Shown here one piece after another: positions 1-64,000 of a stretch of DNA of 64,000 nucleotides; within the stretch, counting starts at the first letter, position 1; each line of letters starts with the position of its first letter. The notes under the pieces are model-generated. The model saw only the letters and a program-made list of their open reading frames with translations, did not search any database and was not told the origin of the DNA. Location of the stretch: NCBI GenBank assembly GCA_022340925.1, contig JAJDNA010000042.1:45612-109611 (forward strand), read 5' to 3'. Both the position numbers and the translations under genes were made by a program. Origin of the DNA: Thiocapsa sp. (GTDB lineage: Bacteria; Pseudomonadota; Gammaproteobacteria; Chromatiales; Chromatiaceae).

Positions 1-915
1 TACCTGCCTCGCCGGCGCCCGACCATCGTCCTCTCCGCCAAGACCCGGGACGACCGGGCCGCACTCTCTGCCAAACGTCGCAGTCACGGCGACACCCGAT
101 ATTTTCTGCGCCCCGGCACCGTCATGTCTGAACGCTGGCGGGCACGAGGCAAGAACCGCCTGAGGCGCTGGTGGGAACGGCGGCGTTTGCGGGCACTCTA
201 TCGCCAAGCCGATGGCGTCGTCGCCGTGTCGGAGGGCGTTGCCGAGGACATCGCCGCAATCACTGGGCTTCCCGAAGCGCGGATTCGGGTCATCCGGAAT
301 CCCAATCTGACCCCTGAGCTTGAGAACCTGGCCCAAGAGCCACTCGATCACCGCTGGTTCGCGGTGGGCCAGCCGCCGGTGATCATGGGCATCGGCGGGT
401 TGCGGACCCAGAAGGACTTTCCGACCCTGATCCGCGCCTTCGCCCGGGTTCGCGAGCGATTGCCGTGCCGGCTGATGATCCTGGGCCAGGGTCGCCAGAG
501 GGATCGGCTGCGGCGTCTCGCCGACGACTTGGGACTGACAGACGCGGTCGCCTTGCCAGGGTTCGACCCGAACCCCTACCGCTATCTGGCGCGGGCCAGC
601 CTGTTCGTACTTTCATCTCTTTGGGAGGGCTCGCCGAATGTGTTGACCGAGGCACTCGCGCTCGGCACGCCGGTGGTCGCCACCGACTGCCGCAGCGGAC
701 CGAGGGAGATCACCCGGGGCGGTGTCTTCGGCGCCCTGGTACCCGTCGGCGATGTCGACGCATTGGCCGCGGCCATGGAAGCGACCCTGCGCAATCCGCT
801 GCCGCCCCATGTCCTGAAGGAGGCGGTGCTGGAGTATCGCATGGACGTCAGCGCGAGACGTTATCTTGCGGCATTCGGGCTGATCGAGGAGCCGGCCGCC
901 ACGTCGGCGTCATGA
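1..915 (+). CDS. Glycosyltransferase family 4 (GT-B fold), 5' end cut by window edge
   Basis: Frame 1 is open from base 1 (YLPRRRPTIVLSAK...) into listed ORF 124..915. C-terminal GT1/GT4 hallmarks are present (KDFPTLIRAFARVR, LPGF..NPY, SSLWEGSPNVLTEALALGTPVVATDCRSGPREI). By eye it is roughly half identical to the convergent paralog at 981..2141. Confidence 0.8.
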   Translation, partial: YLPRRRPTIVLSAKTRDDRAALSAKRRSHGDTRYFLRPGTVMSERWRARGKNRLRRWWERRRLRALYRQADGVVAVSEGVAEDIAAITGLPEARIRVIRNPNLTPELENLAQEPLDHRWFAVGQPPVIMGIGGLRTQKDFPTLIRAFARVRERLPCRLMILGQGRQRDRLRRLADDLGLTDAVALPGFDPNPYRYLARASLFVLSSLWEGSPNVLTEALALGTPVVATDCRSGPREITRGGVFGALVPVGDVDALAAAMEATLRNPLPPHVLKEAVLEYRMDVSARRYLAAFGLIEEPAATSAS

Positions 916-980
916 AGCCGCAGGTCGGGGCCGCGCCCGGGAGTCGGGCGTCGAGCGGCCGCCCAGTGCCCAGGCTGTCC

Positions 981-2141
981 TCATCGCACGCGTGGCGGCC
1001 AGGCGTGCGCCACACGGCGACCGTCGGGCGCCGAGGCCCGATGAGGCAGGCCCATGGCATCCAGATAGGCGTTCGTGCTGGCCTCGATCTCAAAGACGCG
1101 GGCGGCATCCTGCAAGGTGGCCTTCGCTGGCGGATCCTCTAGGGTTGCCAGGATCGCATCCGCGAGTGCCGCATCGTCGCCGACGGGCACCAGCCGCCCG
1201 ATGCGCCCGTCTTGAAGGATCTCGCGCGGCCCGCTCGGGCAGTCCGTGGACACGACGGGGGTCCCGACCGCCAACGCCTCGACGGGCACGAAGGGCAATC
1301 CCTCCCACCGCGAGGAGAAGGCCAGGAGGCTCGCATGGGCCATGTAGGCATAGGGCTGCGCCACGAAGCCCGGCAGGTCGACGTCCTGCGCCACACCGAG
1401 GGTCTCCGCGAGTGCCAGGAGACGCTCGCGGGCATTGCCGCGTCCAAGGATCATGAGGCGGGACGCACGCCGGGCACGCACCCGTGCGAAGGCCCGGATC
1501 AGGGTGGGAAAGTCCTTGCGGCTGCATAGCTCCCCGACACTGAGGATGAGGGGATGGTCCGGGTCTCCCAGCCAGGGGTGCTCTGGTCGCGCGAGCGATG
1601 CCGTCAGGAGCGAGGCGGGGACGATCGGCGAGGGAACGGCCCGGATCCGCTCGCGATCGAGACCCGTATAGGCCGCCATATCGTCGGCCGCTCCCCGGCT
1701 CGGCACGATCACCTGATCGGCGAACCGATAGAGCCAGCCGATCGAGCGGCGCTGCGCCCACCGGTCCAGCGGTCCGCGTGAGGCCAGATCCGCTGAAACC
1801 GTTGTGCCGGTGCGGAGGACCAGTCGTGTCCCCGTCCGCGAGAGCCATCGGGCGAGCAGAGCCAGCCGGTTGACCCGATCCTTGTCGGAGAGCATGACGG
1901 CGGGTCGCGATCGGCGCAGATACCGCAGCACCTCGGGCAGGCAGGCATAGGTATGGCGTGTGCCCAGATCGATGATCTGCACCCCATGCGGAAGCCCTTC
2001 GAGGTCCGGTCCGTGCTGCCTGACCTTGAGCAGATCCACTCGGTAGCCGCGCCGCGCCAGCGCCGGGATCAGATGTCGCGCGAAGCGATCGACCCCGCTA
2101 TGGCCCGAGGTGGAGAAGAAACAGGCGATGCGTTGAGGCAT
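981..2141 (-). CDS. Glycosyltransferase family 4
   Basis: 386 aa. The N-terminal GT-B half is MPQRIACFFSTSGHSGVDRFARHLIPALARRGYRV. The C-terminal half carries KDFPTLIRAFARVR, SSRWEGLPFVPVEALAVGTPVVSTDCPSGPREI. It starts 13 nt downstream of the asnB-like stop, so an operon is likely. Confidence 0.85.
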   Translation of the reverse strand: MPQRIACFFSTSGHSGVDRFARHLIPALARRGYRVDLLKVRQHGPDLEGLPHGVQIIDLGTRHTYACLPEVLRYLRRSRPAVMLSDKDRVNRLALLARWLSRTGTRLVLRTGTTVSADLASRGPLDRWAQRRSIGWLYRFADQVIVPSRGAADDMAAYTGLDRERIRAVPSPIVPASLLTASLARPEHPWLGDPDHPLILSVGELCSRKDFPTLIRAFARVRARRASRLMILGRGNARERLLALAETLGVAQDVDLPGFVAQPYAYMAHASLLAFSSRWEGLPFVPVEALAVGTPVVSTDCPSGPREILQDGRIGRLVPVGDDAALADAILATLEDPPAKATLQDAARVFEIEASTNAYLDAMGLPHRASAPDGRRVAHAWPPRVR

Positions 2142-2154
2142 GTTAAGCGAGGTA

Positions 2155-3984
2155 CTAGGAGCCGCTCGCGATCCACTCGAGCGGGTCCTCGTCGGGCGAG
2201 GGCTTGAGCCCGGGCCGCTCGATGAAGAGGCGGTGCCAGATGGCGAATTGCATCATCCCGAACAGCTCGCGGCTGCCACCACGGCCGGCCCGGCGAGCCG
2301 CGACGAGGCCTGGGATCGCCTCCACGCGGAACCACTCCCGCACACCGCGGCTCAGGCGCAGTCTCTCCCCGGCCCGCGCCGCCACTTCCCCCGTGAGCCA
2401 GTCCCCGACCGGCACGTGGAAGCCCCGCTTGGGGCGTTGCAGGTGTCCCGGCGGCAGCTTCGGCTCGGCCCAGCGCTGCAGCAGCCACTTGCCCTGATGG
2501 CCCCTGATCTTGAGGCGGTCCGGGAGTGCAAGTCCGAGCTCGACGATCCGATGGTCGAGAAACGGGACCCGTCCCTCCAGCCCGAAACCCATGAGCATCC
2601 GGTCGGTCTTGACCAGCAGGTTGTCCGGAAGGGCGGTGACCAGATCGGTGTACTGACGCCGCTGCAGGTCGGACCAGTGTTTCGGCGTCGCCTGCCAGGC
2701 TCTGACAAAGGGCGCGCGATCCGCCTCCTTGACCGCTCTGAGGGCGGGTCCGAGCAGCCGGCGCGTCCAGTACCCCGACCAGTGACCGCGCGTGCGGAAG
2801 GCGCCGCTTCCGGGGTGGAGCCGGCCCTTGAGCCACCGCTCGGGGGGCGAGGGGCGATAGCGCCGATAGCCTGCCAAGACCTCGTCCCCGCCCTCACCGG
2901 AGAAGACCACCTTGAGGTCGTGAGCCGCGGTCTGGGCGAGGATCGACGTCGGCAGGTTCGCATAGTCGCGCATCAGCTCGTCGGCCGCCCAGACCGTATG
3001 CGGGATGCGCGCGAAGATCTCCCCGAGCTCCAGCTCGAGCGGGCGATGCTCCAGCCCGAAGTGCGCCGCGACCCGCGCCGCCTCGTCCAGCTCGTGGGCC
3101 ATGGCGGTGCCCCGATAGCCGACCGAGAAGCTTTTGATGCGACCGGCACCATGGGCGTGAAGCAGCGCGGCCAGCACGGCCGAGTCCACCCCGCCGGAGA
3201 GGAAGAGGCCGAAGGGCACGTCCGAGCGCATGTGCTCACGCATCACGGCGTCGAGTAGACCGTCGAGCTCGGCGAGCGCGGCCTCCGGGCTGAGGGTGCG
3301 AGGCTGGACGTCGAGCGCCGACCAGTAGCGTCTGTGCCCGATCCGCAATCCCCGATCGATGATCAGCGCCTCGCCGGGCGGGACCCTCCGGATGCCCTCG
3401 AAAATCGTCTCTTCCCCGCTCGCAAACTGGTTCTGCAGGAACTGTCGCAGTGCGGCCGGATTCACGCGGGGCTGCCCGGGCAGGATTGGCAGGAGTGCCT
3501 TGATCTCGGACGCGAAGGCGATGCGATCGGGCAGACGCGCATAGAACAGCGGCTTGATGCCGAGCCGGTCGCGCGCCAGGATCAGCCGGCCGGTCCGCGC
3601 GTCGTGGAGCGCAAACGCGTACATCCCGCGCAGCTCCGTCAGGAAGTCCAGACCATGCACCGCGTAGGCATGCAGGATGGTCTCGGAGTCCGAGTCGGTC
3701 AGCAGCCGGCGGCCATGCTCGCGCAGCGCGGCATTGAGCTCGACGTAATTGTAGACCTCGCCGTTGGCCGCCAGCGCGAGCCGGCCGTCCCCCGACACCA
3801 TCGGCTGATGCCCCGTGGCAAGCCCGATGATCGAGAGCCGGGTCTGCGCCAGCCCGACCGGACCGCTGCAATGAATGCCCCGATCGTCCGGACCCCGATG
3901 GGCCAGCGCAGCCGCCATGCGGGCCAACGCGTCCGGCTCCGGACGACGCCCCTCGCGCAGCATGAGACCCGCGATGCCGCACAT
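2155..3984 (-). CDS. asnB: Asparagine synthase (glutamine-hydrolysing) family amidotransferase, EPS/exosortase-locus type
   Basis: 609 aa. MCGIAGL N-terminal nucleophile Cys2 of class-II glutamine amidotransferases. SGGVDSAVLAAL PP-loop of the synthetase domain. The length and the GT neighbours fit EPS-associated AsnB paralogs. Confidence 0.9.
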   Translation of the reverse strand: MCGIAGLMLREGRRPEPDALARMAAALAHRGPDDRGIHCSGPVGLAQTRLSIIGLATGHQPMVSGDGRLALAANGEVYNYVELNAALREHGRRLLTDSDSETILHAYAVHGLDFLTELRGMYAFALHDARTGRLILARDRLGIKPLFYARLPDRIAFASEIKALLPILPGQPRVNPAALRQFLQNQFASGEETIFEGIRRVPPGEALIIDRGLRIGHRRYWSALDVQPRTLSPEAALAELDGLLDAVMREHMRSDVPFGLFLSGGVDSAVLAALLHAHGAGRIKSFSVGYRGTAMAHELDEAARVAAHFGLEHRPLELELGEIFARIPHTVWAADELMRDYANLPTSILAQTAAHDLKVVFSGEGGDEVLAGYRRYRPSPPERWLKGRLHPGSGAFRTRGHWSGYWTRRLLGPALRAVKEADRAPFVRAWQATPKHWSDLQRRQYTDLVTALPDNLLVKTDRMLMGFGLEGRVPFLDHRIVELGLALPDRLKIRGHQGKWLLQRWAEPKLPPGHLQRPKRGFHVPVGDWLTGEVAARAGERLRLSRGVREWFRVEAIPGLVAARRAGRGGSRELFGMMQFAIWHRLFIERPGLKPSPDEDPLEWIASGS

Positions 3985-4545
3985 CAGCGGCTCGAACGGT
4001 GGCGCGTGCGTCTGATCGGGGTTTGGGGCATCAGATGGCTCGATGGGCTTGGTTCAAGGCCTGCCCGAAAGGAGCGGGGCGGGTCCCCGCGTTGTCGTTG
4101 CATTGTCGACCCGCGGGGTTGAAGCTGACAAGGCGTCCTGAACCATCACGCTTGGTGAGCCGCCTCTGCAATGTCTCTTCCCGACCGAAGAATGTCCTGC
4201 CGGTCTTCTGCTGAATCCCCTGGGCCCGGGAGAGGATCTGGAGACCGTGCGCAACCGACGATCCATATCAGTGCCAGATGAATCTCGCAGCTCAGCTTAA
4301 CAAGACACATAGTGGACGAAAATAATCGGATATGTTCGGCTGACTCACCTATAGTGAGTTCGGAGGGCTGGCGTGCAGCAGGGCGCGACCTTCGGCGTGT
4401 TTGGAAAGACAGGAAGGGCGACGTGCTACAAGGGCAGATTCATATCCGCCTTGCCGATGTCGCCTTTTTCCCGTGGTTCGTCAGTTGCCTGGCAGGCACG
4501 AAGAATCCTATCAGCACATCTGCCACCGACCAGGAGGACAGCATC

Positions 4546-4914
4546 ATGACTCAACAACTCGAACGAAAATCCCTGGACAATCCCGACGAGGTTCGTCCGT
4601 TTAAGGACGGGAAGGGTCGGGCGGAGATTGTAACCGTGGGCGAAACCGTTCTGGGACGAGGTATCTTCGAACCCGGTTGGGTTTGGAGCGAGCATGTCAA
4701 GCCCATCGCCGGGACCGCGTCCTGCCAGTCAGGGCACACCGGTTACGTCCTGGAAGGGCGTATGGTCGTCAAGATGGACGACGGCTCGGAAGTGGAGTTC
4801 GGTCCGGGCGATGCCTTCTATATGCCGCCCGGACACGATGCCTGGATTGTCGGTGATGAGCGCTGCGTGCTCATCGATGTGACGGGGTTCGGGAAGTACG
4901 CAAAACCCGCTTAG
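4546..4914 (+). CDS. Cupin domain protein
   Basis: An internal ATG at 4546 is preceded by AGGAGGA (4532-4538). MTQQLERKSLDNPDEV...GHTGYVLEGRMVVKMDDGSEVEFGPGDAFYMPPGHDAW is a typical small cupin barrel. The upstream 78 codons of ORF 4312..4914 look non-coding. Confidence 0.75.
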   Translation: MTQQLERKSLDNPDEVRPFKDGKGRAEIVTVGETVLGRGIFEPGWVWSEHVKPIAGTASCQSGHTGYVLEGRMVVKMDDGSEVEFGPGDAFYMPPGHDAWIVGDERCVLIDVTGFGKYAKPA

Positions 4915-5327
4915 CCGACTTGTCGGTCGAAGACTTCCGCAGTGAGCAGGTCCCCGTCACTGCTGCGGGCAGCCATGTCCCTGCGTGAGCCTTCGGCCAC
5001 ATCTCCCTGATGCGCGCGCCGGGGGTGAATCGTGCCAGCGCCTCTGCTGCGCGGCGGAACAGCTGCCCCCAGCCATCGACCACCCGGTCCCACGCCTGTG
5101 TTACGCCTTGGCGAATCTGATGAAGTGTGGACAGGTCTGCCTCCGGTGTGTTTCGAGCACCGCTTGGCGTTACCAGTCGTGCGGATTCCAAACGCAGGGT
5201 TTGGGTCCCCTGCGCTCCCTGTCTGATGCTCGCACGTTGTACCAACCTTCCGGTTCTGCCCAGTGGTATGGACCTCGGCCAGCCGCACCAGGCCGCCTCG
5301 ATGGTGTGGGCCTGACCGGCGCGGATG

Positions 5328-5705
5328 CACTGCGAGAGGTCGTTGGTGCCGATGCTCAGGAAGTCGGCGTACCGCAGCACATCGCCGATCGAGAACACGG
5401 CCGAAGGGGTCTCAAACAGGGCCCCGATGGGTGGCAGCTCGGCAATACCCTCCCCGCCGGCGAACTGGCGGATCAGGGTGACCGCCTCGTGCAGGTCCGA
5501 ACCGCCGAGGATCATGGGCAGCAGCCCCCGGATGTCGCATTCCAGCGCGAGCCGCAGGATCGCTGTCATCTGCGTGCGCAACAGGTCCTGGGCGGCCTGG
5601 CGGTCGAAGCCGCAGTAGAGGTCGGGCACACGACGGAGGTCGAAGTGGACAGAGGCGTCGAACAGCCCCTCGATCAGCCTCAGGGCTGCATCGGCAAAGC
5701 CCTAC
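5328..5705 (-). pseudogene. Remnant of a PEP-utilising enzyme (PtsI/PtsP/PpsA-type C-terminal TIM-barrel domain)
   Basis: LLRTQMTAILRLA...LLPMILGGSDLHEAV...IGALFETPSAVF...ADFLSIGTNDLSQ matches the PEP-utilisers C-domain. It includes the PROSITE-type signature D-x-L-S-I-G-T-N-D-L-x-Q. Similarity stops right after that Q. There is no N-terminal or phospho-His domain, and an in-frame stop lies about 75 nt upstream of the listed start. Confidence 0.55.
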
Positions 5706-6001
5706 TGGGTGAGTCCTACAGCGGCCAGCGCCGTATCATGGGGGCAGACCGATCCGCTTCGGCGGCGCGCTGGACCCGCGGTCCTTCATGTCAATCGCCG
5801 CCGGTTGGGGCACAATGGTGCCCGGAGCGCGGCCTGGCCGGTCGTTCGTCGCCAAGGGCGGAGGGCAAGCGTCCATGGGCCGATCGACCGGCGATGCCGG
5901 CCGGACATCCATCAGGCTCCGCCGCCCCGGGGAGGCGCCGCCAGTTTCAGCGTCGTCCCCGGCAGGTGATTGGAGATTTGCGCTTGCGGTTACTTCGTTT
6001 G

Positions 6002-6757
6002 ATGAGAAGCCGATTCGTGGCGGGCCAAGGCCTGGGCTTGGGGGCCAAATGGGCGGTCTGTCCTGTCTGCGAGGGCCATCGGCTGCTCGTCCGGCTCGGC
6101 GAGGATGAGATACTCGTACGCTGTCTCGTGTGTCGCGCCAGCGCGATTTCCATGTCCATGGCCGCTGCCCTGAGGCAGCTGGAGGTGGCGCTCTCCTCGG
6201 CCCATGTTCTGGAGCTCTCCTGCCGCGGTCCGTTCCACGGCTTTCTCATGCGGCGGGCGGCCCGCCTGACCTGCTCGCAGTACCATGCCGACGCGGAGCC
6301 GGGCGAGGTCAGAGGCGGCATTCTCTGCCAGGACGTGCAGCGCCTGACCTTTCCAGACGCCGTCTTTGATCTCTGCACCTCGACCGAGGTGTTCGAGCAT
6401 GTGCCGGACGATCGCCGCGGATTCGCTGAGATGAATCGGGTCTTGAAGCCTGGCGGCATGCTGGTGTTCACCGTACCCGTGAGCGGGGAACCGGAAACTG
6501 TCGAACGCGCGCGTCTGGATCCGGCCGGCCGGATCACGCATCTGCTTCCCGCCGAGTATCATCTGGATCCCGCCAAGGAGGGCTCTGCCGTGCTCGCATT
6601 TCGGAACTATGGCGAGGATCTGCTGCAGCGTTTGCTCGAGGTCGGCTTCACATCGGCCGAATTCCTCACGCCTGCTCAAGCGGTGCCCTGGGGCTACGCC
6701 AGGCCAGTGGTGGTCGCCCGCAAGGACGACCCTGTCCGGACAGCCGCCAAGCCTTGA
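6002..6757 (+). CDS. Class I SAM-dependent methyltransferase with N-terminal Cys4 zinc-ribbon
   Basis: This is the C-terminal 251 codons of track ORF 4985..6757. CPVC...CLVC ribbon, then VLELSCRGPF (motif I-like), FDLCTSTEVFEHVPD, LKPGGMLVFTVP (Methyltransf_11-like). An alternative TTG start at 5984 lies 7 nt after GGAGA. Confidence 0.75.
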   Translation: MRSRFVAGQGLGLGAKWAVCPVCEGHRLLVRLGEDEILVRCLVCRASAISMSMAAALRQLEVALSSAHVLELSCRGPFHGFLMRRAARLTCSQYHADAEPGEVRGGILCQDVQRLTFPDAVFDLCTSTEVFEHVPDDRRGFAEMNRVLKPGGMLVFTVPVSGEPETVERARLDPAGRITHLLPAEYHLDPAKEGSAVLAFRNYGEDLLQRLLEVGFTSAEFLTPAQAVPWGYARPVVVARKDDPVRTAAKP

Positions 6758-6775
6758 GCTCTCGGACTCGGTTCG

Positions 6776-7651
6776 ATGCGCATCACCGGGGTCTTTTTTT
6801 CTTATCTGCTTGCCTGTCTCGTCCTGGCGGCGCTGTTGGCGTATCCCCTCGTGGAGACTGGCTGGGTCGCCGTTGAGCCCCAACGGGTCATGGGCCGTTT
6901 GGCACAGGTCTTCATGCTGCTCGGATTCTGGACGTTTCTCAAACAACTGCGACTTGCGGATCGGACGTCGGTGGGTTTCGGTGCTGCGGGTCGCGTGCTG
7001 CGGAGGTCGGTGGGCTTGGGCTGGATCCAGGGGACGCTTATCCTCGTGGTCTTGGCGCTTGCGCTCGTCGCGCTGCAAATCCGCATTCCGGATGCGGATC
7101 TCGAGCGTTGGCCGGTCCTGGCGAGCAAAGCCGTCCAGGCCTTGATCGGTGGACTCGTCATCGGCGTGCTGGAGGAGATGTTCTTTCGGGGGGCGCTCTA
7201 TACGGCGATCCGCCGTCGAGACGGGTTCGTCGCGGCCGTGGTCTGGAGCGCGTTCCTCTACGCGCTCGTGCACTTCATGAAGCCCGGGGCGTTGCCCGCG
7301 GGTGTGCCCTTCGACTTTGCGGGCTCCGGGCGGATGCTCGTCGGCGTCTTCGTCGATCTCTTTCAGTGGGCCCATCTCGACTCGATGCTCGCGCTCTTCG
7401 CGGTCGGGGTGTTCTTGGCGCTTGTCCGCGAGCGCACGGGGCATATCGGCTGGTGCATCGGACTGCATGCCGGTTGGGTCTTTGTGATTCAGGTCTCACG
7501 CCGCTTGACCGATGGGAACCCAAGTGCCCCCCTGGCCTTTCTGGTCGGAGAGTACGACGGCACGATCGGGTTGCTCGCTGCGGCCTGGATCGGATCTCTG
7601 GCGCTGGTCTTCTGGATCTGGTCACGTCAGTCGCGGGCGCCGCACCCCTGA
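6776..7651 (+). CDS. CPBP family intramembrane glutamic endopeptidase (CAAX protease/Abi family)
   Basis: 291 aa, polytopic. EEMFFRGALY (EExxxR motif) and FLYALVHF (FxxxH) are the CPBP signature motifs. It lies 19 nt after the methyltransferase stop. Confidence 0.8.
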   Translation: MRITGVFFSYLLACLVLAALLAYPLVETGWVAVEPQRVMGRLAQVFMLLGFWTFLKQLRLADRTSVGFGAAGRVLRRSVGLGWIQGTLILVVLALALVALQIRIPDADLERWPVLASKAVQALIGGLVIGVLEEMFFRGALYTAIRRRDGFVAAVVWSAFLYALVHFMKPGALPAGVPFDFAGSGRMLVGVFVDLFQWAHLDSMLALFAVGVFLALVRERTGHIGWCIGLHAGWVFVIQVSRRLTDGNPSAPLAFLVGEYDGTIGLLAAAWIGSLALVFWIWSRQSRAPHP

Positions 7652-7698
7652 TCCGACGGGTATAGAATCGGCGGATCGAATCATTGCCGGATCCGCTG

Positions 7699-9114
7699 AT
7701 GCCCCAGTCAACCCCTCCCGCCAAGCCCTGGGCAGGGCGATTCAATGCCCCTACGGACGCCTTCGTCGAGGCCTTCACCGCGTCGGTCGACTTCGACCGG
7801 CGGCTCTACCGCTACGATATTCAGGGCTCGATCGCCCATGCCACCATGCTTGCGCGCCAGGGGATCTTAAGCAGCGCCGAGCGCGACGCCATTGTCTCCG
7901 GCCTCGAGGCGGTGCGGGCGCGCATCGAGGCCGGCGAGTTTCAGTGGTCGATCCCGCTCGAGGACGTCCACATGAACGTGGAATCGGCGTTGACGGATTC
8001 GATCGGCGATGCCGGCAAGAAGCTCCACACGGGGCGGTCGCGCAACGACCAGGTGGCGACCGACGTGCGACTCTGGCTGCGCGAGGAGATTGACCTCATC
8101 GGCCATGCGATCGCGGATCTGCAGCGGGTGCTGTTGCGTCTGGCCGAGCGCGAGGCCGACGCCCTGATGCCGGGGTTCACCCATCTTCAGGTCGCTCAGC
8201 CCGTGACCTTCGGCCACCACATGCTGGCCTGGTTCGAGATGCTGGATCGAGATCGCGATCGACTTGCCGACTGTCGTCGGCGTCTCAATGTCATGCCGCT
8301 CGGGGCCGCGGCCCTCGCCGGCACCACCTACCCGATCGACCGTCAGTACACCGCCGAGCTGCTCGGTTTCGATCGGCCCTCCGAGAACTCGCTGGACGCC
8401 GTCTCCGATCGGGATTTCGCAATCGAGTTCACGGCGGATGCGGCCATCCTCATGATGCATCTGTCGCGGTTCTCCGAAGAGCTCATTCTCTGGTCCTCCG
8501 CCCAGTTTGCGTTCGTAGAGATGTCGGATAGCTTCTGCACCGGCTCCTCGATCATGCCGCAGAAGAAGAACCCCGACGTGCCCGAGCTGGTGCGCGGGAA
8601 AAGCGGGCGGATCTTCGGACATCTGATGGGCCTCCTCACGCTCATGAAGGGCCAACCTCTCGCCTACAACAAAGACAACCAAGAGGACAAGGAGCCCCTG
8701 TTCGACACGGTCGACAATCTCAAGGGCTCGCTCAAGGCCTACACCGGCATGATGCAGGGGATCACCTGCAACCACGCCCGCATGCGCGACGCCGCCGCCC
8801 GGGGGTTCAGCACGGCGACCGATCTCGCCGACTATCTGGTGCGCAAGGGCATCCCCTTCCGCGACGCCCATGAGATCGTCGGCAAGGCGGTTGCGCTCGG
8901 CGTGGGAGAGGGCCGCGACCTGGGAGAGTTGAGCCTCACCGAGCTGCGCCAGTTCTCGGACGCGATCGAGGCCGACGTCTATTCCGTCCTGACCTTGGAG
9001 GGATCCGTTGCCGCGCGAGATCATCTCGGCGGGACCGCCCCCGCCCAGGTGCGGGCCGCTGTTGCGCGGGCGCGCCAGCGTCTGACTGGGCTGGGGGGGG
9101 CGGATGGCGGATAG
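7699..9114 (+). CDS. argH: Argininosuccinate lyase
   Basis: [52 protein letters not shown] and [16 protein letters not shown] (fumarate-lyase signature) are present. The ATG at 7699 is preferred over the track TTG at 7684. Confidence 0.95.
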
Positions 9115-9463
9115 TCTGGATCAGCTCAACAACCTCCTGCTGGAATTTGCCCGTGCGCGCGACTGGGAGCAGTTTCACTCTCCGAAAAACCTCGCCATGG
9201 CCCTCGCCGGCGAGGCCGGCGAGCTGCTCGAGCATTTCCAATGGTTGACCGAGCGTCAGAGCGCCGCCCTGGATGCAGAGAAGACGCGCCACGTGGCTCA
9301 CGAGATGGCCGACATCCTCATCTATCTCATTCGCCTGTCGGAACGCCTGGAGATCGATCTGGTGGCGGCCGCTTATGAGAAGATCGCCATCAACGAGGCC
9401 CGCTATCCTCCCGCGCAGGTACGCGGGGACGCCCGGCGCGCGGATGAGTCCGGGGAGGGCTGA
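9104..9463 (+). CDS. MazG-like nucleotide pyrophosphohydrolase (dCTPase-like)
   Basis: 119 aa. [33 protein letters not shown]...[14 protein letters not shown] is the all-alpha NTP-PPase EExxE/D pattern. It overlaps the argH stop by 11 nt. Confidence 0.8.
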
Positions 9464-9566
9464 GACCGCGTTCGGCCTGGAAAGGGCGGTTGGCTGTCGG
9501 CGATCAGCCCGGTTTCCGCGCGTGCATGCGGTCCGGTCGGTCGGAGCTACGCCTGAATCTGACCAT

Positions 9567-10733
9567 TCAGGATTTCCCCGGCGCCAAACAGAACCGCCGG
9601 ATCAGGGCACGCAGCAGCTCGAGCGTCGGGGTGATCCGATCCAGCGCCAGGTATTCGTCGGGTTGGTGGGCCTGGGCGATGTCTCCGGGGCCGAGCACGA
9701 TGGTCTCCATCCCGAGCTGATTCAGAAAAGGCGCCTCGGTACCGAAGCTGACCGCCTCGGCAACATGACCGGTCAGGGCCTCGGCCGCGCGCACGAGGGC
9801 CGAGCCGGCGGGCGTCTCGGCAGCCGGGACGGACTCGAACAGGGGCTCGACCTGCCAGATGAGTCCGCGTCGCTCGGCAACCGTCGCGACTCGGCGGCTC
9901 AGCTCTGCGCGCACATCCGCCGGACTCAGAGCCGGCAGGATGCGCAGGTCCAGGTGCAGCTCGCATTCCCCGCAGATGCGGTTCGGATTGTCCCCGCCAT
10001 GGATATGGCCGAGGTTGAGGGTCGGGTGCGGGATCTTGAAGGCGGGGTGACGATGGGCCTGCTGGAGCTCGGCGCGCCAGGCCATGAGGGCGCCGATGAC
10101 ATCATACATGCCCTCCATGGCGTTGTTGCCCAGGGTCGGGTCGCTCGCGTGGCCGCTGCGTCCAACCAACCGGATGGACTCCCCCATCACCCCCTTGTGC
10201 AGACGCACCGGCCGCAGACCCGTCGGCTCACCGATGACCGCATAACGCCCGAGCGGCCGCCCGGCCGCGACCAGGGCGCGTGCGCCGTGCATGGCGGACT
10301 CTTCGTCGGCCGTGGCGAGGATCATCAGGGGCCGGGTGAGGTCCGCTGCCGCCAACCCCCGCGCCGCCTCGATGGCGAGTCCGAGGAATGACTTCATGTC
10401 GGAGGTGCCGAGCCCATAGTAGCGCCCGTCCGACTCCGTCAGCCGCAGCGGATCATGTTTCCAGAGATGCGCGTCGAACGGGACCGTGTCGGTGTGTCCG
10501 GACAGGACCAGACCGCCCGGGCCGCGACCCAGGGTCGCGAGGAGATTGGCCTTGTCGGGCCGGCCGGGGATCGAAAGGATCTCCACCCGGAATCCGGCCG
10601 ATTCCAGCCAGGAGGCGAGCAGGTCGATCAGGGGGCGGTTGCTGTGGTCGAAAGCAGGCGTGACGCTGCTGACCGATAAGGTCCGGATCAAGCCCTCGAG
10701 CATGCTGGTGAGGGATGGTGCCTGGTTGGACAT
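9567..10733 (-). CDS. argE: Acetylornithine deacetylase
   Basis: The ATG at 10733 (MSNQAPSLTSMLEGLI) gives 388 aa. M20 peptidase motifs LVLSGHTDTVPFD and ATADEES are present. It sits next to argH. Confidence 0.85.
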   Translation of the reverse strand: MSNQAPSLTSMLEGLIRTLSVSSVTPAFDHSNRPLIDLLASWLESAGFRVEILSIPGRPDKANLLATLGRGPGGLVLSGHTDTVPFDAHLWKHDPLRLTESDGRYYGLGTSDMKSFLGLAIEAARGLAAADLTRPLMILATADEESAMHGARALVAAGRPLGRYAVIGEPTGLRPVRLHKGVMGESIRLVGRSGHASDPTLGNNAMEGMYDVIGALMAWRAELQQAHRHPAFKIPHPTLNLGHIHGGDNPNRICGECELHLDLRILPALSPADVRAELSRRVATVAERRGLIWQVEPLFESVPAAETPAGSALVRAAEALTGHVAEAVSFGTEAPFLNQLGMETIVLGPGDIAQAHQPDEYLALDRITPTLELLRALIRRFCLAPGKS

Positions 10734-10920
10734 GAAAACTCCCGCCGGGCGCTGATACCCCGGTCGTGGTGTGCGTCGTCGTTCGAGTGTTCGCAGCTCG
10801 GGCCCCACCATTGGCTTGCATTTTTCGACACGGCGGATAGATTGACCCGAGCTTATCCCGCCGCCGCGTCGCCTGCCAGTGCCGACCGATCCGACCAGCG
10901 AGACTGTCCCGCAAGCGCCC

Positions 10921-12048
10921 ATGCGCATCCGCCCCGCAGTGCTCGCGGACGTGAGCGCCTTGACCCGTTTGGAGATCGCAAGCTTCGACAGCGACCGCCT
11001 AACCCGTCGACAGTTCCGCTACATGCTGACCCGTGCGCGCGCCCGCACGCTGGTCGCGGAAGCCGAGGGCGTCCTGCTGGGGTATGTGATGGTTCTCTTC
11101 AGCCGCGCCACCTCGGTGGCGCGGCTCTACTCCATCGCGGTGGCGGCACAGGCGCGTGGGCGGGGTGTCGGACACGCGCTGGTTGCGGCCGCCGAAGCCT
11201 CTGCCTGGGAGCAGGAGCGCGCCTACATGCGTCTAGAGATTCGCCGCGACAATGTCACCTCCCAGGCACTCTTCGAGCATGCGGGTTACCGGCGCTTCGG
11301 GGTCCTGTCGAATTACTATGCCGACCACATGGAGGCGCTGCGTTACGAGAAGACGCTCTCCCCGGAGCGGAAGCCGGAGTTGAAGCGGGTGCCCTTCTAC
11401 GAGCAGACACTGGATTTCACCTGCGGCTCCTCTTCCCTGATGATGGCGATGCAGGCGCTGCGCCCGAGCCTCGATCTGAACCGCACCTTGGAGCTGCGGA
11501 TCTGGCGGGAGTCCACGACGATCTTCATGACCTCGGGTCATGGGGGCTGCGGTCCCTTGGGGCTGGCCCTGTCGGCCCATGCGAGAGGGTTCGCCGTACA
11601 GATCTACGTCAACGACCCCGGCGTCCCGCTCGTCGACTCGGTGCGCAGCCCCGAGAAGAAGGAGGTGATGCGCCTGGTCCACGAAGACATGCTTGCCGAG
11701 GCGCAGCGCCTGGGTATCCCGGTCAACCACGGAACCCTCAGCGTGGAGGATCTGCAACAGCACTGGGATGCCGGCGCCGTGCCCCTGGTGATGATCAGCT
11801 CCTACCGCATCTATCGCGAGCGATTTCCCCATTGGGTCGTCATCACGGGGTTCGACGAGCACTTCGTCTATGTCCACGACCCATATGTCGACTACGCCAA
11901 CGGAGAGACCACGCTGGATTCAATCGATATGCCCATTCGACGGGACGACTTCAGCCGCATGGCCCGCTACGGACGCGTCAGGCTGCGGGCCGTCGTCCTC
12001 GTCTCCCTTCCCCAGACCACCGCGACCAGGGGAGCCTCCGGTGGCTGA
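10921..12048 (+). CDS. GNAT N-acetyltransferase fused to a C39-like (papain-fold) peptidase domain
   Basis: The N-terminal part MRIRPAVLADVSALTRLE...RLYSIAVAAQARGRGVGHALV (Q/RxxGxG/A acetyl-CoA loop) resembles RimI. The C-terminal part has DFTCGSSSLMMAM (candidate nucleophile Cys, codon 11422-11424) and FPHWVVITGFD (candidate His, 11830-11832). The track start GTG at 10879 is an alternative. Confidence 0.75.
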   Translation: MRIRPAVLADVSALTRLEIASFDSDRLTRRQFRYMLTRARARTLVAEAEGVLLGYVMVLFSRATSVARLYSIAVAAQARGRGVGHALVAAAEASAWEQERAYMRLEIRRDNVTSQALFEHAGYRRFGVLSNYYADHMEALRYEKTLSPERKPELKRVPFYEQTLDFTCGSSSLMMAMQALRPSLDLNRTLELRIWRESTTIFMTSGHGGCGPLGLALSAHARGFAVQIYVNDPGVPLVDSVRSPEKKEVMRLVHEDMLAEAQRLGIPVNHGTLSVEDLQQHWDAGAVPLVMISSYRIYRERFPHWVVITGFDEHFVYVHDPYVDYANGETTLDSIDMPIRRDDFSRMARYGRVRLRAVVLVSLPQTTATRGASGG

Positions 12049-13522
12049 GCACATCCTGCTGGTCGAGCAACAGGCCGACTGGAAGCCGGGCTTTCCGCGT
12101 CTGCCTGTGGTCACGGCGCGCGATTATCTCGCCGGCGGAGAGCTGGCGTCCAAGCGCGACCTGCGAGTCATCAATCTCTGCCGCAGCTATCGCTATCTCT
12201 CCGTCGGCTACTATTGCTCGCTGCTGGCTGAGGCGAGGGGCCACAAGGTGATTCCGACCGTGCGGACGATCCAGGAGCTCTCGAGCCGAGAGCTCTACAG
12301 CCTTTCCACCGAGGAGCTGGACGGACTGGTGCAGCGCTTGCTGGGGCGGCGCAAGACCTCCGCGCTCGCCCCCACGGCCTATGAGTTGACCATCTGCTTC
12401 GGCCAGTGTGACGTCAAGGAGCTGCAGCACCTGGCCCGCGAGATCTTCGAGACCTTCCGCTGCCCGATCCTGCGCGTGGACTTTCGGCTTAACGGAACCT
12501 GGCGCATCGGTGCCATCAAGGCGCTGCCGCTGGCCGCCGTTCCAGCCCACGGCGAAGGCCCTCTGTTCACCGCGCTCGAGGGCTATCTGTCGCAGCGCTG
12601 GCGCCAGCCGCGGGCGCGCCTCTCCTACCGATACGATCTGGCCGTCCTCCAGGATCCTGCCGAAGAGCTTCCGCCTTCCGACGCGAAGGCGCTGCAGCGC
12701 TTCGTCAAGGTCGGAAAGTCGTTGGGTGTCAACGTGGAGCTTATCCAGCGCCGGGACTACAGCCGACTCGCCGAGTACGACGCCCTTTTCATCCGCGAGA
12801 CGACGCGGATCGGTCACCATACCTTTCGCTTCGCCAAAAAGGCCGACAGCGAGGGCATGGTGGTCATCGACGACCCGGACTCGATTCTGCGGTGTACGAA
12901 CAAGGTCTATCTGGCCGAGCTCTTGGCCGCGCATCGCATCCCGCGACCCAAGACCCTGGTCTTGCGTAAGGAGAACCTGATGGAGGCCGAGGAGCGGATC
13001 GGTTATCCGGTCGTGCTCAAGATCCCGGAGGGGTCCTTCTCGCGGGGGGTCTTCAGGGCGGAGGATCGCGCCGGACTGACGCGGATCGCCGCAAGACTCT
13101 TCAAAGAGTCCGATCTGATACTGGCGCAGGAGTATCTCTACACGCCGTTCGACTGGCGCATCGGCATCCTCGGCCGCCACCCCTTCTATGCCTGCAAGTA
13201 TCTGATGAGCCGCGATCATTGGCAGATCGTCAAACATCGGTCCGATGGCCGCCACGAGCAGGGCGGGTTCGAGACGCTGTCGGTGGAGGAGGTCCCGCCA
13301 ACGGTCCTGAAGACCGCCCTGAAGGCTGCCGATCTGATCGGTGACGGCCTGTATGGGGTCGATCTCAAGGAGACGCCGGCCGGACCGGTCGTGATCGAGG
13401 TCAACGACAATCCGAGCCTGGATGCGGGGGTCGAGGACAAGGTGCTGGGCGACCAGCTCTACGCACGCCTGATCAGTGAATTCGTTGCGCGTCTCGAGCG
13501 GATGCGCGCGGGCAAGCGCTGA
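12041..13522 (+). CDS. RimK-family ATP-grasp ligase with about 200-aa N-terminal extension
   Basis: The GTG at 12041 is preceded by GGAG and overlaps the upstream TGA (GTGGCTGA). The C-terminal ATP-grasp is YPVVLKIPEGSFSRGVF...ILAQEYLYTPFDWRIGIL...GLYGVDLKETPAGPVVIEVNDNPSLDAGVE. The track ORF 11870.. extends implausibly into the previous gene. Confidence 0.8.
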   Translation: MAEHILLVEQQADWKPGFPRLPVVTARDYLAGGELASKRDLRVINLCRSYRYLSVGYYCSLLAEARGHKVIPTVRTIQELSSRELYSLSTEELDGLVQRLLGRRKTSALAPTAYELTICFGQCDVKELQHLAREIFETFRCPILRVDFRLNGTWRIGAIKALPLAAVPAHGEGPLFTALEGYLSQRWRQPRARLSYRYDLAVLQDPAEELPPSDAKALQRFVKVGKSLGVNVELIQRRDYSRLAEYDALFIRETTRIGHHTFRFAKKADSEGMVVIDDPDSILRCTNKVYLAELLAAHRIPRPKTLVLRKENLMEAEERIGYPVVLKIPEGSFSRGVFRAEDRAGLTRIAARLFKESDLILAQEYLYTPFDWRIGILGRHPFYACKYLMSRDHWQIVKHRSDGRHEQGGFETLSVEEVPPTVLKTALKAADLIGDGLYGVDLKETPAGPVVIEVNDNPSLDAGVEDKVLGDQLYARLISEFVARLERMRAGKR

Positions 13523-13529
13523 TCCTCGG

Positions 13530-15017
13530 ATGTCATCCCCTTCGCCGACCGCCAGCGCCGAGCGCCTGCCGCGCGCGCAAGCCGCGCCCCGTCTTGCCCC
13601 CGCTGACATCGCCGCCTCGGCCCTGGAGCGGTACCGTCCGCTGATCGATGACTGGGACGCTTTCGCCGCAGCACTCGGCCGGCCGCTCCCGCCCTGTGTC
13701 TGGGCCAATCCGAGCCGGATTTCGGTCACCGAGCTCGCCGAGCTGCTCGCCGAGCAGGGACTGCAGCCGCATCCGGTGGCCGGCCTTCCCGACGCCTTGC
13801 GACTGCCCGCCGAAACCAAGGCCGGCCGGCACTGGTGGTACTGCGCCGGCCTGGCCCATGCCCAGGAGGAGGTGTCACAACTGCCGGTCAGGCTCATGGA
13901 CTTGACGCCGGGGCATCGGGTGCTGGATCTCTGCGCGGCTCCAGGCGGCAAGACCGCCCAGATCGCCTTTGCCTTGGGCAATCGCGGAACCCTTGTCGCC
14001 AATGACATCGCCAGCGGGCGGCTCAAGTCGCTACAGGGTAATCTCGACCGTCTGGGCGTCGTCAACGTGACCACGACCTGCTGCGACGGCGCCAACTGGC
14101 CCGCCGCGGGCGGGCAGTTCGACCGCGTCCTGGTGGACGTGCCCTGTTCCGGCGAGGGTACCCTGAGACGCAACCCGTCTTTGCTGGCGCGTCTTGATCC
14201 GGCGATGGCTGCACGTCTCGGCGCGCGCCAGCGCGCCTTGCTGCGCAAGGCCGTGCAGCGCTGTCGCCCCGGGGGGCGTATTCTCTACTCGACCTGTACC
14301 TTTGCCCCGGAGGAGAACGAGCTGGTGGTGGCGGACATCCTGGCCGAGCTCCCCGGCCGGGTCCGCCTCCTGCCCGCAACGATCCCCGGGTTCATCACCA
14401 AGCCGGGTGTCACCGCTTGGCAGGGACGGGAGATGCCGCCCGAGCTGGTCCGCTGCCTCCGTGTCTGGCCCCATCATCAGGACACGGGCGGCTTCTTCAT
14501 GGCCGTACTCGAGAAGGACGTTCGATCCCTGACGGAGTCTCCGCCCGAGCTCGCCCGGCTGGACACCGCCGAGGCCGCTGGATGGCTCGCTGGTCTGGAC
14601 GCCAAATACGGCCTCGGCGCCGCCTACTGGTCGGGCTTCCGTGCCCACCGTCAAACCCGGCGCGGACTCCACCTGATGGCGTCCGACCACGCCCCGCCAT
14701 CGGAGCCCCGCGCGGAGTCGAGTGGTTTGTTCTTTCACCGCACCAGCGTCCGCCCACCCAAACCCAGCACCGGCGGCGCCATGCTGTTTGGCCGCGACGC
14801 GACACGCTTTCGGGTCGCGCTCGACACCCAGCAGCGAGATCGGTACCTGCGCCGCGAGACCTTCGCCCCGACCCCCGCGCAGCGCGCCGCCATGCCGCCG
14901 GGCCAGATCGTCGTGACCTACCGCGGTTACGTCCTGGGCGTGGCGGTATTGCACCGCTCCGGGGTGATCGAGAGCCTCTTTCCCCGCCGCTGGAGCGGAT
15001 GCACATCGGCGGGTTAA
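13530..15017 (+). CDS. rsmF: RsmB/RsmF-family 16S rRNA cytosine-C5 methyltransferase
   Basis: VLDLCAAPGGKT (SAM motif I), DRVLVDVPCSGEGTLRRNP (motif IV, catalytic Cys) and ILYSTCT (motif VI Cys) are present. The ATG lies 8 nt after the RimK-like stop. Confidence 0.8.
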   Translation: MSSPSPTASAERLPRAQAAPRLAPADIAASALERYRPLIDDWDAFAAALGRPLPPCVWANPSRISVTELAELLAEQGLQPHPVAGLPDALRLPAETKAGRHWWYCAGLAHAQEEVSQLPVRLMDLTPGHRVLDLCAAPGGKTAQIAFALGNRGTLVANDIASGRLKSLQGNLDRLGVVNVTTTCCDGANWPAAGGQFDRVLVDVPCSGEGTLRRNPSLLARLDPAMAARLGARQRALLRKAVQRCRPGGRILYSTCTFAPEENELVVADILAELPGRVRLLPATIPGFITKPGVTAWQGREMPPELVRCLRVWPHHQDTGGFFMAVLEKDVRSLTESPPELARLDTAEAAGWLAGLDAKYGLGAAYWSGFRAHRQTRRGLHLMASDHAPPSEPRAESSGLFFHRTSVRPPKPSTGGAMLFGRDATRFRVALDTQQRDRYLRRETFAPTPAQRAAMPPGQIVVTYRGYVLGVAVLHRSGVIESLFPRRWSGCTSAG

Positions 15018-15203
15018 GCTAAGATACATTCGCCGCCGGGGCGCCGTCCTGATGGCGTGACCGTTTAATCCCGTCGCAGGGCCAAGGATCCGGGGCGTGG
15101 CGAATCGGTGTGGCTACGACGCGGCTGATGGCCGGCCGAAGATCGCCTCCGATACCCGGCCCCCGCGCCGATCCGTCACGATACATCACCGGTTCGAGGC
15201 CGT

Positions 15204-16268
15204 ATGACACTCTCCCTACAAGGTCTCTATCAGCTGCTGCGGATCCCGCTGGCGGTCCAGGACGACATCGAGATCCGCGGCGTCAGCAGCCTGGAGCATG
15301 CCGGCCCCCAGGATCTCTGCTTCGCCGAGGACGCCGGACAGGCAGACGCGGTTTCCAGGAGCGCAGCCTTGCTCGTGCTTGTCGGCGAGGGTTTCCCGGA
15401 GATCCCCGGCAAGCGGCTGCTGCGCGTTTCGGCGCCGCGTGACCTCTTCTTCGAGATCGCTCTGCGGTTCGTCCCTGACTCGATCAATCAGGGCGTTCAT
15501 CCGACTGCGGTGATCGACCTGGATGCCAGGCTCGGCACCGGTGTGGAGGTCGGCGCCTGTGCCGTGATTGCCGCGGGAGTCAGGGTCGGGTCCGGCTCCC
15601 GCATCGGTCCCGGCGTCTATTTGGGCCCAGGTGTGCGGATTGGGAACGACTGTCTGCTCGGCGCCAATGTCACCGTGCTGGGAGGATCGGTGCTGGGGGA
15701 CCGCTGCATCCTGCATCCGGGCGCGCGCATTGGCGGTGATGGTTTCGGTTATCGATGGGACGGGACCGCCCACCGGAAGGTGCCCCAGCTCGGATGCGTC
15801 GTCATCGAGGATGACGTGGAAGTCGGATGCAACAGCTGCATCGATCGGGCAACGCTGGGCATCACTCGGATCGGGCGCGGCACCAAGATCGACAACCTGG
15901 TGCAGGTCGCCCATAACGTCTCCATCGGCCCGCACAGCATTCTGGTCAGCCAATCAGGAATCGCGGGAAGCTCCTCCCTCGGGCAGGGTGTTGTGCTGGC
16001 CGGCCAGGTGGCGATCTCGGACCATCTGAAGGTGGGAGACGGCGCTCGGATCGGGGGGCAGGCCGGCGTGGTCAAGGACGTGCCCGCCATGGCGGCGATG
16101 TTCGGGACGCCCGCGCGCCCGCTCAAGCAGGCGTTGCGCGAAAGCGCCGCACTGACTCGGCTTCCGGGTGCACTGAGGCAGATGGAGCGTCAGCAGCAGA
16201 CGATCGATCAGCTGGAAGCCCGCCTAGCGAGTCTGGAAGAGGCATCCCGGACTGTCGCTGGCGATTGA
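15204..16268 (+). CDS. lpxD: UDP-3-O-acylglucosamine N-acyltransferase
   Basis: 354 aa. The N-terminal uridine-binding domain is followed by a long run of hexapeptide repeats (IGxxxxIGxxVxIG...). The LpxD-typical [13 protein letters not shown] segment and a C-terminal helix are present. Confidence 0.85.
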
Positions 16269-16382
16269 CCTCAATGGTCTGTCTATGACGGGCCAATGAC
16301 GGTCGCATCGCTTTCCCCCCTGATATTTGTTATAAACCGTACGGGTTTATCACCAATACGACTGCTGCACTGAGGAGACCCA

Positions 16383-18389
16383 ATGTCCTTCAACGCGTTG
16401 ATCCCACTCTCGCTCGGCATGCTCGGGCTGGGGGCGGCCTACTACATCTATACGCTGGTCTTGCAGTATCCGGAAGGCGAGGAAAAGATCAAAAAGATCG
16501 CCGATGAAATCCATCTCGGGGCGATGGTGTTCATGAAACGCGAGCTGCTTCTCCTGAGCGTCTTTTGCGTTGTCGTATTGATCCTGCTGCTCTACTTCCT
16601 TGGCTGGAAGACCGCCTTGGCCTTCGTGATCGGCGCAGGGGCATCCGCAACCGCCGGGTTCCTTGGAATGTTCTCCGCGACCAAGGCCAATGTCCGGACC
16701 ACCACCGCCGCGCATGGGCGGGGCGCCCCGGAAGCACTCACCGTCGCCTTCTTCGGCGGCTCGGTCATGGGTCTGCTGGTTGCGTCACTGGGATTGCTGG
16801 GTCTCGGCTTTCTCTATCTGCTCTTCGGCGGTGATCCCGAAACCTCTCACGCCATCCATGGCTTCGGTGTGGGGGCCTCGTCAGTCGCGCTCTTTTATCG
16901 CGTCGGCGGCGGTATCTTCACCAAGAGCGCGGATGTCGGGGCCGACCTCGTCGGTAAGATCGAGGCCGGTATTCCAGAGGACGATCCTCGCAATCCGGGG
17001 GTCATTGCCGACAATGTGGGCGACAATGTGGGCGACGTGGCCGGCATGGGATCGGACATCTTCGAATCCTATTGCGGTGCCCAGATCGCCACCATTGCGA
17101 TCGCGGCGACCATGTCGGCCGCGACCCTGGCGGTGCTGGGCTCCCAGTCGGCGCTCATGTTTCTGCCGCTGGCGCTGGCCTCGGTCGGACTGCTCTGCTC
17201 GATCGCCGGCGTCTTTCTTGTCAAGGCGGTCTCGGCGACCAAGCCCGCGACGGCCCTGCGCACCGGAACCATCGGGGCCAGCCTGCTCTTCATCGGGACG
17301 TCTTATCTGGTCGTGTGGCTCGTCGATGTCTCCAATCACATCTGGTGGTCTGTTCTCGCCGGCGCGCTCGGCGGCATCGTCATCGGCTTGGTGACCGAGT
17401 ACTATACCTCGGCTGCGCCGGTGCGCCGCATCGCTAAGTCGGGTGAGACAGGGACCGCGACGGTCATGATCTCCGGCTTGGCGGTGGGGATGCAATCGGT
17501 CGTAATCCCGGTTTTCACGATCGCGCTGATCATCTTTGTCTCCAGTCAGTTGGCCGGCCTTTACGGGGTCGGTATCGCCGCTGTCGGCATGCTGGCCACG
17601 GTCGGGATCACCATGGCGATCGACGCCTACGGCCCGGTTGCCGACAATGCGGGCGGTATCGCCGAGATGGGTGGTCTGGGTTCGGAGACCCGAGGCATCA
17701 CCGACTCGCTCGATGAGTTGGGCAATACCACGGCCGCCATCGGCAAGGGTTTCGCCATCGGGGCGGCGGCCCTCGCCGCCTTGACCATCATTGCCGCCTA
17801 CATCGAGACGCTGCACGCGCAGATCCCGGACTTTTCCTTGAGCCTCGGCGATCCCAACGTCCTGATGGGGATGCTGATCGGCGGTGCGATTCCGTTCCTC
17901 ATCGCTGCGATCACCATGACCGCGGTAGGTGATGCCGCCTTCGCCATGATCAACGAGATCCGTCGCCAGTTCCATGAGATTCCGGGACTGCTGGAAGGCA
18001 CCGGCGAACCGGACACCGCGCGCTGCGTCGATATCGCCACCACGGCGGCGATCAAGAAGATGATCCTGCCCGGCGTGATCGCGGTTAGCGCACCGGCGCT
18101 GGTCGGATTCGGTATCGGACCCCAGGCACTGGGCGGCATGCTGGGCGGTGCACTGCTCGCGGGCGTGCTGCTCGCCTTGACCATGGCCAACTCAGGCGGC
18201 GCTTGGGACAACGCCAAGAAGTACGTGGAGAAGGGCAATCTCGGCGGCAAGGGATCGACGGTGCACGCGGCCACCGTGGTCGGCGACACCGTCGGCGACC
18301 CCTTCAAGGACACCTCCGGTCCCGCGATGAACATCCTGATCAACGTGATGGCCATCGTCAGCTTGACGATCGCGCCGCTGCTGGGCTGA
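16383..18389 (+). CDS. hppA: Membrane-bound proton-translocating pyrophosphatase
   Basis: 668 aa, about 16 TM segments. Signature motifs [27 protein letters not shown] and [10 protein letters not shown] are present. GAGGAG lies 6 nt upstream of the ATG. Confidence 0.95.
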
Positions 18390-18415
18390 AGGCGTTCAGC
18401 CGCGGTCTTGAGCCC

Positions 18416-18438
18416 GGGGGGCGCCTGGCCCCCCTTTG
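18416..18438 (+). terminator. Rho-independent terminator candidate after hppA
   Basis: GGGGGGC (18416-22), loop GCCTG, GCCCCCC (18428-34), then TTTG. It lies 27 nt after the hppA stop. Confidence 0.5.
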
Positions 18439-18459
18439 CGTGGTTGAACCGCGTCAGGC

Positions 18460-18630
18460 ATGAGAGCGTCCGGTCTCGTGTGGGACCGTGGTGATGTCGT
18501 GATCCTGACGGGAGACGCTTACGTCGATCATCCCTCGTTCGGAGTGGCGATCGCCGGGCGCCTGCTGGAGGCGCAGGGGTCTCGTCTCGGCATCATCGCC
18601 CAGCCGGACTGTACCGCACGAGGATTTGCG
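18460..18630 (+). pseudogene. ygiQ: N-terminal remnant of a YgiQ-family (UPF0313) radical SAM protein
   Basis: [43 protein letters not shown] matches the highly conserved YgiQ N-terminus (E. coli: [41 protein letters not shown]). Full-length proteins are over 700 aa. Here similarity ends about 20 nt before the 3' end of the opposite-strand gene. No CxxxCxxC motif follows. Confidence 0.6.
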
Positions 18631-18648
18631 GTAACGGATATCCTGCGC

Positions 18649-20613
18649 TCATGCGGTGAGGCGCCTGAGCCAGGCCAGGATGCCCGGCTCTGCCTCCCAG
18701 ACGTCGCGCATCGCCTCTCGATACATCCAGGCCTGGTCGTCGCCACCGGGGGTGAGGCCGCCAGGACCCAGGCGCGGTCGCTTGATGCGCTTTCGCGTCA
18801 GGTACTGAGGAATGCGGGGCAAGCGGTGCACGGCGGTCGTGAGCACCAGGCGGGCACGGTCTTGTCGCCCGAGACGGTAGAGCGCCAACACCTCGCCGTA
18901 GGCCAGGTCGGCGAGCGCGTCGTTCGGGAAGCGTCTTGCCAATGCCAGCGCAAGCTCGTCCTCACCGTCGCGCAGGTAGTGGTTCATCAGCTCGGCGCGC
19001 ACGCCGTGGTTATCCTGAGGGTTGAGCCGCAGCAAGGTCTCGAGGGTCCGCGCGGCGTCCTCGGACTCACCTTCCTCGACCTGGCAGAGATAGAGTCGGA
19101 AGAGCAGACGCAGGGCCGGTCGATTGCGCGGTGACGACCAAGGGATCTGGTAAGGCGTATCGGGTGGGAGCACTCGATCCAGGATCGACCAGGCACGCTC
19201 CAAGAGAGGTCGCAGCAAGACATGCGAGATCCAGGGCAGGGCGCTCTCGGGGTGCACGTAGAGCGCCGTGGCCAGATCGTCGAGGGCTTCCAGGCTGTCA
19301 GCGAGCTGCGGGTGCCCGAACAGATACGCGAGCCAGTCCTGGTCGGCCCATGGTGCGGCGTCTCCGGCCGGAGTGAGATGGGTCGAATGGGGCTTGCCGG
19401 TCGGGAAGACGGCCTGCCAGGTCCTTTCGAGACGAGAGATCGAGGCCGGCGTGCTCAATTGCATCGGAATCGCCGCATGGCCCGCCTGTGCGTCGGTCGC
19501 CTCGTCGGGATGCGTGATCGGGATCGCACCAGCCGGGTCGTCGAATAAGGCGAGCTGACCCGGTGGCCGGGCGGCCCCTGATGCGCCAAGGGGGGTCAAG
19601 CGGTAATCCGGGAAGGAGCGGGTTTGAATGAGGGTGCACCAGTCGTGCAACTCTAGGATCCGAGGGTCCAGGACATCCGAATGGCTGTCGACCAGCGCGT
19701 TCTGGGGGTCGTCGGATGCGCGTGTCAGGAAATGGATGACGCCCGGGTGATCAAACCCGATTCGGCGAAACCGGTGCAACCAGACTCGGGCCCGTTCGCG
19801 AGCGATCCAGTCCTTATGTTGCGCTGCCAGGAGCGTGATCTCCAAGATGGCGGTGCCGGCATTGTCCGGGTCACTTCTCAGTGCCGCGGTGAAGGCCGCG
19901 TCCGCCCGCCTGTGATCGCCCTCGTCGATCGCCATCGTGCAGCGCCGCTGCCAGGCCGCGGCCTGCAGCGGGCGGGCGCCCTCGGTGCAGATCCGCTCCA
20001 GGAACCTTTGCTTCTTCCGCCAATGGTCGAGTCGATCGTAGGCGTCGCAGAGGATGTCGACGGCCGGCTCGAGCGCTTCCCCGAGCACATCGAGCCGATC
20101 CGAAAACAGGGGCTCCAGGAGCGCCACGGCACGCTTCGGGCGGTCCTCTTCAAGCCAGCGATCCGCGATGCGCGCGAGCAAGGGTTTCGGGACTGCATCC
20201 AAAGACAATGCCTCGCGGAGCCCATGCTCGGGAAGCTCGTCGAGCAGGATTTCCCAAACGAGGTCGGTCGAGAGCTCCGGCAGGTCCTCGATGGCGCCAC
20301 AGCAGTCACGGTAACGGCTGCCTGAGCCGCAGGGGCAGGGGGCGTCGGCCGGGTGTGGCACCATGGGTTGGGGTTGGAAGGCCTGTGTAGGCTGCGGCGT
20401 GGCGTTCCAGATCGCGGCGGCCAGCAGGTTGGCGAGCCGCCGACGCTCGACGTCGTCGAGCGGGGTGGCGGCCAGTCCGAGCATCTCCGGGAGGTGATCG
20501 CGTGCCCAGTCGAGAAAGCGGTCTGGATCCGGGGCGAGCAGGATCTGTCGCACCGAGCGCTGGATGATTTCCTCGAAGCGTTCGGAATCGGCGGTCTCGT
20601 AATCGGACATCAT
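18649..20613 (-). CDS. SEC-C motif protein with TPR-like C-terminal region, function unknown
   Basis: A tandem ATG ATG at 20613/20610 is preceded by [22 protein letters not shown] is a canonical SEC-C metal-binding motif near residue 100. The C-terminal helical repeats ([43 protein letters not shown]) look TPR-like. Confidence 0.7.
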
Positions 20614-21165
20614 CAGCTCCTCCGCTGGATGGAGGCAATCTTGGGACCCGCCCATCGCCTGCCTGACGATCGCCCCGCGGCTGGGACCGCACCGCTGCAG
20701 CGTGTATCAAGAGTTCGGGTACGTTGTCACGGTCCAGGCGCGACTTCAGACGCTCGTCGTGCCACGTCAACGCATCATTGGCCGATCGGACGTTGACCCG
20801 ATTGTAAACCCTAAGGGTCTCGATTTCTCGATGATCTGACAGCGATGGGCGGTCTGGACGTCCCCGTGTGGAAACGGCGTGATGGGCAGCAAACGTGCTA
20901 ATGTCATGTCCGGCGTCACCCGACCGCCGCGGCCCGGCGTCGTCGGTCAGCGCCCGGGGGCGACTCTGAGGGAAGTGCTGAGAATGGTCAGCGCTTCCGG
21001 CGCGGGGCGTGCCGCTCGGGATTCGCGGCCAGCGCCAGGCACGTCGGATGATCGCAGAGGCCACCCGGCGTTCGTTCCGGATCTGCACGCATCCCGGCCC
21101 CAGTTGGATCCGCCTGACTGAGCTACTGCGCGAGACCTTGGCCCTGAATAATCCGCGGCGCCCCG

Positions 21166-24100
21166 ATGACTGAACCCAAGGTCAGAATCTTCGTCTCCTC
21201 GCCGTCGGATCTGGACCATGAGCGGGCCCTGGTCAAGGATGTCATCGATGCGCTCGCGCAAGAGTACCTCCCCTATTTCAAGCTCCAGTCGATCCTCTGG
21301 GAAGAGGAGGCATTGACCGCGGCGCAGAGCTTTCAGGCCGGACTGCTGCGGCCGTCGGAGTGCGAGATCGTGGTGGTCATGCTCTGGTCGAGGCTCGGGA
21401 CGCCGCTCGCGGAGGATCCCTACGGAGGGATGACCGGGACCGAGTGGGAGTTCATCGATGCGGTCAGGGCCTCTTCGCGAAGCGGCAGCCCGGAGGTCTT
21501 GGTCTATAAAAAGGCCGCGCCGCGTCTGGTGGACGTCAACAACACCGAGGCGACCCGGGAGGCATTGGCGGACCGGCACCGGCTGGATGAGTTCTTCCGC
21601 GCGCATTTCTTCAACCCCGATGGGAGCTTCAGCCGTGCCTTCCGCCAGTTCGGCAATGATCGTGCGTTACGGGATCTCCTTGATGCTCAACTGCGCAAGC
21701 TTCTGAATCGTCGCATTACCGCCGAACGGCGGCTGGTTTCCGCCGCCGGCGGCTGGCACGGCAGTCCTTTTCGAGCCGAGGGACCGTTCGAGCTGGGTGA
21801 CGATCGCGTCTTCACCGGCCGCGAGACGGAGACCCGTGAGGTGCTCGCGCGACTTGAGGCGATGCAGGGTCCCGGCCGCGGACTTCTGCTCGTGTCGGGC
21901 CCGAGCGGGGTCGGCAAGAGCTCCCTGATCCGCGCCGGGGTCTTGCCCCGTCTGGGGAGGCCTTTTCTGTTTTCGGGCATCTCCGGTTGCCGCTGGTCTC
22001 TCGTCGAATTGGATGATCGGGATCCGATCGAGTCGCTTGCCGCCGCGATCGCCACCGCTGGGATGCTGGGTCCAGCGCTGACTGCTTTCGGGCTCGACGT
22101 TTCAGGCTTGGGACGATTGTTGGTCAGCGAGCCGCAGGTGGCCGGTGAGCAGATGCGGGCCGCCCTGCTGCAGGCTGCCGATGATGGCGCGCCGCCGGAT
22201 GACGGTGTAGGCGGGAAACAGCAGCTCGCCGTCGTCGTGGATCCGCTCGATCGGCTGTTCCGCGAGCCGATTCTGCCGACCCCACGCGTCCAGGCGTTCG
22301 CCGCCGCTCTGGCGCTGCTCGCCGCCCAGGACGGCATCTGGGTGATCTCGACGCTGCGCAGCGATCACCTTCGTCACATAGCGGACATCCCCGCTCTCGC
22401 CGCCCACTTGGACGATCAGGGTTGGTTTCGGCTCGACCCACCGCCTCCGTCGAGGATTCGCCAGGTCATCGAGATCCCGGCGCGGGTCGCCGGCATCGAG
22501 TATGAAGGGATGGCGGGCGGCAGCGGGCGAGGCCTGGTCGAGGAGCTGGAGTCCGAGGCCAGTCGGCTGGTGCATTGGCCCGCCGCGCTGGAGCCGGCGC
22601 TGGACGAGATCTATCGACTGGCACTCGCACGATCCCGGGACGCGGACAGATCCCACTCGCAGCTTCTGACCCTTCGCGACTATCGGAGCGTCGGAGGGCT
22701 CTCGGGATCGCTCCTGAGGCGCGCGGAGGCCCTCTGGCAGCGCTTGGAGGAAGAGGTGAAGGATGCCCTGCCGATCCTGTGCCGGGGTTTGATCGCGCTC
22801 GAAGCGGGCGGCGCATCAGCGCCCAGCGCCCGCAGCGGCGATCTGCGCACCTTGACAAGCGACGCCAGGGCCAGGATGTTGATTGAATCCTTGATCGCCG
22901 CCCGCCTGGTAGTCGCAGACGGCGTAGCCGATCCGCCGAGTCATCTTGGCTGCCCCAGGAGCGCGCCGCGCTTGCTGGATGACCTGAGGCATCTCCTCAT
23001 CCGGACCGGCGATGATTGGCGTGAGCGATTCCGTGTCGGGGATGCATCCTCGGCGCGGGAGCCGTTGGTCGAGACCGAGCTCCGGACGGCAGGATCGGTC
23101 CAAGCCGCCGCCGGCGCCGAAGGGGTTGCGCGGTGGGACGAGTATCGTCCGATCGCCAGCTTTGCCCACCCGGCCTTGTTCGAGCGCTGGCGGCCCGTGC
23201 GTGACTGGCTGGCAAACCCAGACAACCGGGGCGACCTCATCCTGCGCTACCAGGTCTCGCGCCAGGCCCGTCTCTGGAAACGGACCGACTGCAATCGGGA
23301 ATATCTGCTGGGGGAGGCCGGCTTCGCAGCGGCGCGTCGCTTTGCCGATGCCCACGCGGACGAGTTGGAACCCTTGGAGCAGGAGCTCTTGGAGCAATCC
23401 CACGAAAATCTCCTGCTTCAGCGACGTCGCAACCGCTGGGCGCGGATCCTGGGTCTGACTCTGGTCGCTCTGCTGGTTCTGGCCACCACGGCCGCTTTCT
23501 GGGCCTGGGACGCCTCGCGTGAGGCAACGGTCAACCTGCAGCGCAGCCTCCTGAAGGCGGCCGATCTGGCCATCGCATGGGGCAATACGCCTGAGGCGGT
23601 CCGCCTCGCCCTGAATGCCGGTCCCTACCTTCCGGAGGAGGCCACCGATACCCTCAGTCGCGCCTTCACCACGAACCGGCTGATCGCGATGGTCCAGTCC
23701 AAGGTCCTGCCTGGCGATCAACCCCAGCGGCCTGCGTTTCGTGACGACGGCGAGCGCCTGGTCACGCAAGCCCGGGGCGAGGGTGCGCAGCTCTGGGCGC
23801 TGCGCGAGCAGAGCTTCCAGCCGCAGAGGCGCCTGTTCGGTCCGGAGACACCGATCCACTCGGTTCGCTTCGTCGGTGACGGGGAGGCTCAACTGATCCT
23901 CGGCATCGGTGAGACCGGGGTTTGGCGGCTCCCGCTCGAGTCCGCTCAGGCGGCGGACTGGACCTGTGGTGCACCGGCGGAGAGCCCGATCGCACTCGAC
24001 GCAGAGGGGCGCTTCCTCGCACTCTCGCATGAGGCTCCGCGCGATCGATTCGCGATCTGCGTCTTGGCCCTGGATGAACCCGGCAAGGTCCTCTGGGACC

Positions 24101-26037
24101 GGTCTGTGCATGCGAGCCAGGTGCGCAGCCTGGCCTTCGAGCCGGGGGGGGCTCTGCTGGTCACGGCCTCGCGGGATGGATCGGCGCGGGTGCTCGAGAC
24201 TCTCACGGGGACCGAACGCCTGGTGCTGCCGAAAAGCGGTCCCCTGGGGCGGCCGGTGAACCACGCCGAATTTGACCCGACCGGACAGCGGGTCGCGGTC
24301 TCCTCGGCCGACGAGCGGATCCGCGTCTACGATCTTGATGGCCGGCAGCTCGCCGACCTCGGCGTCGTTACCCGCGACGGCAGCCGTCTGCGAGTCCACA
24401 AGTCGGCGGTGCGGGAATCCGCCTTCTCGCCGACTGGCCGGTATCTCGTCGCCGGCGATGACGGAGGGCAGGTCGTCCGTTGGGATCTGGAGAGCGGACA
24501 GGCGGAGATCCTCGGCCATCATGGTCTCAGTGTCGAGCATGTGCGGATTTCGACCAGGGGCGGTGACGACAGCCCCGAGCCTCTGATCCTGACCGCATCG
24601 CTCGACAAGACGGCGCGACTCTGGGGGTTGCTGACCGGCAAGGAGATCGCTGTCTTCAGTCATGATGCTGCGGTCTCGGAGGCGCGTTTCAGTCGTGACG
24701 GGACACGTGTGTTGACTTACTCGGATCTCGACGGCTCCGCACGGCTCTGGTCGGTCAAGCCGACCGAGACATTGGCCTCTCGTCTTCCCAGCGCAGATCA
24801 TGTCTGGCATCTGGCAATGGCCACGGGAGCCGACGGCCCCATGACCGTCCTGCTGGCCACCGCTGCCTTCGACGGCCGTGTAGAGGTGTGGATCCATGAT
24901 CGGCGTGCCGAGACCCTGCCGCCGGTGCGCATCTGGAGCTTGTCGGGTCATCAAGGACGAGTCCGCCGTGTCGCCTTCTCGCCATCGGCCAAGTACCTGG
25001 CCAGCGCCGGCCACGACGGTGCAGCCTGGGTCTGGAACCTGACGACCGGCGGGGGCTGCCGGTTGCCGGTGGCGGCCGAAGGGGTTGCGTGCCGACCGGA
25101 TGGCGGTCGCGCCTGTCCCTATGTTCACCAGGTCCTTTTTTCACCGGATGAGCGCTGGTTGCTGACCACGTCCAGCGATCCGCGGCAGCCGGTGCGTCTC
25201 TGGGATCCCCGGGCCTGTGGACCGCTGGTGGACTCACCGCGGTGGGCCGAGGGCGGGGTCGCGGCGCAGGCAGGGGCGGTCTCGGTGGGACAGGATGGAG
25301 TGACCCAGGTGGCGATCGGAGACGACGGCGGGGGGGTGCGTGTGATGCGTGCCGGACCCGGGAGTGATTGGGTTCAGGTGTGCTCGGAGCAGTTGCATCG
25401 CGAGGCGGTGACCGAGGTCGCCTTTGCACCGGATGGGGGCTCGCTCGCCTCATCCAGTGAGGACGGGCGGGCTGCCTTGGTGTCCCTCACCGCCGGGCGA
25501 TGCGGTCCCCCGCGCTATCTGGAGCCCGAGGCCGGAGCGCTCTACGGCGTGCGCTTTGCGCCGGACGGAGCGGCACTGGTGACCGCGGCCTTCGCGGCCA
25601 AGGCGCATGTCTGGAGCCTCGACGGTGCCCTTCTCGCCGAGCTTTCCGGTCACAAGGATCGGATCTATGCGGCAGAGTTCAGCCCCGATGGTCGCTGGCT
25701 GCTCACCGCCTCGCGAGACGGCTCGGTGCGCCTCTGGCAGCGCCCGACGACTCCGAGCACCGAGCCGGTCGGGTCCTATCTGACCCTGGCGGCGGACCTG
25801 GGCGGGGTAGCCTACGCCGGCTTCAGCCCCGACGGGCATACGCTCGCCGCGGCCTACTGGGAGAACGCGACCCTCCTGTGGCGGCTTTGGAACGAGGCCG
25901 GGACCCCGGATCGAGCGCTGGTGTCTCTGTGGGGCCGCGACCGCGCACGCCTGGCCCTGATTCGCGAGGCCAACCGCTTCCGGAGCGAGAACCGGCTCGA
26001 TCCGAGCACGGGTCCAGCCGCCGGCTCGACCGATTAG
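21166..26037 (+). CDS. NLR-like STAND protein: DUF4062/TIR-like N-terminal domain, P-loop NTPase, single TM helix, C-terminal WD40 beta-propellers
   Basis: 1623 aa.
- Residues 1-120: RIFVSSPSDLDHER...CEIVVVMLWSRLG...TGTEWEFIDA...VLVYKK resembles Pfam DUF4062.
- Walker A: GPSGVGKSS (21898-21924).
- Walker B-like: LAVVVDPLDRLF (about 22222).
- Post-NTPase segment: HPALFERWRPVRDWL...LLGEAGFAAARRF.
- Hydrophobic helix: ARILGLTLVALLVLATTAAFWAW (23440-23508).
- At least 12 WD40-like blades: ASRDGSARVLE, SSADERIRVYD, ASLDKTARLWG, AGHDGAAWVWN, ASRDGSVRLWQ and others. Confidence 0.85.
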   Translation: MTEPKVRIFVSSPSDLDHERALVKDVIDALAQEYLPYFKLQSILWEEEALTAAQSFQAGLLRPSECEIVVVMLWSRLGTPLAEDPYGGMTGTEWEFIDAVRASSRSGSPEVLVYKKAAPRLVDVNNTEATREALADRHRLDEFFRAHFFNPDGSFSRAFRQFGNDRALRDLLDAQLRKLLNRRITAERRLVSAAGGWHGSPFRAEGPFELGDDRVFTGRETETREVLARLEAMQGPGRGLLLVSGPSGVGKSSLIRAGVLPRLGRPFLFSGISGCRWSLVELDDRDPIESLAAAIATAGMLGPALTAFGLDVSGLGRLLVSEPQVAGEQMRAALLQAADDGAPPDDGVGGKQQLAVVVDPLDRLFREPILPTPRVQAFAAALALLAAQDGIWVISTLRSDHLRHIADIPALAAHLDDQGWFRLDPPPPSRIRQVIEIPARVAGIEYEGMAGGSGRGLVEELESEASRLVHWPAALEPALDEIYRLALARSRDADRSHSQLLTLRDYRSVGGLSGSLLRRAEALWQRLEEEVKDALPILCRGLIALEAGGASAPSARSGDLRTLTSDARARMLIESLIAARLVVADGVADPPSHLGCPRSAPRLLDDLRHLLIRTGDDWRERFRVGDASSAREPLVETELRTAGSVQAAAGAEGVARWDEYRPIASFAHPALFERWRPVRDWLANPDNRGDLILRYQVSRQARLWKRTDCNREYLLGEAGFAAARRFADAHADELEPLEQELLEQSHENLLLQRRRNRWARILGLTLVALLVLATTAAFWAWDASREATVNLQRSLLKAADLAIAWGNTPEAVRLALNAGPYLPEEATDTLSRAFTTNRLIAMVQSKVLPGDQPQRPAFRDDGERLVTQARGEGAQLWALREQSFQPQRRLFGPETPIHSVRFVGDGEAQLILGIGETGVWRLPLESAQAADWTCGAPAESPIALDAEGRFLALSHEAPRDRFAICVLALDEPGKVLWDRSVHASQVRSLAFEPGGALLVTASRDGSARVLETLTGTERLVLPKSGPLGRPVNHAEFDPTGQRVAVSSADERIRVYDLDGRQLADLGVVTRDGSRLRVHKSAVRESAFSPTGRYLVAGDDGGQVVRWDLESGQAEILGHHGLSVEHVRISTRGGDDSPEPLILTASLDKTARLWGLLTGKEIAVFSHDAAVSEARFSRDGTRVLTYSDLDGSARLWSVKPTETLASRLPSADHVWHLAMATGADGPMTVLLATAAFDGRVEVWIHDRRAETLPPVRIWSLSGHQGRVRRVAFSPSAKYLASAGHDGAAWVWNLTTGGGCRLPVAAEGVACRPDGGRACPYVHQVLFSPDERWLLTTSSDPRQPVRLWDPRACGPLVDSPRWAEGGVAAQAGAVSVGQDGVTQVAIGDDGGGVRVMRAGPGSDWVQVCSEQLHREAVTEVAFAPDGGSLASSSEDGRAALVSLTAGRCGPPRYLEPEAGALYGVRFAPDGAALVTAAFAAKAHVWSLDGALLAELSGHKDRIYAAEFSPDGRWLLTASRDGSVRLWQRPTTPSTEPVGSYLTLAADLGGVAYAGFSPDGHTLAAAYWENATLLWRLWNEAGTPDRALVSLWGRDRARLALIREANRFRSENRLDPSTGPAAGSTD

Positions 26038-26093
26038 ATCGACCCTCGACCTCCATCCTCCGACCGGCAACCTCTGAACACTGAAACGTTTCC

Positions 26094-26996
26094 CTAACCC
26101 TGGGTGAGTGCCAATACCCCGAGCAGCATGACGGCCGATCCGATCAGCTTGGCGATCGGATGGGTCTCACGGAAGAACCGGCGTCCGAGCAGCACCGAAA
26201 AGACGCCGGCCGTGCGTTTGACCGCCATGGCATAGGAGGCCAGGGTCAGGCTGAGCGCGATCTGGTCGGCGATGCGCATCAAGGCGAACAGGCCGCCAAG
26301 CACGAGCAATGGGCGCGCTTGGTGTCGCGTCTGGTCGGTGAAGATCCGGGCATAGAAACCCCGATCGTGAAGCGTGAACAGGACGAAGAGCACCAATGGG
26401 TTGACGATTGCGACGACCACGGCGAAGGATAAAGGGTCGCTCAGCTGGATGCCGATGCGTCCGAAGACGCTGGCCGCGGCGAAACAGGCGGCGGCGCACA
26501 CGGCGAGGCGGCTGCCGGGGTCAGTAACGAGTCGCTTGAACGGGAGCGACCAGCCTACCCGACGGTCGCTGAGGCTCAGGATATAGCTGCCGGCGACCAG
26601 GAAGGCGATGCCAAGCACGCCGACTGCGCCGGGCAGCACGCCGGTCAGGACCCACTCGATCAGGATCACGAAACCGGGTGTGAACGTGATCATCGGGCCC
26701 ACCAGTGAGACCTCGCTCTTGTGGATCGCGGCGTTCAGCGCCCAACCACCCAAGGCGGACAGCACCCCGCCGCAGAGCACGGCCAGCAGATACCGGGGCT
26801 CGTGAAACGGGAACTGGTGGTTCCAGACGATCAGCGGCAGCGTGATCGCCAGGCTGATGAGGTTGACATAGAAGGTCAGGACCTCGGCCGAGAAGCTGAG
26901 GCCGAGGTGCTTGGTGACCGCGAGGCGGGAGGCATGAAAGAAGGCCGAGGCCAGCGAGAACAGGATCCAGAGGTGGGCGAATGCAGACAGGTCCAT
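26094..26996 (-). CDS. EamA/DMT-family transporter
   Basis: The ATG at 26996 (MDLSAFAHLWILFSLASAFFHASRLAVTKHL) gives 300 aa with about 10 TM segments and the two-EamA-repeat pattern. Confidence 0.8.
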   Translation of the reverse strand: MDLSAFAHLWILFSLASAFFHASRLAVTKHLGLSFSAEVLTFYVNLISLAITLPLIVWNHQFPFHEPRYLLAVLCGGVLSALGGWALNAAIHKSEVSLVGPMITFTPGFVILIEWVLTGVLPGAVGVLGIAFLVAGSYILSLSDRRVGWSLPFKRLVTDPGSRLAVCAAACFAAASVFGRIGIQLSDPLSFAVVVAIVNPLVLFVLFTLHDRGFYARIFTDQTRHQARPLLVLGGLFALMRIADQIALSLTLASYAMAVKRTAGVFSVLLGRRFFRETHPIAKLIGSAVMLLGVLALTQG

Positions 26997-27212
26997 CCGG
27001 TGGGAGTGCAGTGAGGCTCGGCCTGGATACGGGCGCCAAGCTGGCGCATGTTGTGCCACGCCCATCCGACATGGCTGAGTCGATCAGCTTTGGCGACTGC
27101 TCAGGATCATACACCGACAAAGGCGCACGCATGGGCCCTCCGACCCGGAAAAGGCGCTCTCCCCAAGCCGGTCGAGCAGGCCGCACGAGATGCGCCCTGC
27201 GCCCCCTTGCTC

Positions 27213-28595
27213 TCAGACCCAACCCAGATGAGGGTTCGCGAAGTGCCGGATCGGCTCGAAACGCAGCGCGGGATCGTCATCGCATTGGGTCTGGTTGAAT
27301 GCGGCGAAGCGGCGCTGGAATGCCGTCCGACGGTGCCATTCGCGAGGGGTCAGTCTCCCCGCGTTCCGCAAGACCCGCACGCTCGGGATTCCACCGAGGC
27401 TGAGCAGTCCCGCGCCACCGATGCCGGAGAAAAGCTTCGGCTGAAGAGTCAGGTGGACCCTGGACGCCTGACCGAGCGGGGCCCCACGGCGATTGCGAAT
27501 CGGGGCATACAGGTTCATCGCGTAGGCGGGCAGGTTGAGCGTCATGAGATGCCTCCGTCGCGCCGGTCCAGCGCCACGCAAGCGGCGCGCGACCTTTTCA
27601 GGCAGATCCTCGAGGGCGCGGGCGAGGTGCCGGAGGCCGGCTTGGACCTCAGCCGAGAGGGGCAGTGATGCGATGCCGGCAGCGATCTCCATGGGTGGCA
27701 ACAGTCCATGTCGCCGCCAGGGCGGCGGGGGGGTTCGCTGCCCCGTGAAAACCTCCAGCAGGTCTGCGGACATCCTGTCCAGGTGCCGATGCAGGCGCCG
27801 GATCAGGTCCTCGAAGTCAGGGTTTGCGAGCACCTCCCACCCGGGCAGCTCGATCAGACAGCCGATCGGACGCTGACCCCTGATCGTCAGCGCGTCGTCG
27901 GGTCTCACCAGGCGCGCGCCACGGATGCCCAGATCGAGTCCGGCAATCGCCTCGTAGATCAGGTGCGCACCGAGGAAGGTGAGTGGGTCGATGGCCTGGC
28001 GACGCACCCGGGGATCGGTGACGGGCGCGAGTCGTTCGGCGCCGCGCAGGGCCTCCAGCACCGCATCCTCCCAGTAGAGTAGATGCAGATGAAACTGCTT
28101 CGCGGCCTGGACGCTCTCCCTGTCGCCCGTATTGGGATCACAGTTGAGCGCGAGATGCAGCTGGCCATCGACCAGGCCAAAGCCATTCATAACCTCGGGC
28201 TCGGACACGAACCGGACGAAATTCAGGCCCGTCCTCCACAGGCAACGCCCGGTGAGCGGCTCGACCGCGTCCGGGGTCGCCTTGGTTGGCGTGGAGACCT
28301 CGGTCACCATGAGGTCGTGGAGGCTATGGGGAGAGACCTTGTCGATCAGGGCCAACCGGTCGCCGTTGCAGGTAATTTCCTGAATCGTTCGGCGGGCGAA
28401 ACGCCGCCGCGGGTCCGGATGGTCGACCTCGGGCCGGGTCAGGGCGTAATCGGCCGGCGGTCCCGCCATGCGCAGGTGCGCCCAGGCCACTCTCAGCCGA
28501 TCCAAGTCCGGTGGATACAGAGGTGCGAACCGGTCGGGCCGCCCCTGTCCGATTGCGGGCGAGGGCCTCGGATCCTTCGTCGACAAGAGGCTCAC
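27213..28595 (-). CDS. Hypothetical protein with HIT-like motif (N..G..SV....FHLHLL)
   Basis: 460 aa with good coding appearance. The GTG start overlaps the upstream stop (GTGA at 28592-28595). NCDPNTGDRESVQAAKQFHLHLLYW resembles the HIT-superfamily histidine-triad region, with H169 at 28089-91 and H171 at 28083-85. I do not recognise any other motif. Confidence 0.6.
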   Translation of the reverse strand: MSLLSTKDPRPSPAIGQGRPDRFAPLYPPDLDRLRVAWAHLRMAGPPADYALTRPEVDHPDPRRRFARRTIQEITCNGDRLALIDKVSPHSLHDLMVTEVSTPTKATPDAVEPLTGRCLWRTGLNFVRFVSEPEVMNGFGLVDGQLHLALNCDPNTGDRESVQAAKQFHLHLLYWEDAVLEALRGAERLAPVTDPRVRRQAIDPLTFLGAHLIYEAIAGLDLGIRGARLVRPDDALTIRGQRPIGCLIELPGWEVLANPDFEDLIRRLHRHLDRMSADLLEVFTGQRTPPPPWRRHGLLPPMEIAAGIASLPLSAEVQAGLRHLARALEDLPEKVARRLRGAGPARRRHLMTLNLPAYAMNLYAPIRNRRGAPLGQASRVHLTLQPKLFSGIGGAGLLSLGGIPSVRVLRNAGRLTPREWHRRTAFQRRFAAFNQTQCDDDPALRFEPIRHFANPHLGWV

Positions 28596-29236
28596 AGCGT
28601 CCCGGGCCGTTGCCGAAGTGTCCGCAGGTCCCGCACGACGTCCGCCGCCAAGCGTGCGGCCAACCGGTTGAATGCCTCGGCCATCGCCGCTGGTGTCGCC
28701 CCCTCGACCAAGACCTCGCCGCTGTACTGGCGGTTCCAGATCGATCTGCGGTCAGCGGCCCGCAGAAGCGCCAAATTGAGCGTCCCGACGACCCGCGGCG
28801 GTTGTGCGGTCGGCAGGTGCTCGAACCGCTCCATTTCGCCGCCGAGCAGATAGTCTGCGCGTGCCCGGTTGGCCGGTGTCAGGACGCGTTCAAAGGCCGC
28901 CGCGGCGCGGATCGCATCGACCAATGCCCGAGCCATGGCACGCGGAACCGGCTCCTCCCAGAGGAGGTCTTGATACCGCTGAGCCAGCAAGGGCTCCTCC
29001 GCGGTCCGGAAGACGATCTGCCGACCGCCGAGGAAACCCCGCGCGGACAGCTCGTTCACCAGGAGCGTTGCCTGCACCGCGGGACCCGCGGGTGCCTCCA
29101 AAGGGAGCGGGGCGAGCGAGTAGAACCGGTCCGATCTGAAGGGTTCCCGCGAGCCGCAGCCGCTCACGACGAGGAGCAGGGTCAGAATCGGCGTCAGGAT
29201 GATGCCCAGGCGTCCGTGCGGGCTGTGCTGAGTCAT
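28592..29236 (-). CDS. PqiC/YmbA-like ABC-transport auxiliary lipoprotein (DUF330)
   Basis: Lipobox LLVVSGC after a signal peptide. About 210 aa. SARGFLGGRQIVFR...ADYLLGGEMERFE is typical of the DUF330 lipoprotein that follows MCE genes. Confidence 0.75.
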   Translation of the reverse strand: MTQHSPHGRLGIILTPILTLLLVVSGCGSREPFRSDRFYSLAPLPLEAPAGPAVQATLLVNELSARGFLGGRQIVFRTAEEPLLAQRYQDLLWEEPVPRAMARALVDAIRAAAAFERVLTPANRARADYLLGGEMERFEHLPTAQPPRVVGTLNLALLRAADRRSIWNRQYSGEVLVEGATPAAMAEAFNRLAARLAADVVRDLRTLRQRPGTL

Positions 29237-29369
29237 GGGTTAGTCCTCATCAGGGAGATCGGATTCCCCCAGTCGACCCTGGCAATGGCGGTGTTGCCTC
29301 GGCGAGCGGCCCCTCTGCCGGGGTCTCGGTGCGAGTCAACGCGCGGACCGGCGGCGACGGCGAGAGCCG

Positions 29370-30497
29370 TTACCGGAACCAAGGCGCCTGTTCCTCCTGC
29401 CGACGTTGTTTGATGATCAAGGTCGGATCGCTGCGCAGGTCACGCGAGAGGGCCGACAGGTTGCGGGTTGCGTCCTCGATGTTCGTCAAGATCGGTGTGA
29501 GTGACGCGGACAGAGACTGCAAAAGAAACTGCGTATCGTCGAGGGAGCGCTGAAGAGCCGGGCGGTTTTCGTTGATCAGCCCGCGGACATCCCTCGCCAG
29601 CTCGCTGTAGTCGGCGACTGCGCGCTGGACGTTTTCGGTGCTCCCCGTCATGTCGCTGGTGATCTTGGCCAGGCCCTGCGACGTCTCTCTGACTGATTCG
29701 AGGATGGCGCCGATCGCCTCAGGGTCGACCGCCGTGGCCAGATTCTGCGACAAGGTCTGGAGATGCTCGAAGGCGCCCGCGAGCCGATCGCGGTTCTCGC
29801 CTTGGTCGTCTGCGGTCCCGATCAGCAGCTCGATCGTCTTGACCTGGTCGCGGATGCTTGCAAGGGTCGGTGCAATGCTGTCTTCGACCACGATGCGGAG
29901 CGTATCCGTGAGGTCGGCGAGGCGCTCGGTCAGGTCCGCCTGCGGTTCTCTGGCATCGATCACGGCCCCGTTGGCGAGTAGCTCGGCAGAGCTGCCTGCC
30001 TCGATCCTGATGGCGTTTCCTTTCAAAAGGCCCAGCGGGGCCAGCTGTGCAGTGCTGTCGAGGGGGACTGGCCAGTGCTTGCGGATGCGCAGCGTCGCGC
30101 GGAAGCAGGGCTGGCTCGGCGAGCGCGGCGCACCCCCGGCCAATGGCGGCGGACAATGGCGGAGATAGGCATCGGTCCCGGGAAAGACCGGCGCCACCTT
30201 CTCGACCAGACCGATGACATAGCCTTCCTGGACGACCTGGATCCCCGTGTCCAGCCCAGCGGCATCGAGGAAATAGGCCTGCAGGCGATTGGGCCTTCCG
30301 ACCAGCCCGGGCAGGACCGCCGTGAGTGCGGTCAAGGCAACGGCTGCCATCGCGATGACGAAGATGCCCGAGTAGAGGAGATCGCGGCGCTCGGCCCTTG
30401 CCCGACGTTTGCCCGGGGCCCCAATCTCGGGGGGCGCATAGAGCCGATCGAGCCGGCGATCGGCTGGACTCGGGTTGTCGGTCATGGATGTCCCCAA
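29370..30497 (-). CDS. MlaD/MCE-family substrate-binding protein
   Basis: An N-terminal TM anchor (LLYSGIFVIAMAAVALTALTAV) is followed by an MCE domain (YFLDAAGLDTGIQVVQEGYVIGLVEKV) and a long helical C-terminus. It overlaps the ATPase gene by 16 nt. Confidence 0.8.
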   Translation of the reverse strand: MGTSMTDNPSPADRRLDRLYAPPEIGAPGKRRARAERRDLLYSGIFVIAMAAVALTALTAVLPGLVGRPNRLQAYFLDAAGLDTGIQVVQEGYVIGLVEKVAPVFPGTDAYLRHCPPPLAGGAPRSPSQPCFRATLRIRKHWPVPLDSTAQLAPLGLLKGNAIRIEAGSSAELLANGAVIDAREPQADLTERLADLTDTLRIVVEDSIAPTLASIRDQVKTIELLIGTADDQGENRDRLAGAFEHLQTLSQNLATAVDPEAIGAILESVRETSQGLAKITSDMTGSTENVQRAVADYSELARDVRGLINENRPALQRSLDDTQFLLQSLSASLTPILTNIEDATRNLSALSRDLRSDPTLIIKQRRQEEQAPWFR

Positions 30498-31219
30498 AGC
30501 GCTGCGCGCAGATCCAGGCGGGTCGCGCTCGCTGCCTCAAGCTCCGCGGGCGTGCCCTCGAACAACAGCCGCCCGCGCTCCAGGACCGCAGTCCGATCGC
30601 TCGTGCCGGTCAGCGCATCCAGCCGGTTGTCAGTGGCGACGAGCGTGAGATTCTGGTTTTCCCTCAGAACGTGCAAGACCTCCAGGGTCTCGCGCGCCAC
30701 GCTCGGATCGAGCCCGTCGGAAAGTCCATCCCACACCAGCAGCTTAGGGCGGTGAATCAGTGCGCGCGCGAGCTCCACGCGCCGCTGCTGGCCTAACGAG
30801 AGTGCGCGCGGCAAGTGGTTCTCGAGTCCGTCGAGGCCAAGCAGTGTCATCGCCAATCGCGCCGCACGGGCCATCTCGCTGCGGCTCATCGGTGTGTCGC
30901 GCAAGGGCAGCAGCAGGTTGTCGAGGACAGTGTGACCTGATAGCAGCGACCCGCGCTGGAGCACCGCCCCGATCTCACGACGGAGCCGCGCCATTGCGAC
31001 CCCGCCGATCCGGTCAAGGTCCTGTCCCAGGACCCGGATCGTGCCTGCCGAGGGCCGATCGAGTCCCAGGATCAAACGGGTCAGCAAGCTCTTGCCGGCC
31101 CCGTTTGGTCCGCAGATCAACAGCCAGGCCCCTTCGGGCAAAGAAAGTCGGATGTCATCCAGCGCCATGCGGCCGGCGACATGTTGGTAGACACCCGCGA
31201 GCGTCAGGGCCGCCGGCAT
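30482..31219 (-). CDS. ABC transporter ATP-binding protein (MlaF-like)
   Basis: Walker A GPNGAGKS, signature LSLGQQRRVELARAL and Walker B LLVWDGL are present. Confidence 0.85.
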   Translation of the reverse strand: MPAALTLAGVYQHVAGRMALDDIRLSLPEGAWLLICGPNGAGKSLLTRLILGLDRPSAGTIRVLGQDLDRIGGVAMARLRREIGAVLQRGSLLSGHTVLDNLLLPLRDTPMSRSEMARAARLAMTLLGLDGLENHLPRALSLGQQRRVELARALIHRPKLLVWDGLSDGLDPSVARETLEVLHVLRENQNLTLVATDNRLDALTGTSDRTAVLERGRLLFEGTPAELEAASATRLDLRAALWGHP

Positions 31220-31325
31220 CGCGGCTCCCGAAAAGTCTCTGGCAGCGCCAAGACGGCAGGACCGACCGTGCGCCCGCCGGGCATACGGCTCGGGGATGGT
31301 GGGTCGCGGGTGGTTTGGGTCAAGA

Positions 31326-32135
31326 TCAGACTCGTAACAGCAGGATGTAGAGGAGATCGGTGACCAGGATCGCCGCCACCGCCCCGATCATGGTGCGGGT
31401 CGCGGCCCGGGCAATGCCCTCCGGATTGCGGCCGGCTGCAGTTCCGTTAACGGTTGCGATTAGCGCGATCAGCAGCGCGAAGAGCAGGGGCTTGACCAAT
31501 GCCTCGATCAGGGTGGGGACATCAAGCGCCCGCCTCAGCGCCTCCAGAAACAAGGCTGGCGAGACCCCGGTCATGCCCCAGAGCCAGAATCCGGCTGCAG
31601 CAAAGGTGACCAGCGTTCCCCAGATCACGAAGGCAAAGCTCATCAGCAGCATCGCCAGGAGGACCGGGCCGACCGTGAACTGGATCGGGTGGATGCCGTT
31701 CACCAACAAGCCGTCCATCTCACCTGTGACCGTGAGGGTCGCCTGCCGGACGGCCAGGGCGACTCCCGCTCGCCCCGCCACCAGGATCCCGACCAGGATC
31801 GGCACCAGCTCCAAGACAGTGGCATAGGTGACCGTCAATAGGATCAGGCCGGGCAAGTCGAGTTGATTCAGGATTGCCTCGATCTGGTGACCGATGATCA
31901 GGCCGACAGAGGCCGTCACCAGCGTAATCGCGGGCAGGATGGAGAGACCGGCCTGGCGCAGGGATGCCGCGAAAGCCGGGACGTCCAACCTGGCCTTCCC
32001 AAGCAGGATCCGCAGGTACAGGGCGAGGCAGCTCGCCAGGGTCATCGCGGCGAACCCGATCTCTTCGATCCAGCCGGTGGCTCCTGCGAAGGCACCGGTG
32101 TCTCTCGAGTCGACACCCATATCAACCGAGGTCAT
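31326..32135 (-). CDS. MlaE-family ABC permease
   Basis: 269 aa, polytopic. GPVLLAMLLMSFAFVIWG...TMIGAVAAILVTDLLY is typical of MlaE/Ttg2B permeases. It is the first gene of the MCE operon. Confidence 0.85.
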   Translation of the reverse strand: MTSVDMGVDSRDTGAFAGATGWIEEIGFAAMTLASCLALYLRILLGKARLDVPAFAASLRQAGLSILPAITLVTASVGLIIGHQIEAILNQLDLPGLILLTVTYATVLELVPILVGILVAGRAGVALAVRQATLTVTGEMDGLLVNGIHPIQFTVGPVLLAMLLMSFAFVIWGTLVTFAAAGFWLWGMTGVSPALFLEALRRALDVPTLIEALVKPLLFALLIALIATVNGTAAGRNPEGIARAATRTMIGAVAAILVTDLLYILLLRV

Positions 32136-32316
32136 GCCCTGGATTGGCGTCTATGCATCTTAGCGTGAAAGCCGTCCGTTCGAAGCCTCCGTGCCGTCTC
32201 GGTTGCGATGCTGAAAGGGGAATGGTCTTCCTGCCCTTCAGTCTCAACGGCCGGCTGTCGAGACTCGTTGACTGTGCCTCCCAGGCGCTGCGCGTGCGGA
32301 TCCCATGCGCTGTGCG

Positions 32317-32982
32317 CTAGTCCAGATCCGGTGTCTCTCCGGACGCAACATAGACCGCCCGCTCGGCGACATTGGTCGCGCGATCGGCGACCCGCTCATA
32401 GTTGTGGACGATCCACAGTAAATAGGTCCCGGTCGTCGCGAAACCGGAATCGGCGCCCATCATCGAGAGGAGTCGCTCGATCACAGCCTCCTCGTTGCGG
32501 TCGATCATGTCTTCGCGTGCGATGCTCGCACGCGCGCGTTGCTCGTCGCCCCCGCTGGTAAAGGCGTCGAGGGTCTCCCCGAGCATGGCGATGGCATCCT
32601 CCGCCACCTCGGTGATGGCCTCGACCGCGCCGGCCGGGAGTGGCGTCTCGCCCGCCTTCTGCAGGATGCGGGCGACGTCCGCCGCGTAGTCACCGATGCG
32701 CTCCAGCTCCGAGGCGAGCTCCATGCAGGCCCCGATGGCGCGTAGATCCGCTCCAGCGGGTTTGAAGGCCGCGAGTGTCACCAGGCATTCCTGCTCGAGG
32801 ACGCGCCGTTGCTGGTTGATGCGCGCATCCGCCTCGATGATGCATCCGGCCAGCTCCAAGTCGTGTTCGGTCAGGCACATCACCGACTGGCGCAAGGCAT
32901 CCATCACCAGTCTCCCCAACTCGCCAAGGGCCGCCTGATGCTCCGCCCGCCGGCGTTGTGCCAGGTTGATGTGCTCGCTCAT
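32317..32982 (-). CDS. phoU: Phosphate signalling complex protein PhoU
   Basis: The ATG at 32982 follows AAGGA. Two PhoU repeats carry ELERIGDYAADVA and NYERVADRATNVAE. 221 aa. Confidence 0.85.
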   Translation of the reverse strand: MSEHINLAQRRRAEHQAALGELGRLVMDALRQSVMCLTEHDLELAGCIIEADARINQQRRVLEQECLVTLAAFKPAGADLRAIGACMELASELERIGDYAADVARILQKAGETPLPAGAVEAITEVAEDAIAMLGETLDAFTSGGDEQRARASIAREDMIDRNEEAVIERLLSMMGADSGFATTGTYLLWIVHNYERVADRATNVAERAVYVASGETPDLD

Positions 32983-33307
32983 TCCTTTGTCCTCTCTGGC
33001 CTGTGCCTGCTGCTCCGAATGCCCACCGGACGGCTTGGCCGCTGAAGCTAGCACAGGGATGCCGATCTGCCTAGGAGCCTGGCGGACTGAAGACCGATCT
33101 GCTGCGACGGCGCGACCCTGCCCGGCCGCGGACGGAGGCGGAGTCCTTTTCCTGCGAAGACGGCCTGCTGCCCGTCCGAAGCGGTGCATGTCGGGTGAGA
33201 GGCAATCTGCCCTACCACTGGTGCACCCGCGCTTGGACCTGCGTCCGCGGGGGCGCAAACCCGTTCCGTTCGGATGGGCGCCGGGGCTGCTGAGAAAGGG
33301 GCGCAGA

Positions 33308-33589
33308 TCAGTCGTTCTGACCGGCCTCTGGATCGTCGCGGCGGGGGGTGGTCTCCGGATCGGCCGTGATGGGGCGGTAGATCTCAATTCGGTCACCGTC
33401 GTTGAGGCGGGTGTCGAGCTGCACGAGCCGCCCGAAGATGCCGATCCTGTTCACGGACAGGTCGATCTCGGCGAACTGGTCGAGCAGACCGGATCGCTCG
33501 ATCGCCTCACGAGCCGTACTCCCCTCCGGGACATCGAGCTTGAGCCAGGTCTGCTTGAACTTGTCTGCGTAGGCGACGCCAACATGCAT
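33308..33589 (-). CDS. rnfH: RnfH family protein
   Basis: MHVGVAYADKFKQTWLKLDVPEGSTAREAIERSGLL...GDRIEIYRPITADP is the ubiquitin-like RnfH fold signature. It is the last gene of the rnf cluster. Confidence 0.8.
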   Translation of the reverse strand: MHVGVAYADKFKQTWLKLDVPEGSTAREAIERSGLLDQFAEIDLSVNRIGIFGRLVQLDTRLNDGDRIEIYRPITADPETTPRRDDPEAGQND

Positions 33590-33709
33590 TGCTCGAATCC
33601 TCAATCAAGGGTTGGTAGATCGGCTCAGGCTTCGCCAATCCAACCGCGGGCTCGTCCATGACGGGCTCCTGGCCTCCCCGGCGCCTTTGCGCCTCGGAGC
33701 CGGACAGAG

Positions 33710-34414
33710 CTACGCGGTTGCGGCTTGCACCCCGGTTTCACGTCGCTTTGACGCGGCGATCCGGGCATCGATCAGGCGCTTGCCCGCGAGCATGAAGCCG
33801 AGCGCAAGGAAGCCGCCCGGCGGCAGGATGGCGAGCAGGAAGCCACGGTAGTCCGGGATCAGGGTCACCTCCATGAACGACATCCGCTCGCCCAGCAGGG
33901 TCGCCGCGTTGGCGAAGAGTGTGCCGCTGCCGATGATCTCGCGGATGGCGCCGAGCACCACCAGCACGCAGGTGAACCCCAAGCCCATCGCCAGCCCGTC
34001 GAAAGCGGCAGGCATCACCCGGTTGCGCGACGCGAATGATTCGGCCCGCCCGAGAATGGCGCAGTTGGTCACGATCAGCGGGATGAACAGCCCCAGGACC
34101 TTATGCAGATCGTGGAGCCAGGCGTTGAGCCCGAGGTCCACCAGGGTCACCAATACGGCGATGATCAAGACGAACACAGGGATCCGGACCTCCGGCGTGA
34201 TCAGACCGCGCAGCATGGAGATCAGCAGGCCCGAAGCCACCAGGACCGCCGTGGTGGCGAGTCCCATCCCGAGGCCGTTGGTGGCCGTCCCCGTGACCGC
34301 GAGCAGCGGGCACAAGGCGAGCACTTGGGCGAGCACGACGTTGTTGCTCCAGAGGCCGTCCCTGGCAATCCGGGCCCATTGGGTTCGATTCTTTGTCTCT
34401 GCCGCGATGCTCAT
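33710..34414 (-). CDS. rnfE: Electron transport complex subunit RnfE
   Basis: [37 protein letters not shown] and IPLIVTNCAILGRAE align with E. coli RsxE. The ATG at 34414 matches the homolog N-terminus. Confidence 0.9.
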   Translation of the reverse strand: MSIAAETKNRTQWARIARDGLWSNNVVLAQVLALCPLLAVTGTATNGLGMGLATTAVLVASGLLISMLRGLITPEVRIPVFVLIIAVLVTLVDLGLNAWLHDLHKVLGLFIPLIVTNCAILGRAESFASRNRVMPAAFDGLAMGLGFTCVLVVLGAIREIIGSGTLFANAATLLGERMSFMEVTLIPDYRGFLLAILPPGGFLALGFMLAGKRLIDARIAASKRRETGVQAATA

Positions 34415-34617
34415 GTGGTCCCCGGTGCGATGGACTTGTTCCAGAAAACGCGGTTGAGCCGCGAAGAAGATCAAGGACGTCAATGAAATCATGCACTGCG
34501 ATTGTCGGCTGATTCACCTGATCCAGTGATCACGGTGCTAGATTCAACCCATGGAAAACCGTTGCGCTCGTTGCGGCTTTGAGTTGTCGAGTCACGGCCT
34601 CGGGTTGAAGCTCAGAC

Positions 34618-35298
34618 TCAGGGCCTGCGCTCGCCCGTTCGAGGTCGCGCCGCGTCTGGTGCGTCGACCTGGACGACCGCAGGCGCGGTGAGGGTGTCGC
34701 GGTGGCTGGCGAAGAGCTCCAGCCCGCCGCGCAGGGCGGCGAGGATTCCGCGCGGTGTGATGGTGGCCCCTGTGAACTGGTCGAAATCCCCGCCATCCTT
34801 CTTGACCGCCCAGCGTTGCGCCGGTGGATTGCCGAGGCTCAAGCCGTCGAACGCGAGGATCCAGTCGCTCTTGGCGACCTCCATCCTGTCGCCGAGACCC
34901 GGCGTCTCAGCGTGTGAGAGGACGCGCACGCCCAGGACCTTGCCGGTGGCGTCGAGGCCGAGCAGGAGCTCGATCTCTCCGCCGTAACCGACGCCGCGAA
35001 CCCGAAAGGCGACCCCGGTGACCTGCAGCCCCCTGAGTGCGCGGTAGACAGTCAGAGGTGCGCCGTCCAGGCCCTGGATGGGCATGGAATCGGCGAGCAG
35101 GTCGTTGTCATGGATCGACGGCGGGATCACCTCGGCCAGAGATGCCTTGAGATCCTCTGCCTTGCGCAGCGCGATGGTGTCGCGGGTGGCCAGATCGCCC
35201 AGCACCAGGAGGGCGGCGGCGATCAGTGTGAAGCCACCGAGCAGACCGGCCTGATAGCCGACGCGCTTGCGATAGCTGGGTTCGGCGACGGTCGTCAT
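34618..35298 (-). CDS. rnfG: Electron transport complex subunit RnfG (FMN-binding)
   Basis: TM anchor plus GYGGEIELLLGLDATGKVLGVRVLSHAETPGLG and FDQFTGATITPRG (FMN-attachment Thr motif). It overlaps the rnfD stop by 4 nt. Confidence 0.85.
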   Translation of the reverse strand: MTTVAEPSYRKRVGYQAGLLGGFTLIAAALLVLGDLATRDTIALRKAEDLKASLAEVIPPSIHDNDLLADSMPIQGLDGAPLTVYRALRGLQVTGVAFRVRGVGYGGEIELLLGLDATGKVLGVRVLSHAETPGLGDRMEVAKSDWILAFDGLSLGNPPAQRWAVKKDGGDFDQFTGATITPRGILAALRGGLELFASHRDTLTAPAVVQVDAPDAARPRTGERRP

Positions 35299-36386
35299 TT
35301 GCGCATCTCGGCGTTATCAGCGTATTCGATCGGCGTGCCCCGGCGATCACGCCCGTAGACCCGTGGGCGGAGATAGTGGTCGATCGTCGGGGTGCAGGCG
35401 TTCATGAGCAGGATGGCGAAGCCCACGCCTTCCGGATAACCGGCCCACGTGCGGATGACATAGACCAGGATGCCGCAGCCGGCCCCGAAGAGGATCTGAC
35501 CCGACTTGGACACCGGAGAGGTCACCGGATCCGTCGCGATGAAGAAGGCCACCAGCAGCGTTGCCCCCGAGACGAGATGATACGGGGCACCGGCGTAGCG
35601 GTCGGCATCGTAGAGGTTCATCAGGGTCGCGATGAGGGCGAGGCTACCGACCAAGGCCACCGGAATATGCCAGCTGATGACGCGCTTCAGCAGGAGAAAG
35701 CCTCCGCCGAGCAGGATCAGCAGGGCCGAGGTCTCCCCCATACTGCCGGCGATCGTGCCGATCGCACCCGAGAAGAGGTGGGCCATCCCTGGCAGGATGT
35801 CGGACAGGGTCCCCCCCTGGCTCAGCTCGGTCCTGACATGGCTCAGGAGCGTGGCGCCCGTGACTGCGTCGAAGCCGCCCTGACCGAGACTGATCGAGAT
35901 GCCCTGCCAAAAACCGGGGGCCTCGGGCGAGAAGATCGGCAGCGGCCGGACATAGCTCGTCATCTCCAACGGAAAGGAGATCAGGAGCGCGACCCGCGCC
36001 ACCATGGCTGGATTGAAGATGTTCTGTCCCAGTCCTCCGAACACCTGCTTGGCCACGACGATGGCGATCAGGGCGCCGATGGCACCGATCCACCAGGGTG
36101 CCCAGGGCGGCAGGCTCAGGGCCAACAGCCAGCCGGCCACCACGGCCGAGCCGTCGAGCAGGTAGCGTCTTTGGGGCTTCCCGGCGATCCGCAGACAGAC
36201 CCACTCCGCAGCGACGGCCGTGCCCAGGGTGGTGAGGAAGAGAAAGATCGCCGGCCAGCCGAACTGCCAGAAGCCGAAGACCGTCGCTGGCAGCAGGGCC
36301 AGCATCACCAGAACCATGGTGCGCTGGATGCTGGTCGGCGCGTGGGCGAAGGGGCCGGCGCTCGTGGCCGGGGTCTCGATCTGCAT
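35295..36386 (-). CDS. rnfD: Electron transport complex subunit RnfD
   Basis: The ATG at 36386 lies 1 nt after the rnfC stop. 363 aa, polytopic. The FDAVTGATLLS (FMN-binding) motif is present. The track ORF extension to 36635 overlaps rnfC and is rejected. Confidence 0.9.
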   Translation of the reverse strand: MQIETPATSAGPFAHAPTSIQRTMVLVMLALLPATVFGFWQFGWPAIFLFLTTLGTAVAAEWVCLRIAGKPQRRYLLDGSAVVAGWLLALSLPPWAPWWIGAIGALIAIVVAKQVFGGLGQNIFNPAMVARVALLISFPLEMTSYVRPLPIFSPEAPGFWQGISISLGQGGFDAVTGATLLSHVRTELSQGGTLSDILPGMAHLFSGAIGTIAGSMGETSALLILLGGGFLLLKRVISWHIPVALVGSLALIATLMNLYDADRYAGAPYHLVSGATLLVAFFIATDPVTSPVSKSGQILFGAGCGILVYVIRTWAGYPEGVGFAILLMNACTPTIDHYLRPRVYGRDRRGTPIEYADNAEMRK

Positions 36387-36387
36387 C

Positions 36388-37866
36388 TCAGGACTCCGAC
36401 ACGCTGGCCGTCGGCTGATCGGTCGCCTTTGCGGCCGCCTCGCGTTTGCGTCTGGCCATCGCCTCGCGCTTGGCCTGCTTGATCGCCTCCATGCGGGCGC
36501 TGCGCTGCTCCGCCAGCCGCTTGGTTTCCATGAGCTTCTGCCTGGCGCGTCCACGCGCCGCCATCTCGCCTTTGGCATAGTTAAAAAACTGCACCAGTGG
36601 GAGATGCGCCGGGCAGACATAGGCGCAGGATCCACAGCCGATGCAATCCATCAGACCCAGGCCGACGGCACCTTCCAGATCTCCGGAGCGGGTGCGCGCG
36701 GCCATCTCGAGGGGCACCAGCCCGCAGGGGCAGGCCTCGACGCAACTCGCGCAGCGGATGCAGGGCATGGGCGCCTGCCGGTCAATCTCGCGCCTGGTCA
36801 GCGCCAGCACCCCGTTGCTGCCCTTGACGATTGGCACCCGGGTGCTCGGCAGTGGCTGACCCATCATGGGTCCGCCGCTGATCAGCCCTGCTGGCTCCTC
36901 GTTGAAGCCGCCGCAATAGTCGAGCAGGTCCTGGACCCGTGCACCGAGGGGAACGCGCAGGTTCCGTGGCCGCGCGACCGCGGCGCCGCTGACGGTCACC
37001 ACCCTCGAGATGAGCGGTCGGCCGTACCGCAAGGCCTCATGGACCGCGAAAGCGGTCGCCCCATTGTGGACAACCACGCCGATGTCCGCGGTCAGCCCCC
37101 GCGCCGGGGTCTCGCGACCGGTCAGCGCCTGCACCAGGTGCTTCTCCGAGCCCATCGGGTAACGCGTGGGCAGGCGGGCGAGCCGGATCCTTCGGTCGAC
37201 GGCGGCGGCCAGACTCATGGCCGCCTGGGCCTGGGGCTTGTTCTCCTCAATGGCGATGATGATCCGCTCCGCGCCCAAGGCATGTGCCATGATCCGGACC
37301 CCGTCGACGACCGCGTCCGCCTGCTCGCGCATCAGGCGGTCGTCGCAGGTCAGATAGGGCTCACATTCCGCGCCATTCACCACCAGGGTGTGCACCCGGT
37401 AGCGGGTCCGCAGGTTGAGCTTGACGGCGGAAGGGAACGTCGCCCCACCCATCCCGACGATCCCCGCCTCGGCCACCCGGGTTGCGATCTCCTCCGGCGC
37501 CAGCGCAAAGGGGTCGGATATACTCCGGACTTTTTCCGACCAACGATCCTCGCCGTCTGGCATCAGGGTGACGGTTCGAATCGAGAGTCCGGAGGCATGA
37601 TGAGCCGGGTAGCTTCCGACCCCCATCACGCGGCCTGATGTTGGCGCATGGACGGGCGCCGAGATGGCGCCCTGACTGAGCCCTAGCAGATCGCCCTTGG
37701 CGACCCGTTGGCCGCGGCGGACCGCTGGTTTGGCGGGCGCGCCGATGTGCTGCTGCAGCGGGACGTGCAGCAGCGCCGGCATGGGCAGGTCCTCGATCGC
37801 CTGTTCGGCTGCGAGGTGCTTGTGATCGTGCGGGTGCACGCCGCCGCGGATCCTGAAGAGTTTCAT
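36388..37866 (-). CDS. rnfC: Electron transport complex subunit RnfC
   Basis: MKLFRIRGGVHP..., GIVGMGGATFPSAVKL and two 4Fe-4S ferredoxin motifs (CIRCASCVEACP, CIGCGSCAYVCP) are present. A Lys/Ala/Glu-rich tail follows. Confidence 0.9.
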   Translation of the reverse strand: MKLFRIRGGVHPHDHKHLAAEQAIEDLPMPALLHVPLQQHIGAPAKPAVRRGQRVAKGDLLGLSQGAISAPVHAPTSGRVMGVGSYPAHHASGLSIRTVTLMPDGEDRWSEKVRSISDPFALAPEEIATRVAEAGIVGMGGATFPSAVKLNLRTRYRVHTLVVNGAECEPYLTCDDRLMREQADAVVDGVRIMAHALGAERIIIAIEENKPQAQAAMSLAAAVDRRIRLARLPTRYPMGSEKHLVQALTGRETPARGLTADIGVVVHNGATAFAVHEALRYGRPLISRVVTVSGAAVARPRNLRVPLGARVQDLLDYCGGFNEEPAGLISGGPMMGQPLPSTRVPIVKGSNGVLALTRREIDRQAPMPCIRCASCVEACPCGLVPLEMAARTRSGDLEGAVGLGLMDCIGCGSCAYVCPAHLPLVQFFNYAKGEMAARGRARQKLMETKRLAEQRSARMEAIKQAKREAMARRKREAAAKATDQPTASVSES

Positions 37867-37999
37867 TCCTGATCGCCGTGTCTGATCGGTCGGTTTCGTT
37901 CGGGTCCCGGCCTCACCGGCGCTGTCCAGCGGGAAGCAGCCCGGCCGCGAGGAAGCAAGGATTGCTCAATCATGCAGAGACCTGTGTTCGACTCCGTGC

Positions 38000-38533
38000 T
38001 CAGGCCGGGAGCACGCTGGGCTCTGGCCAATACCAGGTCTGCAGGGTCGGCGTCACCGTGCGCATCTCGATGCATTCGGTGGGGCAGACCTCGAAGCAGA
38101 GCTCACAGCCGGTGCAGGCGTCGGCGAACACGCTGTGGATCATGTTGTTGGCGCCCATGATCGCGTCGGTCGGGCAGCGTTTGAAACACTTGGTGCAGCC
38201 GACGCAGAGGTTCTCGTGGATGTGGGCGATCACGGGCGCCTTGTCCACGACACCGGACAAATCGACCGGGACGCCTAGGAGGCCCGCCAATTGTTCCGCC
38301 AAGGCACGCCCGCCGGGCGGACAGATGGTCACGGATGCCGCCCTGGAGGCGATCGCCTCGGCTGCGGGCGCGCATCCGGGATAGCCGCACTGGCCGCACT
38401 GGGAGCCCGGCAGGAGCTCCGTGACCTGCTCGGCGAGGGGATTGCCCTCGACCTTGAGATAACGGGCAGCGACCCCGAGGAGCCAGCCAAGGGTCAGGCC
38501 GAGTGTCGTGAGGCTGAAGATCGCGGCGATCAT
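38000..38533 (-). CDS. rnfB: Electron transport complex subunit RnfB
   Basis: N-terminal TM, CGQCGYPGC cluster and two ferredoxin CxxCxxCxxxCP motifs (CVGCTKCFKRCP, CTGCELCFEVCP). Confidence 0.9.
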   Translation of the reverse strand: MIAAIFSLTTLGLTLGWLLGVAARYLKVEGNPLAEQVTELLPGSQCGQCGYPGCAPAAEAIASRAASVTICPPGGRALAEQLAGLLGVPVDLSGVVDKAPVIAHIHENLCVGCTKCFKRCPTDAIMGANNMIHSVFADACTGCELCFEVCPTECIEMRTVTPTLQTWYWPEPSVLPA

Positions 38534-38621
38534 GTATCGGTCATCTCGTCTGGGGATCGGTTGCAGGTGTGGCCGGCGATCGCGTCTCTAAGATTCATCC
38601 TGTCGCGACCGGAGGCGCGGT

Positions 38622-39197
38622 CTAGGCGAGCCCCGCGAACCCCATGAAGGCGAGCGAGAGCAGGCCGGCGGCGACAAAGGCGATCGGGGTACCGGCAAAT
38701 GCCGCGGGGACCCGGGCGAGCGCGAGGCGCTCACGCAACCCGGCGAAGAGGAGCATCACCAGGGTGAATCCCAGGGCCGAGCCGAGGCCGTAGAGCACGC
38801 TTTGGAGGAAACCGTGATCCTCCTGGACGTTGAGCAGCGCCACACCCAGAACCGCGCAGTTGGTCGTGATGAGCGGGAGAAAGATCCCCAGCACCTGATG
38901 CAGGGCCGGCGAGAGTTTCCGCACCGCCATCTCGGTGAACTGAACGACCGCCGCGATCACCAGGATGAATGTCAGAATCCGCAGAAACCCGATGTCCAGC
39001 GGCCCCAGAACGAAGCGCTCGAGCAGCCAGCCCGCGACCGCCGCCAGGGTCAGGACGAAGGTGGTGGCCAGTCCCATGCCGAGGGCTGAGTCGACCTTGC
39101 TCGACACGCCCATGAACGGACAGAGTCCCAGGAACTTGACCAGCACCACGTTGTTGACCAGCGCGGTCCCGAGAATCAACAAGACATACTCTCCCAT
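38622..39197 (-). CDS. rnfA: Electron transport complex subunit RnfA
   Basis: [32 protein letters not shown] aligns residue-for-residue with the E. coli RsxA N-terminus. The ATG at 39197 is preferred to the track GTG at 39206. Confidence 0.9.
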
Positions 39198-39239
39198 CTG
39201 TGCCACGTCCTTGAGAATCGACCTGGATGGGTAGCCCGC

Positions 39240-39255
39240 AGCAAACGCAGTGCCA
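39240..39255 (-). promoter_or_regulatory. sigma54 (-24/-12) promoter of the rnf operon
   Basis: The minus strand reads TGGCAC-TGCGT-TTGCT, the exact consensus spacing GG-N10-GC. It lies about 45 nt upstream of the rnfA ATG. Confidence 0.6.
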
Positions 39256-39352
39256 TGTCCCGACTGGTGCGCACGGACTCGTACTCAGGCTGGCCGGCGG
39301 TCCTCGAGCTGTCGCGGTGACAACAGAAATCCTTGTTGCCGTGCAGTGCAAA

Positions 39353-39368
39353 TGTCGCAAAACTGACA
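39353..39368. promoter_or_regulatory. NifA upstream activator sequence (TGT-N10-ACA)
   Basis: TGTCGCAAAACTGACA is a perfect TGT-N10-ACA. It is centred about 105 bp upstream of the -24 element of the rnf sigma54 promoter, the canonical NifA UAS distance. Confidence 0.55.
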
Positions 39369-39518
39369 AGGACATGCCCCGGGCTTGAGGGGGAGGCCGT
39401 CCGAAAGCCGCGATCAAGCGCTGGACGACCGCTCCCGGGGCCGGGCGCCAGCCAAGGCCGGAAGGCCTTCTGCTGCGCCGATGAGCGTGCGGTCAAGAGC
39501 GGACGCTTGAGCCGCTGG

Positions 39519-39534
39519 CGGCATCGATTTTGCT
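39519..39534 (+). promoter_or_regulatory. Possible sigma54-type promoter for nifLA
   Basis: CGGCAT-CGATT-TTGCT carries the invariant GG and GC at correct spacing. It lies about 37 nt upstream of the nifL GTG. The -24 hexamer deviates from TGGCAC. Confidence 0.35.
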
Positions 39535-39570
39535 GAATCATGTAATCCGTATCCGCGTCAGGAGAATGCC

Positions 39571-41211
39571 GTGCCGGTCCGAGAAGCCCCGGATCCCGTC
39601 CACCAGGTCGTCATGAACGCCCTCGGCGCGTTTCTCGCGTCGCCGCCAGACGGGACCCCGATCGAGGTCGTGGAGGCGCTGACCCTGATGGGCGGGAATG
39701 GTTCGGACCCGCTCCCGCCGCGGCTCTTTTTCGAGGCCGTCGAGCAATCGCCCGTCGCGATCTCGATCACGGACCCCAGGGCGACCATCCTCTATGCCAA
39801 TCGGGCCTTCGAGACCCTCACCGGCTACGATCGCCAGGAGGTGCTGGGCCAGAACGAGGCGATCCTCTCGAGCAACGCGACGCCGGACAGCGTCTATCAG
39901 CATCTGTGGCGGACCATCCAGAGCAAGGAGACCTGGACCGGCACACTGGTCAATCGCACCAAGCAGGGCGGCGACTATCTGGCTGAGCTGATCATCTCTC
40001 CGGTGTTGGATCGGGACGGGGACCTCCAGTACTTCCTCGGGATGCACCGTGACGTGACCAAGGTGCACGAGCTGGAGGGGGCGCTGCGCCAACAGAAGGC
40101 ACGGATCGAGACCGTCCTCGACGCGGCACCCGTGATCGTGGTGCTGCTCGACAGCAAGGGTCGGATCATCCTCGACAATCAGGAGTACAAGAAGCTGCTT
40201 GGCGACCTGCGCGGCAAGGAGCCGGCTGAGGTCCTGCGTGCGGCGGTCAGCGAGCAGATCGGCGGGGACGCCTTCGACGCGTGTCTTAACGGGTGCGGCT
40301 TCAAGGATGTCGAGGTCAGCATCGAGATCCCCGGCGGCATGGGACCGCGCTGGTTCGCCTGCTCGGGGACGCCGGTGGAGGAGACCGACGCCAGCGCCAG
40401 GAGCTATTTTCGTCGCCAGGCGTCGCCGGATCGGCGGCTCTTGCTGTTGGCGAACGAGGTGACGGGGCGGCGCCGCGAGATCGACCGCGCACATCTGGAG
40501 CACCTGCGCGCGCGTCTCGCCGAGCAGCAATTGATGCATGGCATGCGCGAGGCCCTGGCCGCGGCCATCTACCAGATCCAGGTCCCGCTCAATGTGATCA
40601 ACGCGGCCGCGACGATGCTGCGCGGCGGGGCCGGAAACGCCGACACGCTCGCCGGGATGCTCGACCACATCAGCACCTCGGGGGAGAAGGCGCTCGCGAC
40701 CCTGACCTCGGCCCTTCCCGAGGAGCAGCGCGAAGCCGGGGTCATGGTCAATGTCAATGAGCTGCTGCGTCAGGTCTTGGAGCTGGAGACCGATCGACTG
40801 CTCGCGGCGGGGATCGTGGTCGATTGGCGGCCGGCGCATGTCTTGCCCGAGCTGCCGGGCCACAAGACTCAGTTGCGCGCACTCTTCAAGCACCTGATCG
40901 ACAACGCCATTCAATCTCTGTGTGAATCGGGTCGCGCGCACCGCGAGCTGCGTCTGACCACCCGACCGGTCGACGGGGGCGTCGAGGTCGAGATCGAGGA
41001 CAACGGCGTGGGGATCCCGCCCGAGGATCGCTATCGCGTGTTCGAGCCCTTCTCCATCGGTTGGCGCAACCGCCGGGGCAGGGCGGGTATGGGGCTTGCT
41101 TTGAGCCAGGAGATCGTCAATGCGCACGGAGGCGGGATCGAGGTTGACCCGGGCTTCAGCGATGGCTGCCGGATCCGTCTGTCATTGACTGCCGTCATCG
41201 CCGACGTTTGA
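39571..41211 (+). CDS. nifL: Nitrogen fixation negative regulator NifL (PAS/FAD sensor, histidine-kinase-like)
   Basis: FFEAVEQSPVAISITDPRATILYANRAFETLTGYDRQEVLGQNEAILSSNATP...YLGMHRDVTKVHELE is closely parallel to the first PAS domain of A. vinelandii NifL. The C-terminus is GHKL-like (DNGVGIP, GMGLALSQEIV). The GTG start lies 5 nt after GGAGA. Confidence 0.9.
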   Translation: MPVREAPDPVHQVVMNALGAFLASPPDGTPIEVVEALTLMGGNGSDPLPPRLFFEAVEQSPVAISITDPRATILYANRAFETLTGYDRQEVLGQNEAILSSNATPDSVYQHLWRTIQSKETWTGTLVNRTKQGGDYLAELIISPVLDRDGDLQYFLGMHRDVTKVHELEGALRQQKARIETVLDAAPVIVVLLDSKGRIILDNQEYKKLLGDLRGKEPAEVLRAAVSEQIGGDAFDACLNGCGFKDVEVSIEIPGGMGPRWFACSGTPVEETDASARSYFRRQASPDRRLLLLANEVTGRRREIDRAHLEHLRARLAEQQLMHGMREALAAAIYQIQVPLNVINAAATMLRGGAGNADTLAGMLDHISTSGEKALATLTSALPEEQREAGVMVNVNELLRQVLELETDRLLAAGIVVDWRPAHVLPELPGHKTQLRALFKHLIDNAIQSLCESGRAHRELRLTTRPVDGGVEVEIEDNGVGIPPEDRYRVFEPFSIGWRNRRGRAGMGLALSQEIVNAHGGGIEVDPGFSDGCRIRLSLTAVIADV

Positions 41212-41228
41212 CCTTGCCCGAAGCATTC

Positions 41229-42809
41229 ATGAACGCCGACCACCATACCGCCGGCGGTGCCGCGCAGGCCCGCCGGTTGGATCTGCTGGAGTCCCAGTTG
41301 GCCGCGCTCTTCGAGGTGAGCAGCGTGCTCAGCCGATCGCTCAACCTGCGCGAGACCCTGCGCGAGGTCCTGGCGGTCCTGCACCATCGCGGGCGTCTTC
41401 GGCACGGCCTGGTCAGCCTGTTGAGCGAGGACCGGGGTGAGCTGCTGATCAGCGCGCTCCATACGGATGATGCAGACCCGGTCGAGGCGGTCGCCTATCA
41501 GCCGGGCGAGGGCGTAATCGGAAGCATCCTCGCGCGCAATCGATCCTGGATCCTGCCGCGCGTTGCGGACGAGTCGCGGTTCCTCGATCGGCTCAATCTC
41601 TATGATCCGGATCTCCCGTTCATCGGCGTCCCCATCCGGCTTGGGGACGGGGGTGCGGTCGGGGTCTTTGCGGCCCAGCCGCCCGTCTCAGACGACCTGC
41701 TCGCCGAGCGCGCCCGGTTCCTCGAGATGGTGGCCAATCTGATTGGGCAAGCCGTGCGCCTGGCAAGCACCGTCGAGGCCGATCAGCGGGCGCTGCGCGA
41801 GGAGCGCGACAAGCTCCGCCGCGAGGTCAAGGGGACCCATGGCTTCGACAGCATCATCGGTCACACCGATGCGATGCGCCTGGTCTTCGACCAGGTGCGC
41901 CAGGTCGCGAAGTGGAACACCACCGTTTTGATTCGAGGCGAATCCGGCACGGGCAAGGAGTTGATCGCCAACGCCATCCACTACAATTCCCCGCGCTCGC
42001 GTGCCGCTTTCGTCAAGCTCAACTGTGCGGCGCTGCCGGACAACCTCTTGGAGTCCGAGCTTTTCGGACACGAGAAGGGTGCCTTCACGGGTGCGATCAG
42101 CCTCCGTAAGGGGCGATTCGAGCAGGCCGACGGGGGAACCCTGTTTCTCGACGAGATCGGCGAGCTCACACCGGCCTTCCAGGCCAAGCTGCTGCGGGTT
42201 CTGCAAGAGGGGGAGTTCGAGCGGGTCGGCGGCGGCCGCACCCTCAAGGTGGACGTCCGGGTGATCGCGGCGACCAACCGTGACCTGGAGGCCGAGGTGC
42301 GGGCCGGCGACTTCCGCGAGGACCTCTACTACCGGCTCAACGTGATGCCCATCCGCATGCCCGCGCTGCGCGAGCGCATCGAGGACATCCCGGACCTCGC
42401 CCGTTTCCTCGTCACCAAGGTCGCCCGGATGCAGGGCCGGGAGTTGTCGATCACGGACAGCGCGCTGCGCATCCTGATGCGCCACGCCTGGCCGGGCAAC
42501 GTGCGCGAGCTCGAGAACTGCATGGAGCGTGCCGCGGTGATGAGCGAGCAGGGGGTCATCGATCGCGATGTCATCGAGCTCACCGGGCTCAACGTCGCCG
42601 ACCTGGCGGCCGAGCCCCTGCCCGGCAGTCCGGTCAAGACACCGACGATCGACTTCAACGACCCGAGCCTCGACGAGCGCGAACGGGTCATCGCTGCGCT
42701 GGAAGAGGCGGGGTGGGTCCAGGCCAAGGCGGCGCGCCTGTTGAATATGACGCCGCGCCAGATCGCGTACCGGATCCAGACGCTCAACATCAAGCTAAGG
42801 CAGTTCTGA
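41229..42809 (+). CDS. nifA: nif-specific sigma54-dependent transcriptional activator NifA
   Basis: N-terminal GAF domain. AAA+ core [34 protein letters not shown] (GAFTGA loop). C-terminal Fis-type [20 protein letters not shown]. An alternative TTG at 41208 overlaps the nifL stop (TTTGA). Confidence 0.9.
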
Positions 42810-42894
42810 TCCGCGTCGCCTGTGGATTCGCGTTGACGAGGGTCAACCCAGCGACCAGCCCGGTCCGCGCGCGTCTCTCTCAGGATAGACGCCA

Positions 42895-43597
42895 CTACCC
42901 CGGATTATTGCTTCGGCGCATGCACCGGATTGTGTTCGAGCGCCATCCGCGACGTAAAGCCAAGCCGATTCCGCGGGCGTTCTGCACGAATAGGAAATCG
43001 GCCATCTCGGGGGTCTTTTCACCCTCGGCGGCCTGGACGATGGTCGTGATGCCATCGACAGCTCTGATCGTTAAGGGCTTGTCGAGCGCCTTCACACGAA
43101 ACGACAAGCCATCGGCGAGCTTCAGCTTGTCGCCAAGCGTCTTCAGTCCTGTATCGTCGAGATCGGGATCGACGAGCGTCGTGCAGGCCTGAATGACCCG
43201 GGGCGTACCGTCCGGGCTGGCGGGAATGTCAATGGAGTCGACCGTCCAGTGCCGAGGGCCGTTCTTGACGATGCCGGTGACCTCGCACTGCGACTTGAGT
43301 GACTCGGGCGTGATCTTGTCCCAGATCTCAGAACGCATCCGCCGGCGGCACCTGGCCAGGCACGACGCCGATTTTTTCCATACGCGCGACCATTTCCTGG
43401 TCCGCGGGATGCGGCCGGTTGTCGGCCGTCAGTCGCGTCAACCGGTCGAAGAACGCTTCGGCGTCCAGGCCATTCACCTGCTTGCGCAGCGCGGTTTTGA
43501 TGTCGATCGACGGATCGACCTTGCCCTTCGGCGGCCTGTAGTCCTTGCCCGAGGCGCTGATCGGGCGAACGTCGAAGGCGTCCTGGAGTGCGTGCAC
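42895..43597 (-). pseudogene. Two frame-shifted ORF fragments (89 aa and 147 aa) of a degraded gene, possibly DUF1254/DUF1214-family
   Basis: ORFs 43328..43597 and 42895..43338 abut in different frames. The first (GKDYRPPKGKVDPSIDIKTALRKQVNGLDAEAFFDRLTRLTADNRPHPADQEMVARMEKIGVVPG) resembles the central linker of DUF1254/DUF1214 proteins as I recall them. The region is visibly more AT-rich than its neighbours. Confidence 0.4.
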
Positions 43598-43616
43598 CTG
43601 GGCATCATCCTCCTTC

Positions 43617-43739
43617 GTGCCGGAGCCGTATCGGCGGTTCTTCGGGGCGCCCCTGCGCTTCGACGCGGAGCAGAGCGCCGTGGCGTTCCCAACCCGATGG
43701 CTGGATCACCCGATCATGAGCGCGGATCGGCTGCTTCAC
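43617..43739 (+). pseudogene. Fragment resembling the ligand-binding (arabinose-binding-like) domain of an AraC-family regulator
   Basis: YRRFFGAPLRFDAEQSAVAFPTRWLDHPIMSADRLLH resembles the FFG.PV.F......L.F....LD.PL..AD motif of AraC/XylS regulators of the OruR/ArgR type. No HTH domain follows. Confidence 0.3.
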
Positions 43740-43856
43740 CGCCGGTCGCGAGATGCCGTCTCTCCGTCTCCTTCGGACACCAAACGAGCGGACCGTGGCA
43801 GCGGCGACTAACAGGTCTGAGCGGTCGAAGCACCTGCTCCGGTCTCCTCCCGCGAC

Positions 43857-44711
43857 TCAGTCCGCGAGCGAGGGCAGGACCCAAGTGGGTCGGACCGGCC
43901 AGTCCGCGGGGTCGCCGCGCGGCGCCAGGCCGGTGCAGACGAGCAGGGAGTCGATGCCGGTGTGGACCGCCCCCTGGATGTCGGTCCCCAGCTGGTCTCC
44001 CACCATGAGCAGGCGCCCGCTGCCCAGGCGCTCCCGGGCCCTCTCGAACAGGGGTGGGTACGGCTTGCCGAGACGAGTGAAGCCCAACTTCCTGGTCGGG
44101 TAACGTTCGCGGATGACGGCCTCCAGCATGGAGGCGATTCCCCCGGCGGTGAATCCGTATCGACCCGGTGCGACTGGGTAGATCAGGTCCGGGTTGCAGA
44201 GCAGGAGATGCAGGGGGCGCCCGGCATCCACCCGGCGCAGGATCAGTGAGACCGTGTCATCGAGGTCCTCGGGCCAGCGCACCTGCTTCTGGTCGGCGAC
44301 TACGACCACCTCTGTATCCGCCGCGGGCGAGGGCTGAACCGGCTGGCCTCCCGCGCGCTCGACATAGGCGCGCGACTCGGGCGGTCCAAGGAAAAGGCAG
44401 CGCGCGCCAGACAGCCCGGCCGCCGCGAAATAGCCTGCGAGCAGGCTGCCGGAGGTCAGGATGCGAGCCGGGTCGATGACGATCCCTGCCGCGGCCCAGT
44501 CATGCGACAGGGTCTCGGGCAGGCGGCTGGCCGAGTTGGTGACCACCAGCCAGGGCTTTCCGGCGGCGTCGAGACGGCGCAGCAGGTCGACGGCGCCCGG
44601 AAGCGCGCCGGCGTCATCGAGCAGCACGCCATAGGCGTCGAGCAGCCAGCAGTCATACTCGGCGATCAGCTGGTCGAGGTCCGGGGTTTGCGGACGTTCG
44701 GACTCAGGCAT
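43857..44711 (-). CDS. HAD-superfamily hydrolase, subfamily IIA (NagD-like)
   Basis: WLLDAYGVLL (DxxG/D motif I), VVTNSAS (motif II) and MVGDQLGTDIQGA (motif IV) are present. The ATG at 44711 overlaps the kefC stop by 8 nt. Confidence 0.8.
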   Translation of the reverse strand: MPESERPQTPDLDQLIAEYDCWLLDAYGVLLDDAGALPGAVDLLRRLDAAGKPWLVVTNSASRLPETLSHDWAAAGIVIDPARILTSGSLLAGYFAAAGLSGARCLFLGPPESRAYVERAGGQPVQPSPAADTEVVVVADQKQVRWPEDLDDTVSLILRRVDAGRPLHLLLCNPDLIYPVAPGRYGFTAGGIASMLEAVIRERYPTRKLGFTRLGKPYPPLFERARERLGSGRLLMVGDQLGTDIQGAVHTGIDSLLVCTGLAPRGDPADWPVRPTWVLPSLAD

Positions 44712-46644
44712 CAGGCGGCGATGTGTCATCCGAGGCCGGTTCCGGCTCTGCCAGGTCGCGTGCATAGTCCCGGGGCGGAGGGGTCCAGCCGCGGTCGGTG
44801 CGATCGTGGAGCTGCAGGCGATCGGCGGCCAGGACCTCAGCCAGATTCTGGCGATGGGCATGGATCCCGGCGAGCAGCGCGCGATTGGTCGAGAGGTCGC
44901 GGTCCGCGTCCCAGAGCTCGTAGAGCTCGTCCAGGCCTTGCTCGTCGTGGCGGCGGAAGGCGCGGGTCATCTTCTCCACCTTGAACGGATGCAGACCCAA
45001 CGCCTTCAGGGCCTCTGCGCCGAGTGCCAGCGAAGCGTCGAAGACCTCTCGGATGGCGACGTCCGCCCCCGCCTGCCGCAGCAGATAGAGGTGATCGACG
45101 TCGAACGCGCGGGCCAGGATCCTGACCCGCGGATAGTGGCGGCGCACGTGTGCCACCAGCTGCACCGCGCGCTCCCGGTCGTCGATGGCGACGACCAGGA
45201 CACGGGCCTCGTCGATACCGGCCGCGAGGAGGAGGTCGGGGCGTGAGGCGTCGCCGAAGTAGCTGCGGATGCCGACCTTGGACATGGTTTCCACCTGGCC
45301 CGCCTGGTGGTCCAGGACCACTGTGCGGACTCCGCTCGCCACCAGCAGGCGGTTGACGATCTGGCCGAAGCGGCCGATTCCAGCGATCACGACGGTGCCC
45401 CGCTGATCGATGGCGTCCGGCTCGCGGGTGCCGCCGGCGCGCAGGCGCGGCTCGATCAGGTGCTCGTACAGGATGAATAGGGCGGGCGTCAGGAGCATCG
45501 AGAGGGCGATCACGAGGGCGAGCGTCTTCGTGAGGTCTTGCGTCAAGACGTGGTTCTGAGCGGCGAAGCTCAGCAGCACGAAGCCGAACTCACCGGCCTG
45601 GGCCAGGCCCAGGGTGAACAGCCAGCCGTCGCCGGGTGTGAGCCGGAACAGGCGGGCTAGCGCGAGCAGAACAGCCGCCTTCAGAAGCATGACCCCCAGG
45701 GTCAAGCCGATCAGGGTCAAGGCATCCGCGAACAGGACATCGAAGTCGATCCCGGCCCCGACCGTGATGAAGAAAAGACCCAGGAGCAGACCCTTAAAAG
45801 GCTCGATATCGGCCTCGAGCTCGTGCTTGAACTCGCTGTTGGCCAGGACGACACCGGCGAGAAAGGTCCCCAAAGCGGGCGAGAGGTCCACCAGGGTCAT
45901 CAGCAGTGCGGTCCCGACGACCAACAGGAGCGCGCTGGCCGTGAAGATCTCGCGCAGCCGCGAGCCGGCGATGAAGCGAAACAGCGGGCGGGTGAGGAAC
46001 TGTCCACCCAGGACCACGAGCACCACGGCGCCGACGACCACCATGGCATAGGTCCAGCCAGAGAGGCCCTCGACCAGACTCAGGGATTCGCCATGGCTGC
46101 CCGGGTCGACCCCTGGAGGCGCGCCGAGCTCCGGGAGTGCGAGGAGCGGGATCAGGGCGAGCATCGGAATGACCGCGATGTCCTGGAACAGGAGCACCGC
46201 GAAGCTCGCGCGGCCGCCTTCCACCTTGGTCAGACCCTTCTCGCCGAGCGTCTGGAGCACAATCGCCGTCGAAGACAACGAGAAGATCAGACCGATCGCC
46301 AGTGCCGTCGTCCAGCTGCAGCCGAGCAGCATCCCGGCGGCACCGATCAACCCAGCCGAGAGGGTGACCTGGAGCCCGCCCAGCCCCAGGAGCCGGAGCC
46401 GCATCTCCCACAGGAGCCGGGGTTCCAGCTCCAGTCCGACGAGAAACAGCATCAGCACCACGCCAAGCTCCGCGACATGCTGGATCTCTGCGGTCTCCGA
46501 GCCCACCAGCCCGAAGACCGGCCCGATCAGGATGCCGGCAATCAGATAGCCCAGGACCGATCCCAGACCCAGGCGCTTGGCGATGGGCACCGCCACGACC
46601 GCGGCGCAGAGGTACACGAAGGCATGAAACAGGAGTCCGCCCAT
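44704..46644 (-). CDS. kefC: Glutathione-regulated K+/H+ antiporter (CPA2 family, KefB/KefC type)
   Basis: 646 aa. Na_H_exchanger membrane domain (GSVLGYLIAGILIGP). C-terminal TrkA-N/KTN domain with the GxGxxG motif VVIAGIGRFGQ. Confidence 0.9.
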   Translation of the reverse strand: MGGLLFHAFVYLCAAVVAVPIAKRLGLGSVLGYLIAGILIGPVFGLVGSETAEIQHVAELGVVLMLFLVGLELEPRLLWEMRLRLLGLGGLQVTLSAGLIGAAGMLLGCSWTTALAIGLIFSLSSTAIVLQTLGEKGLTKVEGGRASFAVLLFQDIAVIPMLALIPLLALPELGAPPGVDPGSHGESLSLVEGLSGWTYAMVVVGAVVLVVLGGQFLTRPLFRFIAGSRLREIFTASALLLVVGTALLMTLVDLSPALGTFLAGVVLANSEFKHELEADIEPFKGLLLGLFFITVGAGIDFDVLFADALTLIGLTLGVMLLKAAVLLALARLFRLTPGDGWLFTLGLAQAGEFGFVLLSFAAQNHVLTQDLTKTLALVIALSMLLTPALFILYEHLIEPRLRAGGTREPDAIDQRGTVVIAGIGRFGQIVNRLLVASGVRTVVLDHQAGQVETMSKVGIRSYFGDASRPDLLLAAGIDEARVLVVAIDDRERAVQLVAHVRRHYPRVRILARAFDVDHLYLLRQAGADVAIREVFDASLALGAEALKALGLHPFKVEKMTRAFRRHDEQGLDELYELWDADRDLSTNRALLAGIHAHRQNLAEVLAADRLQLHDRTDRGWTPPPRDYARDLAEPEPASDDTSPPDA

Positions 46645-46647
46645 CGT

Positions 46648-47298
46648 TCATGCCTCCCGGATCAGGCCTGCCAGGTCAGCGTTCAGACGCGGGGCGCGGC
46701 GCGCCCGCGCGACGTCGAGCCGGTCGTCGCGGAGGGCGGCGAGCACCCGCATCCAGTCGGCGATATGGGCCTCGACCCGGCCCTGCTCGACCGCGTTGCG
46801 GGCGTCGAACAGGGCAAAGGGGGGAAGATAGATCATGCCGCACAGCATCGCGGTCTGCTCGAAGGGTTGCAGCAGCTCGCGCAGCGTGAAGTGGTTGTAG
46901 CCCTCTGCACGGTAGGCCGCCTCGGGTCCGCCAGCACTCAAGGTGTTGAAGAAGATCTTCCCATGCAGCGCGGTTCCGCCGGACCCGTAGGCGAAGCCGT
47001 GCTCCAGAACCAGATCCTGCCATTCCTTGAGGATGGCCGGGGTCGAATACCAATAGAGCGGGTGCAGGAAGACGATGACCTCATGGCTGCGGAGCCTCGC
47101 CTGCTCTCGGTCTGCGTCGATCGTGAAGGTCGGATACTCGCCGTAGAGATCGACCAGGGTGACGCCCTCGAGGTTGGCGGCCGCTCGCGCCATCGGACGG
47201 TTGACCTCGGAGCGGTCCGGCGAAGGGTGCGCGAACAGCACGAGGATCCGGCGTCGGGGGGACGGGGCGGACCCAATGGCGCGGGGCGTCTCTTTCAT
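46648..47298 (-). CDS. kefG: KefG/KefF-type NAD(P)H quinone oxidoreductase (flavodoxin-like), Kef ancillary subunit
   Basis: ILVLFAHPSPDRSEVNR...FLHPLYWYSTPAILKEWQDLVLEHGFAYG is the KefF/KefG signature. It ends 4 nt before the kefC start. Confidence 0.8.
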   Translation of the reverse strand: MKETPRAIGSAPSPRRRILVLFAHPSPDRSEVNRPMARAAANLEGVTLVDLYGEYPTFTIDADREQARLRSHEVIVFLHPLYWYSTPAILKEWQDLVLEHGFAYGSGGTALHGKIFFNTLSAGGPEAAYRAEGYNHFTLRELLQPFEQTAMLCGMIYLPPFALFDARNAVEQGRVEAHIADWMRVLAALRDDRLDVARARRAPRLNADLAGLIREA

Positions 47299-47315
47299 CT
47301 TAGCGGGCTCGTTGC

Positions 47316-48002
47316 TCAGTGCCGAGACGGGGTGTCCGTCCCCAGAGCTGCCAGGATCAGCGTCAGCCGTTGTCGCGCCGCGGTGACATCCAGGCCGCAG
47401 GCCGCTCGGTCCTCCAGCAGGCGAACGGCTTGGTCCGCGAGCTCTGCACACTCGCCGGTGTCGAAGAGCTCCAGCACGGCCGCGACCTCGTCCAAGGACG
47501 CGGAGAGCACGGCCGGGGCCAGCTCCTCCGGCCCGATGGGCGACTCCGGATGCAGGAGGTCCGCGACCAGGGGCTGCTCCAACAGGCGAAAATGGATCTG
47601 ACGCGCCTCTTCCTCTTCTGCCAACTCCCGACTGGCGAGTGGATCGGCGCCGGCCGTGCGCCTGACGGCCTGCATGATCAAGCCGATCAGCCTGCGGATC
47701 GCCGCGCGTTCCTCGGCATGGGATTCGGGCAGTCCAAAGGACTGCTCATAATGCCTTTCAAGCGCCGCCTTCAGTTCCAGGACAGGCTCGCTGCCGGCAT
47801 CCGGCGGGAGCTCCACAGCGCGCTGGACGAGTGCGCGAAAGCGCTCGCGAAAGGACTCCATCTCTTCGTGATCGGCCTTCTGGGCAGCCAGCAGCGCCTC
47901 TGGCGGAACGGCTTGCGGCGGCCAATGAAAGAGTGGGTTCTCATGGCGACGTCGCAGATGGCGTTCGCGTCGCCCCGGCTTGTAGGTGAAGGGAAGCTCC
48001 AT
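47316..48002 (-). CDS. Hypothetical protein (acidic, helical)
   Basis: 228 aa with compact spacing (18 nt) to kefG and coding-like composition. No recognisable motif. Confidence 0.55.
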   Translation of the reverse strand: MELPFTYKPGRRERHLRRRHENPLFHWPPQAVPPEALLAAQKADHEEMESFRERFRALVQRAVELPPDAGSEPVLELKAALERHYEQSFGLPESHAEERAAIRRLIGLIMQAVRRTAGADPLASRELAEEEEARQIHFRLLEQPLVADLLHPESPIGPEELAPAVLSASLDEVAAVLELFDTGECAELADQAVRLLEDRAACGLDVTAARQRLTLILAALGTDTPSRH

Positions 48003-48249
48003 GAGTGGTCAGCCAGGTCCAGGTGAGGGGGCAGGAAAGGGCCACCATCTCGACAGCAAGAACGGGAGCCGCGAGGCACGACCGGGGGGCCGTATGATTG
48101 AGGTGACCGACCGATTCGACGACGCGAGACGGATACCGCGTTTCCTGCTCGCGCATTGCCTGGGCAGGGGCAGCCAACCCCCCGGATGTCCTCGGGCACT
48201 CATCTCCTCCATGCTTTCCACCGCGGCTCGCCGGCTGGGACGCGCACAG

Positions 48250-49125
48250 TCATCCCTGAGGGCTTGGTTCGCGGCTCAGTGCCTCATACAGCGCAGAGTA
48301 ATCCTTGTCACCGAGGCCCGCTGCCTCTGCACGAGCACAGATCCGCTCCATCGCAGCGATGAGGGTGATGTCCAAACCGCGCTCCTCGGCCACCTGCTGG
48401 AACAAACGGACGTCCTTGCGCAGATGCTTGAGCGGAAAGTTTGCATCCCCGTAGGCATGGCTCAGGTACCTATCGAGTTTTTTGTCGAAGGTCTTGGCAT
48501 AGAGTGCACTGCCTCGCAGCAGGCCCATGAACTGGTCGACATCGATGCCCTCGCGGCGGACCAACGCGAGACTCAAGGCGAAGCTGGAGGTCAGTCCGGC
48601 GATCAGCTGATTCATGGCGAGCTTGAGCGCGGCGGCCTGTCCGACCGCGCCGATCCACTGAGGGTTCGCGCTCAGGTCCTTGAGGACGGGCAGCGAGCGC
48701 TCGTAGAGCCCGCGGTCGCCCCCGGCCATAAGGATCAAAGCGCCCTCCCGCGCCTCGGGGAGACTGCCGAGCACAGGTGCCTCGAGGTAGTCACCACCGC
48801 GGCCCTCGACCCGTTTGGCGATCTCGCGGCTCTCGCCAGGGGCGATGGTGCCCATCTGGATGAAGGTCCTCCCCGCCATTGCAGACGGATCGAGGTGGGC
48901 GAACAGGGTCTGCTCGATTGCGTTGGCGTCGCTCAGGACGAGCACGATCAGGTCGCTCGCGACGACCGCCTCGGCAGGCGTCGCGGCCAGGTTGAGTCGC
49001 TGTTGTGCGGCCGCCTCGCGGTGAGCCGCGCCCCGGTTCCATCCGATGACCTCGCGTCCCTGCCGTTGCAGCCGCACGGCGATCTCGCCACCCATCAGAC
49101 CCAGGCCTAACACGGAGATCTTCAT
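48250..49125 (-). CDS. NAD(P)-dependent oxidoreductase, 3-hydroxyisobutyrate/6-phosphogluconate dehydrogenase-like
   Basis: The ATG at 49125 opens MKISVLGLGLMGGEIAVRL (GxGxxG Rossmann). The C-terminal NAD_binding_11-like helical domain has AALKLAMNQLIAG. Confidence 0.8.
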   Translation of the reverse strand: MKISVLGLGLMGGEIAVRLQRQGREVIGWNRGAAHREAAAQQRLNLAATPAEAVVASDLIVLVLSDANAIEQTLFAHLDPSAMAGRTFIQMGTIAPGESREIAKRVEGRGGDYLEAPVLGSLPEAREGALILMAGGDRGLYERSLPVLKDLSANPQWIGAVGQAAALKLAMNQLIAGLTSSFALSLALVRREGIDVDQFMGLLRGSALYAKTFDKKLDRYLSHAYGDANFPLKHLRKDVRLFQQVAEERGLDITLIAAMERICARAEAAGLGDKDYSALYEALSREPSPQG

Positions 49126-49246
49126 GGCATGCGCTCCCGTTGGTGCTTGTCGCAGTGCTCGGCATACCGAGCCCGTTCGGTTCAGCGTGCCCGGCCGCCC
49201 GCCTCTGGTGAGGCGGAGGGTTGCCGGTGCAGGGAACCTGCGCGGT

Positions 49247-50077
49247 TCAGCGCCCTGCTTGAGCGTGGCGCAGCATCGCGATGACCGGGGCAGTATCCGG
49301 GCGGACGCCGCGCCATGACCAGAAGGATTCGGCGGCCTGCTCGACCAACATCCCGATTCCGTCGATCGCGCGAGCAGCGCCGTGATCCCGTCCCCAGAGA
49401 AGGAAGGCCGTGGGCGTGTCGCCGTAGAGCATGTCGTAGGTCCAGCCGCCCGGCGCCAGACAGTCATCCGGAATCGCCGGGACGACGCCGCTCAAGCCGG
49501 CCGCGGTCCCATGGATGATGAGGTCGAATCGTTCGCCGTCCAACTGATCGAAGCCGCGCGCCTCGACGTGGCCGAACGGCGCTCCCAGACCTGTCAGCTG
49601 CTCGGCCCTGGAGACCGTTCTGTTGGCGATGACCAAGCGGTCGATTCCGCTCTCGAGCAGCGGGTTCAGAACCCCGCGCGCCGCCCCACCGGCCCCCAGC
49701 AGGAGGACCCTGGCCCCTTGAAAACGAAAGCCGTGGTTACTGGCGAGATCCCGCACCAGGCCGACCCCGTCGGTGTTGTCGCCGCGCAGTCGATCGCCCT
49801 CGAGTCGGGACAGGGTGTTGACTGCGCCGGCAATCTCGGCGCGCTGGGTCCGCTCATCCGCGAGCGCCCACGCCGCCTCCTTGAACGGGACCGTGACATT
49901 GAGGCCGCGGCCGCCCCGAGCAAAGAAGCGCCGGACCTCACCGGCAAAGTCGCCAGGATCGCCGAGGATGCGCTCGTACACGAGATCCTGCCCGGTCTCG
50001 CGCGCGAAGGCCGCGTGGATCTGCGGGGACTTGCTGTGGGCGATCGGGTTGCCGATGACGGCGTACTGATCCGGCAT
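49247..50077 (-). CDS. aroE: Shikimate dehydrogenase
   Basis: YAVIGNPIAHSKSPQIHAAF, NVTVPFKE, NTDGVG and LLGAGGAARG are present. The ATG at 50077 fits the homolog N-terminus. Confidence 0.9.
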   Translation of the reverse strand: MPDQYAVIGNPIAHSKSPQIHAAFARETGQDLVYERILGDPGDFAGEVRRFFARGGRGLNVTVPFKEAAWALADERTQRAEIAGAVNTLSRLEGDRLRGDNTDGVGLVRDLASNHGFRFQGARVLLLGAGGAARGVLNPLLESGIDRLVIANRTVSRAEQLTGLGAPFGHVEARGFDQLDGERFDLIIHGTAAGLSGVVPAIPDDCLAPGGWTYDMLYGDTPTAFLLWGRDHGAARAIDGIGMLVEQAAESFWSWRGVRPDTAPVIAMLRHAQAGR

Positions 50078-50332
50078 GGGATGCGGTTGATCAACCTGCT
50101 CTGAGATGTCTTGGGAGGCCCTGATCTTTGTGGCCATCCTTGCCAAAAACAGGAGGGTACGGCAATGCGCGAGCGTTCCGCGCGGGGCAGGAGGCAGCGA
50201 CGCGTCCGGTGCGTCTCCAGGATGGATCAGTTCGCCTTAGCCGCTCTGTGAGGATGGGTAAGGGCAGCGCTTCCGCCACCGCACCGAAGGCCCGCGGACG
50301 TGACGCCGCACCAAAGGGGCAGCCCAGACGCC

Positions 50333-51400
<1,068 letters not shown>

Positions 51401-51528
51401 TCAGGGGCGATACAATATCTCAGGGCGGTGGCGCGGCTCCAGTCCGGCGGCGCCGGCGCCGCGAATAAGTGAATTCTGATACAGTCACGCATCGGCCATT
51501 TGTCACGCACCGACGGTCCAGTCCCGAC

Positions 51529-51915
51529 ATGGCGAGCCCAGGCGAGCATTCCGACCATATCTTCGACGTCGATACCGAGCGCTTCCAGCGCGAGGTGATC
51601 CAAGCCTCCGAGGCCGGTCCTGTCCTGGTGGATTTCTGGGCCGACTGGTGTGCTCCCTGCCACGCCTTGGCGCCGCACCTGGGGCGAGTCGTCGCGGACC
51701 TCGGTGGGCGGGTGCGTCTAGCCAAGATCGAGGTCGACGAGGGCGACAACATGAAGCTGGCGGGACGCTACCAGCTCAGAGGTTTCCCGACCGTGATCCT
51801 CTTCCACGACGGCCAGGAGCTCGGCCGATTCAGCGGGGCACGCTCCCGGCATCAAATCCTCGACTGGCTGCGCACGCATCTCCCCGACGGGCTCGTGGGG
51901 TCCGCTGTGTCCTGA
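51529..51915 (+). CDS. Thioredoxin
   Basis: VLVDFWADWCAPCHALAP (WCxPC) and GFPTVILF are present. The ATG at 51529 gives 128 aa. Confidence 0.85.
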   Translation: MASPGEHSDHIFDVDTERFQREVIQASEAGPVLVDFWADWCAPCHALAPHLGRVVADLGGRVRLAKIEVDEGDNMKLAGRYQLRGFPTVILFHDGQELGRFSGARSRHQILDWLRTHLPDGLVGSAVS

Positions 51916-52011
51916 GCAGCGTGGTCAGTCGGCGGTTTCTCGGAGGGTTCCGCCCAGCACCTGGATGCCGTGCCGCGTTGACGATGGGCTCCGCGGTCCG
52001 ACCGGTCGAGC

Positions 52012-55246
<3,235 letters not shown>

Positions 55247-55254
<8 letters not shown>

Positions 55255-56329
55255 CGCCGTGCTCCGATGCGCCCCGGCGATCCGCGGCTGTCTGGGACTT
55301 CAAGACCACGCCCGCCGCAATCGGATCGAGTGCGACCCGCTCGCCCTCGCTCATGCCGGCGAGCACGACGAAGGCGTCCTCCAACGCGCGACCCAGCCTG
55401 ATCTGACGGAAGCCGACGTCGCCGTCGTCAGCGACGACATATACTCCGGTCACCTCAGAGCGATGGACCACGGCATCGGCGGGGACCACCAGCTCCGCCT
55501 TTTCAGCGATCTCGAACCCGGTCTTGACGAACATCCCGGGGAAGAGTGTCCGGGTGCCCTCCGGCAGGTCCAGTCGAACGGTGAAGGTGTTGGAGCCCAT
55601 ATCGGCAAACGGGAACACGGTGATCCGCTTGCTGAGGATCGTCTCACCCGAGTCCGTATAGACGCGGGCGCTGCCGCCGCGGCGCACCGAGGGTATGACG
55701 CTTTGCGGCACGTCCACGATCACCCGGAGCTCCTCCAACGAGATCCCGCTCATGACAGGCTGACCTGGGCTTGCGATCTCACCGACCTCGACATGGCGGT
55801 GGGTTACGATGCCCGAATAGGGTGCGCGGATCTGCGTGTAGTCCAACTGCTCCTGCGCCTGCTCGAGCCGCGCCCCGGCGGACTCGAGCTCGGCCTGGGC
55901 GGAGGCAAGGTCCGCCGTGGCCTGGTCCATGGCCGACTCGGAGACGTTCTTCTTCTCGAACAGACCGCGGATGCGGTCGTGCTCGTCCCGCGCCTGCTCG
56001 AGGCGTGCCGTTGCGGACTTGAGATCGGCCGCGGCTTGCGCAACCCGGGTGCGGTGCTCGGTATCCTTCAAGCGCACCACGACCATGTCCTTTTCAACGA
56101 AGTCGTCGACATCGAATAGGATCTCTTGAACCTGGCCCTGGGTCTGCGCGGAGACCGTGGTGCGGTTGACGGCCTCGACGACGCCGTCCAGACGGTATTC
56201 TCGCGGTAGGGTGCGGTATTCCACGGGGGCGGTTTCGAGCGCGCCCGGCCCGGTCGCTTGACTGTTCACGGCAACGAGCAGGGTTGCACCCGCGAGCACT
56301 CGGATCAGATGCATGTTGACGGTATCCAA
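55247..56329 (-). CDS. RND efflux periplasmic adaptor (membrane fusion protein)
   Basis: Signal peptide, lipoyl/hairpin region with coiled-coil (ATARLEQARDEHDR...AQAELESAGARLEQAQEQLDYTQIRAPYSGIV) and beta-barrel domains. Confidence 0.9.
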
Positions 56330-56739
56330 GAATATTAGATGTCGCTTATATTATCTCAATTTATAGAAAAATAAAATTGTTGATGTCTCTGCGGGGCCGG
56401 AGCACCCGCGCGGTCACCCTCATGCTGAGCCGCGCGTCTCGCAGTGGGGCACAAGATAACAAAGCTAACCGCCATCCGGAGGTTATTCCGAGTATCGCCC
56501 CCCCTGCAGATCCCCGCATACGCTGGTCCCAGATCCGAGTCCGATGGACAATATCCGTCGAATAGGCCTCCGGCACGGGTCGCAGGGTTTTCCCGGTGCG
56601 CAATGGCGCAGCCGGATGCCAGGCGTCTGCATCTCGAGCGTTGGGCCGCCCGGGCGCGGCGGATCCCTCCCTCGCGGCAGAGGGGCTGTTGCGACGTCCC
56701 GCCTTCGTCTTCCAAAGGTGATGCGATGAGGAGAGCCGC

Positions 56740-58557
56740 GTGAGCGCTTGGTCCGAGGACTTGATCCCGATCGATCGCGCCAAGACGCTGGACGGCCTGT
56801 TTGTTCAGCGCGTCAGGCGCTCGCCCGACCGCGTCGCCTACCGTCATTTTGAGCGGAATCGCGGCTGGAGCGAGCTCACCTGGGCCGAGATGGGCCGCTT
56901 GGTGGCTCGCTGGCACCAAGCGCTCGCGCAGGAGGCGCTCGAGCTCGGCGACCGGGTGGCGATCCTGCTGCGCAACAGCCCTGAGTGGGTGGTGCTCGAC
57001 CAGGCGGCGCTGTCGCTGGGCCTGATCACCGTGCCCCTGTACACCGACGATCGAGCAGAGAATGCGGTTTTCATCCTCCGCGATGCCGCGGTCAAGCTCC
57101 TGGTGATCCAGGACGCCGGGCGTTGGAGGCGGTTGGCGGCGGTGCTCGGTGATGTGCCGTGGCCCTTGCGGGTGGTGATCCTCGAGGCGAGTCCGGCCGC
57201 AAATGAGCTTGCGGCGGCGGACCCGCGTGTGGTCGTCGCCGCGGGCTGGCTGCCGGATGCCGCACCCGCGCTGGTGCAGCGTGATGGCGATCCGAATGGA
57301 CTGGCGACCATCGTCTATACCTCTGGCACTGCGGGACGCCCCAAGGGCGTCATGCTCAGTCATCGCAACATCCTGGGCAACGCGCATGGTGCCCTGGCCG
57401 CCATCGATTGTTACCAGGAGGATCGTTTTCTCTCTTTCCTGCCCCTGTCCCATGCCCTCGAGCGCACCGCCGGTTATTACCTGCCGATGATGGCAGGTGC
57501 CAGCGTCGCCTTCGCCCGCTCCGTCGTTCAACTCGCCGAGGACATGCAGGAGATCCGGCCAACCGTGATCATCGCGGTGCCGCGTGTGTTCGAGCGCGTT
57601 CACCGACGCATCCAGGATCAGATGGCCAGCCGGCCGGCGCCGATACGCTGGTCGCTGCGGCTCGCGGTCGCGTCGGGTTGGCGCGTCTTTCTGCGGGAGC
57701 AAGGACGCGGAGGGTGGCATCCGCTCTTGTTGCTCTGGCCGCTTCTGCGTCGCAAGGTCGCCGCTCAGGTGCTCTCGAAGTTGGGCGGCCAGCTGCGCGT
57801 CGCCGTCAGCGGCGGCGCCGCTCTGCCCGGTGACGTCGCGCGCACCTTCATCGGCTTGGGTCTGCCATTGCTGCAGGGCTATGGTCTCACCGAGACCAGT
57901 CCGGTCATCAGCTTCAATCCGCTCAACGACAACATCCCAGAGAGCGTCGGAGTCCCACTGCGTGGGATCCGGCTGCGCATCGGTGCCGACGACGAGCTCC
58001 TGGTGAAGGGCGAGAACGTGATGCTCGGCTACTGGAACAACCACGCGGCAACCGCCCAGGTCTTGTCGCAGGACGGCTGGTTGCGCACCGGTGACCAGGC
58101 GCGCCTGCAAGGCCGGCATCTCTTCATCACCGGGCGCCTCAAAGACATCCTGGTCTTGTCCAACGGCGAGAAGGTCCCGCCTGCGGACTTGGAGATGGCG
58201 ATCACCATGGATCCGCTGCTCGAGCAAGTGGTGGTGCTCGGCGAGGGCCATTCCTACCTGGCGGCTCTGCTGGTCCTGAATGCCGATCTCTGGCCCGCTC
58301 TCGCCCAAGAGCTCGGCCTGGATCCGGAGCGGCCGGAAAGCCTCGAGGATCCGCGCCTGAACAAAGTGGTCCTCAAACGCATCCGCTCGGCCTTGCACGG
58401 TTTTCCGGGCTACGCGAAGATTCGCCGGGCGACCTTGACGCTCGAGCCCTGGTCGATCGACAACGGCCTGCTGACGCCGACCCTGAAGGTCAAGCGATCG
58501 ACGGTCATGACGCGCTATCAGCAGGCCATCGAACGGATGTACCGCATGGACGCATGA
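56740..58557 (+). CDS. AMP-dependent long-chain acyl-CoA synthetase/ligase
   Basis: IVYTSGTAGRPKGVMLSHRNI (AMP-binding signature), GYGLTETS and TGDQARL are present. GTG start. The 743-aa antisense ORF 56356..58587 is rejected. Confidence 0.85.
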   Translation: MSAWSEDLIPIDRAKTLDGLFVQRVRRSPDRVAYRHFERNRGWSELTWAEMGRLVARWHQALAQEALELGDRVAILLRNSPEWVVLDQAALSLGLITVPLYTDDRAENAVFILRDAAVKLLVIQDAGRWRRLAAVLGDVPWPLRVVILEASPAANELAAADPRVVVAAGWLPDAAPALVQRDGDPNGLATIVYTSGTAGRPKGVMLSHRNILGNAHGALAAIDCYQEDRFLSFLPLSHALERTAGYYLPMMAGASVAFARSVVQLAEDMQEIRPTVIIAVPRVFERVHRRIQDQMASRPAPIRWSLRLAVASGWRVFLREQGRGGWHPLLLLWPLLRRKVAAQVLSKLGGQLRVAVSGGAALPGDVARTFIGLGLPLLQGYGLTETSPVISFNPLNDNIPESVGVPLRGIRLRIGADDELLVKGENVMLGYWNNHAATAQVLSQDGWLRTGDQARLQGRHLFITGRLKDILVLSNGEKVPPADLEMAITMDPLLEQVVVLGEGHSYLAALLVLNADLWPALAQELGLDPERPESLEDPRLNKVVLKRIRSALHGFPGYAKIRRATLTLEPWSIDNGLLTPTLKVKRSTVMTRYQQAIERMYRMDA

Positions 58558-58577
58558 CCGTGCCATCGGCAGCGATC

Positions 58578-58606
58578 TTGAACGCATGCCGACCAGCGCC
58601 TACACT
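58578..58606 (+). promoter_or_regulatory. sigma70-type promoter candidate for tRNA-Gly
   Basis: TTGAAC-N17-TACACT ends 12 nt before the mature tRNA 5' end, and a GC-rich discriminator follows. Confidence 0.4.
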
Positions 58607-58617
58607 AAGCGACCAGC

Positions 58618-58691
58618 GCGGGTGTAGTTCAATGGTAGAACTTCAGCTTCCCAAGCTGATAACGTGGGTTCGATTCCCATCACCCGCTCCA
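58618..58691 (+). tRNA. tRNA-Gly (anticodon CCC)
   Basis: GCGGGTG acceptor pairs with CACCCGC. D-loop AGTTCAATGGTAGAAC. Anticodon stem TCAGC/GCTGA with loop TTCCCAA. T-arm GGGTTCGATTCCC. Encoded CCA. 74 nt. Confidence 0.9.
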
Positions 58692-58703
58692 ATCCCCGGT
58701 CGC

Positions 58704-59036
58704 ATGCATCCCTTGTATCAAGCACGAGATCGCATTGAGGCCCAACTCCTCCGGGATTTCCTCGATCGGCACCTCGTTCGGGCCGTCGTGCTCGGAGAGC
58801 ATCTCTCGGGCGCCGCCGGGGGGCTTCCCGCCGACATCTATCCCACGGTCTGGATCCTCGAGGACGACGATCTTGAGCGCGGGCGCGATCTGCTCGCACG
58901 TTTCCAAGCGGATTGCGCGCGGCGAGGGTCCGCCTCGACCTGGACCTGCTCAGGATGCGGGGAGAGGGTGGAGGATGACTTCGACCGCTGCTGGAACTGC
59001 GGACGGGAACGCGCTGAGCCCGCCGCCGGGAACTGA
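58704..59036 (+). CDS. DUF2007-like small protein with C-terminal zinc ribbon
   Basis: MHPLYQARDRIEAQLLRDFLDRHLV...TVWILEDDDLERGRDLL (putative signal-transducing DUF2007 pattern) plus CSGC...CWNC. The track ORF start at 58554 would read through the tRNA and is rejected. Confidence 0.65.
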   Translation: MHPLYQARDRIEAQLLRDFLDRHLVRAVVLGEHLSGAAGGLPADIYPTVWILEDDDLERGRDLLARFQADCARRGSASTWTCSGCGERVEDDFDRCWNCGRERAEPAAGN

Positions 59037-59080
59037 GCCCTGTCCAGTCATCTCGCCGACCCCGCCGATCGCTGCCGGGC

Positions 59081-60172
59081 GTGACGGCTCGCTCCGTCAA
59101 GTGGTTCTCGGAGGCCGTTCTCGACTGGTTCGAGCGCAACGGTCGAAAGGATCTGCCCTGGCAGCGCGAGCCGAGCCCCTATCGTGTCTGGGTGTCGGAG
59201 ATCATGTTGCAGCAGACTCAAGTCAGTGTGGCGGCGCCCTATTTCGAGCGCTTCCTCGAGCGCTTTCCGACGGTATCCGATCTGGCGGAGGCTCCGGAGG
59301 ACAGCCTGATGGCGCTTTGGTCCGGTCTGGGCTACTACGCCCGTGCCCGCAACCTCCAGCGTGCCGCCCGCCTGATTCGGGATCGGCACGCCGGGGCGTT
59401 CCCCTCGACGATCGAGGCGCTCCTGGCGCTCCCGGGCATCGGCCGGTCCACTGCAGGGGCCATCTTGTCGCTCGCCTCGGACCAGCGCCACCCCATCCTC
59501 GACGGCAACGTCAAACGGGTGCTGGCGCGTGCCTTCGGCGTCGCGGGTTGGCCTGGTCAGAAGGCGGTTCTCGACGAGCTCTGGGCGTTGGCCGAGCGTT
59601 TGACGCCGAAGACGCGCGTCGGCGCCTACAATCAGGGCATGATGGATCTGGGTGCCACGCTGTGCACCCGGCACGCGCCGGCCTGTGATCGATGCCCGGT
59701 CTCCGAGCAATGTGTCGCTCGGCTGGGAAACCGGCAGGCCGAGCTCCCGACGCCGCGGCCGCGGCGGACCATACCGGAGCGTGCCACCCTGATGCTGATC
59801 CTCGTCAACTCCTCCGGGGAGACCCTGCTGGAGCGCCGGCCGAAAAGCGGGATCTGGGGCGGTCTATGGAGTCTGCCGGAGATTCCGCCGGCCGCCGACC
59901 CGCTCGACTGGTGCCTGGTGCAGCTCGGTGTCCGACCGCGGCGGGTTGAAATGCGTGCGGGGCGCCGTCACACCTTCACCCACTTCAGGCTGGACATCCG
60001 GGTTGCATACCTTGAGCTGGATACCCCGCCTGACGGTGTCGGCGACGATGCCGGATCCCGGCGCTGGCTCTGCCGAGCCGATCTGGACACCCTGGGTATT
60101 CCCGCCCCCGTCAAATCGATCCTGGATGCGCTGCCCGGCGGTCATCCGGGGCAGCAAGGAGACGTCTCATGA
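59081..60172 (+). CDS. mutY: A/G-specific adenine DNA glycosylase
   Basis: [35 protein letters not shown], Hh[16 protein letters not shown], Fe-S cluster C..C..C..C ([17 protein letters not shown]) and a C-terminal NUDIX-like domain are present. Confidence 0.9.
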
Positions 60173-60441
60173 CTCATACGGTCAACTGCATCAAGCTCGG
60201 TCGCGAAGCCCCCGGCCTCGACCGTCCACCTTATCCGGGCGAGCTTGGGAAACGCATCCACGCCCAGGTCTCCAAGCAGGCGTGGCAGGATTGGCTCCGA
60301 CACCAGACCATGCTGATCAACGAAAACCGGCTCAACCCGATGGATCCGAAGTCGCGGAAGTTCCTCGAGGAGCAGATGGAGCGGTATTTCTTCGGCGAAG
60401 GTGCTGTGTTGCCGGAGGGTTACGTCCCGCCGAAGAGCTAG
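60169..60441 (+). CDS. yggX: Fe(II)-trafficking / oxidative damage protection protein YggX
   Basis: [42 protein letters not shown]...[16 protein letters not shown] is a near-canonical YggX. It overlaps the mutY stop by 4 nt, which is conserved mutY-yggX synteny. Confidence 0.9.
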
Positions 60442-60615
60442 CCGAGGAGCGATACTGGCACGCACGTCCTCGGGCGCAGCCTTCTAAGCTACTGTGGGAT
60501 CCCCGCGGCGAATCGGACGTTGACGGCAGGGAATGGTGGCTGAAACCGCATTTCGTGTAACGTCTTGACAAGGCCAATCATTGATCCCCGGCCGACGCTT
60601 GATCGCCGGGATCTC

Positions 60616-60644
60616 TTGACGGTTCCCCTTGGCGCGGCTCTAAT
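60616..60644 (+). promoter_or_regulatory. sigma70-type promoter candidate for tRNA-Phe
   Basis: TTGACG-N17-TCTAAT is followed by the GC-rich discriminator AGGCGACCC. It lies about 37 nt upstream of the tRNA. Confidence 0.45.
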
Positions 60645-60680
60645 AGGCGACCCTGGTGCCGCAAGGTTGTAGGCACTCTC

Positions 60681-60756
<76 letters not shown>

Positions 60757-61090
60757 CCTTTGTATAAGGACTCCGGCAGCGCTCCCGCCTGCGATGGATC
60801 TCCCCGCCGCCCTCATCCACTCGATTGGCGCCGAAAGAGCCCCTCCAGACTCTCAACGCTTGCCCGCTGTGCGGCCAGCCTGATCGGTCCGGATCATCGA
60901 GCTCAGCCAGGGGATTTCGGCACTGTGTTCCCTCCCCCCTGACGAATGGCCGTTGACGCGCGCCTTCGGGCGGTGCCTTGCGTGCAAACAGGGCGGAGGC
61001 CCCCGGGTGGGGCACTCCGCCCTTGTTCAGGACGCCGAGCCGAGTCGGGCAGCTCGCCTTGTTGAAACGGACTGCGGCCTCAGCGCCTGA

Positions 61091-61930
61091 CTATAACTCC
61101 AACTGCAGGCGCAGCTTTTTCATGGCGTTTTTCTCGATCTGACGGATCCGTTCCGCGGACACTCCGAACTGCTCTGCCAGCTCGTGGAGGGTCTGCTTCT
61201 TCTCGGCCAGCCACCGCTCGCGGAGGATCGTCTTACTGCGTTCATCCAGACCCTTCAGCGCGGCGTAGAGACGCTCGCGCTGGTTACGCTCGGTATCTTG
61301 GCGCTCCAGAAGCTTGGCTGGCTCCATGCTCATGTCGGGCAGGTAGGTCGAGGGCGCCGAAGGCGCGTCGTCGTCGTCATCCTCCAGGCCGTCGAAGGAC
61401 AGGTCCTGGTTGGCCAGGCGCGATTCCATCTGCAGCACGGTCTCCGGCTTGACGCCCAAGTCAGCGGCGACTGCCTCGACCTCTTCCCGCGTGAACCATC
61501 CCAGCCGTTTCTTCGCGCTGCGCAGGTTGAAGAAGAGCTTGCGTTGCGCCTTGGTGGTCGCGACCTTGACGATGCGCCAGTTTCGGAGGATGTACTCGTG
61601 GATCTCAGCGCGGATCCAGTGCACGGCAAAGGACACCAGTCGCACGCCCATGTCCGGCTCGAAACGGCGAACGGCTTTCATCAGTCCGACGGTTCCTTCC
61701 TGGATCAGGTCGGGCAGCGGGAGTCCGTAACCGAGATAGCCGCGAGCGATGCGGATGACGAAGCGCAGGTGCGACGTTACGAGCCGACGCGCCGCCTCCG
61801 TATCTCCATGGTCACGTAACCGTGTCGCGAGTGCCTTCTCTTCTTCCGGCGTCAGGACCGGAATCTGATAGGCACCGCTAATATAGGCATCGATCGTACC
61901 TGTCGGCATGAGTGCAAATTCTTTGGCCAT
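61091..61930 (-). CDS. rpoH: RNA polymerase sigma-32 heat-shock factor
   Basis: The RpoH box QRKLFFNLR is present, with region 2 ([19 protein letters not shown]) and region 4 ([27 protein letters not shown]). It lies downstream of ftsE-ftsX, the classic arrangement. Confidence 0.95.
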
Positions 61931-62009
61931 GTTCCAATACCTGAGTTTGTTACTTGGAAAAATATCCTAGCATGACGCTCGGGATTTCACCAGCACCTTT
62001 GGCGGGGTT

Positions 62010-62036
62010 TTGGAGCCCAGACCGCGACAAAAGTTC
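62010..62036 (-). promoter_or_regulatory. Possible sigmaE (sigma24)-type promoter upstream of rpoH
   Basis: The minus strand reads GAACTT-N16-TCCAA, about 80-105 nt upstream of the rpoH ATG. E. coli rpoH P3 is sigmaE-dependent with GAACTT-N16-TCTGA. Confidence 0.3.
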
Positions 62037-62559
62037 AGGCGACTGTAGGAGAGGTCGCTGCATCGTACAAGGCAAAGTCTTCAAAATCGGGATCGTATGT
62101 TCCGATGATTCCCATCGTCAATGCTGATTATTCAAAAAAGTATATTAAAAACAGATTGATATAGAATTCCCTCGGAATGACCAGGCGAGCGGCGAGCCAG
62201 AAAAACCCTCGACAATAATGGTATTCAAAGCCAAAGACCTGTTCAATGTTCAGACAGCCCCCGCTTCGGGCTGGGGTTTTGTTCGCTGCGTCCTGCGCCA
62301 AGAGTGATGGGCTCCCCCACCGCGAGGAGGCGCCCGGACAGAGGATGATGACGGCGTTCGACAAGGCAGCACAGTCGCCGGCCGCGGGCGGAAGGATGGC
62401 GAGCATCCGCTGCCCCCAAGCCAGGGATCTCCGCCGATGGGGGAACAAGAAAGACGATTGGGCCGAGCAGCAAGCCGGGCCGCTGCACGGGCGTCGGTGT
62501 CGGCAACTGGTCGCCCGATTGGGCGGTCGCGCTCGGCACGGACCAGGGGCGGCTTCGAC

Positions 62560-63525
62560 TCAGGCCGGTCCGGCGTCGCGCAGGTGGCGGTTGACGGCGA
62601 TCCAGCTGCCGATGAGGCTGAAGAGGACGCTGCCCAGCAAGACGACCAGCATCGCCAAAGGGCCGAGTCCGGAGAGCGGGAATTCACTGCGATAGAGTGT
62701 CGCCAGACGCGACACAGGTTGCTGTAGCAGCAGCACCGAGATGCTGACCAGCAGCCAGGCGGTCAAGGCCCCAAGCAGGCCATACCAGGCCCCGGCATAG
62801 AGAAAGGGGCGGCGGATGAAGCCCCCCGTCGCGCCGACCAGCTCCATGATCTCGATCTCGATGCGCCGATTCAGGATCTCCAGTCGAATGGTGTTCCCGA
62901 CGATCAGCAGGACCCCGACACCCAGCAGGGCCCCGAGCAGCAGCACGGCGCGCTGTGCCAAGTCGAGTATTGCCTGAAAGCGCTGCACCCAAAGTGTGTC
63001 CATCCGCGCGAAGTCGACCTCGGGCAAGGTCAGCAGCTCTGTCTGGAGTGCCTCCAGACGCGCGGCGGTGGAATGGGCGCCGTCTGGATAGAGGGCGAGG
63101 ACCGCCGGCAGCGGGTTGCTCTGGAGCTGCGAGAGGGCCTCCTCGAATCCGCCCAGGGCGCGAAACTCGTTCAGCGCCTGCTCGCGGCTGATCAGATGCA
63201 CCTGCGCGAGCTCCGGGCGGCTGCGCAGCTCCTCGGCGATGCGCGCGGCTGCCGCATCATCGATCTCATGTCGGAGAAACAGCGAGATTGCAGCGGCCTG
63301 GTCCCAGCCACCCGCCATCGTGCGCAGGTTCTCGGTCACGACGTAGAGGGCGGCCGGCAAAGCCAGTGAGATCCCGATGACGGCGATCGTCATCCAGGTC
63401 GGCAAGGGGGTGCGCATCAGGCGCCCCAGCGTTGCGATGGCGCTCTGAAGATGATGATTTAGCCAGAGGCCCGGGAGATCGAGCAGGTTTGGCGAGCGCC
63501 GCCGACGGGCCTTGTGCCTGGACAT
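62560..63525 (-). CDS. ftsX: Cell division ABC transporter permease FtsX
   Basis: 321 aa with 4 TM segments and a periplasmic loop. The N-terminus is typical (RRRRSPNLLD...HHLQSAIATLGRL). It follows ftsE by 2 nt. Confidence 0.9.
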   Translation of the reverse strand: MSRHKARRRRSPNLLDLPGLWLNHHLQSAIATLGRLMRTPLPTWMTIAVIGISLALPAALYVVTENLRTMAGGWDQAAAISLFLRHEIDDAAAARIAEELRSRPELAQVHLISREQALNEFRALGGFEEALSQLQSNPLPAVLALYPDGAHSTAARLEALQTELLTLPEVDFARMDTLWVQRFQAILDLAQRAVLLLGALLGVGVLLIVGNTIRLEILNRRIEIEIMELVGATGGFIRRPFLYAGAWYGLLGALTAWLLVSISVLLLQQPVSRLATLYRSEFPLSGLGPLAMLVVLLGSVLFSLIGSWIAVNRHLRDAGPA

Positions 63526-63527
63526 GA

Positions 63528-64000
63528 TTACCAGGCCCCCGAGTCATTGGCCAGGCGTCCCTCGGTGAGGGTCAAGGTCCGGTAGGGCATGGACATCACC
63601 AGGCCGAGGTCATGGGTGGCGATCAGGAGGGTGACTCCCACCTGATGGAAGCGCTCGAACAATCCGAAGATCTCGCGCGAAAGGTCCGGGTCGAGATTAC
63701 CGGTCGGCTCGTCCGCGAGCACCACCGGCGGGCGTCCGACGACCGCGCGAGCGATTCCAACCCGCTGCTGCTCGCCGCCTGAGAGCGCGACCGGGGTCGC
63801 GCGCTCGCGCGGGAGCAACCCGACCTGATCGAGCGCCGCGCGCACCCGTCGACCGATCTCTTTGTGCCCGAGTCCCGCCACCACGAGGGGCAGGGCGACA
63901 TTGTCGAAGACACTTCGGTCGGGCAGGAGCCGATGGTCCTGGAAGATCATCCCGACCTCCCGTCGGTGATAAGGGATCTTGCGCCTGGGCAGGGCCGCGA
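63528..64000 (-). CDS. ftsE: Cell division ATP-binding protein FtsE, 5' end beyond window
   Basis: The frame stays open to base 64000 (..[18 protein letters not shown]). ABC signature [15 protein letters not shown]. Walker [13 protein letters not shown]. Confidence 0.9.

What the first reader, a model, noticed from the sequence alone, without database searches (positions are those of the whole stretch)
21166..26037. Giant single-gene NLR-like module: DUF4062/TIR-like head, STAND P-loop NTPase, WD40 sensor
**Seen in the sequence.**
- A 1623-aa ORF begins with RIFVSSPSDLDHER...CEIVVVMLWSRLG...TGTEWEFIDA...VLVYKK.
- A Walker A GPSGVGKSS (K251, codon 21916-18) and an hhhhD Walker B LAVVVDPLDRLF follow.
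- Next comes a helical/winged-helix-like segment ending HPALFERWRPVRDWL...YLLGEAGFAAARRF.
- At least 12 WD40-type blades complete the protein.

**Established knowledge.** Effector, STAND NTPase and repeat sensor together form the NLR/Avs-type logic used in bacterial antiphage and conflict systems. The GxSGxGKSS plus VVDxhxxLF NTPase with a trailing WD40 array is a family whose N-terminal effector domains swap between members (caspase-like, TIR, trypsin and others). The Pfam DUF4062 pattern (hFhSS..DL..ER ... S.TE.E) matches the head, and I recall it as a TIR/flavodoxin-like fold.

**Inference.** This is a self-contained sensor-switch-effector protein with a DUF4062-type effector. I am not aware of that combination having been tested experimentally as a defence or signalling system.
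Basis: partly seen in the sequence, partly recalled or inferred. Interest (0 to 1): 0.8.

Follow-up and report, generated by a model that had tools for sequence, protein, structure and literature searches.

The report
Membrane-spanning NLR-like NADase receptor
This giant gene of a purple sulfur bacterium encodes an NLR-like switch protein with an NAD-cleaving-type head.

Summary
Pfam confirms DUF4062 (aa 7-99), nSTAND1 (aa 201-709) and WD40 repeats.

Four things change the picture:
- **Membrane helix.** A strongly hydrophobic helix (aa 761-781, preceded by RRRNRWAR) separates the NTPase from the WD40 array. It is conserved in all 35 orthologs compared and in 87% of distant relatives. Its charge bias predicts a cytoplasmic head and NTPase, and a periplasmic double propeller of about 15-16 blades.
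- **Fixed head.** Among more than 1,000 related clusters the DUF4062 and nSTAND1 unit is constant. The part after the membrane helix varies (WD40, TPR, FGE-sulfatase, CHASE2).
- **Vertical inheritance.** Full-length orthologs occur across Chromatiaceae (45-72% identity) under purifying selection in every region. They usually sit next to a divergent TPR/SEC-C gene, in housekeeping rather than defence-island context.
- **Prior work.** Preprints from 2026 show DUF4062 is a TIR-like NADase, in Swarozyc, Evangelion and human TEP1.

Best reading: a transmembrane STAND receptor that couples an extracytoplasmic cue to a cytosolic NADase. Topology, enzyme activity and biological role remain untested. 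This is a new variant of a known kind, of moderate interest.

The parts
21166..26037 (+). Complete CDS, 1623 aa plus stop. It encodes DUF4062, nSTAND1, a TM helix and a tandem WD40 propeller.
   Evidence: The same gene is called in public assemblies.
21178..21747 (+). Head, aa 5-194. This is a TIR-like/flavodoxin-like DUF4062 domain (Pfam match aa 7-99) followed by two long helices (aa 127-148 and 165-194).
   Evidence: Pfam DUF4062 scores 26.0 bits against a gathering cutoff of 24.7. PADLOC PDC-S60 matches the head only, E 8.7e-6. The AF2 model has pLDDT 90.1 with the order b-a-b-b-a-b-a-b-a. Foldseek hits include RPS4 TIR, TIR-STING and DNPH1 at E about 1e-3.
21442..21450 (+). Codons for E93-W94-E95, the GTEWE motif at the N-terminus of the helix that follows strand C. 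This is the putative catalytic glutamate site, with E95 the stronger candidate.
   Evidence: E95 is invariant in 35/35 orthologs and 30/30 family heads. E93 is present in 33/35 orthologs. The helix starts at aa 91 in the model. The position matches the catalytic Glu of TIR NADases by established knowledge and as described for KpSwz E97 and TEP1 E1008.
21766..23292 (+). nSTAND1 NTPase module, aa 201-709. Walker A is GPSGVGKSS (nt 21898-21924, K251 at 21916-21918). Walker B is LAVVVDPLDRLF (nt 22225-22260, D359 at 22240-22242).
   Evidence: Pfam PF20703 scores 183.9-188.1 bits and covers profile positions 1-376 of 379. K251 and D359 are invariant in 35/35 orthologs.
23446..23508 (+). Predicted single transmembrane helix, aa 761-781 (ILGLTLVALLVLATTAAFWAW), preceded by RRRNRWAR. 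Predicted topology is N-in/C-out.
   Evidence: The Kyte-Doolittle 19-mer score is 2.23, the highest in the protein. The flanks carry 5 K/R on the N side and 2 on the C side. The helix is conserved in 35 orthologs. A helix at the same place occurs in 85 of 120 and in 112 of 129 relatives. Of those, 79/85 and 101/112 have more K/R on the N-terminal flank. Relative P0104 has a CHASE2 domain after this helix.
23509..23679 (+). Conserved helical juxtamembrane segment, aa 782-838, containing the GNTPEAVRLALNAGPYLP...TLSRAF motif.
   Evidence: Mean identity among orthologs is 56% and dN/dS is 0.04-0.17. The model shows helices here.
23680..25887 (+). Tandem WD40 beta-propellers, aa 839-1574, about 63 strands or roughly 15-16 blades. 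Six conserved Cys lie at 934, 965, 1298, 1351, 1406 and 1446. Predicted to be periplasmic.
   Evidence: WD40 and many beta-propeller Pfam models match. The AF2 model has pLDDT 78.7, mostly 85-95 within the blades. Foldseek matches tandem double propellers such as 2ymu (E 8e-37) and Apaf-1 3sfz. There are no internal blastp repeats.
25888..26034 (+). C-terminal tail, aa 1575-1623, with one low-confidence helix.
   Evidence: Mean identity among orthologs is 38%.
18649..20610 (-). Divergently transcribed neighbour, 653 aa. It is a cytoplasmic TPR-like protein with a SEC-C zinc motif ([15 protein letters not shown], nt 20299-20346). It is a syntenic partner in most orthologous loci, and a functional link is unproven.
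   Evidence: Pfam matches TPR_2, SEC-C and Tcf25, and the translation is. It is adjacent and divergent in 38 of 47 loci that have enough flank. Its identity co-varies with that of the target, r = 0.94, n = 26, with a median spacer of 209 bp. It also occurs without the target beside it in Thiocystis violascens and Thermochromatium tepidum.
20611..21165 (.). 555-bp divergent intergenic region, presumably holding the promoters of both genes.
   Evidence: No sigma-70-like site, terminator, repeat or Rfam match was found. It is longer than the median spacer of about 209 bp in orthologous loci.

Best explanation
The gene encodes a single-pass inner-membrane STAND receptor.

**Shown by sequence and model analysis**
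- The protein runs, N to C: a TIR-like DUF4062 head, an nSTAND1 P-loop NTPase, one hydrophobic helix, a conserved helical juxtamembrane piece, and two tandem WD40 propellers.
- The head retains an invariant glutamate (E95).

**Inferred topology**
- The head and NTPase face the cytoplasm.
- The propellers face the periplasm, or the lumen of the intracytoplasmic membranes.

**Inferred mechanism**
1. A ligand or a change in the cell envelope is bound by the propellers.
2. Binding clusters or re-orients the receptors in the membrane.
3. This licenses nucleotide-dependent oligomerisation of the nSTAND1 modules.
4. The DUF4062 heads are brought together.
5. As in Swarozyc and TEP1, proximity switches on NAD+ hydrolysis to ADP-ribose and nicotinamide. 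The result would be growth arrest, death or a metabolic signal.

**Role, the least certain step**
- The protein may provide surveillance of the extracytoplasmic space in Chromatiaceae. Possible cues are phage or predator attack at the envelope, envelope damage, or cell-cell contact in aggregates.
- Recognition of phage proteins inside the cell is less likely.
For: **Domains**
- DUF4062, nSTAND1 and WD40 are all matched by Pfam.
- The head model has pLDDT 90, with TIR and DNPH1 among the top structural matches.
- E95, K251 and D359 are invariant in 35 orthologs.

**Membrane helix and topology**
- The Kyte-Doolittle score is 2.23, with an RRRNR motif on the N side.
- The helix is present in all 35 orthologs.
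- It is present in 112 of 129 exhaustive-search representatives, at a median of 436 residues after Walker A.
- K/R is richer on the N flank in 101 of those 112 representatives. The same holds for 79 of 85 in an independent set.
- A family member carries CHASE2 after the same helix, followed by three more TM helices. CHASE2 is by definition an extracytoplasmic sensor domain.
- Other members carry FGE-sulfatase or RHS domains there.

**Ectodomain**
- It models as a long helix plus a tandem propeller.
- It has six conserved cysteines.

**Effector chemistry**
- DUF4062 is a TIR-like NADase that is activated by assembly in KpSwz.
- Human TEP1, which is DUF4062-NACHT-WD40, is an active NADase whose activity is concentration-dependent.

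**Selection**
- All regions are under purifying selection. dN/dS is 0.02-0.15 for the head and 0.15-0.27 for the propellers.

**Literature**
Against: - Topology rests on hydropathy, charge bias and domain analogy. No dedicated predictor and no experiment was available.
- About 13% of relatives lack a detectable helix at that place.
- Conserved cysteines also occur in the cytoplasmic half, so the cysteine argument is weak.
- No characterised STAND protein is known to signal through a single TM helix. WD40 arrays are typically cytosolic.
- The DUF4062 Pfam score is only just above threshold (26.0 against 24.7). Foldseek matches to TIR are weak (E about 1e-3, TM-score 0.4-0.5).
- Human NWD1, NWD2 and NPHP3 showed no NADase activity in vitro, so activity cannot be assumed.
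- Nothing in the locus identifies the ligand or the biological role.
Confidence: 0.5

Rival explanations
1. This is the first reader's model: a self-contained cytosolic NLR/Avs-like anti-phage protein. In it the WD40 array binds a phage protein inside the cell. The hydrophobic helix would be only a peripheral or re-entrant membrane tether, or not membrane-embedded at all.
For: - The effector, STAND and repeat order is that of Avs, bNACHT, Apaf-1 and TEP1.
- DUF4062 proteins are proven anti-phage effectors.
- About 20% of bacterial DUF4062 genes lie in defence islands, according to Osinski 2026.
- The head matches the candidate defence model PDC-S60.
Against: - The helix is conserved, 21 residues long and shows a positive-inside bias in more than 90% of relatives that have it.
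- CHASE2 and FGE-sulfatase paralogs occupy the same position.
- No Avs or other full-length PADLOC model matches.
- No defence genes are found among the window neighbours. Hits are only sporadic among 123 neighbour ORFs of 25 orthologous loci.
- There are no phage hits and only 5 weak plasmid hits.
- The sensor is not fast-evolving.
Confidence: 0.17
2. This model proposes a conserved non-immune envelope or physiological signalling receptor of purple sulfur bacteria. It has the same membrane topology. The DUF4062 head would act as a regulated, non-lethal NAD(P)-turnover or nucleotide-binding module, or as a scaffold. It might work together with the neighbouring TPR/SEC-C protein.
For: - One full-length ortholog per genome is found in about 49 Chromatiaceae genomes, with identities that follow taxonomy.
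- Synteny with the TPR/SEC-C gene is retained in 38 of 47 loci, and partly with an EamA/Mla-like cluster.
- Partner and target identities co-vary, r = 0.94.
- Purifying selection acts on every region.
- Neighbours are housekeeping genes.
- NWD1, NWD2 and NPHP3 heads are inactive as NADases in vitro.
Against: - The catalytic-type Glu and the other DUF4062 motif residues (F9, W45, E46, Q57) are invariant, which argues for an active enzyme.
- Every DUF4062 protein with a known bacterial function is a defence effector.
- The gene was not among the best hits for several Chromatiaceae genera. The TPR/SEC-C gene stands without it in T. violascens and T. tepidum, so it is not a universal core gene.
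Confidence: 0.25

Closest known systems
Eukaryotic DUF4062-NACHT-repeat proteins: TEP1, NWD1 and NWD2 (WD40), and NPHP3 (TPR)
   Same: - The domain order is the same: DUF4062 head, STAND NTPase, then a WD40 or TPR array.
- TEP1 is a proven NADase that depends on one Glu.
- NCBI names a 60%-identical homolog 'NACHT and WD repeat domain-containing protein'.
- TPR-type relatives hit the Pfam model TPR_NPHP3.
   Different: - The NTPase is matched by nSTAND1 (188 bits). NACHT is not among the Pfam matches to aa 201-760.
- There is no TROVE or vWA domain.
- A transmembrane helix lies between the NTPase and the repeats, which the eukaryotic proteins lack (own knowledge).
- The protein is bacterial and vertically inherited in Chromatiaceae.
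Swarozyc (KpSwz) and Evangelion (Eva01) single-gene DUF4062 anti-phage systems
   Same: - The N-terminal DUF4062 TIR-like domain has the conserved aromatic, Q/W/E and catalytic-Glu motifs.
- Activation in these systems depends on a C-terminal region.
   Different: - Those proteins pair the head with a short auxiliary domain. They have no STAND NTPase, no TM helix and no repeats.
- They are enriched in defence islands or on plasmids.
- Here PADLOC similarity is confined to the head, and the context is housekeeping.
nSTAND1 conflict systems (Kaur et al. 2021, PMC8195603; Dore et al. 2024)
   Same: - The NTPase clade (PF20703) is the same.
- N-terminal effectors are catalogued to include 'TIR, DRHyd'.
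- C-terminal parts are FGS or repeat 'antigen receptor'-type sensors, and some targets are predicted to be periplasmic.
   Different: - The described examples centre on FGS domains, effector-associated adaptor domains and diversity-generating retroelements.
- None of these occurs here.
- The WD40 sensor here is conserved rather than diversified.
Avs and bNACHT antiviral STAND proteins, and Apaf-1
   Same: - All share the tripartite effector, NTPase and repeat-sensor logic.
- The tandem propeller resembles that of Apaf-1.
   Different: - Their sensors are cytosolic.
- No Avs or bNACHT PADLOC model matches.
- The effector type is different.
Toll-like receptors and receptor kinases with beta-propeller ectodomains such as M. 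tuberculosis PknD (analogy only, from own knowledge)
   Same: - The layout is a repeat or propeller ectodomain, a single TM helix and a cytoplasmic signalling domain. In TLRs that domain is a TIR.
   Different: - There is no homology of the ectodomains.
- The orientation is reversed, with the cytoplasmic part N-terminal.
- A STAND NTPase is interposed.
- The TIR-like domain here is predicted to be enzymatic rather than an adaptor.

Membership tests
Pfam DUF4062 (PF13271), TIR-like NADase family | HMM match above the gathering threshold | tested here: met
   The score is 26.0 bits against a cutoff of 24.7, E 1.1e-5, over aa 7-99 and covering profile positions 1-82 of 82. The margin is small.
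Pfam DUF4062 (PF13271), TIR-like NADase family | Flavodoxin/TIR-like parallel beta-sheet fold | tested here: met
   The AF2 model has pLDDT 90.1 and alternating strands and helices. Foldseek hits include RPS4 TIR (E 7e-4), TIR-STING and DNPH1. TM-scores are only 0.4-0.5 because of the added helices.
Pfam DUF4062 (PF13271), TIR-like NADase family | Conserved catalytic glutamate and the family motifs (aromatic N-terminal, Q/W/E) | tested here: met
   F9, W45, E46 and E95 are invariant, and Q57 and E93 nearly so. Which of E93 and E95 corresponds to KpSwz E97 could not be aligned directly, because there was no PDB sequence match.
Pfam DUF4062 (PF13271), TIR-like NADase family | NAD(P)+ hydrolase activity | not testable with these tools
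   This needs a biochemical assay. Note that NWD1, NWD2 and NPHP3 were inactive in vitro.
nSTAND1 (PF20703) STAND NTPases | Full-length HMM match with Walker A and Walker B | tested here: met
   The score is 183.9-188.1 bits against a cutoff of 27.1, covering profile positions 1-376 of 379. The GPSGVGKSS K251 and hhhhD D359 residues are invariant.
Avs/NLR-like antiviral STAND defence systems | Effector, STAND NTPase and repeat sensor in one polypeptide | tested here: met
Avs/NLR-like antiviral STAND defence systems | Match to a curated defence-system model | tested here: not met
   PADLOC returns only PDC-S60 on the head (E 8.7e-6) and mad8 (E 0.028, over the Walker A region, aa 216-257). DefenseFinder was not available.
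Avs/NLR-like antiviral STAND defence systems | Soluble cytosolic sensor domain | tested here: not met
   A conserved TM helix with positive-inside bias precedes the sensor. This is a prediction only.
Avs/NLR-like antiviral STAND defence systems | Defence-island or mobile-element context and patchy distribution | tested here: not met
   - The ten neighbours scanned in the window give no PADLOC hit at E<=1e-3.
- Hits are sporadic in 123 neighbour ORFs of 25 orthologous loci.
- Pfam families among those neighbours are housekeeping.
- There are no phage hits and 5 weak plasmid hits.
- Orthologs occur across Chromatiaceae.
Avs/NLR-like antiviral STAND defence systems | Protection against phage | not testable with these tools
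   This needs an experiment.
TEP1/NWD-like DUF4062-NACHT-WD40 proteins | NACHT-type NTPase and, for TEP1, a TROVE domain | tested here: not met
   For aa 201-760 Pfam lists nSTAND1, AAA_16 and weak generic P-loop models. NACHT and TROVE are absent.
Swarozyc/Evangelion | DUF4062 joined to a short auxiliary domain as a single-gene defence system | tested here: not met
   The C-terminal 1,400 aa consist of nSTAND1, a TM helix and WD40 repeats. PADLOC similarity is confined to the head.

The most novel reading that the evidence does not exclude
A large, unstudied bacterial family consists of membrane-spanning NLR-like receptors. It comprises more than 1,000 clusters at 50% identity, here represented by a clade conserved in purple sulfur bacteria.

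In this reading an extracytoplasmic repeat or propeller sensor controls a cytosolic STAND switch and a TIR-like NADase through a single TM helix. That makes it a prokaryotic counterpart of Toll-like-receptor logic. Its WD40 and TPR forms mirror eukaryotic NWD1/TEP1 and NPHP3. It would serve envelope-level surveillance or social sensing rather than classical intracellular phage recognition.
Probability: 0.35. Interest if true: 0.75.

Novelty: new variant of a known kind. Interest (0 to 1): 0.55.

Why it matters
- **A new place for NLR-type sensing.** All characterised STAND and NLR immune sensors, and all characterised DUF4062 NADases, sense their trigger inside the cell. If the topology holds, NLR-type switches can also be wired to extracytoplasmic sensing.
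- **A tractable model.** Orthologs exist in cultured strains such as Thiocapsa roseopersicina DSM 217, Marichromatium gracile and Thiorhodococcus drewsii.
- **A possible link to human proteins.** The family may be a bacterial relative of the DUF4062-NACHT-WD40/TPR proteins of animals (TEP1, NWD1 and NPHP3, the last a ciliopathy gene). The activating signals of those proteins are unknown.
- **A caution for annotation.** Domain order alone does not make a defence system. This clade is vertically inherited, under purifying selection and outside defence islands.

Tried and rejected
- **PDB sequence searches.** Searches with the head, as a single sequence and as a 30-sequence profile, found nothing usable. 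E93 and E95 could therefore not be mapped onto KpSwz E97 or TEP1 E1008.
- **Structure prediction of the ectodomain.** A shallow 7-sequence alignment was used instead. Model coordinates are not returned, so disulfide geometry of the six conserved Cys could not be checked.
- **First neighbour scan.** The first PADLOC scan of neighbours exceeded the size limit and was repeated on 123 ORFs.
- **Intergenic region and surrounding locus.** The 555-bp intergenic region has no sigma-70-like promoter, terminator or repeat. An Rfam scan of nt 18000-27500 gave no match.
- **Paralogs and repeats.** There is no paralog of any part of the gene elsewhere in the window, and no internal blastp repeats in the propeller region.
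- **Truncated homologs.** Apparently WD40-less homologs of 700-940 aa (P0003-P0006, P0010) were rejected as a real architecture. Their C-termini read as out-of-frame high-GC translation, and WD40 ORFs follow immediately in the same loci. They are assembly frameshifts.
- **Dedicated partner.** The idea that the TPR/SEC-C gene is a dedicated partner was weakened. It occurs without the target beside it in two complete genomes.
- **Literature.** Searches for an explicit description of a STAND, TM helix and periplasmic WD40 receptor found only a general remark in Kibby et al..
Full report
**1.

Window 21166..26037 (+) is an uninterrupted 1623-codon ATG ORF. K251, E93 and E95 sit on the codons given, and the Walker B string starts at residue 354. 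GC3 is 0.78, in line with the other genes of this 66% G+C window.

The source can be identified. The neighbouring gene's product is 100% identical to a 'SEC-C domain-containing protein [Thiocapsa sp.]'. The same locus, with a 1623-aa gene call, is present in MAG GCA_022340445.1 (JAJDNZ010000165.1) and in two ENA assemblies. These copies differ from the window by only 3-6 substitutions over 4872 nt.

**2. Domain content**

- Pfam matches nSTAND1 (PF20703) over residues 201-709 at 183.9 bits, against a cutoff of 27.1.
- It matches WD40 at 189.5 bits, together with many beta-propeller models.
- The head alone matches DUF4062 at 26.0 bits (cutoff 24.7, residues 7-99, full profile length).
- For residues 201-760 Pfam lists only nSTAND1, AAA_16 and weak generic P-loop models, and no NACHT.
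- PADLOC returns no full-length defence model. It gives a head-only match to the candidate PDC-S60 (E 8.7e-6) and an insignificant mad8 hit.
- NCBIfam gives nothing meaningful.

An AlphaFold2 model of residues 1-203, built from a 30-sequence alignment, has pLDDT 90.1. It shows an alternating strand-helix core followed by two long helices. Foldseek against the PDB places plant RPS4 TIR, TIR-STING and the nucleoside-hydrolase DNPH1 among the best matches. The statistics are weak (E about 1e-3, TM-score 0.4-0.5). The GTEWE motif begins the helix after the third strand, which is where TIR NADases carry their catalytic glutamate (established knowledge, and as described).

**3.

Residues 761-781 (ILGLTLVALLVLATTAAFWAW, nt 23446-23508) form the strongest hydrophobic segment of the protein, with a Kyte-Doolittle 19-mer mean of 2.23. 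The flanks carry five K/R residues before the segment and two after it.

The segment and its RRRNR-type N-flank are present in all 35 full-length Chromatiaceae orthologs aligned. Hydrophobicity is conserved while the sequence itself drifts.

Two sets of more distant relatives show the same feature.
- In the 120 best relatives from the word-indexed search, 85 have a comparable helix at the same place. K/R is richer on the N-terminal flank in 79 of those 85.
- In an independent exhaustive HMMER search of 1.84 billion cluster representatives, 112 of 129 top hits have the helix, at a median of 436 residues after Walker A. K/R is richer on the N flank in 101 of 112, and a median of 778 residues follow the helix.

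One relative, P0104, carries a CHASE2 domain after this helix, followed by three further hydrophobic helices. That is the canonical arrangement of this extracytoplasmic sensor domain. Other relatives carry FGE-sulfatase or RHS domains there.

The N-terminal 760 residues lack a signal peptide and contain a P-loop NTPase, so they must be cytoplasmic. The prediction is therefore N-in/C-out, with the WD40 array in the periplasm. This is inference. No topology predictor or experiment was available.

**4. The ectodomain**

A model of residues 752-1623 has pLDDT 78.7, mostly 85-95 in the blades. It shows one long helix spanning the TM segment, two short helices, then about 63 strands (roughly 15-16 blades), and a low-confidence terminal helix. 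Best structural matches are tandem double propellers, including 2ymu (E 8e-37), SSU-processome WD40 proteins and Apaf-1.

The blades are too divergent to detect each other by blastp. Six cysteines in this half are conserved in at least 33 of 35 orthologs. Four cysteines in the cytoplasmic half are conserved in at least 31 of 35, so this is only a hint of disulfides.

**5. The family**

The exhaustive search finds 1,497 cluster representatives at E <= 1e-30 and 4,022 at E <= 1e-10. Nearly all of the 150 best align from query residue about 1-6 to about 585-590. The DUF4062 head and the nSTAND1 NTPase therefore travel together as one unit.

All 120 hits of the first search have the GTE[WYF]E motif about 155 residues before Walker A. 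The part that varies is the region after the TM helix: TPR (including matches to the TPR_NPHP3 model), WD40, FGE-sulfatase, CHASE2, RHS, or extra TM helices.

They are not seen among this protein's relatives.

**6. Distribution and context**

The best 51 are from Chromatiaceae or Chromatiaceae-like MAGs. Identities follow taxonomy:

| Genus | Identity |
|---|---|
| Thiocapsa | 70-72% |
| Thiocystis, Lamprocystis, Thiodictyon | 58-60% |
| Thiorhodococcus | 54-57% |
| Marichromatium | 53% |
| Halochromatium, Lamprobacter | 45-47% |

The next hits drop to 31-37% in other phyla. All 34 orthologs whose reading frame I extracted are intact and 1429-1712 aa long, and all but one are at least 1574 aa.

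Mean identity to the window protein by region is as follows.

| Region | Mean identity |
|---|---|
| Head | 69% |
| NTPase core | 48% |
| Propellers | 47-52% |

Nei-Gojobori dN/dS for eight pairs is as follows.

| Region | dN/dS |
|---|---|
| Head | 0.02-0.15 |
| NTPase | 0.14-0.35 |
| TM plus juxtamembrane | 0.04-0.17 |
| Propellers | 0.15-0.27 |

The sensor is therefore not evolving faster than the switch.

Neighbours in the window are RimK-like ligase, RsmF, LpxD, H+-pyrophosphatase, an EamA transporter and an Mla-like ABC system. None of the ten neighbours scanned hits PADLOC. Part of the downstream cluster is syntenic in Marichromatium, Thiorhodococcus and others.

Among 123 neighbour ORFs from 25 orthologous loci, PADLOC hits are sporadic. 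The most frequent family matches four members. The commonest Pfam families there are DUF7847, radical SAM, GT87, cytochrome c, EamA and ABC auxiliary components.

Two distant family members in long contigs also sit among housekeeping genes. The family is absent from the phage collection and has five weak hits among 72,556 plasmids.

**7. A recurrent neighbour**

The divergently transcribed gene 18649..20610 (-) encodes a 653-aa TPR-like protein with a SEC-C zinc motif and no signal peptide. It lies immediately upstream of the ortholog, in divergent orientation, in 38 of 47 loci with enough flank, while the genes beyond it differ.

Its identity to the window copy tracks that of the target (r = 0.94, n = 26), and the median spacer is 209 bp. 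However, it also occurs without the target beside it in the complete genomes of Thiocystis violascens and Thermochromatium tepidum. There it is followed by a gene of about 350 aa. A functional link is possible but unproven.

**8. Mechanism**

The literature held here shows three relevant things.
- DUF4062 is a TIR-like NADase. K. pneumoniae Swarozyc needs E97, is auto-inhibited as an oligomer, and is activated on assembling with a phage portal.
- Human TEP1, which is DUF4062-NACHT-WD40, hydrolyses NAD(P)+ through E1008 with concentration-dependent specific activity. NWD1, NWD2 and NPHP3 were inactive in vitro.
- Evangelion proteins couple the same core to an auxiliary region and deplete NAD+.

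Combining this with the anatomy above gives the best-supported model. It is a single-pass receptor whose periplasmic propellers, on binding a ligand or sensing an envelope change, promote NTP-dependent oligomerisation of the cytoplasmic nSTAND1 modules. Proximity of the heads then activates NAD+ hydrolysis.

Domains, conserved residues and the helix are shown. Topology, oligomerisation, NADase activity and the biological trigger are inferred.

A non-immune signalling role in Chromatiaceae is a serious alternative for the biological function.

**9. Novelty**

Several elements are already known:
- the effector (2026 preprints);
- the NTPase clade (Kaur 2021);
- the general idea that TM-bearing bacterial STANDs may read periplasmic signals (Kibby 2022);
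- the DUF4062-STAND-WD40 order in eukaryotes and in 'bacterial TEP1-like' proteins.

I did not find the following described in the library:
- a large family in which DUF4062 and nSTAND1 are fixed and separated by a conserved TM helix from a variable, predicted extracytoplasmic sensor;
- a vertically inherited WD40 clade of that family in purple sulfur bacteria.

I therefore rate this a new variant of a known kind, of moderate interest.

Noticed in passing
window 18649-20610 (-); L083 8001-11062; L084 8001-11061; L002 6230-9702: The TPR/SEC-C protein is itself a conserved Chromatiaceae gene, with more than 250 homologs. In many genomes a gene of about 350-450 aa follows it on the same strand, and DUF7847 was the commonest Pfam family among neighbours (10 of 123). 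In this window that second gene is absent, and H+-PPase follows instead. Its function is unknown.
   Followed up: partly
window 20611-21165: The divergent intergenic region is 555 bp, against a median of about 209 bp in orthologous loci (179 bp in Thiocapsa relatives). No promoter-like site, terminator, repeat or Rfam match explains the extra sequence.
   Followed up: partly
L001 10001-14883; L002 10001-14954; proteins P0003-P0006, P0010: Several database homologs appear as 700-940 aa proteins without WD40. Their C-termini are out-of-frame translations, and WD40 ORFs follow directly. These are frameshifts in metagenome assemblies, not a truncated architecture.
   Followed up: yes
L007 (JBLMWY010000080.1, labelled MAG Bdellovibrio bacteriovorus): This 7.3-kb contig carries the Chromatiaceae-type gene pair, with the target 60% and the partner 62% identical. 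The contig is probably mis-binned.
   Followed up: no
The word-indexed protein search with residues 1-820 returned no hit above 62% identity. Yet the identical 1623-aa gene is called on three public contigs found through the neighbour gene. The exact protein seems to be missing from, or withheld by, that search.
   Followed up: no
L083 2209-5133 (Thiocystis violascens CP003154.1): Near the stand-alone TPR/SEC-C gene lie an FGE-sulfatase protein and a TIR_2-FHA protein. This may be another conflict-type module.
   Followed up: no
L088 3058-5490 (Methylomonas methanica CP002738.1): A distant family member, P0046, has NUDIX and Macro-domain genes within 5 kb upstream. Both are ADP-ribose-processing families. 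This may be coincidence.
   Followed up: no
L015 and L018 (both from MAG MFD03804.bin.1.111): Two full-length copies, 54% and 50% identical to the window protein, occur in one MAG. Neither has the TPR/SEC-C neighbour, so paralogs exist in some genomes.
   Followed up: no
window 10879-13522 (+): A RimK-like ATP-grasp gene with an RLAN domain lies next to a gene that public annotation tags as acetyltransferase, DUF3335 and peptidase C39-like. This is an unrelated conserved pair upstream of RsmF.
   Followed up: no
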